From Geosiphon pyriformis uo1 (lineage: Eukaryota > Fungi > Glomeromycota): a stretch of 64,000 nucleotides of DNA. Below, one piece after another: positions 1 to 64,000 of this stretch. Location: the NCBI GenBank assembly GCA_016748015.1, contig JAAOMT010000599.1, forward strand, positions 62,001 through 126,000. Direction: 5' to 3'. Numbering within the stretch: position 1 is the first letter of the stretch; each line of letters starts with the position of its first letter. The notes under the pieces were generated by a model, which saw only the letters and a program-made list of their open reading frames with translations, searched no databases and was not told where the DNA came from. Both the position numbers and the translations under genes were made by a program.

Positions 1-132
1 GTACAAAAATTCTGAAATTCTTGGAATCCTGCAATTTCTTTGAGAGGAATCCTGGAATTTCACATTTACTATAGCTATTTCTAATTGGCTAATTTTATAT
101 ACTAATATATTTTTTATATTTTATAAGTAACA
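1..132 (-). repeat. Terminal part of an LTR of the element-B family (element continues left of the window)
   Basis: Matches 43240-43378 and 52330-52473 (ggaatcctg repeats, ctaattggctaat, ends ...agtaaca at 132); abuts LINE coding sequence at 133. Confidence 0.85.
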
Positions 133-3100
133 ACAGCAACTGGTAAATAATAGTGGAAAGCTTTTATAAAATAAGAATACAAACCAACTGTGGATTTGCT
201 TGTAAAGCCAGTTGTTTGTATGAGTCAGAGTGTTAAACTGACACAGTACAAATTCAATCTACATTACCAATTTAGCAGTGTAAGCATCCAAAGCAGTCTA
301 ACTGTCCAAATACACCACAACAAAGTTGTCAGAAAGAACACACTTCAAAACCAAAACAATTACCTGCAATTCTACTATTATAGAGAATACCAATTCATTA
401 ATTTTAATGCCAATACCCAAATTCAAATCAAAAAAATATGCAGCTGCACCACATCTTATTTCATGTATATTTAAATTTCTTAAAGATCCATCTATGTAGA
501 CACTAATGACACCTAAATCAGTAATAAAAAACATTGTTTTAATTCAAAAACACTACTAAAACCATAAATATCCAGAAACCAAAAGCCAATAATAGGTAAA
601 CCAGCCAAAAAAAAAGACTTAACCAAAAAATTATATGCCAAATTGAACCAACAAGAGACTGGGCCTTTTGGATCAAATCTTTTCTAATGACAGAATCTCT
701 TTCAATCAAATATTAAGTTTTTTTTATTGTACAGCTGTTTAACAAAAGCAATCCTAAATCTTTTGAGTAAATGCAAAACATTATAAAACAATAAATTGCT
801 TAGAACAGAAGACATTGGAGTATCACCAGAAAAATGAAATGCAGTTATAAAAAAATTGTCAAAAAACATATTGCAATCTAAAAAAAGTCTAACTATACCA
901 GCCAGAAAATTATTAACTAGACTAACATACAACTTTATGGAACAACACAAAGGGTGAATGGGAGACCAACTTTGAACCTGCAGATTCAAAAACCTATGAC
1001 TAAACAAACAACCAATAAGCCTATCAGCATTTAAAAAACTTAACACAAAAGTTGTCTTATATTCAGACTGCAACTGCTTAAATGATCTTAAGTTATACAG
1101 AAAAAAATAGTAAAGAGCCTCATTGAAAAAATCTTTAGACAAACCAGTCTTCAATTTCAAATTTCTTCTAACCAGTGTATTCCACTTAATATATACACTT
1201 TTAGAAACAAAATTAAACTGAATCCTGTAACTGATTATGGATTGCAACACAACCAATACCAAATAAAGGAATTGTTTATTCAAGATAGTCTTCCTCAAAA
1301 CCAAATTGACAAAAAATTTAACATCCAAATAAGCCTTCATTAAACTAAGTTTGGACAAGTCCTCAGAAGATAAAAAAATACCAAGATACCTATAAGACTC
1401 TCCCTTATAAACAACAGAAATCAGCAAACTACTTATTGACAATAAAGCATTCTTAATTCTCAGATTGATAGAGATGGCAACTGTTTTTTTGTTATTGATT
1501 AAAATGTTATTAACTCTAAAAAAGCTACTTACAATATTTAAAATATACTGAGTGGTTGCTTGACTACTCTTAATTCAAATTGTGTCATTAACAAAAACTC
1601 TGACTGTAAGAAATAAGGTCATATCATCCTGATTTTTTAGTCTGCTAGTTTTGACAACAAATTTAGTATCAATACAATAGCCACATAAACTTTTTTGTCT
1701 TTTAACTTTGCATAATAAGGAGTCATAAAAAATTTTCTAAAACAAAAGAGAAAAAACTTCACCCTAGTTCAGATCATTATGTACATAGTATTCTTCTGTC
1801 AAACCATAATCAGTCATAACCCAATTGATTTTGTTACCATAAATGCTCCCAAAAAATTAAATGAACTGCTTACATATTTTGATCCAAATTAATTATTCTT
1901 CAAATGCTATCAACTTACTAAGTTATAAGCTTTTTACATATTCTGCAAGACTAACCAAAGTTCATGGCCTTTTTCCAAAGCATTCTCAACCACCAAACTA
2001 ACAACAAAAATAGGAGACTGGATTGTAGTCCCTTTTAGCACAGAGAAATTGTCATTATGGAGGACATCAAACTTACTACAGGCCAAAGAAATCCTGTTAG
2101 ACAGCAATTTGAAAAGAATCTTACAAGTGGTCTTAATTAATATAATAAGTCTAGTATTAGTCAAAACACCCTCTTATTTATATGGTTTAGAAATTATTAA
2201 CACTTAAACTTCTTTTTATGGTTAAGAAACAGATTCACATACCAAATAAAGATTTAAAATATTTAAAAGCATAATAAATACTGAAACATCACTATATTTT
2301 TAAAGCTTATTTATAATATTAAACAAATTAGCAGCTTTTTTATTAGATAAATCCTTGATTATATGTACTAAGTCATTAAAACAAACAGAAATTATAACTT
2401 CAGAAAAGACATCATTATTAATATAAACAATAGCAAATATTAACAATACGACAAATTGGGAATACTATTTAATACAACTTTTTTTCTTGTCCATTTTTCC
2501 ATAATCGTATTAATCTTAAATTTAATCTTAACAGAATCCAAAACCAATTCACCATTAAAAACCAAATGGTTCAATACTACTCTATAGAAAGAATGTTCTA
2601 ATACATTTCTGATCATGTGGTCTTTATTAACTGCAAAATCTTTTATTTGCTTTTCAATAGCAGATTTAATACCTAACTCTTTAGCTCTCAATGATTTAGT
2701 AAGTTTAGAGACATAATAAGCCTTTTTCATGCCAAAAAAAGCAGAATGTACACAATCAAAACTTATATCAAAGTTCACTAAATCTTGAATAATAGAGGTT
2801 TTGTTACTGTTCAAAAAATTTCAGTGCTTTATTAAAGAAACAAATCTGTTTATATTTTTTTTATAAAAGCCTTAATAATCTTCAAAACCAAAATTTTCAG
2901 TTTATAAAACTTAGAAAACTCTGGTAAAAACACTATTAAAGTCTTTGAACCACTTTTTTTTGAATGTCTTATTAGCTAAAAGAATCACAATCTTGTGAAC
3001 AACATTCCATATTGCATCCAAATCCAAGAATTTTTTAGATATGACAAAGTTATTGAAGAACATCATGATAGTAATTGCTGTAGCATTTTTAAAATCATTC

Positions 3101-3894
3101 TATTTCATTTTATCAGCATTTTTAACATCAAACTTCTAGTAATCTTTATTCACCTGCTTGTATATAGAATTTAATTGTACATCCAACAAATCTTCTAAGC
3201 CCACAGAAACAAAAACAGCCTGGCAATTAATGTCAAAATATTTTCCAACATTAATTACACCATGATTTACCACTGCATTGACCAAGTTTGAAGAAACAAA
3301 TATGTAATCAATCATTTTTACAATATTTTAAAAATTAACCCATGTCGATATCTTTGCAAATAAGCTTTTATTCAAAGAATTAACCAAACTTAAATCAAGA
3401 CACTTTTTGAAACTGGCACATTTATGGAAACCATCTTTATTAAAGTCATTACTCAAAACAACAAAGAAAGACTTGTTTACAGTCTTGACAATTAGAAAAT
3501 TGATTTCACCAATCTGAGAAAAATGAACAGTCAGAGAAGCACTAGTATAAAGCCCCAAAATTAAAACAGAAAGTTTATTTTTGAAAAGTAACTTAATAAA
3601 GATGAACTGACCAGGCATCTTAGAAACTCTACATATATGTTTTGTCAAAAACTTATCTATAACAACTGTAATACCCGAATCCAAGTAACCAGAGTTCAAA
3701 CCAAAAGTAAAAACATGAATGCCATTAAATTTGTTAACAAGCCATGGTCAAATCTTTTTTTTCAGCTTTGTTTCTGTAAAAATTGAAATCAAATTGTTCA
3801 AATTTTTGTGCCAATAAATAATATCAACCTGTTTTGTAAGATTATTCATATCTTGAACATTGCAAGTAGCAATTTTTCAGATTAAATTGTTCAT
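133..3894 (-). pseudogene. LINE ORF2 pseudogene (APE endonuclease, reverse transcriptase, RNase H)
   Basis: KIATCNVQDMNN, SNDFNKDG (APE); LWLVLQNM, YRYLGIFLS (RT); VYIDGS..GAAAYF..VELQVI..YLDS (RNase H); many stops. Confidence 0.9.
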
Positions 3895-5765
3895 TAAAAA
3901 AGAGATTTGGAAAGTGCACCACTAGCCAAAACCAAACTGTTAAAATATATTAACAAATTCAGCACCAAAACAGTAAGTCCTTCTATTATGCTCTCTAGTT
4001 TAGCTATCTCTAAAAGAGTGGATGAACCTGAAATTGTAGCAGTCTTTTTACTAGTGGCCTCACTTAAACCCTCTCCCATTACTATATTACTTACTTGAAT
4101 TTGTAATAAAGAAGTTATCAGCAGCTAACATTCAGGACTAGACTGAGAAACTGTTGACATAAGTGATTCCAATCTCTTAGCCAACTCACTAATTTGTCTT
4201 ACAAGGCTAACAAAACTGCTTTCATTGCTAACCAAATGTGTTTCCAAATCATTCACAACAGATAAAAGAGGTTTACCATTATTAATAAAACCAAGATGTG
4301 ATTTATTACTATAAAAAGCACATACAAAAGAAATGCCAACTATTAACACCCAAGTTTTATTACCAAAAACCAAAAAATGAGAGACTGGCACAGATTTCCT
4401 CTTATAAATCTTAGTCAACTTAAACTAATCTTAAGCTAAAAGAAGAGTTTTTCTGCTCTTAGAAGCCATGAATTTTTTGACTAACTTATAAGCAAGAAAT
4501 ATGTAATCTGAAATACTACAAACTAAACACAAAGCCAGAAACAAACAGAACCAGCAAAGACCAACATCTTTTATAACTGGAATAATGATAATTGCATTAA
4601 TCAAATTCAGCTCAAAACTAAAGCAAACAATAGCACAATAAACATAGATATAGTTAATAGAATCATAGTCAATAATACAAGTTTTTTTATTAACAAAACC
4701 AATAAACTCCCAAATATTATGAGTGGTTGTTTTCATAGGAAGCATATAAAGCAAAGCCCTAAATTTATTTTTGACATTTCATGTTTGTTTATTAATATTA
4801 GTCCTAATTATGCAAACTGTATTTTTCTTAATAAAAATGGACTATTCAGAAGTCAAGAGATTAGCCTGATTTTAATTTTCTAATTTAATGATTGCCTTTT
4901 GTCACAAATCAATCAATTGAATTTTGATCGACTTAATAATTCCAAATTCAAATATAGCAGTATATACAGCCTTAATAAATGTTTCCACAAGAATTTTTTT
5001 CAACACAATAGCTCGATTTGTTTGAATATTAACTGAACACTTGAGATTAATGTTTACCATAATATTTTGATTGTTAGCCAATTTTGACACAGCCATTATT
5101 GCTTTTTTAAAAGTAAAGAAAGCCCAGATAATTTCACCAAATTTTGAGAGGATAGAGATCTTTCCAAAACTATTCACACCAGAAAAAATTTTTTTGACAA
5201 AATTCAATTTATCCTGAAAAAATTTACCAGCCACTACTATAAGATTAATATCTAAAGCAAAAAACTTCTTAACTGAAACTTGAATCATAGATTTGAGAGA
5301 CAAAAGAAAAGAAAACAAAAAGAATTCATTTAAAACATTATTGTTATCATTATTGTCTACATTAAAATTAAACATACCCAGAAGCTTTTTAAGAACATAT
5401 TTCATAACTATTTTTTTAAGTTTTTTGGGTGTTATATTAGTATTATTATCACCAAAATTCTTTTTATTCTTTTGTTGAAAACTTGTCTCTTCCATCAAAT
5501 ACTCTTTTTTTATATCTACACTCTCTGATTTAATAGTATTCTTACTTTTATGTCCAGCCAAATTACCAAAGGCACAGTAATAGATTTCTTTAATAAACCA
5601 CTCTTGTGCTTTTTTAACAGAAAGATTAACAACAACAGGACCAAACAATAATTTTTTCTTGGACTCTTTTATAACAGAAATGTTATCACTGTTAGCAGTC
5701 TTGTATTCAAACAGAAAAGATTTAGAAGTATCTAACTGAATATTAAAAAAGAATAAAAGCAGCAA
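3891..5765 (-). pseudogene. LINE ORF1 (gag-like nucleic-acid-binding protein) pseudogene
   Basis: Fragments 4902-5765, 4431-4754, 4125-4418 and 3894-4079 align with ORF1 at 53174-54994 (e.g. SLVRQISELAKRL). Confidence 0.85.
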
Positions 5766-5829
5766 AAACTTCTTTTAAATTTTGAACTTTTTTAAGAATT
5801 TAAGATGAAAAAGAGAAAGAAACTTATTA

Positions 5830-7455
5830 TTTACTGAGTGTTTTTCTAATTTAAAAACATAAAAAATTTTACTTTGTTTATAAGCATAATAATACATAAT
5901 TTTAAAATTTTTTTGAAAAGTATTAATAAAAAAACATATATTATTAATTATATATTTACTATTAATATTAAAGTTTAATATATAACAATTTGTTTTAAAT
6001 TTAAAAAACTTTGAATTAAATTTATCATATTATTTTTGTATTTAATAAATTAATTTTTTTAAATTAAACTATATTTGATTTATTATATAAATTATAAAAA
6101 ATTTGGTTATTTTGTTTTAAAATATAATTTTTCTATTTTTTTTAATAATTTTTTCAAAAAAATTTTTAAACAAATGTTTTCAAAAAAAAATCTGTTCTTA
6201 TTTGATTTTTATTTATGTTAAAAAAAATTTATTTTATATTTAATTGTTTTTAGAAACAAATTTTAAATTTAAGTAATTATTTTTAATTAAAATTCTAATA
6301 ATAATAACAAATAAATTCTACTTTTATCTGGTGTTCTCTTTAATAATATTTTTTTCTTCACAATTTTATGATTAAACAAGTTAAAAAAATTTAAAACTTT
6401 TTTTTAATCAGATTTTATTAATTTTAAAAATTAAATCTTATTTTTTTTGTTAATTTTTATAATATTGTTTTTTTTATAAATTTGGTTTTTAATGCTAATA
6501 TAGTTTTAAATAATATTTTTTGAAAAAACAATTAATGTTTTATTTTTAAGTTTTTATATATATTGTTAAACAATTAATTAATTTAAAAATAAATATTTTT
6601 AAGCTTTTGGATTCTATTACAGTTATAATATTAAAACTAGTTATAATATTTCTTAAAAATAATTTAATTATATTCTAATTTTAATAATTAATTTAATTTA
6701 AAAAATTATTACGTACAATTTAAAAAGAATAAACAATTTTGTTAAGCAAAAAAAAATTGTAAAATAACAAAAACTTATTTATTATTATTAAAAAATCGAA
6801 TCAAAACATAAATTAAAAACAAGTTTAATAATCTAAAAAAATTTTTGTTTAGTTTAAATTTGACTATATAGATTCTAATATAATAATTATTATAAATATT
6901 TATTTGGTTAAATATATAAACAAAATTACTAAAGTAGTTAAATAATTTTTTTTAATTAGATTATTATCTAAAATTTTAATTTAATTTTAGGTTTTTACAT
7001 TAATACTTCTTTGAAAAAAATTTATTTAAACTAATATTATCAATTTTTTAATAGTTAAAACTGTAAATAAATACTTTTTTGTAATTTTAAAAATAATAAT
7101 AGTTTTAAAAAAAATATTAATTTTAAAAAATGTTTTATTTTTAATTTGGTTAATTTCTTAATAAATAATTTTATAATTAAGATAAATAACATAAAACAAT
7201 TTTAAAGAAATTATTAAAATAATTAATTATGTATTTATATTTAATTTATTTATAAATATTATAATTAACCTAAAAGTTTTAAATATAAACAATTTTTTTA
7301 ATATTAATTATAAAATTGTTTTTGTTTTAAATTTAAATAATTTACTAAATTTTTAATTTAATTTTTTATAAAAATAAGCAAATAAAAATAGATAAAAATA
7401 CAATTTTAAACATATTAATATTATCAAATAGTTTTATTTAAAATAATTAATTTAA
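5830..7455. other. Extremely AT-rich tract, probably fully decayed TE sequence
   Basis: Line 5941-6000 has 4 G/C in 60 nt; no credible ORF. Confidence 0.5.
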
Positions 7456-7459
7456 GCAC

Positions 7460-8028
7460 TTCTGCCATTGAGAATATGGTCATTTGTTCTTTAAATAAGA
7501 CTGTGTTTTCTATCAATTTGTTCATGGTACTGGCTAAAGGTTTTGTTTTAAAGAGTTGGATGATTGACACAGTAGACCATTTGGGTGCTGATTTTAGAGG
7601 AAGTGTATTGATTGTTAATTTCATTTGTTATTTTGTTGAGAATCACAGATCTGCCATTTGGTTGCCTATGATTAAATTGAAATCTTATTATGAAAAGCAC
7701 AATCTCCCGCCATGTAATAGTTCTTTTTTTTCTTTAGTATCCAGTTTGTCTTCCTTGTGGTTTGCTAAAATGGTATGAGATTTCAGTTTCAGACTAAGTA
7801 TTTATGTGTATTTTGGGTTGTATTCATGTCTGTTCAAATTAGACTTTGGTTTCTTGAATAATATTTCTGTGGTAAATAATCTAGATATGTAGTGCTGTCT
7901 TGATTGGCTTAAGTGGCTGATCATATATAGAAAAAGCATGAGCCATGCTTAATTTAGATTCTATTTTGATTTTATGTATTTAGATAGTGGTTGGACTGTA
8001 CTTATAAAACTTCTAATAAAAAAAAAAT
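7460..8028 (+). mobile_element. 5'-truncated LINE (ORF2 C-terminus, 3' UTR, poly(A)), close to the copy-3 subfamily
   Basis: ORF 7476-7778 (LAKGFVLKSW...HRSAIWLP..KLKSYYEKHNL) matches 59788-60483; 3' UTR matches the reverse complement of 59490-59620; A-run at about 8017-8027. Confidence 0.9.
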
Positions 8029-8254
8029 TATTTATTTAATAAAATTTTACAATTTTAAAAGAAATATTTATTTAAAATTAATATAAATCTGTCATTGTAA
8101 TATTATGTATAATTTTATTAATAAAATTTTTAAAAAATTTTGGTTTTATAATTCTAATAATATTAAAACCAAAAAGTTATTTAAGTTTTTAAAATTAAAA
8201 CTTTTAAGATTTAAGATTATAAAAATTTTTTGTTTTACTAAAATATTAAATATA

Positions 8255-10390
8255 TTTTTTATATTTTTTATTTTTAATAAGCATGGCCTAACTATTATTT
8301 AGAAATTAGAAACAAACTAAGAACTCTAAGGCTAAATGTAATTTATATGTTTTCTATATATAACTAGCTACTTGAATCAGTTTAAATTATACTATGTTAA
8401 TATATCAGCCATTCAGCTGTTTTTAAGAAATCAGTTTTAATATTATTAGACTTATATATCTAAAAAAACATCAAATTAGAAAATGTTTTATTATTAATAC
8501 CAATTAGAAGATCTAAATTACCAAATATGTTAATATTATCTATATAAGACTTTTTTTTTAGTAAAACCACTTCTATTTTCAACTTACCAACAACTTTGTT
8601 AAAAAAATTTAGATAAATTATAAATTCATTAATCTTAAAGCTAAGAACACTACTTAAAACCAAATTATCTTTAATAAATTGGTTAAACACAATAACCAAA
8701 AAGCTAACAGACTTAACAATTGATCCAACCAATACAAAAAGTTTGGCCAAAGAAAACAACTAAAAAAACACTAAAGTATTATTAACAATTACAGAAAAAA
8801 AGGCAAAAATCATTAAAGATAAAAATCCAAAAAAGCTTAAAAGAACAGAAGTTTTGACATAAGACTTAGAGCTTACAAAACAAAATGTAAATACTTTAAG
8901 AGTCTTGAAAGGAAAAGATAAAGACACTTTACAATTCATAATTAAATGGCCTATTTCTTAATACTTAAAGTAATGCTAGCACTCAGAAATTTTCTACCAA
9001 ATACAGTACTTTTTTAGCATACTGGTTTTAACTATTATAGTATCTAAGTTTACTTGAAAACCAGATATAACTAAAGCAAACTGAAAACAGTAACCAAAAT
9101 CAAAAAAACAAAGAATAAAACAAGTCTAATTACCAATCTAAAAAATCATATTACTAATCTTAAAAATAATACAGCCAGAAAGAAGATTAATTAATTTGGC
9201 TTTAAACTTATTATGAAACAAAATAGTTTTATTTTAATTGACCAAAAAAAAGATCTTAATACTATTCTTGTTCACTAATACTAACCAATAATTTAAAACA
9301 AACACAGCAATATTTAGCTCTTTAAAATGAACAATAATATACTGTCAAACACCAGCAGATTTCAGCATAACACAAACAATCTTATTAAAAACACCAAGTA
9401 CTGTCTTAATATAAAAATTACCAAAGATTTGGCAATTTTAAGAGTAACTAAATAAACAAAGCTCCAAAAAAGCAGTTTTTAAAAACTTTTAAGTAGTAAA
9501 TTCTATACAGAAAAGCTTCATATTGTTTTTTAATACTGATTTTATATCTAAAAAATTATGTACAAACTGAAAAACAGTCTTAACATAGCCAATTTAATTT
9601 AAAAAGTAGCACCAAGTATCAAAATAGAGACTATCTACTCAGTAAATCTTTGATGACTAGTAATAGTTTCCTAAATATTACTAATAACAGTATCAGAAAC
9701 CAGAAAAAAATTGAATCAGTTTCTATCTAATTAGCTCAGTTCTCAAGAACAAATAATTCAACAGAAAACTGTTGTTTTATTTTTAAAACTGGTAATAATT
9801 TGTTAAAAAAAATCACATTTAACAATACAATCAATAATTAATCTTGGTCTATCTTAAACAATATGCCAAATGATACAATAAAGATCTTATTTAGAATTTT
9901 ATTAGAAACCATAAAGAAGTTTGGTGTAACAATAGCAAAGACAAATGACTGTTCTCACTTTTTTAAACTTTTGGTTTTTTTGATTATTTTTTTTAAAGAA
10001 AAAATATTAGCAGCATTTAATGTAGAAACTATAAAAAAAAAGACCAGTTTGTTGATTAGTCTTTTATTATAAATTTTTGGGCTTTTTGAAAGAGTAAAAA
10101 CAACACTAAAACTAATTCAAATGTGTTTTTTTAAGAGAATTTTAACTGGTAAAAAACCAGCTAAAAATAAAAAAAATGTTTTAGCAACTATTAAAGACAG
10201 CTTTTTACTATTACTAACTAAAAGAAAAGCTTCTAAAATATTCTGTTTAGCTGTTTCTATAACAGAAAAAACTTCTTTGATTGAAACTTTATAAAATATT
10301 AAAAAAAAGATATCAGTTATAGTTTTTTTACTCTTTACTTTAGTTGTGATCATAAAATTAAAAAAACAAAGAGTATAAAATTTTTTTTGT
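8255..10390 (-). mobile_element. ORF1-only non-autonomous LINE derivative, decayed
   Basis: Degenerate ORF from 10353 to about 8400 with a decayed CCHC knuckle at about 8930-8975 (YFKY*EIGHLIMNC from C-x2-C-x4-H-x4-C). It is joined directly to a 3' UTR resembling 38500-38570 and an A-rich tail; no RT sequence. Confidence 0.65.
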
Positions 10391-12892
10391 TTTAATTATA
10401 TTTAAATATTATTAAAGTTATAATTATTTAAAATTTAATGTATATTAATATTAATATTATTATTGTTTTATTTATTATATCTAAAATTAAAAAAGTTTAT
10501 TATATAATTTAAAGTATTTTAAAACATTTATTTTGTAAAATAGTATTGGTTTATTTTATTATAAACAATATATTAGTTTTGGTTTTAGATAAAATTAAAC
10601 TAAAATAGATAATATTATAAAAAATTAAACAAAAAAAAAAATAGTATTAAATATTATTTTTAATTTATAAATATACTAGTATTTTTTGATTTATATAGAT
10701 AATAATGATTTTTATAATATAATAATTAAAATTAACTTTGGTAAAATACTTGGTATAAATAAAAATTTACCAAATAAAAAGATTATTAGTCTGTTTAAAA
10801 TTATTAATAAGTTATAAAAACACTATAATAATTATATATTAGAATTAATTTTAGATTTATTAAATCTGTATTTGTTATATAAATTTATTTTTATATTATA
10901 AATAAAAATTTAAGTTTTTGTAATAAAATTCATTGTAAAAAATATACAAAAAAAAATAAAATTTTTTAATTAATATTATAAAATAAATAAAAAATTTATA
11001 ATATTGTTAGATAATATTATTTATATAAAAATTAAAATTAAGATATGTAAAAAATTTATTAAGTTTTTAAATACATTTACAATAATTATGTTAACAAACT
11101 TTGATTTAATAATAATTATATAATACATAATAATTTAAATTAAAATAAAATTTTTTTTATTTTTTTAAAAAATTTTCTATAATTTTCTTTTATATAAGAT
11201 TAAAAAACATGAATATTTGGCAATTATACAATAAACATTAAATTTGGTTTTAAAATTGACAAATTAAAGCTATAATTAACATAATTTTCTATTTAGCTAT
11301 TAAAGTTTTTATTAATAATACAATTTAGCTTAAAAATAGTTACACTATTATTTAATATATTTTAAACATTATAAATAAATTTTTCAATATTAATTAATAA
11401 TAACAAAACTGTAATTATTCTTATTAATTAAAAAATTTATAATATTTTTTTATATATTAATGGTTTATTTATGTTTATTGCCAAAAAAAAATTTTATAAA
11501 TATTTAAAATTTGTTTTTAAACTAAATAATAAAAAAGATATTTTTTTCTTTAATATTTTTTAATGTTTATTTGATAATTTTTTGGTAAGCACCAGCATCA
11601 GTTTTTTGTAAAAACCAAGTAACAGAAAAGTCTTAAAAATAGCCACCAATAATTTGAAACTTGTATTTAATATTATATTAATTAATTGTAGCTGTTCTTT
11701 TAAAATTGTCTAATTATTTAATTAGATTTTGAACATTATTTCTAAATAATAATAATAGAGTGTTGTTTTTTTGCCTTACAGTAGTTTGTATGACTTAAAA
11801 AACAACCAAAATGTTTGTTTATATAAAGTCAATAGCTATTGACTCAAAAATAGCTGTTTGTATAGAATAATTTAATTTAATTAAATAGAGATTAAAAACA
11901 AAAGTGGTTTGATAGCTTTTTTTTTGTTTTAAAAAAAGTTTTAATTAACTAATAAACAGCAATCCAAATATAAATTTAATAGTTCAGATATTCGAAATTA
12001 GAAAGTTATTGTTTAAAAGTTGTAAAGTATAAGAGCTAATTAATATTATTGTTTTTTTTTAAAAAAAGCTTCAAAGTAAGTTTGATTAAAAAGATAAGTT
12101 ATATCTGCTATATAGGTTTTAGTTAAATATTTATTTAGAAGCCAGTTTTAAAAGTCTTAAAATTGTTTGCTAAATTGTTTTTTAACAGAAAAGCAAATCA
12201 AACAAGAAAACAAAAGATTGAGTTTAATAAAATCTAGATTATTTTTGTTATATACTGTAAAAGATTTTTCTAATTGTTGTAACAAATATAAATAATTATT
12301 TATACAATAAAAATAAGTGAATTTTGACAATTTTACAAGAAGCACTACTTTTATGTTATAAATTAAAGTAACAAGCTAATAAATAGTAAAAAAAACAGAA
12401 TTGTAAGATAATGAAAATAATCAAAAAAAGAATTATAATAAAAGAGCAAATTAAATAAATAAGAATTTAATGTGCATAATTAGTCTCATAAAAATCACAG
12501 TCATGAATTTTTTTTAGAAATTTAAAAGTAAAAAATAATCTGTAATTGTTAACAAAATAATACTACTGCTATTATTCTATGTCTTAATTCAGCAATTCTT
12601 AGAATTAATAACAAATATCATTGTGCTTTTTAATTATTTTTTTATTTAATAAATTACAAAAGCAAGCAATTGTTTTTTAAGTTAATTTTAATAATATAAA
12701 TTAAGAAAGAAAAAAAATAAAATATTTAAATACCAACAAGTAATTTTTATTCTAAGATGTTTAAACATTTAAAGATAAAAAAAGAAAAATAAGTGATATA
12801 AGAGAAAGTAATTAATAGTAGATTTTATTTTGTTACTTTGATTATATTTTTCTATAACTAAGAGATTTATCATTTATATAATTATTGAAAAT

Positions 12893-13000
12893 AGTCAATA
12901 ATTAGGTCAATGATTAAGTCAATAATTAGGTTATTAATCAAATTAATAATTAAATTAATAATTAAATCAATAATCAGATTAATAATTAGATTAATAATTA
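12893..13000. repeat. 12-bp tandem repeat (about 9 units, aataattaggtc-like), probably within a decayed LTR
   Basis: agtcaataatt aggtcaatgatt aagtcaataatt agg... visible directly. Confidence 0.75.
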
Positions 13001-13009
13001 TTATTTAAA

Positions 13010-13443
13010 AATAAAATAGTTAATTTTATATGTTTTTGGTTTGGGTATTTTTTGGAATTATGTATTATTTATTATTATTTTGTGTTTTATTAAAAAAATA
13101 CTAATATTAAGAAATTAAATATTTAGGTTTAATTATTGTTTTATTACAACTATTGGTTTTAAATTTTAGGGAATATCTTCAGAATTAATTAAAAAAGAAT
13201 ATATACCAATTTGTGGAATTAATAATTTAAAATTGGTTTTAAAATAATGTGTTTTAATTAATTTATGTACAATTTTTGCTAAAATTTGGTTATTAAGTTT
13301 TAATTTATATAATTATTATTTAGAACCTTATAAATAAAAAATAGTTTATTTTATTTATGTTAGAATTTTTTACTCTATTGTTTTTCTGTCTTAGTTTTGT
13401 GTAAAAAAACTTTATTTTTAACTTTAAATTTATTGATAATTAA
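13010..13443 (-). pseudogene. Relic of an A-family Gypsy integrase C-terminus
   Basis: 13140-13300 aligns with 23585-23745 (gaatatcttc...taccaatttgtggaattaat). Confidence 0.75.
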
Positions 13444-16400
13444 TATTATAGGTAATTATTTAAGATATTGATACAAATAAACCCTTAATTTGGTGTTTAT
13501 TAATTGATAATTTTAATAATATTTGAAGATTTTGGTTGAGTTTTTTGTATAATAAACAGAGATTTAATTAATGGTTTTTTTCATGAATTTTTTTCTTTAA
13601 TATAATAGCCAGTTTATTCTAATAGTTATGTTTTTCTGGTAAGCTATTTTTAAATTTCTATTCTTATTTTTGGGTTTTTTACCAGACTTTCCTTAATGTC
13701 AAATACTTAACACTTAATTTCTTTTAATTAATTAGTAAACAACAAACAAATAAAACAAAAGAAAATAAAAAAAATTAAAAAAAAATTAAAAACAAAAAAA
13801 GAAAATAAGAAATTAGTATCTTATCAATAGCTATAATCAAAAGCTATTGGTTCAATATAGTTAAGTGTTAAATTCTATCAACATTCTATATTAATAAAAT
13901 AGAAGTGATTAATATTTTTTAATTAAGTAATAATAACATAAATTCAGATAATAATTGGTATTTTATTGATATGTAATTTAATTCCACTTTAGTTGTAAAA
14001 AACCACTTCTAAAGAGAAAGATATTGGATAATTAATAGATTTTAGCTAATTATTGGTATTGATTCTGTCTTTTTTGTTTTTAATATTCTTACTATATATA
14101 TATATTTTTTGTTATACAAAATCTTATATTTTTTTAAGTAATGTGCCCTATTTTCTTTAACAATATGCCATAATTTTTTAACAATATGCTTATTGCTAAG
14201 CAGTATACCATAATTTACTAATAATGTGCATATTGCTAAGCAATGTGTCATAATTTTCTAACATTGTGCTCTTTTACTAAGTTTTATTCTCCTATTGGTC
14301 TATTTTTCTATCTGTTTTTTCTACTTGTACTTTTTTTTATGAGTAATATTATCTTCTTCTTTAATATTGAGCTCCATCAAAATTTTTATTTTGAATTAAG
14401 TCTATCACTTCTTTTTCTAATACTGTTTGTTCAATTCTGTTTTTTATTTTTTTACTTTAAAAGTTGTTTATTTTTCCCTATTGGTTAACAGTTATTGTTT
14501 CTATTTTTTGGTGTAATAGTATTTTTGGATAATTTTGAAATATGGTGTGTAATTAGTAGATTGTTTTAATATATAATTTAGAATTTGTTTTTTTCCAATA
14601 AAATTTTCAATCTGTTATACTATTTTTTGATTGAATATTCTTTTGAATTTATTAATATATAATTCTTAAATATTTAGTTTTTGTTTTAACTAATAATAAT
14701 AATATAATATTAGAAGTTGTTCTATCTATAGCTTTCAGTTTTTTTTAGTTAACTTTTTTGTTAAAATTATTATTGGTATTTTTCCAATAATGTTTTTTAC
14801 TTTTTCAATAATTTTATCTAACCAGTATTTTGTTTGGTTCTGTAGTTGCTAGTATAGAATAATTTTTGCTTTTTTTTTGGTGTTTTGATAGCAAATTGTT
14901 TGATAATTGATAACAATTTCTATGTCTAATTATTGTTAATTTATGGCCTAAAATAATTGTTGAATTATTATGTAAATGTAATTTGGAATTTCTATCTTTT
15001 TTTGTTGCTTTTGTTATATATACTATGTTTTTTATATACTATTTTTGTAGATTAATTTGATGTGTTTGTGTTAATAATTATGATTGGTTTTAAATCTTGT
15101 GAAATCTTATCTAGTTGGATTAATATTTATTGTATTTTTAGTTGTAGAATATTATTAATAGATGATAATATTATATTGTGATATGGTTTTAGTTAATCTC
15201 TATATGCTGTTTTAGCTAAGATTTTGTTGTTCTATCTTAATTTATAAGCTTCATTTTCTAGAATTTCTTCAATATGAAATGATTTGTTTTATTTGAAGTC
15301 AAATTTTCCACTCTATTTTTTTTTGCTTTGGTATAATATAAAAGTACTTTGTCTCTAATTTTAAATTTGACTGGTTTATTTGGTTATTAGTTATTATGTT
15401 GTTTTTTTGTTTTGCTTGTAATCTTTGGATGTTATCAGCTGTTTTTTATTTTTGGTTTTCTAATGTTTCTATTAAGTTGTATGTTTTTTTTAGCAATGTT
15501 TTTTAGAAGTTGACTTCTGTTATTAGTTTTGTTGAATATATATTGATATCTATTTCAATTAATAATATTGCTGTTCTACTATAAAAAAATTCAAATAGTA
15601 TTGCTTATGTAGTATCTTGTTTTATTGTTTAATAAACAAATAATACTAATAATATAAACAAATTTTATTTATCCTAGTTTTTTTGGCTGATCTTAACTAT
15701 TGTTTCACACAATGTTTTGTTAAATCTTTTAACTAAGCCATTTGTTTATGAATAGTATAATAATAATAATAGTCTTTTGATTCCAAATCTTTAACTTAAT
15801 TCTATTAATGTTCTGTTTACAAAGTAAGTTCCTTGATTTGATAATAATTCTTTTGAACATCTATGCTAACAAATCAAATTTTGGTAAATAAATTTGGTTA
15901 TAAATTCTATATCTGTTCTTTGAATTGTTTTTGCTTTTGGCTATTTTATAAAATAGTTTATGATTATTGCTATATAATAATTGTCTCTGCTGGTTATTGT
16001 TAATAGTTTGACTAAATTAATTCCAATTTGATTAAATAGTTGTCTTATTTTAATTGGTTTTAGTGGTTTACTGGGTTTTGTTTCTCTTTTTCTTTAACAA
16101 GCATCACAATTTTGAACATATTAAATAATGTTTAGATACATAAATGGTCAATAATATTTTTTTTTGGTTCTTTTTATAGTTGCTTTTTTATGAAAATATC
16201 TTGTTGTTGAATTTAAGTGCATGTTAAATAGTATTGTTTCTTTTTCTAATTTTGTGATTACTTTGAGTGACTGATCTAGATATTTTTTATTCTTTTGGTA
16301 TAATATATTTTGGTATATAATAAAATAATTTACTTGTTGTTTTATGTTGTTTTGTTTCTTTTAAGATAATTTCTTCTTGAACTGCTAAGTATTAATATAG

Positions 16401-17450
16401 TATTAAAATTGTTGATGTTTTTATGTGTTCATTTTTTGTTATATTTTTGGGTTGAAATGTTTTTATATTTGTTTCATTTATGACAAACTATTAGCATTTT
16501 TATTTTTTTTTTATATAATATACAGTATATTAAATAGCAATAGTTCTATTTTCTATCTTATATGGCAATTGTCTCCAAATTTTTGCTTCTAGATTGATGT
16601 CAGTTTTTTGTGATTAGTGTACACATTAAACTTTTGACTTAAATATTTCTTTTATTTAATAACAGCTCAATAGATAGTTAAGTGTTTTAATGCTAGAATT
16701 TTATAGTTTTTTTTGGCTGGACTTAAACTTTTGCTGGCATATGCTATTAGATGTTCTTATTTATTTGCTCTTTTTTGTGACAATACAGCTTTTAATGCTT
16801 GACCAGATATATCAATGGTAATAATAAATAACTTGCTGTGATCTAAATAAATTAGTATTGATGTTTAAATAAGCTTTTTTTCTAAGATATTAAATGTTTT
16901 TTGTTGGATTTCAGTTCATTTATATTTCACATTCTTTGTTTAGAGCTGGTAAAATAGTTAAGCCAGTTTGGAGAAATTTTGGATAAAGTGGTAATAGTAT
17001 TCAGCAAATCTTAAAAATACTCTTAATTTTGTCAAATTTGTTGGTACTGAAAAGTTTTTAACTATTTTAATTTTGTCTGAATCTGTTTTAATGTTATCTT
17101 TGCTTACAATATGTTCCAAAAACTTGAATTCTGTTTTGCCAAAAAAATATTTAGTTGTATTTAACTTTAATCCAGCTCTTCTTAATCTTTTAAATATTTG
17201 TTGGAGATAATAAAAATAATTATTGAATGTTTTTGAAAACACATTAGTGTTATCTAAGTAGACTACTACTAATTTCTATAACAGTTCAATATAAACAATC
17301 TTCATAAGCTGTTAAAAAGTGGCTGGAGTATTGGTTAAGTCAAATGACATAATATTGAATTCGAAATTTTTTTTTTTAATAGTAAATGCTGTTTTTTTTT
17401 GTTGGCTGGATTTATAGCTACTTGCTAGTAATCATTATTTAAGTCTAATA
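13444..17450 (-). mobile_element. Gypsy element C (B-related): 3' LTR 13444-14348, ORF3 about 14360-14995, IN-RH-partial RT; truncated at 17450
   Basis: LTR start tattatagg corresponds to B tgttacagg; 14341-14385 corresponds to 43371-43415 (LTR end/PPT); RT ORF 16958-17242; collinear with 44000-46290. Confidence 0.8.
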
Positions 17451-18117
17451 CAGTCAGAAAGATTTCTTGATTTGTCAAATGAAATTAGAGAAGTTTCTGG
17501 AAATGATTGTAGAACACTAAACAAAATTTCTGAAATATTACAACATTCAATTATTCTTTTTCTTTATAAGTCACCACTGCCATTAAATAACAATAACAGA
17601 ACTATTATATCTGATTTGTTGTTTGTAAGTATTATGAGAGTTTTAATAATAATTAACATATAGTACAGTACTGTTGCTCTTGGTGTTTTGGAGACTGGTA
17701 GTGCTTCAGAAACTGGTAGTGCTTTGAAGACTGTTGCTGTGAGTATTAATAAAGTTATTCTGAATCAAACTTTGGCTAACAAAATTACTTTTTCTCTATA
17801 TTGGAAAAAAAATTAACAGACCTACAAGCGAGAATAATGGCCTAATAGAATCCTTCAAGAACAAATTTGTTAATGAGACATTTTTTGAGCAAATTAACTG
17901 GGAATAAAGTTCAAATTTATCTTTCTTTAAGAAGAGAAATGTAACTAGTAATAAAACTTAAAGCATAAAAATTCTAATATATATTTAATAAATATGTTTT
18001 TACATCAACTTTGGCATCTGCAATTAAAAAAAGACTCTATACTAACAATCATATTCATCATTTAACTAATATTTAATATTAGTAAGTGAAAGTTTAACTG
18101 ATAGTTTTAAAAATATA

Positions 18118-18800
18118 TTAAAAATCAACTTTTTTGGGACAAATAAATCCATATTGAATGCTTTTCATAATCCAAACATAATTATGCAGAATGGAGATTT
18201 GGACCTAAACTCAACATATTATGTTTTAAAAATAGGTATATATAATACAATAGTAGCATTAATAGTAAGTTCAATCTTGATGACCAATAAGATTTTTGTA
18301 TGTAATCCAAATTTTTTAGCTTGTAGAAAATATTGCAAATGAGAATCAATAAGAAGGAGTGGCAAAAAGCCATGTATTGGAAATTATTACTATTAAACAA
18401 TTGGCAATAATAGTTGTCAAAACTTTATGGAATCTATCTAGTAGTTTTCTCTTTAGCAGCTGGTAGATATCTTAACTGTGTATTCAAATAATAGAACTGA
18501 ATGGAGTTTAGAATCTCATAAAACATGTATCAGCAAAAGAGCCTGATCCATAATCTTTATATTACAGCTTTGGATAAGAATCTTGCCAAGTATTACATTA
18601 AATAATATGAGCATTAATACTACAATCATTGTGATTTATATTCCATGCAACTTTTGGGCTGCATATATCAAAATTATTATCCACTATAGAAAAAATTACA
18701 TCATGGACATTGTGTTTATAGTTGACATCTTCAAAAATACAAGCATTGTGTATTAACTAATTATAGTTCTAATTATAAATAGTAATATACTCAATCCAAC
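18118..18800 (-). pseudogene. Decayed accessory ORF of unknown function inside the DNA transposon
   Basis: Protein-like reading (IHNACIFEDVNY...CSPKVAWNINHNDC...YGSGSFADTCF...WIMKSIQYGFICPKKVDF*) with stops and frameshifts. Confidence 0.35.
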
Positions 18801-18849
18801 ATAAACAAAACTGTATACAATACAATATATTTCTAACTTCTTAAAAAAT

Positions 18850-21590
18850 ATTTATTAGGCTGTTACACAATTAACTTGATAAGCTTTGAAAACATAATTA
18901 CTTAAAAAAGGTATTAAAAAGTTAATAATAGATAATAGTTGTGATTTTATTAACAGATTTATATTTTTTAATGATCTGTTTTTTCACTTGTTACTGAAAT
19001 TAGTTTTCAAGTACCTAACAATGTTTTTTTAATTTATTTTGCTTTAAAAAAGTCTATTTTTTCATTTGTGCAATTTCACTAAATTTTTTTATTTTTTTGC
19101 TTAATATTTATTCATGGCCAATATCATAAAAAACACAATTAGAGACATTTGGATTTACAAACTGTGTTTTTTTTATCTGAACTCGAAATTAATTTAATTT
19201 AGCAATAAAGCTAAAATATGTACAAGACCTGTATATTTTACTTTTAGAATATTTGATGACATTAAAAAAGTTAATATGTAATCTCTCAAATTTGATACAG
19301 CTACATATTGCAATTTCTCAATATTGTTGTAAAGGTGTAAAAGAAATCAATGATTTGAGCATTTTGTTAAATTTTTCAAGTATTGTATTATAGTTTTGAT
19401 GTTGATTTAAAAGTTTAGATCAAGAAATTACAATTCTTTTTTGAATCAGCTTGCAAACTTCAGGCTTTAATTGTAGTCATTGTTCTTTATTAGCAATTTC
19501 AATTAATTGGTAAATAAGATGGTGCTGAGCAGACTAAATTGGTGCAAACATTTGTTTAGCTACAAGTCTTAATAAAGACCTATTAAAACAAATTTCAGTG
19601 CAAAAGTTAATAATTGCTTGTAAATAAAAAAAGACTTGTTTATACTTTAATCTGAATATGAGATTTGTTTTATTTTGGGCCCATTCTAAGTAATCTTCAA
19701 CAGATAAATTTTCTTTAGAAACAATATATAACTACATTAATTCAAAAGTCATTGCATACCTATATATATTATATATCAAATCTCATAACTTATGATAATT
19801 AGAACATTTTTTAAAAAACTATAGTTAACTTTTACTTCGATATTTCTGACATTGTGCAAAGTATTTTATATCAATATTTTAATTTAGCTTAACAAATGCT
19901 TTTAGCATATTTATCTCTTTATGAAGAGCACTCAGAACCAATATAAGCCAAAAAAAGTTTTTTTGATTGTTTGTGCACAATAATAAAGTACTCTATTATA
20001 TGTTACTACAACTCATTTGTGGCTATTATCTTTAATACAAAAACCTTTTGAATATTAGCAATTAAGTTTGGATTTATGGCTATTGGATCAGAAACATATA
20101 ATTGCAGTATATAAATCTCAATTTTCAGATACAATTGTGCATTTTCAAATATATAAGAATAAGAAATGGGTTTTCAGTAATGTTAACTGATTTATTCAAT
20201 TGATTTATCTCAGTAATTGTTGGTAATTTGTTACAACATGCAGAACAAACTTGCTTCTTATTATCAATGTTAGACAATTAACAAGCTGGGGATTTTTTTA
20301 GAGAACCAATTTGGCTTTGATGTTGTATTAATTCATTAATTATATTTGTTTCTTGACTTTTCTCTACACAAAACTTTTCTAAAATAATAATAAGATAATT
20401 AATAAGTTCTTTATAAATTTTATTTATCATATCTGAAGTTAAAAAAAATAATTTCTCATATTCCTTTTTGGAAAGTTCAAAATATAACCAAGGATCTATA
20501 TTTTGAATATTATTAATTTGATTATAATTAAAAACAACAAAATTTATAATGATATTAAATATAACTGTATTATATCTACAATCTAAGTAATTTTTTTGAC
20601 TTTTTTGTTCATTGTCAAAGACTAAAAATAAAAATCTTTTGTGAAGCTTTGACTGTTCTATAGTCAAACTTTCTAATCAGTTAGTAAACTTTTTATAACA
20701 ACCAGAACTTATAATATAATTATCAATATTAATGACTATTTTCGATCTTACTATTAAATATTTGATTGCTGAAGTGGCTAAATTAATAACAAAAACATAT
20801 TTTAAGTGCCTTAATTCATATATAGCATTAACTGCTATAGCATACTTAAAAAGTTTTTCTCTTTTATTTTGATATTTATTTTTATTATAAATAAGAGTTT
20901 TAATAAATTTTATAATAACTGAATTTTATTTTGCAAGCCATATTAAAAAACAATACTCTAAAAGACTATCTAGATTAAAATGGTCATAATTTTTTTTAAA
21001 ACTTATTATATTATTATACAAATTATTTTGTTCTTTTTTGGAAATTTCTGTTATGAATTTAATATGATCCTGTTAATTATTAAATACTTCATGTAATTGC
21101 TTTTTAATGTTACATTTTCAGATAATAATTGTTGATTAATATTTTTTAGCTCCTGTATTTGTTTTATATAAACTTTATATATTGGATCTAGCAAGAATAT
21201 TTGGACTTCAAAATCAAAAAAAGTTTTTTCTAATTCTAATAACTTGTTATCATTAGAAAATCTTGGTCTTTTTCTTTCTGTTTTTTTTAAATCTAAAAAA
21301 GTTGAATCATTTGATTTAATAATTCGTTTAATAAAAGACTTTTTAACAATAATCTAATTATAATGTCTTTCACATAAAGAGTAATTGTTTAGAGAGTTAA
21401 GTAATATAGTTAATCTAGAAAAATACTTGATTATTTCTGTTATTTTTTTTGTTACAACACTAGCTAATACATGTCACTATCTTTAATTTTCTTTGGTTTT
21501 ATATTTTACTAATTGACTTTTATTATATTCACTGATAAAAAATTCAAATAAATAGGGTAAGTCTTTGACATTTATTATAAAGCAAGACAT
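18850..21590 (-). pseudogene. Putative DDE transposase pseudogene (Academ/DUF6589-like)
   Basis: ATG at 21590; LCERHYN; VFDNEQ; Cys ribbon; VVVTYNRVLY (from VTCDGVPY); LVLSALHKEINMLK (from PGALHEEMNMLK); NYNTILEKFNK (from GxDAILEExNK). Reconstructions use only C>T/G>A reversal; family assignment is from motif recall. Confidence 0.6.
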
Positions 21591-21761
21591 AATTTTAAAT
21601 CCAATTTAATAAAAAACTACTATGTAAAGTTGTATAGATTCTTATAGATTCTAAAACTTTGTATTTATAAAAGTATGTTTCTATTATTAGTTTTGATTTT
21701 TATTTGAAGTATTTGATCAATAAAGTATTATAAAATTTTTTATGCTAATAATGTTAAACAC

Positions 21762-22745
21762 TATTACCAGAGGTTTTTGGTCTCTTTTCTTGAATGTTGT
21801 TAATGTCTGTTTGTTGTGAATTCACGTTTTCAGAAAGTAGTTGGATCTCCAGTAACTGAATTTATCTTCAAATTATCTCCTATAATTTGAACTTGCTGGG
21901 CTTATGAGTGGAATGGCCAATTCCATGCCAGTTGCTTTATGTAGTTATGTTGTAGTAAACATCAACTCTTTCCCAAGAATTGCTCATCTGAAAGCTCACT
22001 AAAAATGTGTAGTTACTTTGCTGTGAAAGTCAACTCTTCTACAAGAATCTTGTCTGTAGGCTACCCTAATGATTGTAATAAGAAAAAATAAATAAATAAA
22101 TAAAAGAAATGTAAAAGAAATAGGATTTTATCAAGAGAAACGTTTTTCTATTCAGGCCTGAAGTCACTAACAGTTTACTGAAATTGGTAGCTAATCAATT
22201 TCAAAATGTTAGTTGGGTTTTGGGGATTTTCCAAGTGCAATAATTAAAGAATTTGATTTTTTGAATTATTTGATATTTATTTCTTTTTGTGTGTGTAGGA
22301 ATGGTTCTAAGTGATAAATCTAAAGTAAGATACATTTTCTCAAAGTAAGATGCTCTTCTTTTATACAACTTGTCGTAACACTATTCTATGAACTTGAACT
22401 TTGCTATTTTCTACAATTTCGCTAAACTAAAGATACATTTTGGCAAACTACAAGTTATTTCTGCAAACTATTAAATATTTTGGTGAACTATCAATTATTT
22501 TGGCAAATTTCTACAAATTTTGGTGAACTTTTGAATGTTACATAGTTCAGGGTATTGCATAATTGATCATTGCAATTAGATTATATTTGTGTTGTGTACA
22601 AATTGGGTTATTAATTTAAATGATAATTTTGGACATTTTGCTAATGTAATAAGTGATAATTTGAAATGATAATATATGCTAATTAATGATAGGATTTATA
22701 AGATAATTTCATGCTAAATAATATCTCTAATTTCATTTGATAACA
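21762..22745 (-). repeat. 3' LTR of element A
   Basis: Direct repeat of 30664-31647; contains a ~20-bp tandem array (attttggcgaacta-like) at about 22430-22530. Confidence 0.97.
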
Positions 22746-23433
22746 TAATCTCCTTCTCAAGACTGAGCTCCGTCAAAGTCCAAGTACTGTCTGTAATTTC
22801 CAGATAGTAATCCAAAATTATTGAAAAAATTTGGTCTGAAAATTGTTGAAATTTCAGTTCTGTAAGCTTTTCAATGTATTGAATCTTCAAAGGTCGTAAA
22901 ATTGGGTTTTGTAGGACATTTTCACAGGTGTGAAATAGGTCATAAAGTCTAAGAGCAGCTCTGAACTTGTAGTGACTGTTTGTTGGTCCAGCTGTTGTCT
23001 TGAATTCATTGCAGAGTTGTTTTTGAATAGCTTCTTTTGTGAGGTTTGCTGTTGTAAGTTCCAGTTTCCATTCGTAGAGTGTTTTTCCAATGTGGAAATA
23101 TCTATAGATTGGAGAATATTCAGTGTTTTCTTCATTGAGACACAGTTGAAGTCTTTGTTGAATTGTAGCATTTGGTGGAATACTAATTGGAGTGAGCATT
23201 AGGTTTTCTCTTAAAGCAAACTTTAAAAGTTCTGGGAGGTGAATTCCAGAATAACTTCTTGTGTTCTTCTTATATGGGTAATATTTTTGTGAATTTGGGG
23301 CTAAATTTGTAACTACTTCTGTTTGGGTATAATTAATGTGGTTTCCAGTAACAGTAATAGATAATTTGGGTATTGTTTTTAAAGCTAACATTAGTTTTTG
23401 GGATAATTGTTAAATGTTTTGAGGAATAGTCAT
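22714..23433 (-). pseudogene. ORF3 of element A, uncharacterised protein of about 240 aa
   Basis: ATG at 23433 in frame with the 225-aa ORF 22714-23391 (one intervening TAA); homologues at the same position in B, C and D. Confidence 0.8.
22746..22760 (-). promoter_or_regulatory. Polypurine tract of A
   Basis: Minus strand GAGAAGGAGATTA immediately before the 3' LTR. Confidence 0.8.
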
Positions 23434-26400
23434 TATAAGAGATTTGAAATAAAAGAAAATTATTTTTGGTGTATGGGTTTTTATGTTATTTTTTTTTTTT
23501 CTTTGTTTTGTTTTTGGTGAGATTGTTTCTAAATTATAAGAGAATAACTAGTAAAATTAAATTAAGTGTTCAGGTTGGAAGATTGTTCAATGACAACTAT
23601 TGGTTCTAAGTTTCAGAGAATATCTTCGGGATTGACTAAAGAGGAATGTGTACCAATTTGTGGAATTAATGGTTCAAAATTGTTTCTGAAATGATAGTGT
23701 TTCAAATGATCTCTATGTGCAACTTTTGCTAGGATTTTGTTATCAAGTCTTAGCTTGTATGATCTATTGCCTAGGACTTCATGGATAAAGAATGGTCCAT
23801 CCCATTTATTTTCAAATTTTCCACTCCATTGTTTTTCAGCTTTAGTTCTGTGTAAGAGAACTTTGTTTCCAATTTTAAATTCATTGGTGACTGGAGACAA
23901 TTTGTCATCATGCCATTCTTTTTGTCGAGCTTGGGAGTGTTCAATATGGGTGGCTGCTATTCGTCGTTTTTCTTCCAATGTGCTAAGCAGAGTGTAGGCT
24001 TTTCGCTGAAGCGTTTCTTGGAAATTGTTTTCATTGATTGGTTGTGCTGAGTATGTTTCTACTGTGAAACTAATTGGTAATGTTGCTGTCCTTCTGTAAG
24101 TTAAATTAAATGGTGTGTGTTTTGTGGTATCTTGTTTTAGTGTTCTGTATGCTAACAACATTGATAGAATAAAGATATCTCACTCTTGCTCAAAATTGGT
24201 TAAGACTTTGGCTAATAACTCATACAATGTTCTGTTAAAATGTTCCACAAGTCTGTTTGTTTGTGGATAGTAGGGCAAAGACAGAGGTCTTTTGACATTA
24301 AATCGTTTGCAAATTTCTTGTATTAGGTTGTTCACAAAGTGTGTCCTCTGATCGGATAAAAGTTCAATTGGACATCTATGTCTACAAATGATGTTTTCAT
24401 AGATGAAATTTGCTACTGATTTTGCATTTGCTCGTTGAATGGCTTTGGCTTTGGGCCATTTAGTAAGATAGTCTACAGCTACTGCAATATAATGGTTTCC
24501 TTGAGTGGTAATAGATAGTGGTCTGACTAAATCAATACCAATTCAGTCAAAGAGTTGTCTAACTTTGATTGAATTTAATGGTTCAGTAGGGTGTGTTTTT
24601 CCTTTTCTTTGACAATTATCACAAGATTCAACATATTCATGAATGTCTTTTCTCATTTGAGGCCAAAAGTAGTATTCTAGTGTTCTTTGGATGGTGCTAT
24701 CTTTTCCGAAGTGTGCTGATAAAGGATCTAAGTACATGTTGTATAATATGGTCTCTTTTTTCTGTTCTTGTATTAATCTGAGTGGTTTGTTTGAGTTTTT
24801 GAAATTTTGATAATAAATAATGTTGTTGTGTAGAAAATATTGTTTGGCTTGCTGTTGTAGTCAATGTTTTTTATCTAGAGACCAATCTGTTGGAATTGTT
24901 AATATTTCCAAATATTGTTTGAGATTGTTATAGTTTTCTGAATTCATTGTTTGTTGGCTCTTTTGGTTGGTTAAGTTGAGTGTTGGTTTTTGTGTTTTCT
25001 AATCTTGTCTTATTCTGGAGAGACAGTCAACATTGGTGTGGAGTTTTCCTGGTTTGTGATGTACTATGTATCAATAGTTTGCTAGAAATCCTGTCCATCG
25101 GGTTTGTTTTGCATTCAGCTGAGTATTTTTGTTTTGAAGCCATTTGAGTCTAATATTATCAGTGATAATATCGAATTTTTTAGGCCTGAAATAAAAGTTG
25201 AAGTGATGTAGGGCCCAAATTATGGCTGCTGTTTCTAGTTCTGTGGCAGAGTAGTTTTTCTCAGCTGGTTTTAATGTTCTGCTAGCATAAACAATTACTC
25301 GCTTATTTCCATTGTCATCTAATTGTGATAAGATGACACCAAAGGCAGTATACGAAGCATCTGTAGCTAGTCGAAATTGTTTGCTGAAATCTGGGTAAGC
25401 GAGGATTGAAGCTGTTGTCAGTTTTTCTTTGAAAATTCCAAAAGCTTTTTGGTGTTTGGTAGTTCATTTGTATTCAACGTTTTTGGTGGTAAGCTGGTTG
25501 AAGGGTTTTGTAATTTTCAAGAATCCTTTGATAAACTTCCGATAATAGGATGCTAATCCTATGAATCCTCTTAGTTCTGTAGTGTTTTGAGGAGTTTTGA
25601 AGTTTTTGACAATGCTGATTTTTCCAGGGTCCGGTTTGATTCTATCTTTACTAACAATATGACCAAGGAAGACCAGGCTTGTTTTTCCAAAGTAGCATTT
25701 TTTGATGTTGAGTTTTAGTCCTGCTTTTTGTAATCATTGAAAAACTTCTCACAGGTGTTTTAAGTGTAATTCGAATGATGGAGAATAAACATCAGTATTG
25801 TCAAGATAAATGACTACTGACTTTCAAAGGAGTTCTTGGTACACAACATCCATTAATCTCTAAAATGTTGCTGGTACATTGCATAATCCGAAAAGCATTA
25901 CATTGAACTCGTAATTTCTGTCTTGGGTGATGAATGCTGTTTTGGAGTGATCTTTGGGATCCATAGCAACTTGCCAGTAACCGCTTTCTAAATCTAGTGT
26001 TGAAAAATATTTGGATTTTCTAAGGGCATCTAACATGTTATCAATTTGGGGAAGGGGGTAGACATCTCCAATTGTAACACTGTTGAGTTGTTGATAATCA
26101 ACACAAAATCGGATCTTTCCATTTTTCTTTTTAATTAGCACTACAGGTGAAGCCCAAGAACTCATGAAGGGTTGGATGAGCCCATTGTTAAGCATTTGTT
26201 GTACTTTTTTTCGGATGAATTGGTGGCTTTCTGGAGCAATTCGATATGTTTGTTGTCTTCTTGGTTTGGCATCTCCTGTATAAATTTGGTGTTGGACCAA
26301 ATTGGTTCTTCTTAAGTCATTGTTGTTTTCAGCGAAGATATCGGCAAATTCTATAATTAGCTCTTTGAGCTGAATCTGTTGTTGTGGTTTAAGTTGTCCC

Positions 26401-26839
26401 ATGTTGATTCAAGATAGTTTTTCTATAACAACATGGTAGTTTTCGGAGCTGGGGTTTGGGTTGATTTTTGGTAGTGAATGTCCAATAATTTCAGAGAAAT
26501 CAGGGACTGTTTGGGGTAATTCTTGTTGAAATATATTATTGTAAATAACTCCAATTTCTAAATTATTTAATAAAATTATGAGGTAATTATTGGGGTTGTA
26601 AAAAGTAACTCAGACTTTCTTTGTTTCTTCTGGAATATAAATGTTTGGGATCTAAATATTATGTTTCAAGCAGACTTGTTCATTGGACTCAAAAATTTGT
26701 TGTGTGGTTGTTGGCTTTGGGCAGGTGTAGATTTCTGGATGTTCTCTAAAGGGTGAGATGGTAATTGGTTGTGGAAGTCTGAGAATCTGGTGGGATTCAT
26801 TCTGTATATTAAGAGCTATATTAACTGGAACTGTGAATC

Positions 26840-27240
26840 GTCCAGTTGAACCAAAATTTTGGGTTCCTCTATCGCTTTTTCCTAATTGTTCTCTTTGATT
26901 GACTAGTTGCAAACCCAAAATGTTGATTAAGGGTAGATAAATAGCTTGGGCAATTTTTTCAGCATGTTTGATCTTGAATGGTTTGTCAGTTTCATTTTAA
27001 AGCATCACTGTAATGTCTCCAGTATATCCAGCATCAATTATTCCTCCTCTGACATTGATTTCTTTGCTTGCCAAAGAGGACTGGGAGGTGATTTGAACCA
27101 TTGCTTCTGGCGGAATTTCGAGTGCAATTTTGAGGTTGATTTTTGTGAGAGATTTGGGTTTGAGAACAAGAGTATCCTTGCTTGGATATCTTAGGTCATA
27201 TCCAGCATCAATTTCATGTGCTTTTTCGGGTTTTATTTCT
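26840..27240 (-). pseudogene. dUTPase domain within pol of A
   Basis: All five trimeric dUTPase motifs: DAGYDL, SQSSLA, GIIDAGYTGDI, EKIAQ, RGTQNFGSTG. Confidence 0.92.
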
Positions 27241-30200
27241 TGTCCGTTGTTGTTGAAGTATTTAAGTTGTAAGGCAGGCTGATTTTTAATAAGGTAGATG
27301 GGTGTTGTTTCAATTTCTTCCATTGCTTCAGGTTCTCCAAATTCAATTTTATTCTCATCATTTTCGCTGGGCAAAGGGATACTAAGAGCATAGCATTCAG
27401 GACACCACTGTTCATCACAAGGCATAATGCATTCTTCACATAGTCTAATGTTTATTTGCTCTAATTGTTGAATTTGAGCTTCTTGGGTTGGGTAGGTGTG
27501 ACTTGCAATTTGGTGGTAGACTTCTACTTCGTCTTTGTAATCGAATTCAGCTAATTCTATGATGTATTCAATGTATTCTGCTTTCTTTATTTGACAAACA
27601 TCTTTTTTGATAGCTCTATTAATTAATGCCATTGCTAAGTCGAAAATCATTTCGGCATCATGGGGGTAGTGATAAAGTTTGTTGAGAGCACTGTTGTATG
27701 CTACATTAAAGAGTGTTTCTCTTTTTACTTTTTCTGAAATTGATAAAGCATATTGGCAGGTCTGATTGCAGACTCCTCCTCTCATGGCTACATCAATCCA
27801 ATTGCATTCTTCCGGTAGCATATCTTCACAAGTCAAACAAGGAGTGTTGTCTCATTTTCCGCTTCTTTTTATTAGATGGCCCCATTATTCTCTGTGGCAA
27901 GCCTTGCAGTAATAACAAGTATGATTTTTATATTCTTCTTCAGGTAAAATGCAGGCTCCCATTAACAATAGTTTCTTGTGGTAGTCTTTACATTTAAGGA
28001 GAATATAGGGGTGTTGTTTCCTTGGTTCAGGTTTTGAGTAAGGGATATTCCATCCAGAGGTTTCAGATTCAGAGTATGAGGTAAAATGTTCTTGTTCTGT
28101 TTCATTGGCCCAGTTGGACGTTGATCCAAGAGCCATGAATGTTTCAATGAGGGGTTTTTCCTCTTCCAGTTTGAATTCAAAAGCCAGGGTTTTTTTAGAG
28201 CATTTGTTGAATGTACTACAAGTGGCAGGTACCCAGGCGTGTTGTTCTTGGTAGGAGATTGTTAACTCTTGTGTTTCTCAATTCAGATTAGCATTGGCTT
28301 TTTAAAGCCAATCATTTCCGATAAGAGCTTAGTACTAGGGTGCATCCATTACAAAAACTTTGACTGGAATGGTAATTCCATCAAGAGTGAATGGAAAATT
28401 GTCAATTTCTTCTACTGGGGTCTTTTTCATGCCATAGGCAGTGATGATTATTGTTTGAGCTGATTGGTCGACATTTCTCTTCAACTGTTGCATTAACTGG
28501 TAGATAATAATGCTTCTGGCAGATCCACTGTTTAGGATCAAGTGAATTGTCTTTTCTTCGACTTCTGCTTCAATGTATATAGCCATGATTGCTTTTTGTT
28601 TATTGGTGGCTGCATTGCTAAGCAGGAATGATGACTCATTTGCTTCAAACTCAAAAGGGAATATATCTGAAAGGTTAGTGTTTTCAGCAATTCTGGCTGA
28701 TGAGATTATGGTGAGAATATAGGAAGGGTTTTGTTGTTGTGCTGCAGCTCTACCTTCCGAGAGTGCTGTATGGTAAAAATCCTGTTCTTCTGGCATTGTT
28801 AAATAACTGGGTTGAGTGTGGTAGTGGTTGGGTCTTGGTTGAATGGAATTTCGGGGAACTAATTGGTTGTTCGAACTGATTCTATTGTTGTTTACTTGGT
28901 ACTGGTTTTGTGGTGTGAATTGATTTTGTGTAATCAGTTTTCAAGCAGGTACTTGATAATGTTGTGTGGATGGTTGTTAGTATTGCTGTTGGATTGGCTG
29001 TAGAGCAGACTGATAATAGTTATTTTGGTATTGGGGTCTTGGTGGATAGTAAGCTGGTGGTGGTGGTTGATAATAAGATTGCTATAGTAAAGGGTAACGT
29101 TGATTACTCCTATTTTGTTGGTCTTGTTGTAGCTTTCTGCAATCTCTTTTCCAGTGGCCAGAGATTCCACAGTAATGGCAATTCTGAGGCTGGTTATTAG
29201 AAAGTGGTGCAAAGTTATTTTGATTTTGTCTTTGGGGTGGTTGATATCTTTGGGGTTGCTGTTGTTGTTGATTGGTGAAATAGTTTTCAACCTTCTTTGT
29301 GAGTTGGTCAATTTTTTCCTCAGCTGCTAAGCTGGTTTTTCCAATTGCCAAATTTACAAGTTTTGTGCAATTGGCCTCTTCTATGGCCATTTTGTATCTT
29401 TTTGCATGCTGTATGGCAGAGTTTAAATCTTCTGGCGCATGTGAGTGAACCTTTTTAATTAATTTATCTTTTAGACCAGCAATAAATTGATCTAAGATTT
29501 GAGCATTGGAATAATAATTATTTGTTTCAAGTTGGCAAATTTGTCTGAGAAGTTTGTTGAATTTCTCGATATAAGTCATAACAGATTCGGAGGGTTCTTG
29601 TTTGATATTTCAAAAACGATTTTGAAGGGTAATGAAGGTATTATTGTCGGTGAACTGTTCAAGGAAGGCTGCTTTGAAAGCGTTCCAATCATTGAATGGG
29701 GCGGCCAAGTTTTCAAATCATTCTCCTGCTGTTCTTTTGAGAAAGTAGTGAATTGTTTTTAACATTCTGGCAGCATTCCATCTATTTGCATCTCCAGCTT
29801 TAGTAACTTGGTCAAGCCATTCTTGGGGACTGGTCTCAATGTTTTTTCCATTAAATTCAGGGATTTTTGCAATGTATGTTGTCATTTTGTCTTCTTCATT
29901 TTCACTGTCTATTGATTCTTCTTCAGATATTTCAGGTTCGTTTTCTTTGTTCACTGCTGTCTCAAAGTGTTCACTTTGATTTTTAGCTAGAAAGTCAAGG
30001 AGATTAGAACTAGTTTGAAGGGGTTCTTGTTGTCTGATGGGACTTCTGAGTGATGTAAAATCTTCTGGTCTTGCAAATCAATTCAAAGGTGAATTAGTCA
30101 TTTGTGCTTGTGCAAGTGAAGCTGGAAAAGGTGTGATAGTAAGTGGAAGTTTTGAACTGGTTCCTTGTTCAGGTGTTTGTAAATGTTTGGCAGTTGTTTT

Positions 30201-30650
30201 TGGTAGTGTTGGAGTATTTGGGGTGGTTTTTGAGTCTTGTTTTAATTTGTTTTTGTCTTTGTTGCTTGTTTCTGTTTTTGATTCAAAATCAATAAAGTAT
30301 TGAGACTGCACTGGATATGTTTTTTCACAGTATTTGATAATGTTAAAATTAAGTTTGTGAAAGTAAGTGGCAAGTGTTTTGCTATTAAGGTTTTCAGTTC
30401 CCAACTGTGAATAGTGTGCTAAATTATTGTAAAGGTTGCTTCTAACTTCTGAGATATTGTAATTTCCAAAAAGATAATTGTTAATGTGGTTTTCAATGTA
30501 TTGGTATACTGATTTCTTGACAACTTCAATTCCGTCTAAAATGTTGAATCTTTGCTTGCAGTGGGTGTAAATTGATTGGTAATACTCTAGAGTTGTTGCG
30601 TCTGGTGTGATTGCCACTTTGAATTTTGTTGTTGCTGTGTTATTTCTGTA

Positions 30651-30661
30651 GGAGAGCACCA
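30651..30661 (-). promoter_or_regulatory. Primer-binding site of A
   Basis: TGGTGCTCTCC, 2 nt inside the 5' LTR, complementary to a tRNA 3' end ...GGAGAGCACCA. Confidence 0.85.
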
Positions 30662-30663
30662 AA

Positions 30664-31647
30664 TATTACCAGAGGTTTTTGGTCTCTTTTCTTGAATGTT
30701 GTTAATGTCTGTTTGTTGTGAATTCACATTTTCAGGAAGTAGTTGGACCTCCAGTAACTGAATTTATTTTCAAATTATCTCCTATAATTTGAACTTACTG
30801 GACTTATAAGTGGAATGGCCAATTTCGTGCCAGTTGCTTTATGTAGTTATGTTGTAGTAAACATCAACTCTTTTCTAGGAATTGCTTGTCTGAAAGCTCA
30901 CTAAAAATGTGTAGTTATTTTGCTGTAAAAGTCAACTCTTCTACAGGAATCTTGTCTGTAGACTACCCTAATGATTGTAATAAGAAAATAAAAAAAATAA
31001 AATAAAAAAAATGTAAAAGAAATAGGATTTTATCAAGGGAAACGTTTTTCTATTCAGGCCTGGAGTCACTAACAGTTTACTGAAATTGGTAGCTAATCAA
31101 TTTCAAAATGTTAATTGGGTTTTGGGAATTTTCCAAGTGCAATAATTAAAGAATTTGGTTTTTTGAATTATTTGATATTTAATTTTTTTTGTGTGTGTAG
31201 GAATAGTTCTAAGTAATAAATCTAAAGTAAGATACATTTTTTCGAAGAAAAATGCTCTTTTTTTATACAACTTGTTATAACACTATTCTATGAACTTGAA
31301 CTTTGCTATTTTCTACAATTTCGCTGAACTAAAGATACATTTTGGCGAACTACAAATTATTTCTGCAAACTATTAGATATTTTGGTGAATTATCAATTAT
31401 TTCGGCGAATTTCTACAAATTTCGGCGAACTTTTGAATGTTACATAGTTTAGGGTATTGCATGATTGATCATTGCAATTAGGTTACATTTGTGTTGTGTA
31501 CAAATTGGATTATTAATTTAAATGATAATTTCAGATATTTTGCTAATGTAATAAGTAATAATTTGAAATGATAATATATGCTAATTAATGATAGGATTTA
31601 TAAGATAATTTCATGCTAAATAATATCTCTAATTTCGTCTGGTAACA
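30664..31647 (-). repeat. 5' LTR of element A
   Basis: Direct repeat of 21762-22745, same length. Confidence 0.97.
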
Positions 31648-31721
31648 ACACTAATTAGATACAAGAATTTTTTGTGAATTATTCCAAAATTAATCTATAA
31701 AATTTAAAATCTTCCTAACTA

Positions 31722-32544
31722 TAATATCATAATATAAATTATTTCTTAATTTTTTATTGTTGTGTATGTTTATGTACTTCTTCTCAGAAATTAAACTGAA
31801 ATTTACTCACTGTCTAAGATTTTTTTTGAAGCTATCTTTGCAATTTTCTAATATGTTTTTCTAATTTAGAAACATAAAATATTAATAGTCTTTAGCACTT
31901 TTCTTAATTTTCACAATAAAATTTTTATTAATTAGTAACAATGTGAATAATCTTGATCGTAAATTATTTTTCCAAGGAATTTAGCTAATAAATAATAGTT
32001 TCATTTAATAAATAATACAAATAAGTTTCTTAATACTTTAGATTATAATTATTCAGTTTTTAATATATTTTTTTATTTCTTTTTGATTAAAAATTTTTGT
32101 GAATATTTATTTTAAAAGTAAAGACTAAAAAATAATTAAAGTAGAACTGTTGAATAAATTGTTTAATAACTTGTTTTTATGATTTGTTAGATGATATCAT
32201 TATTTTTCTTAATATTAAAGCTACTATATATATACATATTTGTAGTTCTATAAAAAAACACATTATAATACTTTCTTTTTAGTATTTCAATCTGGTGTTT
32301 GTTACTATTACCAGTTGGTATTGACTACTATTATTAGTTGGTATTGGCCATTATTACTAGTTGGTATTGGTTACTATTACCAGTTAGTATTGGCTGCTAT
32401 TATAAACTAGTACTTACTATTATTGCAAAATAGTGTTTGCTATTATGTTAATTATTATCTTTCTAAGATTATTACTGTGCTATATTATGATTGGATAATT
32501 TATATTATTTTATGATTTTTTTGCTAAATTTTTAAACTGTAACA
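31722..32544 (-). repeat. Partial LTR of another family (E)
   Basis: Aligns with about 58520-59251; ends aaactgtaaca. Confidence 0.75.
32301..32410. repeat. 23-bp tandem repeat, 4-5 units, inside LTR E
   Basis: agttggtattg core at 32313, 32336, 32359 and 32382. Confidence 0.9.
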
Positions 32545-35500
32545 GTGTTTTATAAATATTGTATATAATAAAATTCTCTGAAAATTAATAATAGTGTACT
32601 TAAACAATATTAATATATTCTCAAAAATGTTCAATAACCATTTGCTTAACTTCCAACAAATTTTTAATTATCTTTAAAGTGCTAGACTAAAAATTAATCC
32701 AAACAAATACTTCTTTAAAAAGACTAAACTAAAATTCCTAAAACATATAATAAGCAAAAATAGAGTAAAACTAAATTCTAACAAGATTTAAAAAATAAAC
32801 TTTCTGGTTTTAACCAATCTATGTAAACTAAAAAGATTCTTAAGACTGGTTAAATACTACTGTAAATTTGTTAAAAACTTTTTTAACATTGCAAAACAAT
32901 TTCATTATTTGCTGTTAAAACATATTCTGTATCTATATAAAAAAAATAGTAAGAAACTTTTGATTATCTTAAATAACACTTAATAGAAGTACTAATATTG
33001 ATTTATTCAGACTTTAATAAATGCTTTATTGTTATTATAAACATTTTAAAGAATATACTAAAAACCATTTTGTCACAAATCAAATCAGACAATAAGAATA
33101 TTCAATTACTTATACCAGTTACAATACTAATACAGTAAAAAAAATATACAGTATAACTAATTTAAAATGTCTTATTATTTACTAAGTTGTACAAAATTGA
33201 AAACATTATTTTTGCCAACTATTTAACTTATGTACTGATTACAAAAAACTTATTTGGTTAATTAGCAAATTACAACTTAAAAGAAAATATGCATAATAAA
33301 GTATTTATTTGTAATAATTTTTATATAAAGTATATTATAAGAAAAAAGCCAAAAACACTAATATTAACAATTTGTCAAGAATAATACAAATCTAAACTTA
33401 TGAATACAATCATTTACTAATAATTATATCAGTATTTATTAACACTTTGGTTTAAAAAAAAATTATCTCAACAAAAACAAAGTATTATATGAAAACAAAA
33501 TCTCAATAATTTTATTCAAAACAATCAACTATACTATTAAGAATGTTAAAACTGCACTATTTTATAATAAATTATAAAAAACAATAAAAAAGAAACTATT
33601 TTGCATGACATGTATTTTGATTTAACTACAGAACACTTTAACAAAGATGTTACTTTGAAAAAAACAATAAATCTATATTATTGGTTAATAATGTATAAAA
33701 ATATTTTTGAATATATTTTTAACTATAACTTATGTTAATAAAGAGAAAAAGCCAGAATAATAAAACAATTTTAACTCATTTTAGTGAAAAATATTTTTAA
33801 TAAAATTAGAATTAATTTGATTGGTTTTTTTTTAATTACATCTAAAAAAATTGCTATATTATTGTAACTATAAACTATCTTATCAAATGGTTTAAAATTA
33901 GAGCTATTCAAATAGCAAATGTTAAAACAATAGCCGAATTTGTATATTAAAATCTGATTTGTTAATATAAATGTTTGAAAAAATTATTATTTGACCAAAA
34001 AACTTATTTTATCAATAATATGCTAATTAAACTAAGCCAATAATTCAGAATAAAACAATCTTTATTGTCACTTTATTACCTATAAACAAATAAACTAATA
34101 GAACAATTTAACTAAACATTATGTAAAACATTAGCAAAAATAAATTATAAAAATCCACAAAAATAAGACTTATTTATATCTTTTATATTATTAACATATC
34201 AAATATTAAAGCAAAATACTACCTAGTTTATATTATTTGAACTAGTTTACAGAAGAAAAACCACTTTACTTATTGAACAAAAAATATTTTTTTTCTTAAC
34301 AAAACAATTACTAAAGAGAATTTTGAAGCTATCTTATATTAGAAAACATACTAATTTATGAAAACATTAAAAAACAATTATAAAACAATAGCTAAAAATA
34401 TTAATAATACTTAAGAACAATAGAAAAAAAAACATAATAATTACTTATCTAATCAACCAGTTGAATTTAAGATTAAAAACTAAGTATTATTATATTATAC
34501 TAAGCTAAAAAACAGTGAAATAAAAAGTTTGACTTAAAATGTGATGAACTATTTTATATACACAAAGTTTTAAACAATAAAGCTTATAAATTATAATTAA
34601 AAAACAGAATTTTAAAAAAATAGCACATAGAAATTGTTTAAAAATTTATTATACAAACCAAAAGTTATTGTTATTTGTATCTTAATTAGAAACACAGATT
34701 TTATTAATCAGACCAGAAAATATACTATAAGATCTAGAACCAATTATTATTATTAAAATATAATTAATATATAACCATTTAATTAAAAAATTCAAATATA
34801 TATAAAAACCAAGACAGCAAAAAAAAAGTTGATAGTATTCTCAACATGGATCTTTTAAATCAAATTTTAAGACTTTCAAAACAACTATTTGAAGCAATTC
34901 AACAATTTACAATATCAATAGAAATTATAATTAATAGAAAAAAGTTACAATACAAAAATTTGCACAAAAAAAAAAGAACAAGAATTTAACAAAAACTAAG
35001 CATTTCTATTTCTTTGATTAATCAAAAAAAAAAAAAGATTGTATATGCTTAACAAAATTAAGAAAGCTTTAAATAAGCTAATTATAGAACTAATAATAAG
35101 AAAGTAGACACCAAAAACCTTTAAAGCATGGAAAAAAAGACTTTTACTAGTATATTGATTTTTTAAAATTGGTAAAAAACTTGATCTTCAAACATTATAT
35201 TTAAATACTAACAAATAAATATTCAACAGAAAAGTTCTGAAATAAATAGAAAAATTCATTAAAAGAAATAATCTAATACTGTATTACAAAGTAACATATT
35301 AATTGTATTTAGTATTTAAATATTGTCCAGCAATACTGTTAAACAATTCACTAAAGTTGATTACAGTTAATAATATAAAATGAATAATAAATACACAGTT
35401 TGAAAACCTACAAAAAACAATACCTGACACAATAATTGAATATTATACTAAAAAAACAATTTTTACAGATATATACGATTTTACAAAAGCTTAAAAAGAA

Positions 35501-36190
35501 AAAATATTATTATTTAAGTAGAAAAACCAATTCAAAAGTAATTGAAAAAATGTGATTAAAACATAATAACATAAAAAAACATGATAATATAAAATAATAC
35601 AAAATAATGTATATTAACTCAGAATAATGCAAAATAATACACAATAATATAAAATAGTACAGAATAATTAGTCATAACATAAAATAACTAGTTATAGTAT
35701 AAAAAAACAAAATGACAAACAATAATAATAAGTAATAGCTAATAATAATAAACAATTAAAAGCAATTTTGTAAAACTAGAAAATATATATAAAAACAAGT
35801 AGTTTTAGCAGAAAAAAAAGACAAATAGACAAAAAACAATATTTTTATTTATTTTCTATATTTTTTAGATCAATTTTATCTATATTTTATACTTATATTA
35901 TCTTAAATAAAAAATATATTTAAGACCAAATTACTTATACATAATTTATAAATTTCCATATTCAACTTAAATTAATTATTTTTTTTTCTTTTATTCCTAG
36001 TCAAATGTTCTTAACATAAAACATCTTAGAACAGTAATAACTTAAACCAATTATTTTTGATTATGATAATTAATAATACTAATTTTATTTTATTTTATTT
36101 TTATTTTATTTTATTTTTATTTATTTATTTCTTTTGTAGAATGATAATATTATAAAATTAACTATTTAGAAATAGACTTTGTTATAACCT
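32545..36190 (+). mobile_element. Heavily decayed Gypsy element D (partial RT-RH-IN, ORF3 from 34846, probable 3' LTR from about 35510 with aaaataatac repeats)
   Basis: Reverse-orientation homology to pol of A/B; DLEPIIII at 34731; ORF3 motifs FFKIGK and LYLVFKYCPAILLN; right boundary approximate. Confidence 0.75.
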
Positions 36191-36399
36191 GATAAAAAAA
36201 AAAGCTTTTTTAAAATTAAATATTAATATTATTTTAATAGTTTACCAAAAAAGCAAAAAGATATCATTAGATTTTAACAATTATGCTTAATTAATTTAAA
36301 GAAGATAATTCATTTATATAAATAGTAAACAGCCAAACTATCTTTTTGTGTCTTATAACTAAAAAACTTTATAAGTAAATTTTTATTTATAGTAGATCT

Positions 36400-38432
36400 T
36401 TAAAGATTTATAACTCTAATACATCTTATATATCTATAAAAAAAATTCCAAACTTTTTATATCTAAACTTAAAGCACTAAATATTACTATTACAACTTAT
36501 TAAGTTTACTTATAATACTGTCAAATTGTTTTTATAATAGTAACAAATATAAGTTTTATATTTTTTTTTGGTAATATACAAGCTTTTATTAAAAAAAGCT
36601 TTTTGCTATAATTCTTATATTTGAGTAAAATGTAAACAAATTATTTCTTAGATTTCAGTTTTAAGTATAAAACATACTAACTGTTAACTGGTTTTATTGT
36701 AAAAATAAATTATTGACTAATTTTTTTAAACCATAATAATATTTATTATAATGTAAATATTTTAAATAACTGTTCAGTTTTTTCAGCTCAATCAGATTAA
36801 AAATTAAGTATTATATAAGTTTTAATAATTGGAAGAGTTTTTTTTTCAAATTCAAAAACTTGGGCTTTTTTTGATTATTTGTTGAAAATATTATAAGTAG
36901 TTAATATTTTAATATATTGTTTTTAGTAAAAGATTTTTGGTTTTTGTATTTCTCAATCTAAGTTAATATTGGCTTTTAAAAGCCAGTTATTTTTAATAAA
37001 AGCTTAGTATTAAGATATATTTATAATAAAAACTTTAATTGAAATAATAATTTCATTAATTATAAAAAAAAATTGTTGATTTTTTCTACTAATGTTTTTT
37101 TTATATTATTAATAATTACAATAACTGTTTAAGCAAGTTAATTAACATTTTTTTTAATATTGTATTAACTAATAAATAATAATATTTCAATGAATTTATT
37201 ATTTAAAATCAATTAAATTAATTTTTTTTAATTTTAGTTTCTGTATACATAGCAATAATTGCTTTTTGTTTTAAAGTAATTATATTGTTGAGTAAAAATA
37301 GTGATTTATTTGCTTTAAATTCGAAAAAAAATATGTCTAAGATGTTAATATTTTTAGCAATTCTTGCTGGTCAGATTGTAATATTATTATGAAAAAAGTT
37401 TTGCTATTATGCTATAACTTTACTTTTCAAAAGTACAGTATAATAAAAATTCTGGTTTTTTGGTATTATAAAATAACTAGATTATATATAAAGATATTTA
37501 AATAGTTATTAATTATTATTGTAAAGTACTATTTGATTATTGGAATTAATTCTGTTGTAATTTGGTTAAAAACAATTTTTAAACTAAAGTTTTAATGAAT
37601 AATAGATAAGTAGTAATAAATAATATAATTACTATTGCTAAAAAAAATATTATTAATTATTCTGTTTTTGTTGATTTTTTTGTATTTTTCTGTAATCATG
37701 TTTTCAATTTTTAGGAATTTTACAATAATGGCAGTTTAATAATTAAGATTAATTGTTGAATAAAAAAAAGTTTTTTTGGTTTTGGCATTGAAATGGTTGA
37801 TATTTTTGTTAATTAATAAAATATGTTTTAGCTTTCTTGGTAAGTTAATCAATTTTTTTTAATAATTAAACTGGTTTTTTTAATTACAAAGTTGACAAAT
37901 TTGGTATGATTGGCTTCTTTTATAGTTATTTTATAGTTTTTAGCATATATTATAGCAGTTAAATCTTTAAGTATATATAATTAAACTTTTTTAATAAGTT
38001 TATTTTTTAGTTTAGTAACAAATTAATCTAATAGTTAAACATTTAAATAGTAATTATTGCCTTCTAACTGTCTAATTTTTTAAAAAAATTTGTTGAATTT
38101 CTTAAGATAAGTTATAACAAATTCTGTAAATTCTTGTCAAATATTTCAAAAGTGATTTTAAAGAGTAATTAAGATATTGTTATTAGTAAACTGTTTAAAA
38201 AAGACAGATTTAAAAGTTAACCAGTCAACAAAAAATACTGCTAAGTTTTTAACCTATTTAGCTATAGTTTTTTATAAAAAATAAGAAATTGTTTTTAGCA
38301 TTTTGGTTGTATTCTATCTATTAGTATTTTCAACTTTAATAACTTTGTCAAGCTATTCTTGAAAACTGGTTTTAGAGTTATTTCTAAAAATTTAAAAAAT
38401 CTTTATAATATAAATAGTAGTTATTTTTTATG
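36400..38432 (-). pseudogene. Old A-like element F, left part (capsid-protease-Cys-rich relic)
   Basis: 37250-37470 aligns with 28570-28800; 37840-38400 aligns with 29290-29870. Confidence 0.75.
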
Positions 38433-38568
38433 TTTTTTTTTTTTTTATTCATTTAATGAATGAGGTCTAAAAACCACTTAGAACTATACATTAAGGAAAT
38501 GATTTAAACTAAGTGTAAATTATGCATTTTCTACACGTGACCAGCCACTCGAGCCAATCAGAACAACA

Positions 38569-41500
38569 CTATACACTTATATTAACAGAAACTAGGTTAC
38601 CAATACCTGAAAAAAATGAACAAGACTTGCAAAAGCCAAAACAGACACCAAAAGCTTTAGCAATACCAAGCAATTTAATTATACCAGCCAAAAACCCCGA
38701 AACCAAACCAGAAACCAAGATGAAGATTGAGCTATCTACTGGGATCAGGCTATTTTTTTCCATAAATATGTGATGCTTAGCACAGACCAACCAAATGTCA
38801 TTCCTGAAAGCAAGACAAATAGATTGCACAAAATTAGCAATTTTAACACCAGCAACTTTGGGATCATGGAAGATGAAAATAGCCTCCTGAAGCATCCATT
38901 GAAAACAAAACTCTTGTAAAGAGCTGAGAAAAGTGGGAAGTCCAAAGCACAGGTTGACAGCAGTTGTAATACACCTAAAGAAGGAAGAGAGAGACCAAAA
39001 AGCACCCTCCATAAAGACATACAAGATTCCAAGATCTGATGACAAGCTGAATCATCAACCATATAAAAAAACACATGATTAGACACCTCCACCTTACCAC
39101 AATACAAACACAAAACACTAGAGTAACATTTATTGTAAATGCACTTCCAAACAGCCACAGAAAGCTGACAGTGCAAAGTCTTCATAAGATAAGTTCAAAT
39201 ATTAGCAGTCAGCCTGCTGGTGAAACCAGTGGCCATATGCAAATTAGGGTGCCAAATCCTGGAAGAACAAAGCCAATTGACATCTGAATGCAAATCACCA
39301 TCTAAAAATCCAGAACCAGAACTGATCTCTCAATTTGCATAACAAACAACACAAAAAACATCATAAACAAAGTGCCTAGAATTACCAGAAACAACACTAC
39401 CATCTACCAACAAAAAATATTCACTAATACAAAGAGGAAGATACCAACCAGAGAAAGACACAGTATTAGCGAAGCTATTAGCATAATCATTCTCCAAAAC
39501 ACCAGAGTGGCTCTTAATCTTGTGCTATTTAACACTTAAATTCTTACTGCAAATAACATTTCTGATATGCTGACATTTGACCCAACACCAATTGTAAAAA
39601 TCAAGACACACTAGGTCAAACTCCAATCTGCAAGCATTCAAAGCTGCCTGACTATCCAAAAACAGATGAACAGAATGAGCTGCAGACACGCACTTTAGAG
39701 CCAACGCTATAGCTTGCAGCTCTGTTAAAGTGGATGACACTAAGTCTTGAACACTAATATCCAAACCCAAATTAATGTTCTCAAAAAAGGCAGCAGTTCT
39801 GGCTCTACAACCAATCATGCCCAAATTCTTTAATGAACCATCCATGTACACAGACAAGCTATCAGTGCCAACCTGAGAAAAACAATCACAAACAGACACA
39901 AAATCATTAGAACCATGAATGTCCAGAGGGCCAACATCAGCCAATGCTGAGAGAGAAGAATGAGGAGCCACAAAAAATGCAACAAAAAGTTTGAACCATT
40001 TAGAAACTGGACTATGAGGGTCCAGCCTCTTCTACTGCTTAAAGATGTGCCAGCTAAAGACACTATCATTACAATCATAAAGCTGGTCCACAAAGACAAT
40101 GCTATAATGCTGGAAAGAAGATAAAAACTTGCAAAACAAAGACTCACCAAGAACAACAGACATAGGTACTCCACCATGAAACTGGAAAGAGCTGGCCAAA
40201 GAGCCACCCAAAGATAACTTGCAGTCAAAAAGAATGTGAACCATACCAGCTAAGAAATTATTAAAAACATTGACATGAATACAAGCAGGAGAAACCAATG
40301 GATAGACAGGTTGTCAACACAAAACCTATAAGTCATAAGACCTGTAACTGAACAAGTGCTCCAAAATCTCACCAGAGTTTGCAAAACTAATAAGCAAAGC
40401 AACCTTACCCTCAGATTGACACTACAAAAAAGACTTCAAACCATAAAAAAAGAGGTGGTGAATTGTATCACTAGGAAAGTCCAGTTGAAGACCAGATTTT
40501 AGTTTCAAGCCCTTGCGAATCAAAGCATCCCATTTGTTGTACACACTAATAAGAACAAAGCTAAACTGTGTTCTATAGCTTACAATAGGGTGAAGAATTG
40601 CCAAAACCAAATACAAGAACTGTTTATCTGAGACAGCTTTTTTCAATACCAAATTAGTGAAAAAACAAACATCTAAATGCGTCCTTATCAAACTAGATTT
40701 AGAAAAACCCTCAGTTGAAAGAAAAATACCCAAGTATCTATGAGACTCCCCCTTTTTGGCGATTGAAATAGGCAGACCACTTATAGAAAGAAAAGAATTG
40801 CTAATCCTGCTGTTAATAAGAATTACTACTGTTTTGTCATTGTTAATTGAGATATTATTGATCCGAAAAAATTCACTGGCAACATTGAAAATATGTTGAG
40901 TAGCACTTTGACTGCTACCAACCCAAATTATATTATCAATAAAGACACCAGCAGCAAAAAAGAAAAAATGCCCAGCCCAAGATTTGGCATGACCATTTTT
41001 AGAAATAAAATAAGAATTCAGTCTATATCTACATACACTCTCCTAATGCTTGACTTTACACAACAAAGGATCATAAAATATTCACCACAAAAGGGGAGAG
41101 AAAACTTCTCCTTGATCCAGATCATCATGTACATGATAACTATCCATCAAACCAAAATCTGTCATAATCCAGTTGGTATGATTATTGTGAATGTTGCCAA
41201 AAAAACGAATGAATTTGCTACATATCTTAATCCTGATCAAATTATTTTTGAGATATTCCCAGCCAACCAAATCATATGCTTTCCGCATGTTCTGCAGAAC
41301 CAGCCAAAGTTCTCAGTCCTTTTCCAAAGCATCTTCAACTACCAAACCAATTGCAAAAATAGGAGACTGAGTTGTTATACTCTTTAAAACCAAGAAATTG
41401 TCCACATAAAGGACATCAAAAGCACTATATGCTGAGGAGATTCTGTTAGAAAGAATCTTAAAAAGAATCTTACAAGCCATTTTGATCAAAGCAATAGAAT

Positions 41501-42547
41501 AAGTATTGGTCAAAACACCCTTCCACTCATATGGTTTAAGAATTATTGAGACCCAGACCTTTTTCCAAGAGCCAAACACTGATTCATCAGATAGACAAAG
41601 ATTCAAAATCACCAAAAACATATTCAGAACAGACTTATCGCAATGTTTCCAAAGTTCATTTGAGATACTAGACAAACCAGCAGCTTTGCCATTAAGCAAG
41701 TCAGAAACCACCCCAAAGAATTCATCAAAACCAATTGGGCACATTACACCAGAAAAGACCTCATCAAAAATATATTCCAAAGGTTAATATTGATGGCACC
41801 AATCAATTAATACATTATCAGCCACATGACACTTCCTGGTTCATTCCTCCATGATTACATTCACCTTAGACTTAACCAAACCAGATTCCAAAATCAGATT
41901 ATCATTAACCACCAGATAGTCTAGCACCACTTTACAAAACGGACACTTTAGTATACTCCTGATTGTATGATTCTTGTTAACCTCAAAGCTTTCCAGTCTC
42001 TTATCAATGGCAGACTTGATGTTTGCTTCTTTAGCTCTCAGAGATTCAGTGAGTTTGGAAGCACAATAAGACTTTCTAGCACCAAAAAGAGCAGAACAAA
42101 TATGATTAGAACTAGCATCAAAATCCACCAGATTTTGAACAACAGAAGACTTGACATTGTCCACAGAACTCCAGTATTTTATAAGATAAACAAAGGTTCC
42201 AGCATCTTCCTTATGTAAAACCTTAACAATCCTAGAAATTAAAAGCTCCAATTTATAAAATTTTGAAGAATCTTTGGTGAAAACTTCATCAAACTCTTTG
42301 AACCACTTTTTCTTGAAAATTTCATTAACCAAAAGAGTCATAATTTTGCACACAACACACCACATAGCATCTAAATTCGAAAACCTTACAGATGCAGTGA
42401 ATTTACCTGAGAACATTGTAGCATTGACCAGCATAAAACTTTTAAAATTATTCTATTTAATCTTATCAGCACTCTTGAAATTGAACTTCCATTAATCCTT
42501 ATTTGCCTGTTTGCAAAAAAAGTTTAATCTTGTATCTAAAAGACCAC
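38569..42547 (-). pseudogene. LINE 2 ORF2, 3' part (RT, RNase H, C-terminal CCHC)
   Basis: MRKAYDLV, DQGEVFSPLLW, GIFLS, VYMDGS..TELQAIALAL..DSQAAL, CLYCGKVEVSNHVF. Confidence 0.92.
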
Positions 42548-43378
42548 TGTTACAGGTGACTATTTCTGGTGTTGGATTAAAGAACAAACCTGTAACTTGA
42601 TACTCAAATCTAGTTGCAGTTGATAGTAGTCTGAAGATTTGTGTCTGAAAGGTTTGTATCTGAAGGGTTTGATTGAGTTCTTTGTATAATAGACAGAGAT
42701 TCAATGGTAATAGTTTTATCTGTAGCTTCTCAAAACTGCAGTTTCATCAATTTTTTTCTCAGCTTGATGGCTGGTATTCCTCCTGGTAAGCTATCTTCAA
42801 TCAAGTGTTCTACCCTTATTTTTGGGTCTTTTACCAGTCACGTTTATTCTAATATCAGTATCCTGTGCATTAATCCTCAATAGAGTTAGTAAACAACAAT
42901 AAAATTAAGGCAAAAAATAAAGAAAAAAAAAGAAAATAAAGAAAGAAAAGAAATAAGCTAAGGCGATTTGCAAGTTAGTATTCCATCAATAGCCATGATC
43001 AAGAGCTATTGTTCCAGTGTGGTTAAGTATTAATTACTATCAACATAAAGTGTTAATAGTGGCAATAGGTTTGAGATAACAAACAGTTATTTATTTGTGG
43101 TTTGGAAAGTTGTCTAAATAAAATCTAAACAGAGAGATCTGTTTTTTTAGCTTCTAATCTTACTGTTATATATACATAATTGAGATTTCTTAATTCCTCA
43201 ATTCTTCACAACAGGAATCCTGGAATTCTGGAATCCTGTAATTTCTTATAAGAATCTTGTAATTCCTGAAATCTTGCAATTCCTGAGAGGAATCCTGGAA
43301 TTCTATATTTTACTATGTCTACTTCTGATTGGTTAATAACTATGCTAATATATATTCTCTATATTTCTATGAGTAACA
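42548..43378 (-). repeat. 3' LTR of B (831 bp); PPT AAAAGGAGAGAATAA adjacent at 43379-43393
   Basis: Direct repeat of 51603-52473. Confidence 0.97.
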
Positions 43379-43379
43379 T

Positions 43380-44021
43380 TATTCTCTCCTTTTAATATTA
43401 AGCTCCGTCAAAATCTAACTCTGTTAATTCCTCTTCTTAAAGTATTTCCTAAATTTTATTTTCAAGAATTACTTGTGTTATTTGAGTCTGTAATTCTTCA
43501 AATTGAGTATTGGTAATCTTTCCTAATTGATTACTGATAACTGTATCTATTGCTTTATTAAGTAAGATTTCTGGTCAATCCTGAAATGCTATGTGTATTT
43601 GGTATATGGCTCAGGCCTGTGTGAATAAGTTGTTCTTTCCCACAAAATGTTCTAATTGTTGTAGTATTCTTGTGTCAAATAATTGCTTTGTTTTATCCAT
43701 ATATAAATTCTAGATATTCATGTGTTGTCTCAAGTAAAAATAACAATAGTTTCTTGGAAATTGTTATATTCACCAATTCCAAGTTTCTTTAGTCAAGTTT
43801 TGGTATAGTGACTCTTTTGTCGACTCTTTTATTGCTAATTTTACTTTCACAATGATTTTGTCAATGGTATTTTCTGTTTTCTTCTGTGTTCTATATGGCG
43901 ATGTCTTTCTAGTGTCTTAATATTGGATGGTTTATTGATTAATTGTAATTTTTATCTCTTGGTGTTGAATCAATTGAAAGAGTTGTTGTACTAGTGAGTA
44001 GATGTTGTCTGTAATTTCCAT
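43380..44021 (-). pseudogene. ORF3 of element B
   Basis: ATG at 44021; MEITDNIYSLVQQLFQLI...NYCYFYL...AIYQIHIAFQD*PEILLN...LGKITNTQFEELQTQI; stops and a frameshift. Confidence 0.75.
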
Positions 44022-44064
44022 TTTTTTGATATTTTTTGTCACATCTATATATTTTTTTGATAGA

Positions 44065-47000
44065 TTAATTTAATGTGTTGTTGTCAATGATGATGATTGG
44101 TTCCAGATCTCATGGAATCTCCTCTGGTTAGACTAGTATTTTTTGTACTCTTAATTGTAGAATATTACTGGTGGATGGTGGTGTGATGTTGTGATATGGT
44201 TTCAGTCGATCTCCATGTGCTGCTTTGGTTAAGATTTTGTTATCCAGTCTTAATTTGTAAGCTTTATTCCCTAGAATTTCTTTTATGTGAAATGGTCCAT
44301 TCTATTTGGAGTTGAATTTTTCACTCCATTGTTTTTCCACTTTGGTACGATGTAAGAGTATTTTGTCTCCAATCTTGAATTCAACTGGTTTGTCTGGTAG
44401 TTGATTATCATGTCTTTCTTTCTGTTTCTCTTGTGACTTTTGTATGTTATTAGCTGCTCTTCTTCATTTGTTTTCCAATGTTTCCATTAAGTCATATGTT
44501 CTTCTTAACAATGTTTCTTGGAAATTTTCTTCTGTTATTGGTTCAGTTGGATATGTGTTAACCTCTATCTCAACTGGTAATGTTGCTGTTCTACCGTATA
44601 TCAATTCAAATAGTGTTGCTTGTGTGGTGTCTTGCTTCATTGTCCAATAAGCAAATAATACTGATGGTATAAACAAATTCCATTCATCCTGGTTTTTTTG
44701 GCTGAGTTTCACTATTGCTTCACACAATGTTCTATTAAATTTTTCAACTAATCCATTGGTTTGTAGATGGTATGGTGATAATAGTAGTCTCTTAATTCCG
44801 AATCTTTGGCTTAGTTCTGCTAATGTTCTATTTACAAAATAGGTTTCTTGGTCTGATAATAGCTCTTTTGGACATTCATGTCGACAAATCAGATCTTGAT
44901 GAACAAATTTGGCAATGGATTCTGCATCTGCTCTTTGAATTGCTTTGGCTTCTGGCCATTTAGTAAGATAGTCCATGGCTACTGCAATATATCTGTTGCC
45001 TTTACTGGTAATTGTCAATGGTCCGACTAAATCGATTCCAATGTGGTCAAATAGTTGTCTCACTTTTTGTAATTACTCTGGTTGGTTGATCTGAATCTTT
45101 TCTATTTTTTTGATAAAGTATATTTTGGTGAGTGATAAAATATTTAGATTGTTGTTTGATCCTCTTTTGTTCTGGTTGAGATAATTTCTCCTTGAACTGT
45201 TGAGTATCTATATAATGTTGAAGTTGTTGATATTTTTGTGTGTTCATCTTTTGTTATATTTTTGTGAGTATTGTTTTGGTTTTGTTATATTTTTGGGTTG
45301 AAATGTTCTTAGATTTGTTTCATTTGCAACAAACTGTTGGCATTTTCATTGTTTTTTTCCTTTTTATAATGTATAGTATAAGTATATGTCGAAAGAGCCA
45401 TTTTCTATCTTGACTGTCTTCCGTCTCCAAATTTTTGTTTTTGGAGTAATGTCAATTCTTTGTGATTTGTGTACACCTCAAACTTTTGGCTCAAGTATTT
45501 TTTCTATTTCATAACTGCCCAATAGATTGCTAGATGTTCTAATTCTGGTGTTTCATAGTTCTTTTCGGCTGGAGTCAAACCTCGGCTGACATATGTGACT
45601 GGATGTTCTCTCCTATTCAATTCTCTCTGAGATAGTACTGCTCCCAATGCTTGATCTGATACATCAGTGATAATAATAAATGGTTTACTATAATCTGGAT
45701 AGATCAATACTGGAGCTTGAATAAGCTTTTTTCTTAAGATGTCAAATGCTTCTTGTTGGGTTTCAGTCCATTCATACTTTGCATTTTTGGTTTGAAGATC
45801 ATTAAGTGGTTGTGCTATCTTTGAAAAGTTCTTTATGAAGTGTCTATAATAGCTTGCAAATTCCAAGAATGATTTCAGCTCAGTTACGTTGGTTGGTATT
45901 AGAAAGTTTTTTACTATCTCTATTTTCTCCAGATCTGTTTTTATGCCATCTTTGCTAACTATGTGTCCCAAGAATTTTAGTTCTGTTTTGCCAAAAAAAC
46001 ATTTTGTTGCATTTAATTTTAATCCTGCTTATCGTAGTCTTTTGAACACTTGTTGGAAATGATGTAGATGATCATCAAATGTTTTTGGTGTCATCCAAGT
46101 ATACAACTACTGATTTCCACAATAAGCCAGTATACATGATTTCCATTAGCTATTGAAATGTAGCTAGAGCATTGGTTAAGCCGAATGACATAACTTCAAA
46201 TTCAAAGTTTCTTTCTTTTGTGGTGAATGCTGTTTTTTTTTTGTTGACTGGATCTATGGCTACTTGCTAGTAACCACTATCTAAGTCTAACATTGAGAAC
46301 CATTTGTTTCCACCAAAAGCATCAAATAGTTCTTATATCCATGGAGTTGAATAGCTGTCTCTATGAGTTACACCATTGAGTTTTCTGTAGTCTACACAAA
46401 ATCAGATTTTTCTATTCTTTTTACAGATGAGTACTACTGGTGATGACCATGGGCTCATTAATGGCTAAATTAACCTGTTGTCAAGTATTTAATTGATCTC
46501 TTGACAGATGATTTCATGGCTGGCTGGTGGTACCCTATATGTTTGCTGTTTGATTGCATTTCCAGTCTTGATCTGATGCTAAATAATATCAGTTCTGCCA
46601 AATTTGTTTTCACTAGTGAAGATGTTATTGAAATTATTGAGTAACATCTTTAGTTGCATCTGTTGAAGTGGGTCTAGATTTCCTATGTTTATCTGTTTTA
46701 ATTGTTTTGGCTGTAACAAATAACATTCGTTTTGTCTGTAGATGGTTTGTAATGTAATGTCTACATATCCACAAAGCTGTGGAAAATCTGGAATGCTGTT
46801 TGGTGTTTGATCTTCCATTTCCATGGTTAAATATCCAAGAGTGGTTCCTTCCGGTATCTCTACAACATTTCCAGTGTTGTTGTAGATGGAAATTTTGATA
46901 TGGTTATGGCTTTTGGCTGGTATGTGTAGATTGATAAGTCCAATTTTTTCTGATTCACAAAGGATTGCTTCTGTTTCAAAAATCTGTTCTTGCTCCTTCT

Positions 47001-50000
47001 CTCTCCTTTCTATTGCTAACATGTATCAGCTATATGGTGGAATAGAAATTGTTTGACCAGTTGAGATAATTTCTCCTTGGCCAATAATTTTTTCCTCCAC
47101 CATATTGACTAGTACATCTATTTTACCTATTGATTCAAATCCCTGTATCTCTCTTGCTGTTATCCCTAATTCTTTTCTATTTCCCACTAAAACTAACTGA
47201 GCTATTTTCACCAGAGGCAGGAATATTGCCTGTGCTATCCTTTCATTTGGCTCTATAATATAGCCCTTTTCTGAATTATTTTGTAGTATAGCAATGATAT
47301 TTCCTACATATCCTGTATCAATTATTCTTCCTTTGATGTTTATTTCTTTTTTTGCTAAACTATTTCTAAATGCTAATTGAACTATTGTTGTTGCTGGAAT
47401 TTCCAGTGCTATTTTCAGATTGATATAAGTGCACAAATGGGGTTCCAATTTGATGGTGTTCTTTCCTGAATATCTCAGATTAAATCCTGTATTAGTATCA
47501 TGTGCACATTCTGGCATGATACCTTTATCATTATCACTGAACCATTTTAGTTCTTGCTCTTTGGTGAGGTCAAAAAGTACAATATATTGTTTGTAGTTTG
47601 AATTGGAGTTTGAATCTGAGTTGGAATCATTGTCATTGTTATAGCCATTTTGAATAAAGCTGGAACTGTTATTTTTGTTATCGTTATTGTCAGAGTTTGA
47701 ATTGGGGTTGGAACTCGATTCCAATTCTGATGTGTAGCTATTGATTGGTTCTTCTTCTTTGGGGATTGTGTAGATCATGCATGGTGGTGATCACAGAATT
47801 GGAAATTACATGGAATCAAACAGTGGTCACATAATCAGGTGTTGATTTCTTCCAAGCATTGCTCTTGCTCTTTTCTTGTGGGTGCTAGATTCTGATAGTG
47901 TTCATGGAATTCTTCTGGGCTGTTTTCTAAGTCGATAAAGGTGCCCAGATTGAGAACCAAAACAATGTCTGTTGGTTTTGAAGGGTTATTTTTGATTTCC
48001 AGAATTTCACTGGGCGAAGTGCCTTCTATTTTGGCATTGGCCATTTACCAGATCTTGTCCTCATTATGTGGATAGCTGTCTAGACAGGATATAGCTCAGT
48101 GCCATGCTGCTATGATGGGCATACCATGATTCATCCAGTTGCTGATAAGGATTGTGTATTGGCACAAAATGTTGCACATTCCTCCTTGACTAGGAATGTT
48201 GTTCCACATTCTTTCGTCAAATAATTGTTTGCCGCAAGCAAGACATAGTTTGTTGTCCTACTTTCCTTGTCTTTTTGGGTAGCTATATCATTCCCTATAG
48301 CAGAGCTTGCAATAGTAATGGGTTCGCATCCAGTAGTCTTTGTCTAGTGCTATCCAAGCTTCTATTAAGAACAGTTTCTTCTCACAGTCCTTGCATTTGA
48401 GAGATATATATGGTGGCTCTTTTATTGGTTCACGTGAGTATTCTCTTTTCCAGTCACTAGTTATTTTTTCTGTAGTAGTGGTTTCTTCAGGTATGTTTTC
48501 TTCCCTTTTTCCTTGTTCTTTTCTTTCTAATCTAGAATTGGTGGCATTTCACTTTGGTTGTTGTTGGTCCAAGTGTCAATAGTGGCTTCCCAGATAGGTT
48601 TTTCTCTTTGTTTCTTCTTTCCATTGTCATTGTTGTCCCAGGCGAGTATTGGTGGCAGTTTGTTGTGGTCGATGTTGGCCCATGAGACTTGATATGCTTT
48701 CCAGATGGGTTTCACTTTTTTTTTCTCGAATTTGATAAGTGGTGTTGATGGTGTAGTGATAGGATTAAAGTGGCCACACGTGGCTAGTACCTATGTGTAT
48801 CGACTGTTTTGGCTAAGCTGGAGCTCTTAGGTGTTTCAATCTAGAGTCATGTTGGTTTTGGACAGCCAGTTGTTCCCAACGAATGCTTGATATTGAGTGG
48901 CTTTTATGATGAGTACTTTGATTGGTACTATAATGTCATTGACTTCTATGGAGAAATCATCAATCTCTCCAATGGGTGTTTTGGTTGTTCCATTAGCTGT
49001 AATAATCCTGGTGCTAGCAGTACGATTAACTCAGCAATCTAATTGATTCATAAGTTGTCTTGTGATGATGCTGCCAGCTAATTTACTATTTAGAATCAGT
49101 TTGATAGAATGACCATCAACTTTCGCATCAGTGTACATCGTGGTAATGGATTTTTTCTTGTATGTTGCTCCACTGAACAAAAGTGGGTTGATGGTTTCCT
49201 CTAATTTGAAAGAAAAGATGGCTATGAGAGATTTGTTTTCAGTGACTGTTGCTGGTGAAATATTGTTGGTGAGTGTTGTTTGAAGTGGGTTGGATTCCAA
49301 GTTGTTGGTAGTGGCATCTTCTGGGGTAACCAGAAGACTTAAATAGTTCTGGGAATTTGGGTTTTGGGTGGAACCAGTACTCAGATTCCACTGTTAAAAG
49401 CCTGATGGTTGGTGAGAAAAGTTGGGGATTAGTTGATAAACAACCATCGCCAATCTCCAGTTTTGAGTGATTCTAGGTCTTGGGTTTCCTAATGTCATTT
49501 GAGTGGGGTTTTGGAGTGGTATTTGAATTGGTTGTTGGTGCTGATAAATTATTTGGGGCTGCGGCTGATAAATTACCAGTGGCTGTGGTTGATAAATTGG
49601 AGGTTGATATACTGGCAGTTAATAGATTGGTTGCTGCATCATTGGCAGGTAAGTGGTTTGATATTGGTCTTGATTTGGATAGTGATTCTGAGTCTGAAAT
49701 TTGCGATCAGGGTTTTGATATTAATTTCCCAATTATGGATTGTTGCTATAAAATTGACAGTCAGCTCTAAAGTGACCTTGTTTATTACAGTTGTGGCAAA
49801 CACGTGTTTTTGGCTGCCACAGCTGATTGGGTAATGATGATAATGATGATGTTGATAGACACAGCTAATTTTGGAAATGATTTATGTTTCCTGAATTATT
49901 GCGTCATTGTGGTGGTTGATAAATTGCATGATTGTCAACTAAGTATCCCTCTAGTTTCTGATTGATTGTATTACTGAATTGTTTTAGTTTGGAATCCAAG

Positions 50001-51543
50001 TCAGATGATCTGTTTATCACTAAATTTACAGCTTGGGCATGATTGGCTTCTAGCTTGGCTGCTTTAAAATCTCTGGCATAGATGATGGCAGTTGGAAGGT
50101 CAACTGAATGCATTGGACATACTCACTGAAGGATGTTACTGTGTAATTCTCTGATGAACTGGTTTAAGATCTGTGATGCTGTAAAGTAATCAGCTTGGAT
50201 TGCCTGAATTTGGTGCAGATTTCTATGGAAATGTCTCAAGTAAGTGGTGACTGCTTTTGTGTCCTCTTGTTTAATGGTGGTGAATGTGTTGATCAAGTGA
50301 TTGATACTATTGTTATTACTAAAGTATCTCAAGAATTCTGTTTTGAACTCATTGAAAGTTTGTGGTTTGGTGGCTAGGCTCTGATACTATGAGTTGGCGG
50401 TATTTTTGAGAAAATAGGGGATTGCTTAAAAGGCTCTACCATCATTCTATCTATTGGCCACTATGGTTTTTTCAACGTCATTGAGCCATATTTGGGCATT
50501 GTTTTTTTCGCTGGTAAAATTGTCAAGTTTTGTGATTGGTGCATAGGCTATTGGATCTAAGTTGAGTTGTTGTGGTGGTAGTTGAAGTGGTTGTTGTTGC
50601 ACAGATTGTTGGGGTGGTAGTTAAAGTGGTGGTTGTATGGGTTCAGCTATTGGATTAATTAGTGGTTGATTGATGATGATTACTGGAGATAAGTTTTGTT
50701 GATTTATTAAATCAGGGTTTTGATTATCCTGAGTTGGTGGTGTCTGAATATTTGAAGTTTTGATTTCTGGATTTTCTGGGCTTAGATTTTGCTAGATTTG
50801 AAGATTTGGGGTTTCAAATTCCAGGTTTTTCAGTGATCGGGTTCTGGTAAGTGAATTCTTGATCTTCAGCTTTTTTTTTTCTCTTCTTCTGATTCTATTA
50901 CTTCTTACGGATCAGAAATTCCAAAATCTGGGGGAGGTGGTAGTGATCAAAGTCCTGATGGCATTAATAATCGCGAGTTAAATCCTTCAAAATACACACT
51001 GTATGGTCCTAATAACTCTGCTTTTCTTTGTTTACTTTGGAAAAGGAATTGTCCAAATATTGATGTCATGTTTGATGTGATTGCGCCGGTAAATGTAATA
51101 TTAATGGTACTTCCAGATGTATAATGGTATGATGGATTAGTTGGGGACTCAACTCTTGTTTTTTTCTAAGTAGATGGTTGTATTTTTTTGGGTATTACTG
51201 TTAGTATTTGCAGTTTTCCTTTGTCTTTGCTCACATAAGTAATGGGGTATCTTTGCTGTGTATGGTGTTCAATTTCTTTGTTGATTTCCGTGATAATGGA
51301 GGCGAAATTGTGATTTGTTGGCAGGTTGGTATTTTGAATTAATTCACTGTAAAAGGCTTCTCTTGCCAATTTGATATTTACTGATGTTCCTAACAGATAG
51401 GCAATTCTTTTGTTGATGTAGAAATTGAAAGCTGATTTCACTAATATGTGGTTGTGGTTTGATCTCAAATGTTGACAGTAGTGTTGAAATAAAGATTTTG
51501 CGAATTCTAGATGGTTTGCTCCTATGTTTTCTGATTTTGCCAC
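44065..51543 (-). pseudogene. Gag-Pol of B, same domain order as A, with frameshifts and an integrase HHCC deletion
   Basis: CHNCNKQGHFRADC (49757-49798); LILNSKLAGS; Cys-rich region 47790-48410; IGIDLVGPL..DYLTKWPEA..PYHLQTNGLVEKFN. Confidence 0.92.
47120..47550 (-). pseudogene. dUTPase domain within pol of B
   Basis: NTGFNL, RNSLA, RIIDTGYVGNI, ERIAQ, REIQGFESIG. Confidence 0.9.
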
Positions 51544-51582
51544 TTTTAGATTTGTGTTGGTGCTGGTTTTCTGTAGGATTAT

Positions 51583-51600
51583 ACCTCACAGGGAGCACCA
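51583..51600 (-). promoter_or_regulatory. Primer-binding site of B
   Basis: TGGTGCTCCCTGTGAGG, 2 nt inside the 5' LTR; complement ...CCUCAC-AGGGAGC-A-CCA has T-stem/acceptor-stem geometry (Ile-UAU or elongator Met type, identity unconfirmed). Confidence 0.85.
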
Positions 51601-51602
51601 AA

Positions 51603-52473
51603 TGTTACAGGTGACTATTTCTGATGTTGGATTAAAGAACAAACCTGTAACTTGGTGCTTAAATCTAGTTGCAGTTGATAGTGGTCTAAAAGTTTGTGTC
51701 TGAAAGGTTTGTATCCGAAGGGTTTGGTTGAGTACTTTGTATAATGGACAGAGATTCAATGGTAATAGTTTTATCCATAGCTTCCCGAAACTGCAGTTTT
51801 GTCAATTTTTTTCTTAGCTTGATGGCTGGTATTCCTTCTGGTAAGCTATCTTTAATCAAGTGTTCTACCCTTATTTCTGGGTCTTTTACCAGTCATGTTT
51901 ATCCTGACATCAGTACCCCATGCATTAATTCTCAATAGAGTTAGTAAACAACAATAAAATCAAGGCAAGAAATAAAGAAAAAAAAGAAAAATAAAGAAAG
52001 AAAAGAAATAAGCCAAGACAATTTACAAGTTAGTATTCCGTCAATAGCCATAATTAAGAGCTATTGTTCCAGTGTGGTTAAGTATCAATTACTATTAACA
52101 TGAAGTGTTGATAGTGGCAGCAGGTTTGAGATAACAAACAGTTATTTATTTGTGGTTTGGAAAGTTGTCTAGATGAAATCTAAACAGAAATGTCTGTCTT
52201 TTTAGCTTCTAATTCTATTGCTATATATACATATTTGAGATTCCTCAATTCTTCAATTCTTCACAACAGGAATTCTGGGATTCATGGAATCCTGCAATTC
52301 TTTTGAGAGGAATTCTGGAATTTTGGAATCTTGCGATTCCTTGTAAGAATTCTGTAATTCCTGGAATCCTGCAATTCCTGAGAGAAATCATGGAATTTCA
52401 TATTTTACTACATCTACTTCTGATTGGTTAATAACTATGCTAATATATATTCCCTATATTTCTATGAGTAACA
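51603..52473 (-). repeat. 5' LTR of B (871 bp)
   Basis: Direct repeat of 42548-43378 plus one extra 40-bp unit in the ggaatcctg array. Confidence 0.97.
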
Positions 52474-53177
52474 CCACCCAAACCCAAAGACACAGAAACA
52501 GCTCTGTGATTCATATCAAAATGTTTACTGACAATAAAAACATTGTGCTGCATTATTGTATTTACCAGATTCGAGAAAACAAACACATAATTAATAGTCT
52601 TTGCAACACTCTGAGAATTGCTCCAAGTTGGTGTCTTAGTAAAGAAGCTCCCACCCAAAGAATTAACCAAACCCAAATCATGGCACTTTTTAAAACTAGT
52701 GCACTTATAAGAGCCATTTTTGTTGAAATCACCACTAAAAATAACAAAAAAAAATTCATTCATAGTCCTCGCAATCAAAGAATTGATCTCATTAGCCTGG
52801 AAAAATTGAGTAGCCAAGAAGGCACCAGCATACAGTCCCAGAATCGAAACCAAAAGTTTATTCTTGAAAAGTAACCTAATACAAAGAAGATGATCTGGGA
52901 CCTCAGAAATCTTATATATATGCTTAGCCAAAGATCTGTTCATAACAATTGCGATACCAGCATCCACATAGCCAGAGTCCAAACCAAAAGAAAACATGCA
53001 AACATCATTAAATTTGTCAACTAACCAAGAGCAAACTTTATTTTTTAACTTTGTTTCTGTGAAAATTAAAACCAAATTGTCTATATCTTTATGTCATCAA
53101 ACAATATCATCCTGTTTCACAGGAACATTCATACCTCTAACATTACACATAGCAACTTTCTACACAAGATTACTTAT
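52474..53177 (-). pseudogene. LINE 2 ORF2, 5' part (APE endonuclease)
   Basis: CNVRG, FTETKL, SGDFNKNG, TWSN..TINYVF, FDMNHRAV. Confidence 0.9.
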
Positions 53178-54994
53178 TGAGAAGAAATCAGAGAAGTGAT
53201 ACCACTAGCCAAAGCCAAACTATCAAAGTGAGCAGACAAGATCAACACAGACTTGGAGAGACCTTCCAACATATTTTCCAGTTTGACAATATAAGGGGAT
53301 GCTGCTGAGTTCACAATCGGATCAATTTTGTCACTAATGACTTTACCCAAACTCATTCTCATCACTATATTTTCCCCTTGATTTTGTAATGGGGGGGCCA
53401 CTGGCAGCTGACATCTAAGACTAGACTGGGAAACTGCTGGCACAAGTGACTTCAACCTCTTAGCCAACTCACTAATCTGTCTGACAAGGCTAACAAGACT
53501 GCTTTCAATTCTGATCAGATGTAATTCCAAGTTGTCTACAACTGGAGAAAAGGGTTTACCAATTTTATTGGAACCAAGAGACATACCAGCACCATAAGAA
53601 GTGTGCACAGAAAGAGCACCAACTACTGATGTCCAAGTTTTACCATCGAAAGCCAAAGAACAAGAAATAGGTGCAGACTTCTTCACATAAATTCTAGCCA
53701 ACCTGAACTGGTTTTGAGCCAAAAAGGGAGTTTTTCTGCCACCCAGAACCACAGCATCCTTAACTGACCAACCACTGAGAGATATATAACCAAAACCTTT
53801 GCAAACTACACATAAAGCCTGAGAGAAATGAGACCAGTGAAGACCAACACTCTTTATAACTGGAGTCACTGTCATAGTATTAACCAAAACCAACTTAGAG
53901 TCAAAACATACAGTGACACAGCAGGCACAAAAATAACTGACAGAGTCATGATCAATAAAGCATGTCTTTCCATCAACAGAACCAATAAAATCTCACAAAT
54001 CATGAACAGTAGTTTTCATGAAGAGAGTATACAGCAAAGCTCTAAAACTATCTCAGACATTCTACGAATGTTTGTTAATGTCAGCCCTGGTCACTTATAC
54101 CGCATTTTTTCTAATTAGGATAGATTATTTGGCAGCTAACAGATCAGCCTGATTCTGATCTTCCAATTTAATGATCGCTTTCTGTCACAAATCTACCAGT
54201 TGCATTTTGATTATCTTAATTACCCCAAATTTGGACACGGCCATGTGCACAGCCTCTACAGATGTTTTTACTAGAATTTCTTTCAGCACAATTGCCTGAT
54301 TCATACAATTGCTGCCAGGGCGCTTAAGATTAGTGTTTACCATAATACCACAATCATTTGCTAATCTAGTCACAGCCATCATTGCTGCTTCTGAAGTCAA
54401 AGTTGCATGGATAATTCTACCAAATTTTGAGAGAGTAAAGACCCCCTCAAAACCATTTACATCTGAAAAAGTTTTCCTGACAAAATTCAATTTTTCTTGA
54501 AAGAATTTCCCAGCCACTTTATCAAATCCAATGTCTAAAGCAAATGATTTCCAAACAGAGATATTAACCAAATTTTTCAAAGAAGGGGGAAGTTCCAAAG
54601 GACCATCTGACAGAACATTATTCATATCACTATGATTTGCGAAATCTATTCTCTCTAATGGCTTGTCCAATGCCTTTTTAGTTTTAATATCCAGCTCTTT
54701 AAGTGTTTAATTAAGATCTCTATCAATGAGAATTCCACTCTTACCATAGTCAAAACTAGTTTTCTCAACCAAACATTTCTCCTCTATATCAACACTATCA
54801 GACTCAAAGGTATCACCAGTCTTAGAACCCTATGAGTAACCACTTAGTTCTTTAACAGAACTCTTCTTGTCTCTAATATTTTCCTCCAAAGCACCATCTT
54901 TTCTCTTTTTCCTTAATAAAACAGGTTTGAAACCCCCACCAAAGCCAGAATTTTTAACAATCTTTTTTATAACAGCAATACTGGGGCCAACCAT
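53174..54994 (-). pseudogene. LINE 2 ORF1
   Basis: ATG at 54994; fragments 54185-54670 and 53174-53893 with a decayed knuckle CVVCKGFGYISLSG. Confidence 0.85.
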
Positions 54995-55105
54995 GGCTTT
55001 GAAATCAAAAAAAGATTTAAACTTATCATATTGAATTGTAAAAAACTTCTTTCAGAAAAAACTTTTGACCCTTTTTTGGGAATTTAGGACAAAGAAAAAA
55101 AGAAG

Positions 55106-56175
55106 TTTTTTTTTTTTTATTTTTTTATTTTTATGTTTATTATTACTGTTTTTTTTTTTGTTTTTTTTTAACTGGTTTAGAAGTGTTTTTTTTGTAAATT
55201 AATGTTTTAAATATTTATTTTAGTTTTCTACCAAATAATCAAGAAGATTAGTGCTAGTATAAATTAATTTTGGCTATTAAATTGGGCTTTTAATAAAGTT
55301 TTTTGGTCTTGAAAATTGATTGAGTAGTGAATTTGATATTTGTGTTTAAGCAAGCAAAACAAAAAAAAGTGTAATAAAAAATAGTAGTTTAAAATTGGTT
55401 TTTTGTTCAGATATTTGCAAGTGTTAAAAAATTGTATTTATTGTGTTGAATATTGTATAAACTGATTAATTGTTTTTTTTTGTTTTTTTTTTTTGTTTTA
55501 AATTCAGACTTAAATTTAAGAACAAATTGTAAATTAACAAAATATTTTTTTTTGCAAAACTTAATAATATTGTAATTAAGTTTTTTATAATAAATAATAT
55601 AATTATTAGCACTAATATTTTCTGGGTCTTTATTTGAGTAGTAAATAAAGTTTTTAAGAAGATTTGTTTAACTTCTGTAATATTATAGTTTTTAAAAAAA
55701 CAATTATTGATTTAGTTTTTAATGTATTAAAAAAGTGTTTTCTTAAAAGCTGTAATTCTATTTTGAATTTCAAATTGTTGTTTGAAGTAAGTGTAAATTA
55801 ACTGATAGTATTCTAGAATTATTATGTTTAATACAGTTACTATTTTAATTTAGTTATTGTTATAATATTTTTAGAAAAGTACCAAATATTATTAGAGATT
55901 TTTTTATCTTTTTTTAAATGTTGTTAATTCTATTTTGCTGTAAATTCACATTTTCTGAAAGCTGTTGAATTTTTAATAATTGAATTTATCTTTAAATTAT
56001 CTTTTATAATTTAAATTATTGGATTTATAAATAAAATAACCAATTTTGTATTAATTGTTTGTATAGTTACTTTGCAGTAAAAGTTAACTCTTTTTTAGAA
56101 AATGCTTATCTGAAAACTTATTAAAAATGTGTAGTTACTTTGTTATAAAAGTTATATCTGTAAGCTATCTTAATG

Positions 56176-56238
<63 letters not shown>

Positions 56239-56240
56239 TA
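55106..56240 (-). mobile_element. Element F, right part (gag N-terminus, decayed PBS, 5' LTR from 55887)
   Basis: agaaaagtaccaaatattattagag corresponds to A aggagagcaccaaatattaccagag; 55887-56180 aligns with 30664-30980. Confidence 0.8.
56181..56234. repeat. (AAT)18 microsatellite
   Basis: Perfect AAT run. Confidence 0.95.
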
Positions 56241-57008
56241 TAAAAAAAAATTCCAATATTTTTTTTAATTAAAATTTTAGAATTCCAAAATTTTAGTAAT
56301 ACTCTTAATAAAAATTTCAAAATTCCAAAAATTTTTATAGAAAAAATTCTAAAATTTTAAGAAATTTTATATAATAAAAATTATGTATATATAATAATAA
56401 AAGTAAAAAAGAAAAAAACAGACAAAAATTTAAGACTTGGGATTTTTTATTTATTTACTTTAAAAATTAGTTTGCTATTATTTGCAATAAAATTATCTAT
56501 TATAAATAAAATTATTAATTACTATTTAATTCATGTTATTATTATTTAATTAAATTATTTACTATTTTTGGTTATGCTAATAATAATTAATATTTAATCA
56601 TATTAAAACAATAATTTTTAATTATAGTTATTAATAAAATATTAAATTTTTAATTTTTTTTAATTTTTTTAATTTTATTTGTTGTGTTTACTAAAATTAA
56701 TTAAAAAAAACACTGAAATTATAATGTCAAAAATTATTTGATAAAAAATACCAAAACAAAACATAGAATAAATAATAAGAATTACTTACTAAAAAATATA
56801 TTTATTAAAATAAATTAGTTATTATGTCAAGAAATTAAACATTAAATATTATTAATTATTTGTCATTAAATCTTTGTCTATTATACAAAAAACTCAACCA
56901 AAACTTTCAGATTACAAAAACTTTTAAAATGTATTCTCATAATTATTTATTAAATATTAAGTTATAAATTTGTTATTTATTTTAATATTCAAATAATTAT
57001 TTGTAATA
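56240..57008 (+). repeat. Decayed B/C-family LTR in opposite orientation
   Basis: aaatctttgtctattatacaaaaaactcaaccaaaactttcaga is the reverse complement of about 42660-42702; ends tgtaata; left edge approximate. Confidence 0.7.
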
Positions 57009-57049
57009 CTATTTGGCTATAGTTAGCTTTTTTTTTAGCTAATTTAAAT

Positions 57050-59251
57050 GCTTTGATAAGTATAACAACTTATGACAGTAAATCAAAATAGACTGAACAT
57101 ATTTTTTTTAAAATACTATTTTTTAATCTTTTAATAAATTGATTTAAAATCTGAAATTTGATATAATATTCTGCTTTATAACTTCAATTTGGCAATAAAT
57201 TCGCTTGAATTAGACAAGATATTAAATAACAGTTTTATTTTAACTTTGTTTAATAATATTAAACTTGTTTTAGAATTGAATTATTATATTAAATTACTAA
57301 AATATTCAAGAAATGCTTTTTTAAATTGGTTAAAGTTTGTGAGTTTTGTTTTTAAATTTTAATATTATGAATTAACATTATTTTTCAAAAAAAAAATAAT
57401 ATTTAAATTGCTTTTTGGTTACTTTAATTATTTGTTTAAATAACTTTTTGTGTTTTTTTAAGCTATATATATATATCTGTTTCTTTTTTTTCTTTTAAAA
57501 AATTTATTAATTATGTAATGTATAGTGTGATTATTTTATTGTTATTTTCTGCTAATAAGTTTATTGATCTGAAAAAAAATGAAATAATATTTTTTTAAAT
57601 GTTCTTAAAAATAATTTCTTTTATATTTAAATTTTTTTAGTTATAAATTTTTTAGTTTTTAGACTGGTTTTTTGTTTTAATAACCAGTTTTGTAATTATT
57701 TTTTTATTGATTTTTTCTTTAAATTTTAATTCAAACTTTTTTTATGATTTTCAAACTTTACTTTGAATTTTGTTTAAAATTTTTTTTTTGAAATAGTAAT
57801 AAATATTCTTTTATAATTAATATATCTTTTTAATTATATTATTTAAGTTTTTTAGTGTAATTAAAAATTCTTGGTATTTGTAAAGTTAATATAAATGATA
57901 ATATAATTCCTAATGAGAATTGGATTTTGTTATCTGAAGAAAAATAATAAAAATTTTTCTAATAAATAAAAGCATAATTTTTTTACTAATTATATAATAT
58001 TTTTTTGAACTATTTAAGTAAGTGTTTTTTGTGAATATTAGATAATTTTTGTTAATGTATTGCTTAATTTTACAATAAATTTAAACAATAATTATGACTA
58101 CTATTGTTGTTTCTTTTGTTGTAAATTGAAATAATTTTCTATATAATTGGAGTTTTGTTTTATATAGGTTTTTTTTCTTCTTATATAATTTATTCTAGTA
58201 TTAATATAATAAATAAAAATGTTTTTAGCTAAATAATATTTTTTTAATAATTTAAAATCACTTTAATATTATAAATAAAAGACACAACAGAATTTAATAA
58301 TAGTAAAATTAAGAGTTTTTGTTACTATTTTGGTTTTTTTTTAATGATAAATTATTGTTAATTATTATTTTTTTTAATTTTTTTTTTAAAATTTATCAAA
58401 TATTATAAAATAGTTTTTTTAATATATTAAATATTAATATTATGTTTTAATCACAATCAGTTTTTCATAAGTTTTTTAATTCTATTTGTATATTAATATT
58501 ATACTAAAAATTTTTTTTAATATTATGATATAAGTTGTTTTTTAATTTTTAATTATTGTGTATATTTATGTATTTCTTTTTAAAAACTGAACTAAAATTT
58601 ACTTGCTGTTTTGAAATTTTTTTTAAAACTATTTTTGCAATTGTTTAATGTGTTTCTTTAATTTAAAAACACAGAATATTTATAATCTTTAATATTTTTC
58701 TTAATTTTTTTAATAAAGCTTTTATTAATTAATAACAATATAAATAATTTTAATCAGGAATTGTTTCTTTAAGAAATTTAGCTAAAAAATAATAATTTTA
58801 TTTAATAAATAATATAAGTAAGTTTTTTAATATTTTGGATTATAATAATTTAGTTTTTAATATATTTTTTCATTTCTTTTTAATTAAAAATTTCTTTAGA
58901 TATTTATTTTAAAAATAAAGATTAAAAGATAATTAAATTAAAAAATTAGAATCTAATAAGTTTATACTATTAAATAAATTGTTTTTTTTTAATATTAAAG
59001 CTATTATATATATAAATATTTGTAGTTTTATAAAAAAACATATTATAATATTTTCTTTTTAATATTTTAATTTAATGTTTACTGCTATTACTATTTGATA
59101 TTTGTTATTATTGCAAGTTAATATTTATTACTATAAGATAATACTTATTACTATATTAATTTTTATTTTTTAAGATTATTATTTTTTTATATTATTATTG
59201 AATAATTTATATTATTTTGTAATTATTTTGTTAAATTTTTAAACTGTAATA
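57050..59251 (-). mobile_element. Decayed family-E element (gag relic plus LTR)
   Basis: 57190-57350 resembles B capsid 50200-50370; 58520-59251 repeats 31722-32544. Confidence 0.6.
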
Positions 59252-59480
59252 ATAGTTTAATTTAATAAAAAACTTAAATTAAATACAAAAATATTTTAAT
59301 AAACTAAGAAATAACAATAAATTTTAATATTTTTATATATTTCTATTAATATAATCTAATATTTTAAATATATAATTATATTTTAAAAGTAATTATATAT
59401 AAAAAATACATAATTTAAATTTATACTTTAGTTTTTAAAAATAAAAACAATTTAAGTTTTTGGTAAGATTATATTTAATT

Positions 59481-62400
59481 AATTATTATTAAAGATTTTA
59501 CAAATGCAACCCAACTACTACCTAAGTACATAGAATACACAGAATCTAAATTAAGCATGGCTCATGCTCTTTCTACACGTGACTAGCTACTCAGGCCAAC
59601 CAAAGCAGCACTACACATTCAGAACTCCCGCTAAAAGAAAACCACTCAAGAAACCAAAGTCTGATTTTGTAAGGCACAGATACAACCCAAAGCATATGTG
59701 AACACCCAACCTGAAACCAAAATCTTGGATTGACTCAGCAGACCACAAGGAAAACAGACCAGACACTGACAAAAAAAAGGAGCCATCTCACAGCAGAAGG
59801 TTATGCTTCTCATAATAGGATCTCAACTTAGCTGCTGGTATCCAAATGGCTGACCTGTGACTCTCAGCAAAACAACGAACAAAATCGACAACCAACACAC
59901 TTCCACCAAAACCAGCACCCAAACGGCTTACTGTGTTAGCCACCCAGTCTTTCAACACAAAACCTTTAGCCAGTGCTATAAATAGATCAATGGAAGACCC
60001 AGCCTTATGCAGTGAATTAGCAATCGCATTCCCATCGGCAGCAATTCCCAATACTGCATTCCACTCCATAGAAGCATCTGACAACAAAGTTTCCCGAACA
60101 TTGGCATCATGAGTGCAGGAAAACATGTGATCGGAGTCCTCCACCAACTCACACTGAATGCATGCAATACTTGGATATCTCAGATTGTACAATCTTTTCC
60201 TTTTGGCCACTGGTAAGTGGTGGTGGAGCGCTTTCATAAGATATAACCAAAGTGTCACTGATGTACTACTGGTGTAGCCAGATTTGATCTTGCCATCAGG
60301 ATGCCAAACACAAAAAGTATTGGTCTTATCAAAATGGTTACAGAAATCCGCTCTAATGAAGCTACCAAAACATTTGGCCTTCCAACCAACAGAGTGAACA
60401 GCATTAAACAATTTTTTGACAATATAACAAGCATTCCCAGAGACAGGCCTGTCTTCAAATCTGAGAAAGTGATAAGGAACCACAAGGGGCAGAAAGAACT
60501 TAGAGGCAACAGCAGCATCAGCATAGAAATTGGCATGTTCATTCTCAACAACACCAGAATGACTCTTGACTTTGTTCTAAGTAACCGACAAGTCTTTTCT
60601 AAAGATGACATGGCGAATATGTTCCTTCTTGATCCAGCATTTGTCACAAAAATCAGGACTAAACACACCACCACCAGATTTGCACAAGTCCAGTGAGGCC
60701 TGGCTGTCAGTAAACAAAACAACAAACCGAAAAGCGGGACACACTCTAAAGCTAGTGCAATAGCTTGCAGCTCCACCAGAGTTGAGGATAACAACCCATC
60801 CACCCTGACCCCAATGCTAATGTTTGCATCCAGAAAGTAGGCAGCAGCACCACCACAAGCATCCAATGAACCCAAACTTTTGATGGAACCATCTGTATAG
60901 ACAGTCACTAAATTCAAATCAGAATCCAGTAAATGCTCATTAACATAACCGAAGTTACAAAGAGAGTCAACGAGAGCTGAACAATGAGACAATGCCACAT
61001 GATTTGACAAACTGCCTTCTTTAATAAATTCAACTAATGAGACAAACCAAACAGAAACTGGGCCTCTAGGGTTCAGCTTCTTCCACCTGCGAAAAGTGTT
61101 CCACTCAAAACAAGCACCTTAGTGGTTCAAAAGCTGATGAATGAACACTATGCTGTACCTCCTAAGAGACTTTGCTACACACAAATAAGACTCTAAACCG
61201 AGCACGTCTAAAACTGCAATACTATTCTTGGCCCAAAAAACATCAGGCAGATCACCACCCAATGAGAGGTTGCACAACTTGAGAACACATGTCGTACCAG
61301 CCAAAAAGTAATTTATGGAATTAATCAGCAAATTGATCAAAACTCTTAGAGAGTGTCGGGACATCCAGCTAGTGGTCTGCAATTTCATGGCTTTGTGCTC
61401 TAATAGTTTACCAAGAATTCCACCAGCATTTGTAAACACAACCAAGCCAGTCAATATATTCTCAGCCAGCATCTGTTCAAAAGTCTTTAAACTGTATAAT
61501 TCCAGATGATACAAAGCCTCGTTTGGAAAATTCTTGGGTAGATTGGCCTTGAGCTTTAACCTTTTTCTTAACATTTTGTCCCACTTTTCACAAATACTCT
61601 TAGAGATACAACTGAACTGAAGCCTGTAACCAATTATGGATTGCAAAACAGCAGATACCAAATACAAAAATTGCTTCTCAGTAACAGCTTTCCTTAGCAT
61701 AACATTTGAAAAGAATCTGATATCCGAATAGGCTTTGGCCAAACTTGGCTTAGATAGGCCATCTGTAGAAAGAAAAATCCCCAAGTATCAGTAAGACACA
61801 CCCTTCTTGGCAATAAAAATTATAGAGCCACTGATTGACAAAAAAACCTCCCTGGCCCCTCGATTGATAGGAATGACAACTGTTTTGTCTGTGTTGATAG
61901 CAATATCATTAATTGAAAAGAATTCACTCGCAATGTCCAAAATGCATTGTGTGGCCGCCAGACAATTCCCAACCCAAATAGTGTCATCCACAAAGACACC
62001 AGCTGCAAAAAAGGAGGTTCTGCTACTCTTAGAGTCAGCTCTACCTGTCCTGGTAAAAAATTTAGAATTCAACCTATAGCCGTACAATTGTTCATGTCTT
62101 TTGACTTCACAAAGCAGAGGGTCATAAAAAATCTTCCACAACAATGGTGAAAAAACTTCCCCTTGATCCAATCCATCATGAACAGCATATCCATCAGTTA
62201 GACCAAAGTCTGTCATTACCCAATTGGACCGATTATTGTGTATATTTCCAAAAAGTTCAATAAAACGGGGGCACATTTTGATCCTAATTAGACTATTTTG
62301 CAGATGGGGCCACCCAACTAAGTCATAAGCTTTTCGCATATCCTGAAGCACTAGCCAAAGCTCCCTGTCCTTCTCAAGTGCATCTTCAACAATAGAACCA

Positions 62401-64000
62401 ATGGTGAAAATAGGAGTTTAAGTAGATGTATCCTTTAAAACCGAAAAATTGTCCTCACAAAAGACATTAGAAACACTACAAGCCAGAGATATTCTGTCAG
62501 AAAGAATCTTAGACAGTATCTTTCTGGCTGTCTCAATCAAAGCTATTGGTCTGGTATTGGTAAGTGTTCTTTCCCAATCATAGAGCTTTGGTATCATGGA
62601 AACTCAGACTTGCCTCCACTGTAAAGGAACTGCCCTTAACTTTAAACACACATTAAGAATGTCAAGCAGACCACCCAGAACCTGAGCATCCCCATGCTTC
62701 CAAAGCTCATTAAGAATACCAGACATGCCAGCAGCTTTCTCATCAGGCAGTTTTTTGACCACTAAGAGAAACTCATCTGATTTAATCACATTCATGACCT
62801 TCAAGAATGCATCATCACTGACATAGTCCAAGGGAGCATATTGATTAGACCAATGAACAGGCAGAGAGATGGGAGCAACCCTTTTCCTTGTCCATCCCTC
62901 CATAATGTTATCAACAGCAGATTTAACCTCTTTGGGCTCCAAAATCAGCTCATTGTCCAATATCAGATGGTCCAGCACAACTTTTTTGAATGGCCGATTC
63001 AAAACACTTTTGATCATAAGTCCCTTATTGGAGCTAAAGTTTTCTATTCATTTGTCTATTGCTTTTCTGATTGAAATATCTTTGGCCACCCTAGACTCGT
63101 AGTATTTAGACTTATGGTACAATTTTTTGACCCTTGATAGGTGTTGAAGAATGCTCACTCTGCTCACATTATCATCAAACATTGTGCATGCTTTGGAGGC
63201 CCCCTTATTATCAAGATCAGACCACACCTTGAGGAAGTAAGCAGCATCCAATACTTGATCCAAGCTCAAACATTTCATCAACTTGGCCACCAACAACTCC
63301 AACTTGAAAAACTTCGAAGACAGCTTATTTTTCAAACAATCAAACTTACTAAACCAATGTCTAGAAAACACCTTATCTGCTGAGTAAAAGACCACATCCT
63401 TAAGGATTCTCCACATGGCATCCAAATCTCCATTAACTTTCGCATCATTGAATAAAACTATGTTTCCCAAGAACCTGTCTAAAGAATATTCCCTAAAGTG
63501 TAACCACTTATTAGCATCTGCATCTTTGATCTTGAATTTCCACTTATCTTTATTGGTTTGTTTGCACTCACTATTAAGACAGGAATCCAAGAGACCACCC
63601 AAACCAACAGAAACCAGAACAGCATTATGATCAGTGTCAAAGAAATCAGAAACAGAAGAGATATCATGACCAGCCAAAGCAGATGACAAACTTTTGCTCA
63701 CAAAAATGTAGTCGATAACTTTCACGACACCCTGGGAATTGCCTCAAGTGGAAGCTTTGACCAGAGGATGTCTGCCAAAGAAGTTGACCAACTCCAAATC
63801 TGAGCAAAACTTAAGACTAGCACTCTTTCTAGATCCGTCCTCATTGAAATTACCACTCAGAACCATGAATGTGGAAGAATTGGCAGTCTTGGCAATAAGA
63901 GAGTTAATTTCGCAAGCTTGGCCAAATCTAGTCTCAGCAAAAGCACCTGCATATAGGCCCAAAATCACAACTGACAACTTACCCTTAAAAAGGAGCCAAA
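59481..64000 (-). mobile_element. LINE copy 3, the least decayed; continues past the window end
   Basis: 3' UTR 59490-59610; long ORF2 fragments; GC-rich relative to the rest of the window (28/60 G+C on line 60781). Confidence 0.95.
59611..64000 (-). pseudogene. LINE 3 ORF2 (APE end, RT, RNase H, CCHC)
   Basis: IDYIF..DTDHNAV; LQDMRKAYD; GLDQGEVFSPLLW; FVDDT; VYTDGS..VELQAIALAL; CIQCELVEDSDHMFSC. Confidence 0.95.

Follow-up and report, generated by a model that had tools for sequence, protein, structure and literature searches.

Downstream of integrase, four divergent Gypsy elements in one stretch of Geosiphon pyriformis DNA (64,000 nucleotides, hereafter the window) bear a third reading frame (ORF3), which raises the question of what an additional gene is doing in a fungal retrotransposon. 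Accounts of fungal LTR elements usually list gag and pol alone, at least in the accessible part of one survey (PMC3248453). The original prediction, made from the sequence alone, took ORF3 to be an accessory gene that is under selection, is not Env and belongs to no recognised family, possibly a transactivator or silencing suppressor.

The window is AT-rich and packed with decayed retroelements. Elements A and B are complete Ty3/Gypsy LTR retrotransposons in which gag is followed by protease, RT, RNase H and integrase (identified by Pfam in A and by tblastn in B), and both have paired LTRs, a PBS, a PPT and a target-site duplication; C and D are 5'-truncated, and their partner LTRs are absent within the window. 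The features of these elements are as follows.

15178-17395, minus strand: pol remnant of element C, upstream of the C ORF3 remnant
21762..22745, minus strand: 3' LTR of element A, 984 bp, 93.8% to the 5' LTR; 4-bp target duplication GTGT
23613..30665, minus strand: gag-pol of element A in a single frame, with capsid, CCHC, protease, Cys-rich insert, dUTPase, RT, RNase H, integrase and SH3; 27 stops
30664..31647, minus strand: 5' LTR of element A, followed by a PBS-like TGG motif
32552-34727, plus strand: pol remnant of element D, upstream of the D ORF3 remnant
42548..43378, minus strand: 3' LTR of element B; 4-bp target duplication GTGG
51603..52473, minus strand: 5' LTR of element B, 86.6% to the B 3' LTR

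The integrase cores of A, B, C and D are 48-68% identical to one another. LTRs of A and B have nothing in common (best match no better than E 0.35), whereas the C 3' LTR resembles that of B (68% over about 400 nt, E 7.7e-27). Protein similarity had been claimed to persist across families with unrelated LTRs; the similarity is upheld, and the LTRs are indeed unrelated for A and B, but not for C and B.

Several other features of these elements deserve mention. Gag and pol of A share one frame of about 2350 codons without a frameshift (23613-30665, minus strand). A dUTPase lies between protease and RT in both complete elements (27000-27230 and 47026-47790, minus strand; Pfam E 1.8e-9 and 2.8e-12), a domain unmentioned in the accessible part of the fungal survey (PMC3248453). 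In the interval between protease and dUTPase, A pol has a Cys-rich insert of roughly 250-300 aa (window about 27400-28277, minus strand), for which Pfam gave no match in the scanned part, and B has one too. Pfam found an SH3 domain after the A integrase and no chromodomain there. The target-site duplications of A and B (flanks of 21762-31647 and 42548-52473) are both 4 bp and both start GTG, a possible target preference with n=2. Differences within LTR pairs are nearly all transitions (54 vs 7 in A, 75 vs 4 in B), beyond CpG too, indicating strong C-to-T decay. Elsewhere in the window are decayed non-LTR (LINE-like) elements (702-5774, 38569-42452, 52440-54706 and 59346-63743) that are 65-70% alike and match RT and, weakly, RNase H; a 132-codon open frame (20278-20676, minus strand) that adjoins the A insertion site and has no Pfam match below E 0.03; and a repeat pair (31722-32542 and 58518-59249), 73% alike, that contains 23-bp tandem units.

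The four copies of ORF3, with the spacer that precedes it in A, are located as follows.

14364..14995, minus strand: ORF3 remnant of C, frameshifted, many stops
22714..23433, minus strand: ORF3 of A, 239 codons; dead, with one TAA at codon 8; last 32 nt in the 3' LTR
23434..23612, minus strand: A/T-rich spacer of A, from the pol stop to the ORF3 ATG
34846..35461, plus strand: ORF3 remnant of D, frameshifted, many stops
43392..44021, minus strand: ORF3 of B, 209 codons; dead, many stops, without a frameshift; ends before the PPT

A profile HMM of family-B siblings matched ORF3 of B at 44021-43395 (iE 2e-114), of C at 14995-14364 in two frames (iE 1.2e-21 and 7.2e-14) and of D at 34846-35455 in two frames (iE 9.8e-4 and 4.9e-21). 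The starts first proposed for all four ORF3s proved exact, and the sequence blocks they had been said to share were confirmed. The copies had been called ORFs, but none of the four is open: besides the TAA in A, B has 11 stops ahead of the end first given for it, and the frameshifted C and D have 15 and 9 stops in their matched segments. All four window copies are pseudogenes. Fragments related to A, namely an SH3/spacer piece, a gag-protease piece and a partial LTR with the start of gag, lie at 13093-13435, 36554-38379 and 55294-56231; the same HMM found no ORF3 beside them.

Although the window copies are dead, the family to which they belong is well populated. Profiles of A and B ORF3 align by hhalign with a probability of 88.7 and E 2.6e-6 over 181 columns, 22% identical yet colinear, and BLASTP gives E 2e-7; a single-sequence tblastn with A ORF3 alone found no significant cross-family similarity (best E 0.075, to D). 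Relatives of ORF3-A, 120 listed of 203 matches, comprise 119 from Geosiphon pyriformis and the window's own product, those of ORF3-B are from Geosiphon in 102 of 102 cases, and the best 120 of 418 matches from a further word-index search are all Geosiphon. Intact siblings outside the window include the 239-aa A form and the 209-aa form of family B, and a sister subfamily, A', is 235 aa long and about 66% identical to A. Searching 1.84 billion representatives by profile produced 115 matches at E up to 1e-3, and the 19 looked up were 16 Geosiphon and 3 metagenome proteins. On one metagenome contig (L001), RT, RNase H and integrase are 53% identical to those of A and are followed by a T-rich spacer, an ORF3 of 230 codons that is intact, and the beginning of an LTR; given this contig and the other metagenome relatives, ORF3 is not confined to one assembly. 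Between A and L001, ORF3 is 31% and integrase 70% identical, so ORF3 diverges far faster. In all, nine ORF3 lineages were distinguished at 12-67% identity, with supported clades A/A' and B/C/D/E.

Searches further afield returned little. A two-clade pattern search of metagenome contigs and a PPT-motif search of viral contigs found no ORF3 relative, nor did searches of GTDB genomes and phages; the best plasmid match had E 2. When 201 genomes sampled from one bacterial phylum were searched, two short matches appeared (per-genome E 9e-4 and 4e-3) and were judged to be chance. Pfam, PHROGs, PDB sequences, the ESM Atlas and Foldseek pdb and viral sets offered no usable family, consistent with the earlier view of ORF3 as unrecognised, and a literature search that covered few subscription papers returned nothing on this ORF3 and nothing tying DUF1016_N or DUF3102 to retroelements. 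ORF3 is an accessory gene family of fungal Gypsy elements that is real, under selection and apparently undescribed, although these elements may already be included in the supplementary TE libraries of PMC11952901. Many Geosiphon "hypothetical protein" models (P0124-P0224, P0235-P0327) are ORF3 copies with internal gaps or fusions to adjoining repeats, and the gaps are likely false introns around stops; such models swell the number of orphan genes. About 300 "hypothetical" Geosiphon protein clusters represent copies of a single retrotransposon gene. Glomeromycota presumably also have a large hypothetical-protein family whose helical pattern resembles that of ORF3.

That ORF3 is under purifying selection is evident from its substitutions. 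An A'-type contig (run X2) differs from the window ORF3-A at 43 sites, and among the 37 of these that were listed, 23 are at third positions and 23 are synonymous, for a dN/dS of 0.084; by hand arithmetic this would reach about 0.12 were all six unlisted sites non-synonymous, and one of the six was later found at a third position. In unguided DNA alignments, codon position 2 is conserved over position 3 in the B-C, B-D and A-B core comparisons, while in the A-D core the effect was not significant (p 0.05). Deamination alone does not explain this codon-position pattern, since transversions repeat it. Fixed differences between A and A' are more conservative than in a neutral simulation, singleton changes look neutral, and the constraint on ORF3 is weaker than that on integrase. 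With dN/dS about 0.08 rather than near 1, an alignment across families that is significant for the A and B profiles, and no Env feature, the proposal of a selected non-Env accessory gene is supported.

The original prediction had also noted that ORF3 of A runs over the PPT into the 3' LTR, and had likened this to lentiviral nef. Two elements of the A sequence bear on the comparison.

22746..22760, minus strand: PPT of A, inside ORF3
22763..22780, minus strand: pre-PPT DNA motif common to A, B and C; A-type and B-type ORF3 tails use different frames

The overlap is real and family-wide in A, yet the frame stops just 32 nt into the LTR, an overlap of 10 codons. Proteins of exactly 239 aa that end inside the LTR number 23 among the 120 A siblings listed, and the same kind of tail occurs in A' and two metagenome relatives; a frameshift artefact was rejected as the cause because the overlap is common to the 23 siblings and L001. 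Proteins of the B, C and D types end just ahead of the PPT. Because these types read the same pre-PPT motif in another frame, the LTR-overlapping tail of the A type is best explained as a side effect of conservation in a cis element, rather than a feature that parallels Nef. Lentiviral Nef has an N-terminal Gly2 for myristoylation. ORF3 resembles it in length (about 210-240 aa) and in the A-type crossing, but the 32-nt overlap is absent from the B, C and D types, and residue 2 of the full-length family representatives is not Gly. No sequence match between Nef and ORF3 was found among PDB chains, and the Nef core fold is not among the ORF3 fold-search matches, an absence that would not exclude it. 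We rejected the analogy on account of a short, clade-specific overlap lying on conserved cis DNA.

What kind of protein does ORF3 encode? A hydropathy scan of 10 representatives reached a maximum of 1.29 over 19 residues, with an N-terminus that is not signal-like, in agreement with the earlier remark that signal peptide and transmembrane segment are absent. Families with a recovered N-terminus have their own conserved N-terminal start. A small N-terminal helix and two strands are predicted, followed by a helical core that spans about residues 80-205. Within this core, the putative DNA-reading unit is predicted to consist of one helix, a conserved GxxN turn and a second, basic helix. The first residues of this putative reading helix vary by family and the later ones are common; conservation between A and A' is also highest in this helix, a region that barely differs. 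A first structure model of the B protein, from a two-clade alignment, had a pLDDT of 44.9 and was discarded, and fold searches (Foldseek pdb, viral and others) returned no significant match.

The core is predicted to be remotely like DUF1016_N and ParB-type domains. The Pfam gathering cut-off for DUF1016_N (PF17761), 32.8 bits, was not reached (best E 0.12, in 1 of 33 ORF3 members), DUF1016_N was not among the Pfam matches of 8 further members, and hhalign gave E 0.0026 with a probability of 11%. Reciprocal HMM ranks favour DUF1016_N, are register-consistent and have clean reversed controls, in small targeted sets; direct profile matches to ParB and KorB failed. Loci with stops or cut by contig ends were excluded from the comparison alignments, which used 18/30 loci for DUF1016_N, 17/24 for DUF3102, 27/30 for HTH_ParB and 3/6 for KorB. 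The available portion of PMC1189080 calls DUF1016_N an unknown helical domain, and DNA binding by DUF1016_N is itself putative.

A candidate target for such a protein lies in the LTRs.

31319..31429, minus strand: repeat array in the A 5' LTR, six copies of a 10-mer at 20-bp spacing; reached in 0/60 shuffles; candidate ORF3 binding array
52249..52397, minus strand: repeat array in the B 5' LTR, 7 copies of a unit unrelated to that of A; 0/60 shuffles

Each family has a short-repeat cluster near the LTR start, with units that differ among A, B, C, D and L001. The clustered count was reached by 0/60 shuffles in 5 of 7 regions (the A and B 5' LTRs, the B 3' LTR, L001 and D), by 4/60 in the decayed A 3' LTR copy and by 2/60 in C; for A the whole-LTR repeat count was not significant, and the clustered count, which was, came from a test picked after that first result. 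Arrays together with a family-varying putative reading helix are what a family-specific DNA reader would be expected to show, though such arrays are common in LTRs. As the candidate targets differ by family, a matched-versus-swapped binding test is directly feasible.

Position, cross-family homology, selection and solubility show ORF3 to be an accessory gene of a dUTPase-bearing fungal Ty3/Gypsy lineage. A transactivator or silencing suppressor, the role first suggested for it, would be in keeping with the predicted helix-turn-helix-like core and with the repeat arrays of the LTRs. The reading we tentatively favour is that ORF3 binds the LTR array of its own family and promotes transcription or counters methylation. 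The protein would be translated from an ATG of its own, carried by either a subgenomic or a spliced RNA, and would enter the nucleus, where the helix with family-varying first residues may read the 10/20-bp array in U3, and so could raise transcription or counter methylation as VANC does for VANDAL transposons. A more specific version, in which an old fungal LTR-retrotransposon lineage captured a bacterial-type DUF1016_N/ParB domain and each ORF3 reads its own array, activating or un-silencing only its own copies, seems to us improbable as a whole.

Other explanations must be weighed against the favoured one. An RNA-handling factor like CERV or Rev, which would bind genomic RNA in its unspliced form and act as its exporter or chaperone, has a small chance of being correct: ORF3 has its own conserved N-terminal start where this was recovered, unlike the spliced gag fusion of CERV, and the weak relatives of its core are DNA-associated families. 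It is unlikely that ORF3 is instead a factor that binds proteins and so counters a defence such as RNA silencing; its helical fold would then be unrelated, and its likeness to DUF1016_N due to chance. Fast divergence between families and the lack of a significant fold match would suit such a factor, as would the TE small RNAs that AM fungi make according to the accessible text of 10.1101/2021.03.30.436303, but the DUF1016_N signal is reciprocal, register-consistent and clean in reversed controls, and the putative reading helix is the best-conserved part between A and A'. The same predicted DNA-binding core could serve a cofactor of integration or reverse transcription that tethers cDNA ends or chooses target sites, and an SH3 domain and no chromodomain after integrase, with two target duplications starting GTG, are compatible with this; yet two insertions are too few for a target preference and ORF3 diverges much faster than integrase, and we consider this role rather doubtful. 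An Env-like protein or non-functional relic, suggested by the env position and the broken window copies, is very improbable, the former being contradicted by the hydropathy scan and the latter by dN/dS about 0.08, with intact siblings and an intact metagenome copy besides.

Function is known for few of the extra ORFs in Gypsy elements; with ORF3 comes a family that is defined, under selection and confidently modelled. A striking LTR expansion is reported for Geosiphonaceae in the part of PMC11952901 available; if ORF3 is a self-activator, a mechanism for that expansion would be on offer. Were the capture reading true, a VANC-like system would have evolved independently in a retrotransposon, a possible driver of Gypsy expansion in Geosiphon.

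Compared with described Gypsy third ORFs, ORF3 is alike in position, orientation, presence in most family copies and selection, and rotifer lineages likewise combine dUTPase with varied ORF3s. The third ORFs on record come from plants and animals and are either Env-like or enzymes (GDSL esterase, DEDDy exonuclease), whereas ORF3 encodes a soluble fungal protein with no Pfam match and a core predicted to be helix-turn-helix-like. CERV of C. elegans Cer1, in the sections of PMC10309623 available, differs in being 517 aa long, spliced to gag-frame exons, nematode-only and active in RNA export. Relative to DUF1016_N (the YhcG N-terminal domain), DUF3102 and HTH_ParB, ORF3 is far under the Pfam cut-off, has an extra N-terminal domain, and is without a fused PD-(D/E)XK nuclease or ParB N-terminal domain. 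VANC, as described in the accessible parts of PMC6719617 and PMC13547354, belongs to dicot DNA transposons and has a MAIN-like fold, for which ORF3 has no Pfam match, and serves as a functional model only. Like ORF3, VANC is an accessory protein encoded by the element; it works on its own family by way of a short tandem motif, as ORF3 would, and a clustering of such a motif within the cognate element is seen in the LTR arrays of A (5'), B (5' and 3'), L001 and D.

What the first reader, a model, noticed from the sequence alone, without database searches (positions are those of the whole stretch)
21762..31647. RIP-like directional hypermutation not limited to CpG
Seen: the first ~240 nt of the two A LTRs differ at about 14 sites, all transitions, in CpG (cacg/caca, ctca/cttg) and non-CpG contexts (cagga/cagaa, tatct/tattt, gggc/ggac). 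The 7.1-kb gag-pol has many nonsense codons but keeps one frame, so substitutions far outpace indels. LINE copies form a decay series (VYTDGS > VYMDGS > VYIDGS) ending in near-pure AT tracts. Known: RIP is characterised in Dikarya, while passive 5mC deamination is mostly CpG-focused. Inference: an active repeat-targeted mutator or dense all-context methylation; LTR-divergence dating would be invalid.
Basis: partly seen in the sequence, partly recalled or inferred. Interest (0 to 1): 0.72.

Follow-up and report, generated by a model that had tools for sequence, protein, structure and literature searches.

The report
All-context C-to-T decay of Geosiphon transposons
Dead transposons in this symbiotic soil fungus have decayed almost only by C-to-T changes, next to every base and on both strands, until they become nearly pure A+T; this likely reflects dense DNA methylation, not the classical RIP defence, and standard RIP screens would miss it.

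Summary
Observation confirmed. The window is most likely from the Glomeromycotinan Geosiphon pyriformis. The two LTRs of Ty3/Gypsy element A differ by 54 transitions, 7 A/T transversions and no gap; a second LTR pair by 72 and 4. Masking CpG does not remove the excess (98 of 549 non-CpG C sites differ). Across 120 paralogous proteins G:C>A:T is 12-fold above the reverse change and 25-70-fold above each transversion class. A non-retroelement relic shows the same at DNA level (214 of 575 G:C sites). Near-pure AT tracts are LINE relics at the predicted equilibrium (11% GC). It fails the RIP tests run: no CpA preference (CpG>>CpC>CpA~CpT, 5'-T favoured), negative RIP index, no strand clustering, LTRs hit no harder than the internal region. 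Best reading: slow, cumulative deamination of cytosines methylated in all contexts (0.55; inferred, no methylome). Repeat-targeting is untested: no single-copy DNA or genome was available. The LINE motif series joins different families. This scan noted a similar spectrum before in other Mucoromycota genomes (unchecked notes); I found no paper on it for Geosiphon, but could not read its genome paper.

The parts
30664..31647 (-). 5' LTR of Ty3/Gypsy element A; carries the A/T letter at 30 of the 54 transition sites
21762..22745 (-). 3' LTR of element A; carries the A/T letter at 24 of the 54 transition sites
21758..21761 (.). target-site duplication ACAC (second copy 31648-31651)
   Evidence: sequence
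30651..30661 (-). primer-binding-site-like stretch starting TGG just inside the 5' LTR
   Evidence: sequence; function inferred
23562..30662 (-). gag-pol pseudogene in one frame: capsid, zinc knuckle, aspartyl protease, dUTPase, RT, RNase H, integrase, SH3; 28 stop codons with the last one (17 TGA, 6 TAA, 5 TAG)
22714..23409 (-). extra 231-codon stop-free frame between integrase and 3' LTR, no Pfam match
42548..43378 (-). LTR of second Ty3/Gypsy element B (partner at about 51603-52473; target duplication CCAC); 72 transitions, 4 transversions, 2 gaps in 819 columns
51603..52473 (-). other LTR of element B
18823..21578 (-). decayed intronless DUF6589-like gene of a multi-copy family of mycorrhizal fungi, not a retroelement gene; 214 of 575 conserved G:C sites changed to A:T by transition
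   Evidence: (Pfam match below curated cut-off)
5900..7400 (+). near-pure AT tract (GC about 0.10) that is a LINE relic: 340 of 503 reference G/C read A/T by transition, 71 kept
10300..11560 (+). near-pure AT tract that is a LINE relic: 260 of 361 reference G/C read A/T by transition, 54 kept
36500..38400 (-). older, more decayed copy of element A gag/protease region: 407 of 682 reference G/C read A/T by transition
55290..56230 (-). older copy of element A gag start and LTR end: 151 of 284 reference G/C read A/T by transition
59700..64000 (-). least decayed LINE copy (GC about 0.40; VYTDGS at 60902); other LINE copies at about 38500-42540, 52480-55000 and 300-5750

Best explanation
After they insert, transposon copies here lose cytosines one at a time, on both strands and in every sequence context, likely because the fungus methylates them densely (CpG and non-CpG) and the 5-methylcytosines deaminate to thymine and go unrepaired. 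Shown: the direction, the contexts (CpG at least 4.7-fold above non-CpG; CpC > CpA ~ CpT; 5' T > C > purine), both strands, independence between copies and between neighbouring events, and an end state near 11% GC. Inferred: methylation as the cause, a DIM-2-type enzyme for the non-CpG part and DNMT1/DNMT5-type enzymes for CpG, and confinement to silenced repeat DNA. Whether deamination is purely spontaneous or helped by the methyltransferase is open; the size of the excess leans towards poor repair or enzymatic help.
For: Direction: per opportunity G:C>A:T 1719/17493 = 0.098, reverse 244/29873 = 0.008, transversion classes 0.001-0.004 over 120 paralogs; DNA level with outgroups 214/575 against 17/1369. 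CpG on top: 28/46 vs 98/549 in LTRs, 29/54 (saturated) vs 26-44% in the relic; CpG O/E 0.04-0.27 across the window. Slow and independent: no strand overdispersion (chi2 113 on 114 copies), same-strand neighbours 0.542 vs null 0.539, shared changes 9377 vs 10205 expected, transition burden tracks transversion burden (rho 0.34, p 2e-4); burden overdispersion modest (phi 1.8). Predicted equilibrium GC 0.107 matches the tracts. Hits LTR, LINE and non-retro sequences alike. Literature: 32.5-49.5% of all cytosines are methylated in Rhizophagus irregularis by LC-MS (PMC8298701), too many for CpG alone in an AT-rich genome (inference); the same paper states that the AMF clade has DNMT1, DNMT5, DIM-2 and RID; DIM2 methylates CG and non-CG (PMC11315935).
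Against: No methylome and no methyltransferase inventory for this genome. No single-copy control, so a genome-wide process fits the same data. Ti/Tv of 126/11 is far above wheat TEs with all-context methylation (2.8; PMC2996936). The known Dim2 mutator hits CpA (>98%) and spares CpG (PMC8016269), and a review gives Neurospora DIM-2 a CpT preference (PMC13297926); neither matches CpC and 5'-T. [quoted passage not shown] Metagenome relatives of the DUF6589-like gene are not CpG-depleted (O/E 0.88-1.25), so this is not general to the family.
Confidence: 0.55

Rival explanations
1. Genome-wide, not repeat-specific: ordinary cytosine deamination goes largely unrepaired (weak uracil excision, or long-lived, rarely dividing nuclei in which chemical damage outruns replication errors); only the CpG surplus comes from methylation. 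Transposons merely record it because they are unselected.
For: All contexts, both strands, independent, clock-like; a non-retro family with far lower summed contig depth is hit at least as hard; explains the very low transversion share; no host gene in the window contradicts it. Both Ty3 families carry a dUTPase, a weak hint of a uracil-rich setting (speculation).
Against: Unchecked notes of this scan on Endogonales genomes say genes were spared. In wheat the TE excess over introns is transition-specific. Does not by itself explain the 5'-T and CpC preference.
Confidence: 0.17
2. True RIP-like defence: a RID-dependent, homology-triggered process acting in many weak rounds in a cryptic sexual cycle, with a context preference of its own; many rounds would blur strand clustering.
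For: About 92% of LTR differences are transitions (126 of 137), with direction G:C>A:T in the family; all 114 scored copies are hit, 4-21%; RID is stated to be present in the AMF clade; RIP-index signal has been reported outside Dikarya, with caveats (PMC11105155).
Against: No CpA preference (CpA vs CpT p = 0.50 and 0.57); composite index -0.61 for element A; no strand clustering; the closely linked LTRs (24/302, 30/302) are hit no harder than the internal region (32/395); decay runs on to 10% GC in relics that are far diverged from the other copies in the window; CpG is the top target. The 'all copies hit' count is biased: only proteins of 156-497 aa were searched, so intact polyproteins could not appear.
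Confidence: 0.12
3. A DNA cytidine deaminase with a 5'-TC/CC preference, possibly of bacterial origin, acts on chromosomal repeat DNA on top of CpG decay.
For: 5'-T 52/191 vs 46/358 in LTRs (p = 6e-5), p = 5e-14 by site in the protein set, on both strands; GpC O/E 1.62 and TpC 0.83 in old relics. TC preference of APOBEC3- and DddA-type enzymes is recalled, not from a call.
Against: The preference is only about 2.3-fold and purine-C sites still mutate at 0.056-0.065; no clusters or strand runs; no candidate gene seen. Editing during reverse transcription is excluded: sense C>T 0.079 and sense G>A 0.116 both occur, and a non-retro gene is hit.
Confidence: 0.11
4. UV damage at pyrimidine dimers adds to CpG decay, since this fungus forms light-exposed bladders (recalled).
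For: The 5' order T > C > A ~ G is that of a dipyrimidine component.
Against: No CC>TT excess: 0 at 114 CC/GG sites in LTRs; 22 vs 20.1 and 11 vs 10.9 expected in proteins. Non-dipyrimidine ACA and GCA mutate at 0.068 and 0.042, like ACT and GCT. It would be genome-wide.
Confidence: 0.05

Closest known systems
Methylation-driven deamination of plant TEs (wheat, PMC2996936; Welwitschia, PMC8275611)
   Same: C>T in CG and non-CG contexts, CG highest, older elements poorer in GC, faster LTR clock (passages).
   Different: Ti/Tv 11.5 here (about 21 without the A-tract swaps) against 2.8 in wheat TEs; relics fall to 10% GC; fungal host; 5mC not measured here.
Dim2-dependent mitotic C>T mutator of Zymoseptoria tritici (PMC8016269)
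   Same: >95% of mutations are C>T there, about 92% transitions here; no sexual cycle needed (section read).
   Different: There >98% at CpA and CpG spared; here CpG is the top target and CpC > CpA ~ CpT.
Repeat-induced point mutation (RIP) of Neurospora and other Pezizomycotina
   Same: Directional C:G>T:A, both strands, nonsense-riddled but colinear elements, AT-rich end state.
   Different: No CpA/TpA signature, negative index, no strand clustering, no linked-repeat bias; RID, pairing and premeiotic timing untested. A 1,239-species screen found RIP-like signatures only in ascomycetes (PMC12543289); none was detected in Gigaspora margarita (as cited in PMC8647823).
TpCpG hypermutation of Pucciniomycotina TEs (PMC3318451)
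   Same: Non-ascomycete C>T excess in TEs with a 5'-T in the motif (abstract).
   Different: Confined to CpG there; here TCG survives more often than ACG or GCG and the 5'-T bias is seen at non-CpG sites.
Ty3/Gypsy elements with dUTPase (search listing only, PMC2864245)
   Same: Domain order protease-dUTPase-RT-RNase H-integrase.
   Different: Clade not determined; the substrate, not the finding.

Membership tests
RIP (Neurospora type) | Directional C:G>T:A transitions far above all other changes | tested here: met
RIP (Neurospora type) | CpA preference, TpA gain | tested here: not met
   LTRs CpA 35/221, CpT 28/212, CpC 34/114, CpG 28/46; relic 37/126, 32/123, 31/71, 29/54
RIP (Neurospora type) | Positive composite RIP index | tested here: not met
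   -0.61 for element A; 9 of 11 regions negative, +0.12 and +0.16 only in the two oldest tracts
RIP (Neurospora type) | Bursts of same-strand changes in a copy (feature recalled) | tested here: not met
   chi2 113.3 on 114 copies; runs 0.542 vs 0.539; many weak rounds could hide it
RIP (Neurospora type) | Linked repeats hit harder than unlinked | tested here: not met
   LTRs 0.079 and 0.099, internal region 0.081, one element
RIP (Neurospora type) | Homology-triggered; single-copy DNA spared | not testable with these tools
   no genome, no host gene found in the window, no single-copy part in the stretch laid
RIP (Neurospora type) | RID-dependent and premeiotic | not testable with these tools
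   only a second-hand statement that the AMF clade has RID
Dim2 mitotic mutator (Z. tritici) | C>T dominates the spectrum | tested here: met
   126 of 137 LTR differences are transitions
Dim2 mitotic mutator (Z. tritici) | >98% at CpA, CpG spared | tested here: not met
Passive 5mC deamination in all-context-methylated TEs | CpG highest, non-CpG also raised | tested here: met
   CpG >= 0.44, non-CpG 0.093 per C per copy
Passive 5mC deamination in all-context-methylated TEs | Independent, time-proportional events on both strands | tested here: met
Passive 5mC deamination in all-context-methylated TEs | 5mC present at the mutating contexts; TEs faster than introns | not testable with these tools
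   no methylome or intron data; analogy to R. irregularis only
Passive 5mC deamination in all-context-methylated TEs | Ti/Tv of the size seen in plants (about 2-3) | tested here: not met
   11.5 here vs 2.8
Pucciniomycotina TpCpG hypermutation | TpCpG the main target | tested here: not met
   TCG share of TCN is higher than ACG or GCG shares in 4 of 5 regions, and higher than ACG in the fifth
APOBEC-type editing of retroelement cDNA | G>A on the sense strand only; retroelements only (feature recalled) | tested here: not met
   sense C>T 665/8386, sense G>A 1054/9107; non-retro relic hit
UV signature | CC>TT tandems; dipyrimidine-only (feature recalled) | tested here: not met
Ty3/Gypsy LTR retrotransposon (element A) | LTRs, target duplication, gag-protease-RT-RNase H-integrase order | tested here: met

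The most novel reading that the evidence does not exclude
Glomeromycotina (and, by this scan's notes, Endogonales) run a transposon-killing cytosine mutator of their own: enzyme-assisted, repeat-directed, active without meiosis, with a CpG > CpC > CpA/CpT and 5'-T code, converting whole elements to about 90% A+T and invisible to every CpA-based RIP screen. It would be a mutational genome defence outside Dikarya.
Probability: 0.25. Interest if true: 0.85.

Novelty: new variant of a known kind. Interest (0 to 1): 0.55.

Why it matters
Surveys place RIP-like mutation in ascomycetes and report none in AMF, but they rest on CpA/TpA indices or k-mer enrichment; this spectrum scores negative on the index while erasing about 10% of cytosines per copy in the main family and up to 70% in relics. 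If general, it explains the AT richness of these genomes and the many broken 'genes' in the Geosiphon annotation, makes LTR and Kimura ages of AMF transposon bursts too old unless a separate rate is used, and gives a precise, cheap prediction for a methylome. If it proves RID- or meiosis-linked it would bear on the old question of sex in AMF.

Tried and rejected
Whole genome not held: no methyltransferase, deaminase or UNG search, no intron control. Element A family alignment found no relative among 72 pattern matches in metagenome contigs or 154 in viral contigs. RT search gave only 46-64% identity hits, uninformative on host. Laying run X1 on 13800-21760 to find single-copy polymorphism: 8319 contigs laid, no single-copy part, only 18 listed differences (16 transitions), so no control; it did show 8 listed contigs of 148-195 nt identical to the window. 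No RNA holder listed. Runs X2 and X3 held next to nothing. Search for intact full-length copies did not run: machine busy, so 'no intact copy exists' is not claimed. Assembly-error artefact rejected: changes are substitutions, context-dependent, seen in 120 annotated paralogs and in short-read contigs. Chimeric LTRs unlikely: both elements keep their target duplication. Hidden old CpGs cannot explain it: CpC+CpT alone give 62/326. The VYxDGS series rejected as evidence. Amino-acid exchange spectra of 12 DUF6589-like homologs gave a mixed, mild G:C>A:T lean in some (for instance 26 vs 5 in P0245) and none in others, too coarse for a cross-species claim. The Geosiphon genome paper and one fungal methylome survey were not held.
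Full report
SOURCE AND ANATOMY. The window (27% GC) is all transposon DNA as far as I could annotate it. All 120 listed homologs (of 407 hits) of a 284-aa stretch of element A are annotated proteins of Geosiphon pyriformis, most at 60-88% identity, so the host is most likely that Glomeromycotinan; LTR elements cover 41.2% of its genome (PMC11952901, passages). Element A lies on the minus strand: LTRs 30664-31647 and 21762-22745, target duplication ACAC, and capsid, zinc knuckle, protease, dUTPase, RT, RNase H, integrase in one frame. No whole genome was held.

THE OBSERVATION. The A LTRs differ at 61 of 984 columns without a gap: 54 transitions, 7 transversions, all A/T swaps, 5 in one A-rich tract. 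The first 240 nt give 14 transitions and no transversion. The LTRs of element B give 72 and 4 in 819 columns. In run X1, 65,727 contigs laid on element A at 80% likeness gave 1312 variable places, 1170 transitions and 142 transversions; X1 may be the window's own sample, so this widens the family, not the sampling. Gag-pol has 27 stops and no frame switch in 2366 codons; B and the oldest LINE have 5 and 4 switches.

CpG MASKING. Scoring each LTR column as C where either copy has C: CpG 28/46, CpC 34/114, CpA 35/221, CpT 28/212; non-CpG 98/549. CpC and CpT, which cannot hide an old CpG, give 62/326. Per C and copy this is at least 0.44 for CpG and 0.093 for non-CpG. The excess over transversions survives masking (p = 1.5e-8 against Ti/Tv = 2).

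DIRECTION. LTR pairs alone are unpolarised. I aligned the 120 paralogs to element A and, at columns (517 with at least 15 paralogs) where A equals a majority of at least 60%, classed each differing residue by the single base change from A's codon; of 2729 differences 251 ambiguous and 255 multi-step ones were dropped. Per opportunity: G:C>A:T 0.098, A:T>G:C 0.008, transversions 0.001-0.004. Where A itself departs from the family (31 columns) 28 are G:C>A:T, 1 the reverse, 2 multi-step. Paralog residues at 10 stop columns are mostly Q, W or R. A second, independent test used the DUF6589-like relic at 18823-21578: 128 of 145 differences at 509 conserved protein columns need only G:C>A:T transitions; against 9 of 57 metagenome loci aligned as outgroups, 214 of 575 conserved G:C sites are A:T by transition, 8 by transversion, and 17 of 1369 A:T sites went the other way; the outgroup copies themselves show 2-14%. 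The process is thus not tied to reverse transcription.

CONTEXT. 3' base: CpG far ahead, CpC above CpA+CpT (p = 3e-4 in LTRs, 0.013 in the relic), CpA equal to CpT. 5' base: T 0.141, C 0.094, A 0.065, G 0.056 in the protein set, on both strands; 52/191 vs 46/358 in LTRs; in the relic C and T are about equal and above purines. Old relics keep GpC (O/E 1.62) and lose TpC (0.83). No CC>TT excess. The composite RIP index is -0.61 for element A.

KINETICS. Among 114 of 120 paralogs with at least 120 scored columns, burden runs 4-21% (median 9.6%); changes are shared no more than by chance (star-like, so post-insertion); no strand overdispersion, no same-strand runs; transition burden tracks transversion burden. 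The linked LTRs are hit like the internal region. Caveat: these are annotated fragments of 156-497 aa, blind to nonsense and silent changes and to intact polyproteins.

END STATE. The measured rates predict an equilibrium of 10.7% GC; the poorest tracts are at 6-13%. Purine/pyrimidine seeding gave 34 clusters (null 3 and 0) and tied tracts 5900-7400 and 10300-11560 to LINE copies; alignments score 627 and 543 against shuffled maxima 152 and 101, with about 70% of reference G/C read as A/T by transition (the scoring favours transitions, and the reference is a related copy, not the ancestor). The quoted VYxDGS series is not evidence: different subfamilies, and one CpG codon could give all three.

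DATING. K2P distances of the LTR pairs (0.066, 0.102) are 3- to 10-fold above a clock built from transversions at Ti/Tv = 2 (few transversions, rough). Whether ages are wrong depends on the untested single-copy rate.

MECHANISM. Shown: spectrum, direction, independence. Inferred: cause. Dense all-context methylation with unrepaired deamination fits best (0.55): R. irregularis has 32.5-49.5% of cytosines methylated (PMC8298701, passages and section 11) and CG-methylated TEs (PMC8647823, passages); Phycomyces TEs carry CG and CHH methylation (PMC11258239, passages); DIM-2 occurs in early-diverging fungi (PMC7862722, passages) and methylates non-CG (PMC11315935, passages). Against it: Ti/Tv is four times that of wheat TEs (PMC2996936, passages), known DIM-2 contexts differ (PMC8016269, abstract and section 11; PMC13297926, passages), and the latter review calls 5mC near-undetectable in early-diverging fungi. 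Rivals: genome-wide unrepaired deamination 0.17, RIP proper 0.12, TC deaminase 0.11, UV 0.05.

NOVELTY. PMC12543289 (abstract, sections 8 and 9, 12 of 19 supplements searched) finds RIP-like signatures only in ascomycetes and has no Geosiphon entry in what I searched; files 13-19 unseen. PMC11105155 (passages) reports RIP-index signal in Zoophthora with caveats; 10.1101/2025.06.16.659975 and PMC12210899 (passages) use the composite index; PMC3318451 (abstract) describes TpCpG; PMC8275611 (passages) gives the plant parallel. Searches listed no paper describing this spectrum in Geosiphon or AMF; the genome paper itself and the Gigaspora RIP test were not readable here (second-hand). Unchecked notes of this scan report a kindred spectrum in Endogonales-type genomes, with genes spared and CpT rarely hit; here CpT is hit as often as CpA.

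VERDICT. Real, strong, directional, not CpG-limited; works like methylation-driven decay pushed to an extreme, fails the RIP membership tests that could be run; repeat-targeting unproven. New variant of a known kind; interest 0.55.

Noticed in passing
window 26655-27230 and 47029-47790 (minus strand): Both Ty3/Gypsy families carry a dUTPase between protease and RT; many of the annotated G. pyriformis 'hypothetical proteins' with a dUTPase domain are fragments of these elements.
   Followed up: partly
window 22714-23409 (minus strand): A 231-codon stop-free extra frame between integrase and 3' LTR, without Pfam match; no stop despite about 1 stop per 88 codons in gag-pol.
   Followed up: no
window 18823-21578; loci L001-L057: Intronless, about 880-950 aa DUF6589-like family, multi-copy in Diversispora, Gigaspora and soil metagenomes; likely a mobile element of undescribed type (inference). 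Its metagenome copies are not CpG-depleted; L006 and L007 show a moderate G:C>A:T excess (92/636, 54/628).
   Followed up: partly
window 7450-8020: LINE fragment of about 30% GC with sharp borders inside tracts of 6-9% GC: a younger nested insertion or a protected patch.
   Followed up: no
window 27400-27900 (minus strand): Cysteine-rich stretch between protease and dUTPase of element A without Pfam match, conserved in the paralogs.
   Followed up: no
window 21762 and 30664: Both A LTRs begin TATTACC on the plus strand where the inverted terminus predicts TGTTACC; element B has the canonical TG...CA.
   Followed up: no
window 31722-32542 and 58518-59249: Duplicated AT-rich stretch (17-20% GC falling to about 10%) still diverging mainly by transitions, 98 vs 29.
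   Followed up: partly

Follow-up and report, generated by a model that had tools for sequence, protein, structure and literature searches.

Two Ty3/gypsy retrotransposon families of the fungus Geosiphon pyriformis, here called A and B, probably make a long and a short Gag from one RNA, the long form starting at a GUG codon and the short form at the capsid AUG, which is reached by leaky scanning. We consider a near-cognate start with leaky scanning the simplest account because a conserved GTG with A at -3 and G at +4 follows a free frame, and is itself followed by no AUG before a Met at the edge of the capsid. The earlier note on this DNA had already suggested a GUG-initiated and an AUG-initiated Gag; at the level of sequence, Val at the codon and a gap in AUG and Met behind it support that suggestion.

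Two decayed retrotransposon families in the window

The window, by which we mean the whole 64,000-nucleotide stretch of contig JAAOMT010000599.1 that was analysed and in whose numbering all positions are given, holds decayed copies of the two families. Both are full-length but broken, and both lie on the minus strand:

30664 to 31647, minus strand: 5' LTR of element A, 93.8% identical to its partner, with a TATA-like site at 31267, a hairpin near 31106-31080, a U-rich tract and a long 3' part
21762 to 22745, minus strand: 3' LTR of element A
22714 to 29885, minus strand: capsid, zinc knuckle, protease, dUTPase, reverse transcriptase, RNase H and integrase of A by Pfam, then an extra ORF
51603 to 52473, minus strand: 5' LTR of element B, 86.6% identical to its partner, with a TATA-like site at 52229, AATAAA at 52150, a hairpin, a U-rich tract and TACTAAC near 51945
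42548 to 43378, minus strand: 3' LTR of element B
55294 to 56231, minus strand: older, heavily decayed A-type copy with LTR end, start region and extension, 68.5% identical to 30056-31012

Paired LTRs, a primer-binding site and a polypurine tract are present, and Pfam domains follow the order capsid, protease, reverse transcriptase, RNase H, integrase. The best PDB match of the A reverse transcriptase is the Ty3 enzyme (E 1.7e-39). We assign A and B to Ty3/gypsy because of this domain order and because the reverse transcriptase is closest to that of Ty3 among solved structures. The capsid domains (Pfam Ty3_capsid/Retrotrans_gag) lie downstream of the A capsid ATG; fragments from the window score under the curated cut-off, the paralog model P0098 above it. 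The A copy is broken by a TGA at 30080 in the Gag extension discussed below, the B copy by five stops, a frameshift near 50875 and an ATA in place of the capsid ATG.

In both elements a dUTPase sits between protease and reverse transcriptase (26997-27851 and 47026-47790, minus strand), with a long Cys-rich region of no Pfam family ahead of it. Both also have a further sense ORF between integrase and 3' LTR, at 22714-23409 (minus strand) in A and as a remnant at about 43420-44050 (minus strand) in B. The A ORF runs 231 codons from stop to stop and has no Pfam match; its region is likewise ATG-poor.

Family-level statements draw on paralog proteins and contig tallies, used in place of a DNA-level family alignment. 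Depths come from contigs of one DNA run, possibly the window's own sample, the A tally covering the best 40 of 112 difference rows and the B tally all 20 differences at 45% or more. Note that the paralog proteins (239 examined for A, the window's own omitted) come from automatic gene prediction, which prefers ATG starts and creates spurious introns, and that all copies share ancestry. Named relatives of both extensions are Geosiphon pyriformis gene models (120 of 120 and 120 of 120 among the matches listed; 71 of 71), and one model is 99% identical to the window's A copy. A profile search of representative sequences returned 108 new models among the best 150 of 332 matches; 88 of the 108 reach 50% or more against A or B, and the remaining 20 we read as chimeric models of the two families.

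A conserved GTG opens the Gag extension

Just past the primer-binding site, both families carry the motif AAA-GTG-GCA:

30644 to 30661, minus strand: A primer-binding site, inferred at 18 nt, its TGG start right after the LTR end, its 3' half decayed to CCTACAG in the window copy
30612 to 30620, minus strand: A AAA-GTG-GCA, proposed non-AUG start (GTG at 30617-30615)
51583 to 51600, minus strand: B primer-binding site, followed by CCTACAG, which by folding can pair with the site's 3' half
51538 to 51546, minus strand: B AAA-GTG-GCA, proposed non-AUG start (GTG at 51543-51541)

The earlier note had placed the motif at 30617 and 51543, and we recover it there, at 30620-30612 and 51546-51538 on the minus strand. 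Its statement that the GTG comes just after an in-frame stop needs correcting, as the stops lie 15-16 codons upstream in both window copies.

Among 161 aligned A paralogs the start column holds Val in 148, Met in 6, Leu in 4, Ile in 2 and Asn in 1, and 9 further models begin there; in B it holds Val in 51 of 59, with 8 further models beginning there with Met. The family check proposed earlier, for an ATG at this codon, therefore returns Val and not Met. G-to-A decay at the start column has produced 14 Met and 1 Ile, versus 2 Met and 49 Ile at eight other Val columns (the former Met count is inflated by gene predictors; internal residues alone give 6 Met to 2 Ile). Since decay makes Met at this column and Ile at the others, the codon is GTG in several subfamilies.

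A-A-A-GTG-G-C is shared at the start of a domain that is only 25% identical between A and B, and none of the 20 B differences at 45% or more touches AAA-GTG-GCA or CCTACAG. A at -3 with G at +4 is the favoured fungal context, and fungi use near-cognate starts placed in it (PMC5487733). What counts is the position of the motif in both families and not its rarity: the 8-mer AMAGTGGC turns up 5 times in the window, where 2.3 would be expected. One other candidate, AAAGTGGC at 54520, was rejected as it falls within an unrelated ORF. Directly behind the start, A paralogs have Ala in 105 cases, Val in 54 and Thr in 9, and B paralogs have Ala in 55 and Thr in 10. Counting against a GUG start, the hairpin following the GTG is weak (-2.6 and -3.0 kcal/mol).

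The frame 5' of the GTG is variable. In A contigs a 1-nt indel at 30624 leaves one base missing in 46% of depth, 9 and 15 paralog peptides that run across the primer-binding site arrive at a common Phe-Lys-Val out of the window's two other frames, and 110 more models have other, probably spliced, upstream parts at this crossing. Given such varied frames into Phe-Lys-Val, the coding frame begins within a few codons of the GTG.

These data bear on the heptamer CCTACAG, which the earlier note took for a feature common to both families and, as an alternative to GUG initiation, for the acceptor of an LTR exon. Both copies in the window have it, and in B it is the majority state. In A, however, it is not a family-level feature but a decayed part of the primer-binding site: position 30650 is C in 85% of depth, and the paralog peptides here have Pro/Ser-Arg/Trp in 12 of 17 and Gln in only 5 of 17. 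Moreover, the indel at 30624 lies between heptamer and GTG and would break the frame in about half of the A family. Splicing to CCTACAG is thus unsupported in A and strikes us as hardly credible. Separately, the hairpin that CCTACAG can form with the B primer-binding site (51600-51570, minus strand) could compete with tRNA binding.

A different splicing scenario deserves more attention. The conserved signal might itself be a 3' splice site, AAAG/TG, with an LTR exon supplying the AUG (for instance that at 52051 in B, or an exon ending in A and so completing A/TG); spliced RNA would then yield long Gag and unspliced RNA short Gag, which would account for the AUG gap as well. Several gene models join an LTR exon exactly at this point, the column holds Leu in 4 A and 5 B models, and model P0125 begins at the 52051 AUG; moreover, a U-rich tract is present in the LTRs of both elements, with TACTAAC behind it in B. 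Yet these gene models are predictions, and any A-GTG contains an AG/TG that predictors use as an acceptor. For A and the main group of B the site reads AAG and not YAG, and a plain acceptor needs no conserved TG-GC on its exon side. Over the 40 nt preceding the GTG, both families are A/C-rich, with 6 T, and so offer no pyrimidine tract; the 3' end of an intron is expected to look otherwise. Finally, the A leader is without a strong conserved AUG past the TATA region, and we dropped its sole GTAAGT donor, at 30798, which is GCAAGT in the 3' LTR. On balance we judge splicing at AAAG/TG unlikely.

ATG and Met are depleted up to the capsid

The next family-level starts downstream of the GTG coincide with the capsid:

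29883 to 29885, minus strand: first family-level AUG of A, at the start of the capsid domain, with Met in 91 and 98 paralogs at two adjacent columns
50549 to 50551, minus strand: B capsid start, ATA in the window copy and Met in the family (Met 21, Ile 4 of 25 paralogs)

Up to these positions, A has 2 ATG in 777 nt against a dinucleotide-shuffle mean of 8.7, and B has 3 in 1040 nt against 14.6, with 0 of 1000 shuffles as low in either case. The capsid regions are normal (14 versus 16.4 and 13 versus 14.0 expected). Further down, 0 of 254 overlapping windows in A and 0 of 245 in B are as ATG-poor; the poorest 777-nt window in A, in the Gln/Pro-rich Gag tail, has 3 ATG. The counts given in the earlier note (2, 3, and 16 in 480 nt of pol) are reproduced, and the depletion stands against shuffles, but the contrast with pol was too generous: that control is among the ATG-richest segments, and the A Gag tail comes close to the extension.

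As had been supposed, decay explains the ATGs that do occur, all five being derived states and private to their copies. The A ATGs at 30101 and 29899 are reverted in 89% and 61% of family depth, and the three in B fall at columns that are mostly Thr or Ala in paralogs, or before an Ala column. Nor does the family have the normal ATG density that the earlier note had proposed looking for; the region is depleted of ATG and of Met at that level too. In A paralogs Met makes up 18 of 49,034 extension residues (0.04%) compared to 398 of 25,016 in the capsid (1.6%) and 1.05% further down; in B paralogs it makes up 77 of 20,468 (0.38%), at decay-prone Thr/Ala/Val columns, compared to 37 of 3,314 in the capsid (1.1%).

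Out-of-frame ATGs are also scarce relative to codon-order shuffles (1 versus 5.7, P 0.012, and 1 versus 6.0, P 0.007). When the protein is held fixed, synonymous resampling reveals no extra loss of ATG (1 versus 2.6, P 0.13, and 1 versus 1.5, P 0.52), so that the signal rests on the absence of Met and on dipeptide choice. The extension avoids Tyr, His, Asn and Asp ahead of codons starting with G (4 versus 11.0, P 0.008), and C is kept in the few pairs of this kind that occur (3 of 5 versus 10 of 97 elsewhere, P 0.011). Part of this deficit is general to the element, as it is also seen in the capsid-protease region (16 versus 22.6, P 0.07). From these patterns we infer selection against ATG and against its CpG precursor ACG; in a related fungus, methylation of CG has been documented (bioRxiv 2021.03.30.436303).

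The extension is very probably coding and carries a predicted helical domain

Ahead of the capsid Met, the in-frame extension spans 244 codons in A and about 330 in B:

30318 to 30617, minus strand: A five-helix domain of about 100 residues and no known family, predicted by AF2 (pLDDT 82.6), no Pfam match
29886 to 30317, minus strand: A low-complexity tether with an acidic end, 65% P/S/T/Q/E/K/N
50552 to 51543, minus strand: B extension with helical domain and tether, about 330 codons, broken in the window copy

Might this stretch simply be an untranslated A-rich leader or packaging RNA that lacks stops and ATG by chance? The low G content of the region (11.6%) does lower ATG counts, no relatives are seen beyond Geosiphon among the matches listed, and a test for conservative change is not significant in 6 of 6 B paralogs. 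Against this, the frame is open for 244 codons at family level and fused to the capsid. It has 1 stop where the other frames have 9 and 25, and that stop, the TGA at 30080, is private decay, being C in 64% of depth with Arg/Gln/His/Cys in paralogs. Window stops are sense codons in paralogs of both families, so there is no separate ORF0 with its own stop before gag. Of the 239 A models, 155 align from the Val to the capsid in one stretch, 64 of them with no more than 6 gap columns. Substitutions between A subfamilies are conservative beyond what neutral simulation gives in 7 of 7 divergent paralogs (P at most 0.023); in 2 close ones they are neutral, which fits decay. The A and B domains, which the earlier note had called homologous, do align as proteins: hhalign scores 29.7 (E 1.4e-4) over 93 columns at 25% identity, and the highest of 30 column shuffles reaches 15.8. 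The predicted fold is also confident. We therefore regard an untranslated extension as very improbable.

The extension is predicted to consist of a five-helix domain on a flexible tether. In the A model, built from a joint alignment of 51 sequences, helices span residues 7-24, 31-50, 55-69, 74-77 and 79-100; a B-only model is weak (pLDDT 63.9) and has helices at similar places. Searches with the domain gave no credible Pfam family, no PDB match with the domain alignment, no hit in Foldseek at E 0.001 against PDB or a viral library, and no relatives in two metagenome scans and a phage collection. In fold comparison the best VIA Z was 6.6, with none at 8 or above; we took the weak matches to archaeal filamentous virus coat proteins (Z 5.3-5.7) as background. 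Signal or transmembrane segments are absent, the best 19-residue hydropathy being 0.41 over the whole A extension and 0.91 in the first 220 residues of B.

How ribosomes might reach the two starts

Transcripts presumably start near the TATA-like sites at 31267 (A) and 52229 (B). The A leader that follows has at most 2 uncertain ATGs; at the LTR ATG 30729, as at the ATGs 30101 and 29899 and the stop at 30080, 61-89% of family depth carries a non-ATG state or, for the stop, a sense codon. The B leader is less accommodating:

52049 to 52051, minus strand: B upstream AUG, located in the LTR hairpin and strong in context, opening a 36-codon uORF, present in both LTRs

Presumed leader AUGs of B at 52101, 52051, 51925, 51921 and 51778, the first three in both LTRs, show no alternative letter at 45% or more, a threshold that may miss three-state CpG sites, so that some of these AUGs may still be decay. 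Given these AUGs, and 52051 in its strong context, plain scanning in B would have to be helped by reinitiation, by shunting or by an intron in the leader. Such an intron is possible because a U-rich tract is found in all LTRs (about 31030-30965 and 52020-51930, minus strand) and in B is followed by TACTAAC; tract and TACTAAC might mark an intron's end or else be a 3' end signal.

A hairpin recurs at a similar place in three LTR types (31106-31080, 52066-52043 and 13850-13825, minus strand). Its loop holds a 6-nt palindrome, TAGCTA in A and TGATCA in B's 3' LTR and family majority, resembling a kissing-loop dimer signal.

We suggest the following model. Full-length RNA would be translated with leaky scanning. 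Just past the primer-binding site, a minority of ribosomes would initiate at the GUG and make a rare long Gag; the others would continue over 730-990 AUG-free bases as far as the capsid AUG and make the main, short Gag. The model draws on a conserved in-frame near-cognate codon in strong context and on the lack of a family-level AUG up to the main one. As to the isoform ratio, we would expect it to fall in the range cited for near-cognate starts, which is about 2-30%, usually with leaky scanning (PMC3542737).

Alternatively, the long form might start at the GUG with ribosomes getting there through shunting or internal entry; or else a separate, internally started RNA might give the short Gag, as for Ty1 p22. 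The leader is about 600 nt long, with a hairpin and uORFs in B; in rice tungro bacilliform virus (RTBV), shunted ribosomes land on an unstructured non-AUG site (PMC5902531), and the short Gag of Ty1 is made from an internal RNA (PMC5408680). An internal RNA, however, would not need the whole extension to be AUG-free, and we hold these routes to be distinctly unlikely.

If leaky scanning from the GUG is correct, the long Gag would be neither secreted nor myristoylated. More speculatively, it may co-assemble in small numbers via its capsid domain and present the helical domain where matrix would sit, as a module for host binding or targeting, though we hold this loosely.

Comparison with known systems

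The closest parallel is glyco-Gag of murine leukaemia virus (MLV), an in-frame N-terminal extension of Gag initiated at CUG, with GUG also seen by ribosome profiling; it is a minor isoform (6.7% of ribosome density), and its extension region is generally AUG-free (PMC5778647, PMC3542737). A and B resemble it in the proposed near-cognate start of an AUG-poor, in-frame Gag extension. Glyco-Gag, though, has a signal peptide and is glycosylated and displayed at the cell surface, whereas A and B have no hydrophobic segment; their extension, in fungal Ty3/gypsy elements, is 244-330 residues long with a predicted fold of its own. PEG10 likewise makes a Gag-like protein from an upstream non-AUG codon (CUG) and a downstream AUG, but it is a domesticated mammalian host gene in which the extension adds only 34 residues and the CUG is the major start (PMC2800197). 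In RTBV, as proposed here, the first start is non-AUG and used by about 10% of ribosomes, and about 900 AUG-free nt are scanned to the capsid polyprotein; unlike in A and B, the products are separate ORFs I and II, the codon is AUU and is reached by shunting, and the element is a plant pararetrovirus (PMC5902531, PMC3542737).

Among fungal Ty3/gypsy elements with a dUTPase, one Postia family has the same order of protease, dUTPase, reverse transcriptase, RNase H and integrase (PMC2864245); a Gag extension like that of A and B is not described for such elements in the available text of that source. The additional ORFs of plant LTR elements covered in a review lie after pol (PMC7264820). Our literature search, beyond whose reach lay most subscription papers including the Geosiphon genome papers, found no autonomous LTR retrotransposon with a non-AUG Gag extension.

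Retroviral matrix is a helical domain of about 100 residues at the Gag N-terminus, followed by a linker and the capsid, with an N-terminal glycine for myristoylation. The domain of A and B is similar in size, helicity and N-terminal position in Gag. It differs in having no Gly after the start in paralogs of either family, hence no myristoylation site, and in lacking a basic patch (9 basic and 8 acidic residues in A); the fold matches listed include no matrix structure.

Implications

If true, our reading would add free Ty3/gypsy elements to the gammaretrovirus and the domesticated gene already credited with non-AUG Gag isoforms, and would offer a simple way of dosing an accessory domain onto a capsid. 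One might go further, tentatively, and propose that in this lineage of autonomous fungal LTR retrotransposons a GUG start and a near-kilobase of AUG-free RNA set the ratio of capsid isoforms. To the particle, the rare isoform would add a long-tethered helical domain not described before, which would serve as a matrix-like accessory module, would have evolved independently of retroviruses and would perhaps help to move particles to nuclei in coenocytic hyphae; we consider this broader scenario possible but doubtful.

LTR elements make up 41.2% of the Geosiphon genome (PMC11952901), and families A and B matter for genome expansion because of that coverage. There is also a practical consequence, in that ATG-based annotation would truncate or mis-splice such Gags; hundreds of Geosiphon models are patched with invented first exons.

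Other repeats in the window

A different retroelement is present in several copies (1179-5261, 38569-42528, 52480-54544 and 59788-63743) with matches to reverse transcriptase and RNase H and no LTR seen. Tandem repeats of 23 nt occur at 32260-32443 and 59063-59154, within a repeat family present twice in the window.

Follow-up and report, generated by a model that had tools for sequence, protein, structure and literature searches.

A cysteine-rich insert between protease and dUTPase in a Ty3/Gypsy retrotransposon family of Geosiphon pyriformis

What is a stretch of some 200 residues, rich in cysteine, doing between the protease and the dUTPase of a retrotransposon polyprotein? The question is raised by a 64,000-nucleotide piece of the Geosiphon pyriformis genome (contig JAAOMT010000599.1; the window hereafter), AT-rich and full of repeats, in which an earlier note made from the letters alone had picked out a twelve-cysteine insert in two elements, A and B. 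All the motifs that it quoted were found in both elements, on the minus strand and in one frame (Table 1). Pfam matches to an aspartic protease and a dUTPase on either side bore out the placement of the insert.

Element A (21762-31647, minus strand), which houses the insert, is a full-length yet decayed Ty3/Gypsy LTR retrotransposon. Its reading frame (29885 to 23571), broken by 26 stops but by no frameshift, encodes the gag capsid, a CCHC knuckle, protease, insert, dUTPase, RT, RNase H and integrase in that order. The two LTRs are 93.8% identical, the target duplication is 4 bp (ACAC), and a primer-binding-site-like TGG motif follows the 5' LTR at ~30648-30661. By its LTRs, target duplication, primer-binding site, purine tract and domain order, the element belongs to the Ty3/Gypsy LTR retrotransposons (Metaviridae), and by the position of its dUTPase between protease and RT to the dUTPase-bearing Gypsy elements. 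Chromoviruses carry a chromodomain after the integrase, whereas the RT-to-end translation of this decayed copy gave no chromo match at E 0.1. Two in-frame stops (27887 and 27854) interrupt the insert of element A, and 62 codons, including an acidic linker, separate its last cysteine from the first dUTPase motif. Element B has the same domain order with several frameshifts.

Table 1. Positions in the window of elements A and B, their domains and the parts of the cysteine-rich insert.
Feature	Position	Strand	Remarks
5' LTR of element A	30664..31647	minus	
Gag capsid domain and CCHC zinc knuckle, element A	29133..29696	minus	Pfam Retrotrans_gag, zf-CCHC
Aspartic protease, element A (decayed)	28308..28571	minus	Pfam Asp_protease_2/RVP_2
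Cysteine-rich insert, element A (210 codons)	27381..28010	minus	in-frame with protease and dUTPase
Finger 1	27897..27992	minus	C-x2-C-x23-[FY]-C-x2-C
Finger 2	27756..27839	minus	C-x2-C-x19-C-x3-C
Acidic part, helical throughout (five helices predicted beyond finger 2)	27456..27737	minus	
Finger 3	27393..27440	minus	C-x2-C-x8-C-x2-C
dUTPase, element A	26841..27230	minus	Pfam PF00692, E 1.5e-21
RT, RNase H, integrase (H2C2, core, SH3-like end), element A	23691..26135	minus	
3' LTR of element A	21762..22745	minus	purine tract precedes
Element B	42548-52473		LTRs 42548-43378 and 51603-52473, 86.6% identical; target duplication CCAC
Cysteine-rich insert, element B	47790..48410	minus	11/12 core cysteines
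Third A-type stump, heavily decayed	36554..38379	minus	gag, protease, first residues of finger 1, then lost

Gypsy elements with a dUTPase between protease and RT have been described from fungi, rotifers and planarians, and the known bearers include Postia placenta PosPlaTy3-5, Phanerochaete and Tuber elements, rotifer Juno, Vesta and TelKA, and giant planarian elements (PMC2864245, PMC5408684, PMC6431247). They share with element A the same dUTPase slot in a Gypsy-order pol; the cited descriptions, as far as they extend, mention no 200-residue cysteine domain ahead of the dUTPase, and give Juno one knuckle after it. The view that canonical Gypsy pol runs from protease to RT overlooks the dUTPase already described there. 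For the insert no published description was found (the G. pyriformis genome papers and the fungal LTR survey supplements lay outside the scope of that search).

Aligned across the family, the insert has a core of C-x2-C-x24-C-x2-C, 18-20 residues, C-x2-C-x19-C-x3-C, ~105 residues and C-x2-C-x8-C-x2-C, whose cysteines in element A fall at 27992, 27983, 27908 and 27899; 27839, 27830, 27770 and 27758; and 27440, 27431, 27404 and 27395. They are not a single grouping: ~100 helical residues split them into clusters of eight and four. Twelve is the right number for the family core and one too many for either window copy, 11 of 12 being kept in A and in B: a tyrosine (TAC) replaces the second core cysteine of element A at 27983, and a small frameshifting deletion near 47790 removed the last one of element B. 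The whole insert stretch holds 16 cysteines in A and 13 in B. Outside the core, Cys 27419 is an additional cysteine within finger 3 in five of the six subfamilies (see below) and a serine in subfamily B2. Invariant K-W, W-x-D and Y flank finger 2. Identity between the A and B inserts is 38-39%, and their finger regions align with a single gap of one residue. Chance does not account for the cysteines: in 500 resamplings matched for composition, a loose six-cysteine pattern turned up 0.106 times on average and reached two in 5 of them, whereas the window contains it three times, overlapping matches included. The short CxxC-x8-CxxC pattern by itself is not rare, being present in 128 of the 500. 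An internal duplication relating finger 1 to finger 2 was unsupported (P 0.11).

The genomic copies are dead, with cysteines turned to tyrosine and transition-rich LTRs, and so likeness within a family proves nothing. Family A retains 86% of its cysteines; the losses go to Tyr, alongside changes of E to K, D to N and M to I, and transitions make up 54 of 61 and 73 of 77 differences in the LTR pairs. These differences are C/T or G/A in every dinucleotide context, with CpG and CpC most hit, and CpG observed/expected within the elements is 0.21-0.27; the decay points to a methylation-driven or RIP-like process without strict CpA preference.

Comparison between families is more telling. When 240 homologues were sorted into three subfamilies by a motif rule, 12 of the 17 A-family cysteine columns were kept in all three versus 62 of 185 others (Fisher p 0.0035). 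With further proteins added, a tree of 30 chosen inserts contained six subfamilies, of which D and E have 7 and 1 known members in the protein set; cysteine is in the majority at ten of the positions in every subfamily, and at the last two in each of the five with coverage there. The subfamilies that carry these twelve are just 30-45% alike, and 42 of 193 columns are invariant across them, none a histidine. Column counts are noisy, since the G. pyriformis proteins come from gene models spliced across decayed copies. The models splice at the first two cysteines in subfamilies B and B2, where these residues are present in only 12/33 and 15/34 proteins (B) and 13/28 and 18/29 (B2). Between A and B the three fingers are 49, 44 and 44% identical, close to the protease (45%) and the dUTPase (48%), versus 30, 8 and 20% for three linkers; the helical part is 28-31% identical between subfamilies. 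Insert length and cysteine spacing are near-constant in the six subfamilies while true linkers vary, that from the insert to the dUTPase measuring about 60 or 100 residues. The conservation of the fingers between families, together with a stop-free relative, P0290, argues for a real in-frame domain of the polyprotein, which by these comparisons evidently evolved under purifying selection when the elements were still active. The earlier note had let its case depend on the cysteines being conserved in the family consensus, and twelve proved to be shared across subfamilies.

How far does the insert range? The named relatives seen (120 of 322 matches listed, 120 of 134 listed, and all 19 long proteins) were all Geosiphon pyriformis gene models, up to 83-88% identical. 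A profile search of 1.84 billion representatives returned 413 proteins at E 0.001 and 338 at 1e-10. The best 150 of the 413 comprised 25 previously named G. pyriformis proteins and 125 new ones; 19 of the latter, picked mostly for divergence, were looked up and proved to be 18 G. pyriformis proteins and P0290. Distant or free-standing homologues may lie among the other 263, weaker matches, 75 of which fall between E 1e-10 and 1e-3. P0290, an ENA protein record, is a single ORF of 1064 residues, free of stops, that encodes protease, dUTPase and RT and, over about residues 338-552, an insert with all twelve cysteines; it nests among the Geosiphon subfamilies (support 0.87). In being stop-free it is unlike the decayed G. 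pyriformis copies. Scans of viral contigs (77 pattern matches) and metagenome contigs (62 and 158), which reach close relatives only, gave no confirmed match. Among the sequencing runs listed, one DNA run and no RNA run carried the family. Flanks of at least 60 residues matched element A or B in 358 of 366 cases, the other eight being linker or frameshifted pieces, and no donor gene for the insert appeared among the flanks of the proteins compared. At least 259 'hypothetical proteins' in the G. pyriformis annotation are pieces of this transposon region, modelled as spliced genes across its decayed copies; they are not host genes and inflate the gene count of the species.

Neither window insert matched Pfam at E 1, and among the 25 commonest families for sets of 74 and 83 homologues there were scattered sub-threshold zinc-finger rows only. 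NCBIfam matched none of seven sequences, PHROGs one of seven (E 0.063) and the PDB by sequence nothing better than E 0.15; the best ESM Atlas scores, 0.81 and 0.77, were under the useful range. A profile match in the PDB to HapE/NF-YC (E 0.19) was rejected, the predicted helices having no counterpart of the long central helix that a histone fold includes. Foldseek against the PDB and BFVD found nothing at E 0.001 (matches E 1 or more). On these searches of Pfam, NCBIfam, PHROGs, the PDB and fold libraries, the insert matches no described protein family. The earlier description of it as an undescribed module is upheld in the libraries searched, and no known Pfam domain was found at this position.

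A first AlphaFold model, built from 74 sequences, resolved the helical part alone. A second, of the intact homologue P0035 with 83 sequences and finger 3 left out, gave finger 1 as a knuckle, a hairpin (65-67/77-79) and a helix (81-88) that starts at the second cysteine pair, with pLDDT 54-87. This corresponds in its elements to a treble clef, described as a zinc knuckle, loop, beta-hairpin and helix with two ligands each from the knuckle and the helix start (PMC4999995). In both models finger 2 has a knuckle, and the first helix of the bundle begins at the last two cysteines of this finger, with no predicted hairpin and pLDDT 36-66; finger 3 is below 50. Among the Foldseek rows listed, 20 of 44 were LIM, RING, ZZ, TRASH or FYVE fingers, 12 of them LIM. 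Alignments of finger 1 to fingers of these types reached Z 3-4.3, with rmsd 1.9 over 41 residues for a PINCH LIM, a likeness to be read knowing that AlphaFold may favour treble clefs at any CxxC pair. Generic helical folds were the sole matches of the bundle, the best (Z 7.0 and 5.9) being a type II secretion pilotin over ~60 residues, in a Z range deemed common. Fingers 2 and 3 entered the fold searches only as parts of larger models, so their lack of matches carries little weight. Finger 1 is accordingly modelled as a treble clef resembling LIM, ZZ and TRASH fingers; finger 2 is predicted to cap the helical bundle, and finger 3 to be a short C4 knuckle. The proposal of three C4 metal sites gains support from the count of exactly twelve shared cysteines. 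These likely bind three zinc ions, at sites predicted to be filled in sequence order; cross-braced or five-ligand arrangements may occur instead.

Several described fingers resemble parts of the insert. LIM was the commonest weak fold match of finger 1, and LIM domains are likewise two C4-like fingers in tandem, tandem treble clefs that serve as protein adaptors. The insert differs in being all-cysteine with fingers 18-20 residues apart, where LIM has a histidine ligand and a two-residue spacer; Pfam LIM appeared in 2 of 83 proteins (E 0.021). PHD and ADD fingers follow a C4-H-C3 pattern with a conserved histidine, and neither fold was among the rows listed for the finger model, which is of moderate confidence. 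In intact members the spacing of finger 2 agrees with the C-x2-C-x19-24-C-x3-C of zf-FCS/MYM (PMC4136804, PMC2532748), and fingers 2 and 1 (C-x2-C-x19-C-x3-C and C-x2-C-x24-C-x2-C) equal two MYM half-spacings (PMC4136804), here in reverse order and 18-20 residues apart. ZMYM5 TRASH and L24e gave weak fold rows. The zf-FCS signature, F-C-S or F/Y before the third cysteine (PMC4047054), is absent, finger 2 reading V/T/M/I-C-D/N; no zf-FCS/MYM clan match reached the cut-off in the 74 and 83 proteins (top 25 families), and from MYM, zf-FCS and TRASH fingers (ZMYM, FLZ, L24e) the insert differs in its fused helical bundle and third finger. The betaretroviral NC-dUTPases (MMTV p30, M-PMV) also place a zinc module directly N-terminal to a basic dUTPase; theirs is a basic CCHC nucleocapsid, frameshift-joined and upstream of the protease (PMC4531489, PMC1802613), whereas the insert is acidic, of C4 type, and follows the protease, in an element whose Gag retains its own knuckle. 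The nucleocapsid pattern C-x2-C-x4-H-x4-C in a basic context is absent from the insert, the CCHC knuckle being separate, in Gag.

The inserts have a net charge of -11 and -13 (pI 4.7-4.9), and fingers 1 and 2 together a median of 0 in 26 intact copies, values that decay (E to K, D to N) pushes upwards; finger 1, which has an invariant K-K-L, is slightly basic. The adjoining dUTPase has pI 8.8-9.9. Aromatic residues are invariant at W 27854, W 27800 and Y 27752, and no invariant His or Glu suited to catalysis was found across the six subfamilies. An acidic insert without invariant histidine weighs against the nucleic-acid- or chromatin-binding module of the earlier note, a reading that found no support, given also the neutral fingers 1 and 2 and a spacing unlike that of PHD. 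Because the insert is acidic beside a basic dUTPase, lacks a catalytic His or Glu and has protein adaptors as most of its nearest folds, we tentatively favour, at less than even confidence, a protein-binding adaptor that would act within the element's own particle. Under this proposal the Gag-Pol polyprotein of a dUTPase-bearing Ty3/Gypsy family would include the insert as an accessory domain conserved by selection. Translated as part of the polyprotein, the insert would be trimmed out by the element's protease, either on its own or together with the dUTPase, and would bind a basic protein partner (dUTPase, nucleocapsid or RT complex) in the manner of LIM-type treble clefs, which bind proteins. 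The variable linker to the dUTPase fits an independent domain and a partner equally.

The partner might instead belong to the host. An acidic surface with invariant aromatics could bind a chromatin or silencing protein (histone, methyltransferase or repair enzyme) and make the insert an anti-silencing or targeting factor after its release from the polyprotein. The host does mutate its repeats heavily, by the transition counts and CpG and CpC bias given above; similarly spaced MYM-type fingers bind SUMO and chromatin complexes (PMC4136804, PMC2532748), and captured domains of other Gypsy elements are described as countering host marks (PMC9289625). We nevertheless consider this unlikely: the PHD/ADD ligand pattern is missing, the one zf-HC5HC2H match (1 of 83 proteins, 18.8 bits) lies below the cut-off of 29.1, the insert lies a long way from the integrase, the site of targeting chromodomains, the aromatics may be mere core residues, and the copies were silenced and mutated anyway. 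It is improbable that the insert is a counter-defence protein, an acidic nucleic-acid mimic blocking a host cytosine-methylation, deamination or uracil-repair protein and, alongside the adjacent dUTPase, keeping new cDNA intact; if true, this would help to explain the striking LTR expansion reported for Geosiphonaceae (PMC11952901). Nor do we think it likely that the insert is a nucleic-acid anchor kept fused to the dUTPase and holding it at the site of reverse transcription. Its betaretroviral precedent is the zinc module adjoining dUTPase in NC-dUTPase (PMC4531489, PMC1802613), and rotifer Juno elements carry an extra zinc knuckle after theirs (PMC5408684); RNA is bound by FCS fingers (PMC4047054), and the slightly basic finger 1 with its K-K-L would suit such a role. 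The net charge of the whole insert and the neutrality of fingers 1 and 2 speak against an anchor, even with the upward bias of decay, as do the CCHC knuckle that Gag already holds and a dUTPase that is basic by itself.

Two further readings were weighed. The insert could be a captured piece of a host or viral gene, with no partner of its own, whose sole use is as a folded spacer or an aid to processing, in a protease-RT slot that tolerates additions (the dUTPase, and a further 140-residue spacer after it) and with a helical part so modestly conserved; near-fixed length and cysteine spacing where true linkers vary, invariant residues of surface type (K-K, K-W, W-x-D) and the lack of a donor gene among the flanks compared make this improbable. 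Least probable, and very much so, is an enzymatic role for the cysteines, or one in holding an iron-sulphur cluster, in place of structural zinc. The patterns of deaminases and His-Me nucleases involve His or Glu and are absent along with any invariant His or Glu, and neither an enzyme family nor an enzyme fold was matched, against which stand the five cysteines in finger 3 of most subfamilies and the catalytic activity of certain treble clefs (PMC4999995).

Fungal and plant LTR elements with extra domains are known in general (PMC3248453, PMC9289625). That an LTR retrotransposon stably captures such a domain is regarded as uncommon and tends to signal host-element conflict (PMC9289625), and the reason some retrotransposons carry a dUTPase was called unclear in a fungal survey (PMC2864245), a question on which the insert bears. 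The narrow host range seen and the dead window copies limit its significance, and its role is a predicted one. Since at least six subfamilies have parted without losing it and it belongs to no named family, it offers a concrete target for structure and partner work, for which P0290 puts a stop-free natural version on record.

Other parts of the elements and of the window gave minor observations. An additional open frame of 231 codons (22714-23409, minus) lies between the integrase and the 3' LTR of element A and has no Pfam match; element B has a decayed region of similar size in the corresponding place. A 195-codon open stretch in the gag frame (30078-30665, minus), between primer-binding site and capsid domain, likewise had no Pfam match. 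In the 140-residue spacer from dUTPase to RT (26406-26831, minus), A, B and P0290 align nearly gap-free at 20-30% identity; its faint likeness to the dUTPase itself (P 0.047 and 0.12) suggests, without establishing it, a degenerate second dUTPase-like copy. Two more decayed Gypsy RT-integrase remnants lie at 13100-17400 and 32550-34740, with no insert or dUTPase traces detected beside them. Another repeat family has several minus-strand copies, at 59700-63750, 38500-42500, 52350-54700 and 700-5800; an RT match in one copy (Pfam E 9.5e-11), with a weak RNase H match, suggests that these are non-LTR retrotransposons.
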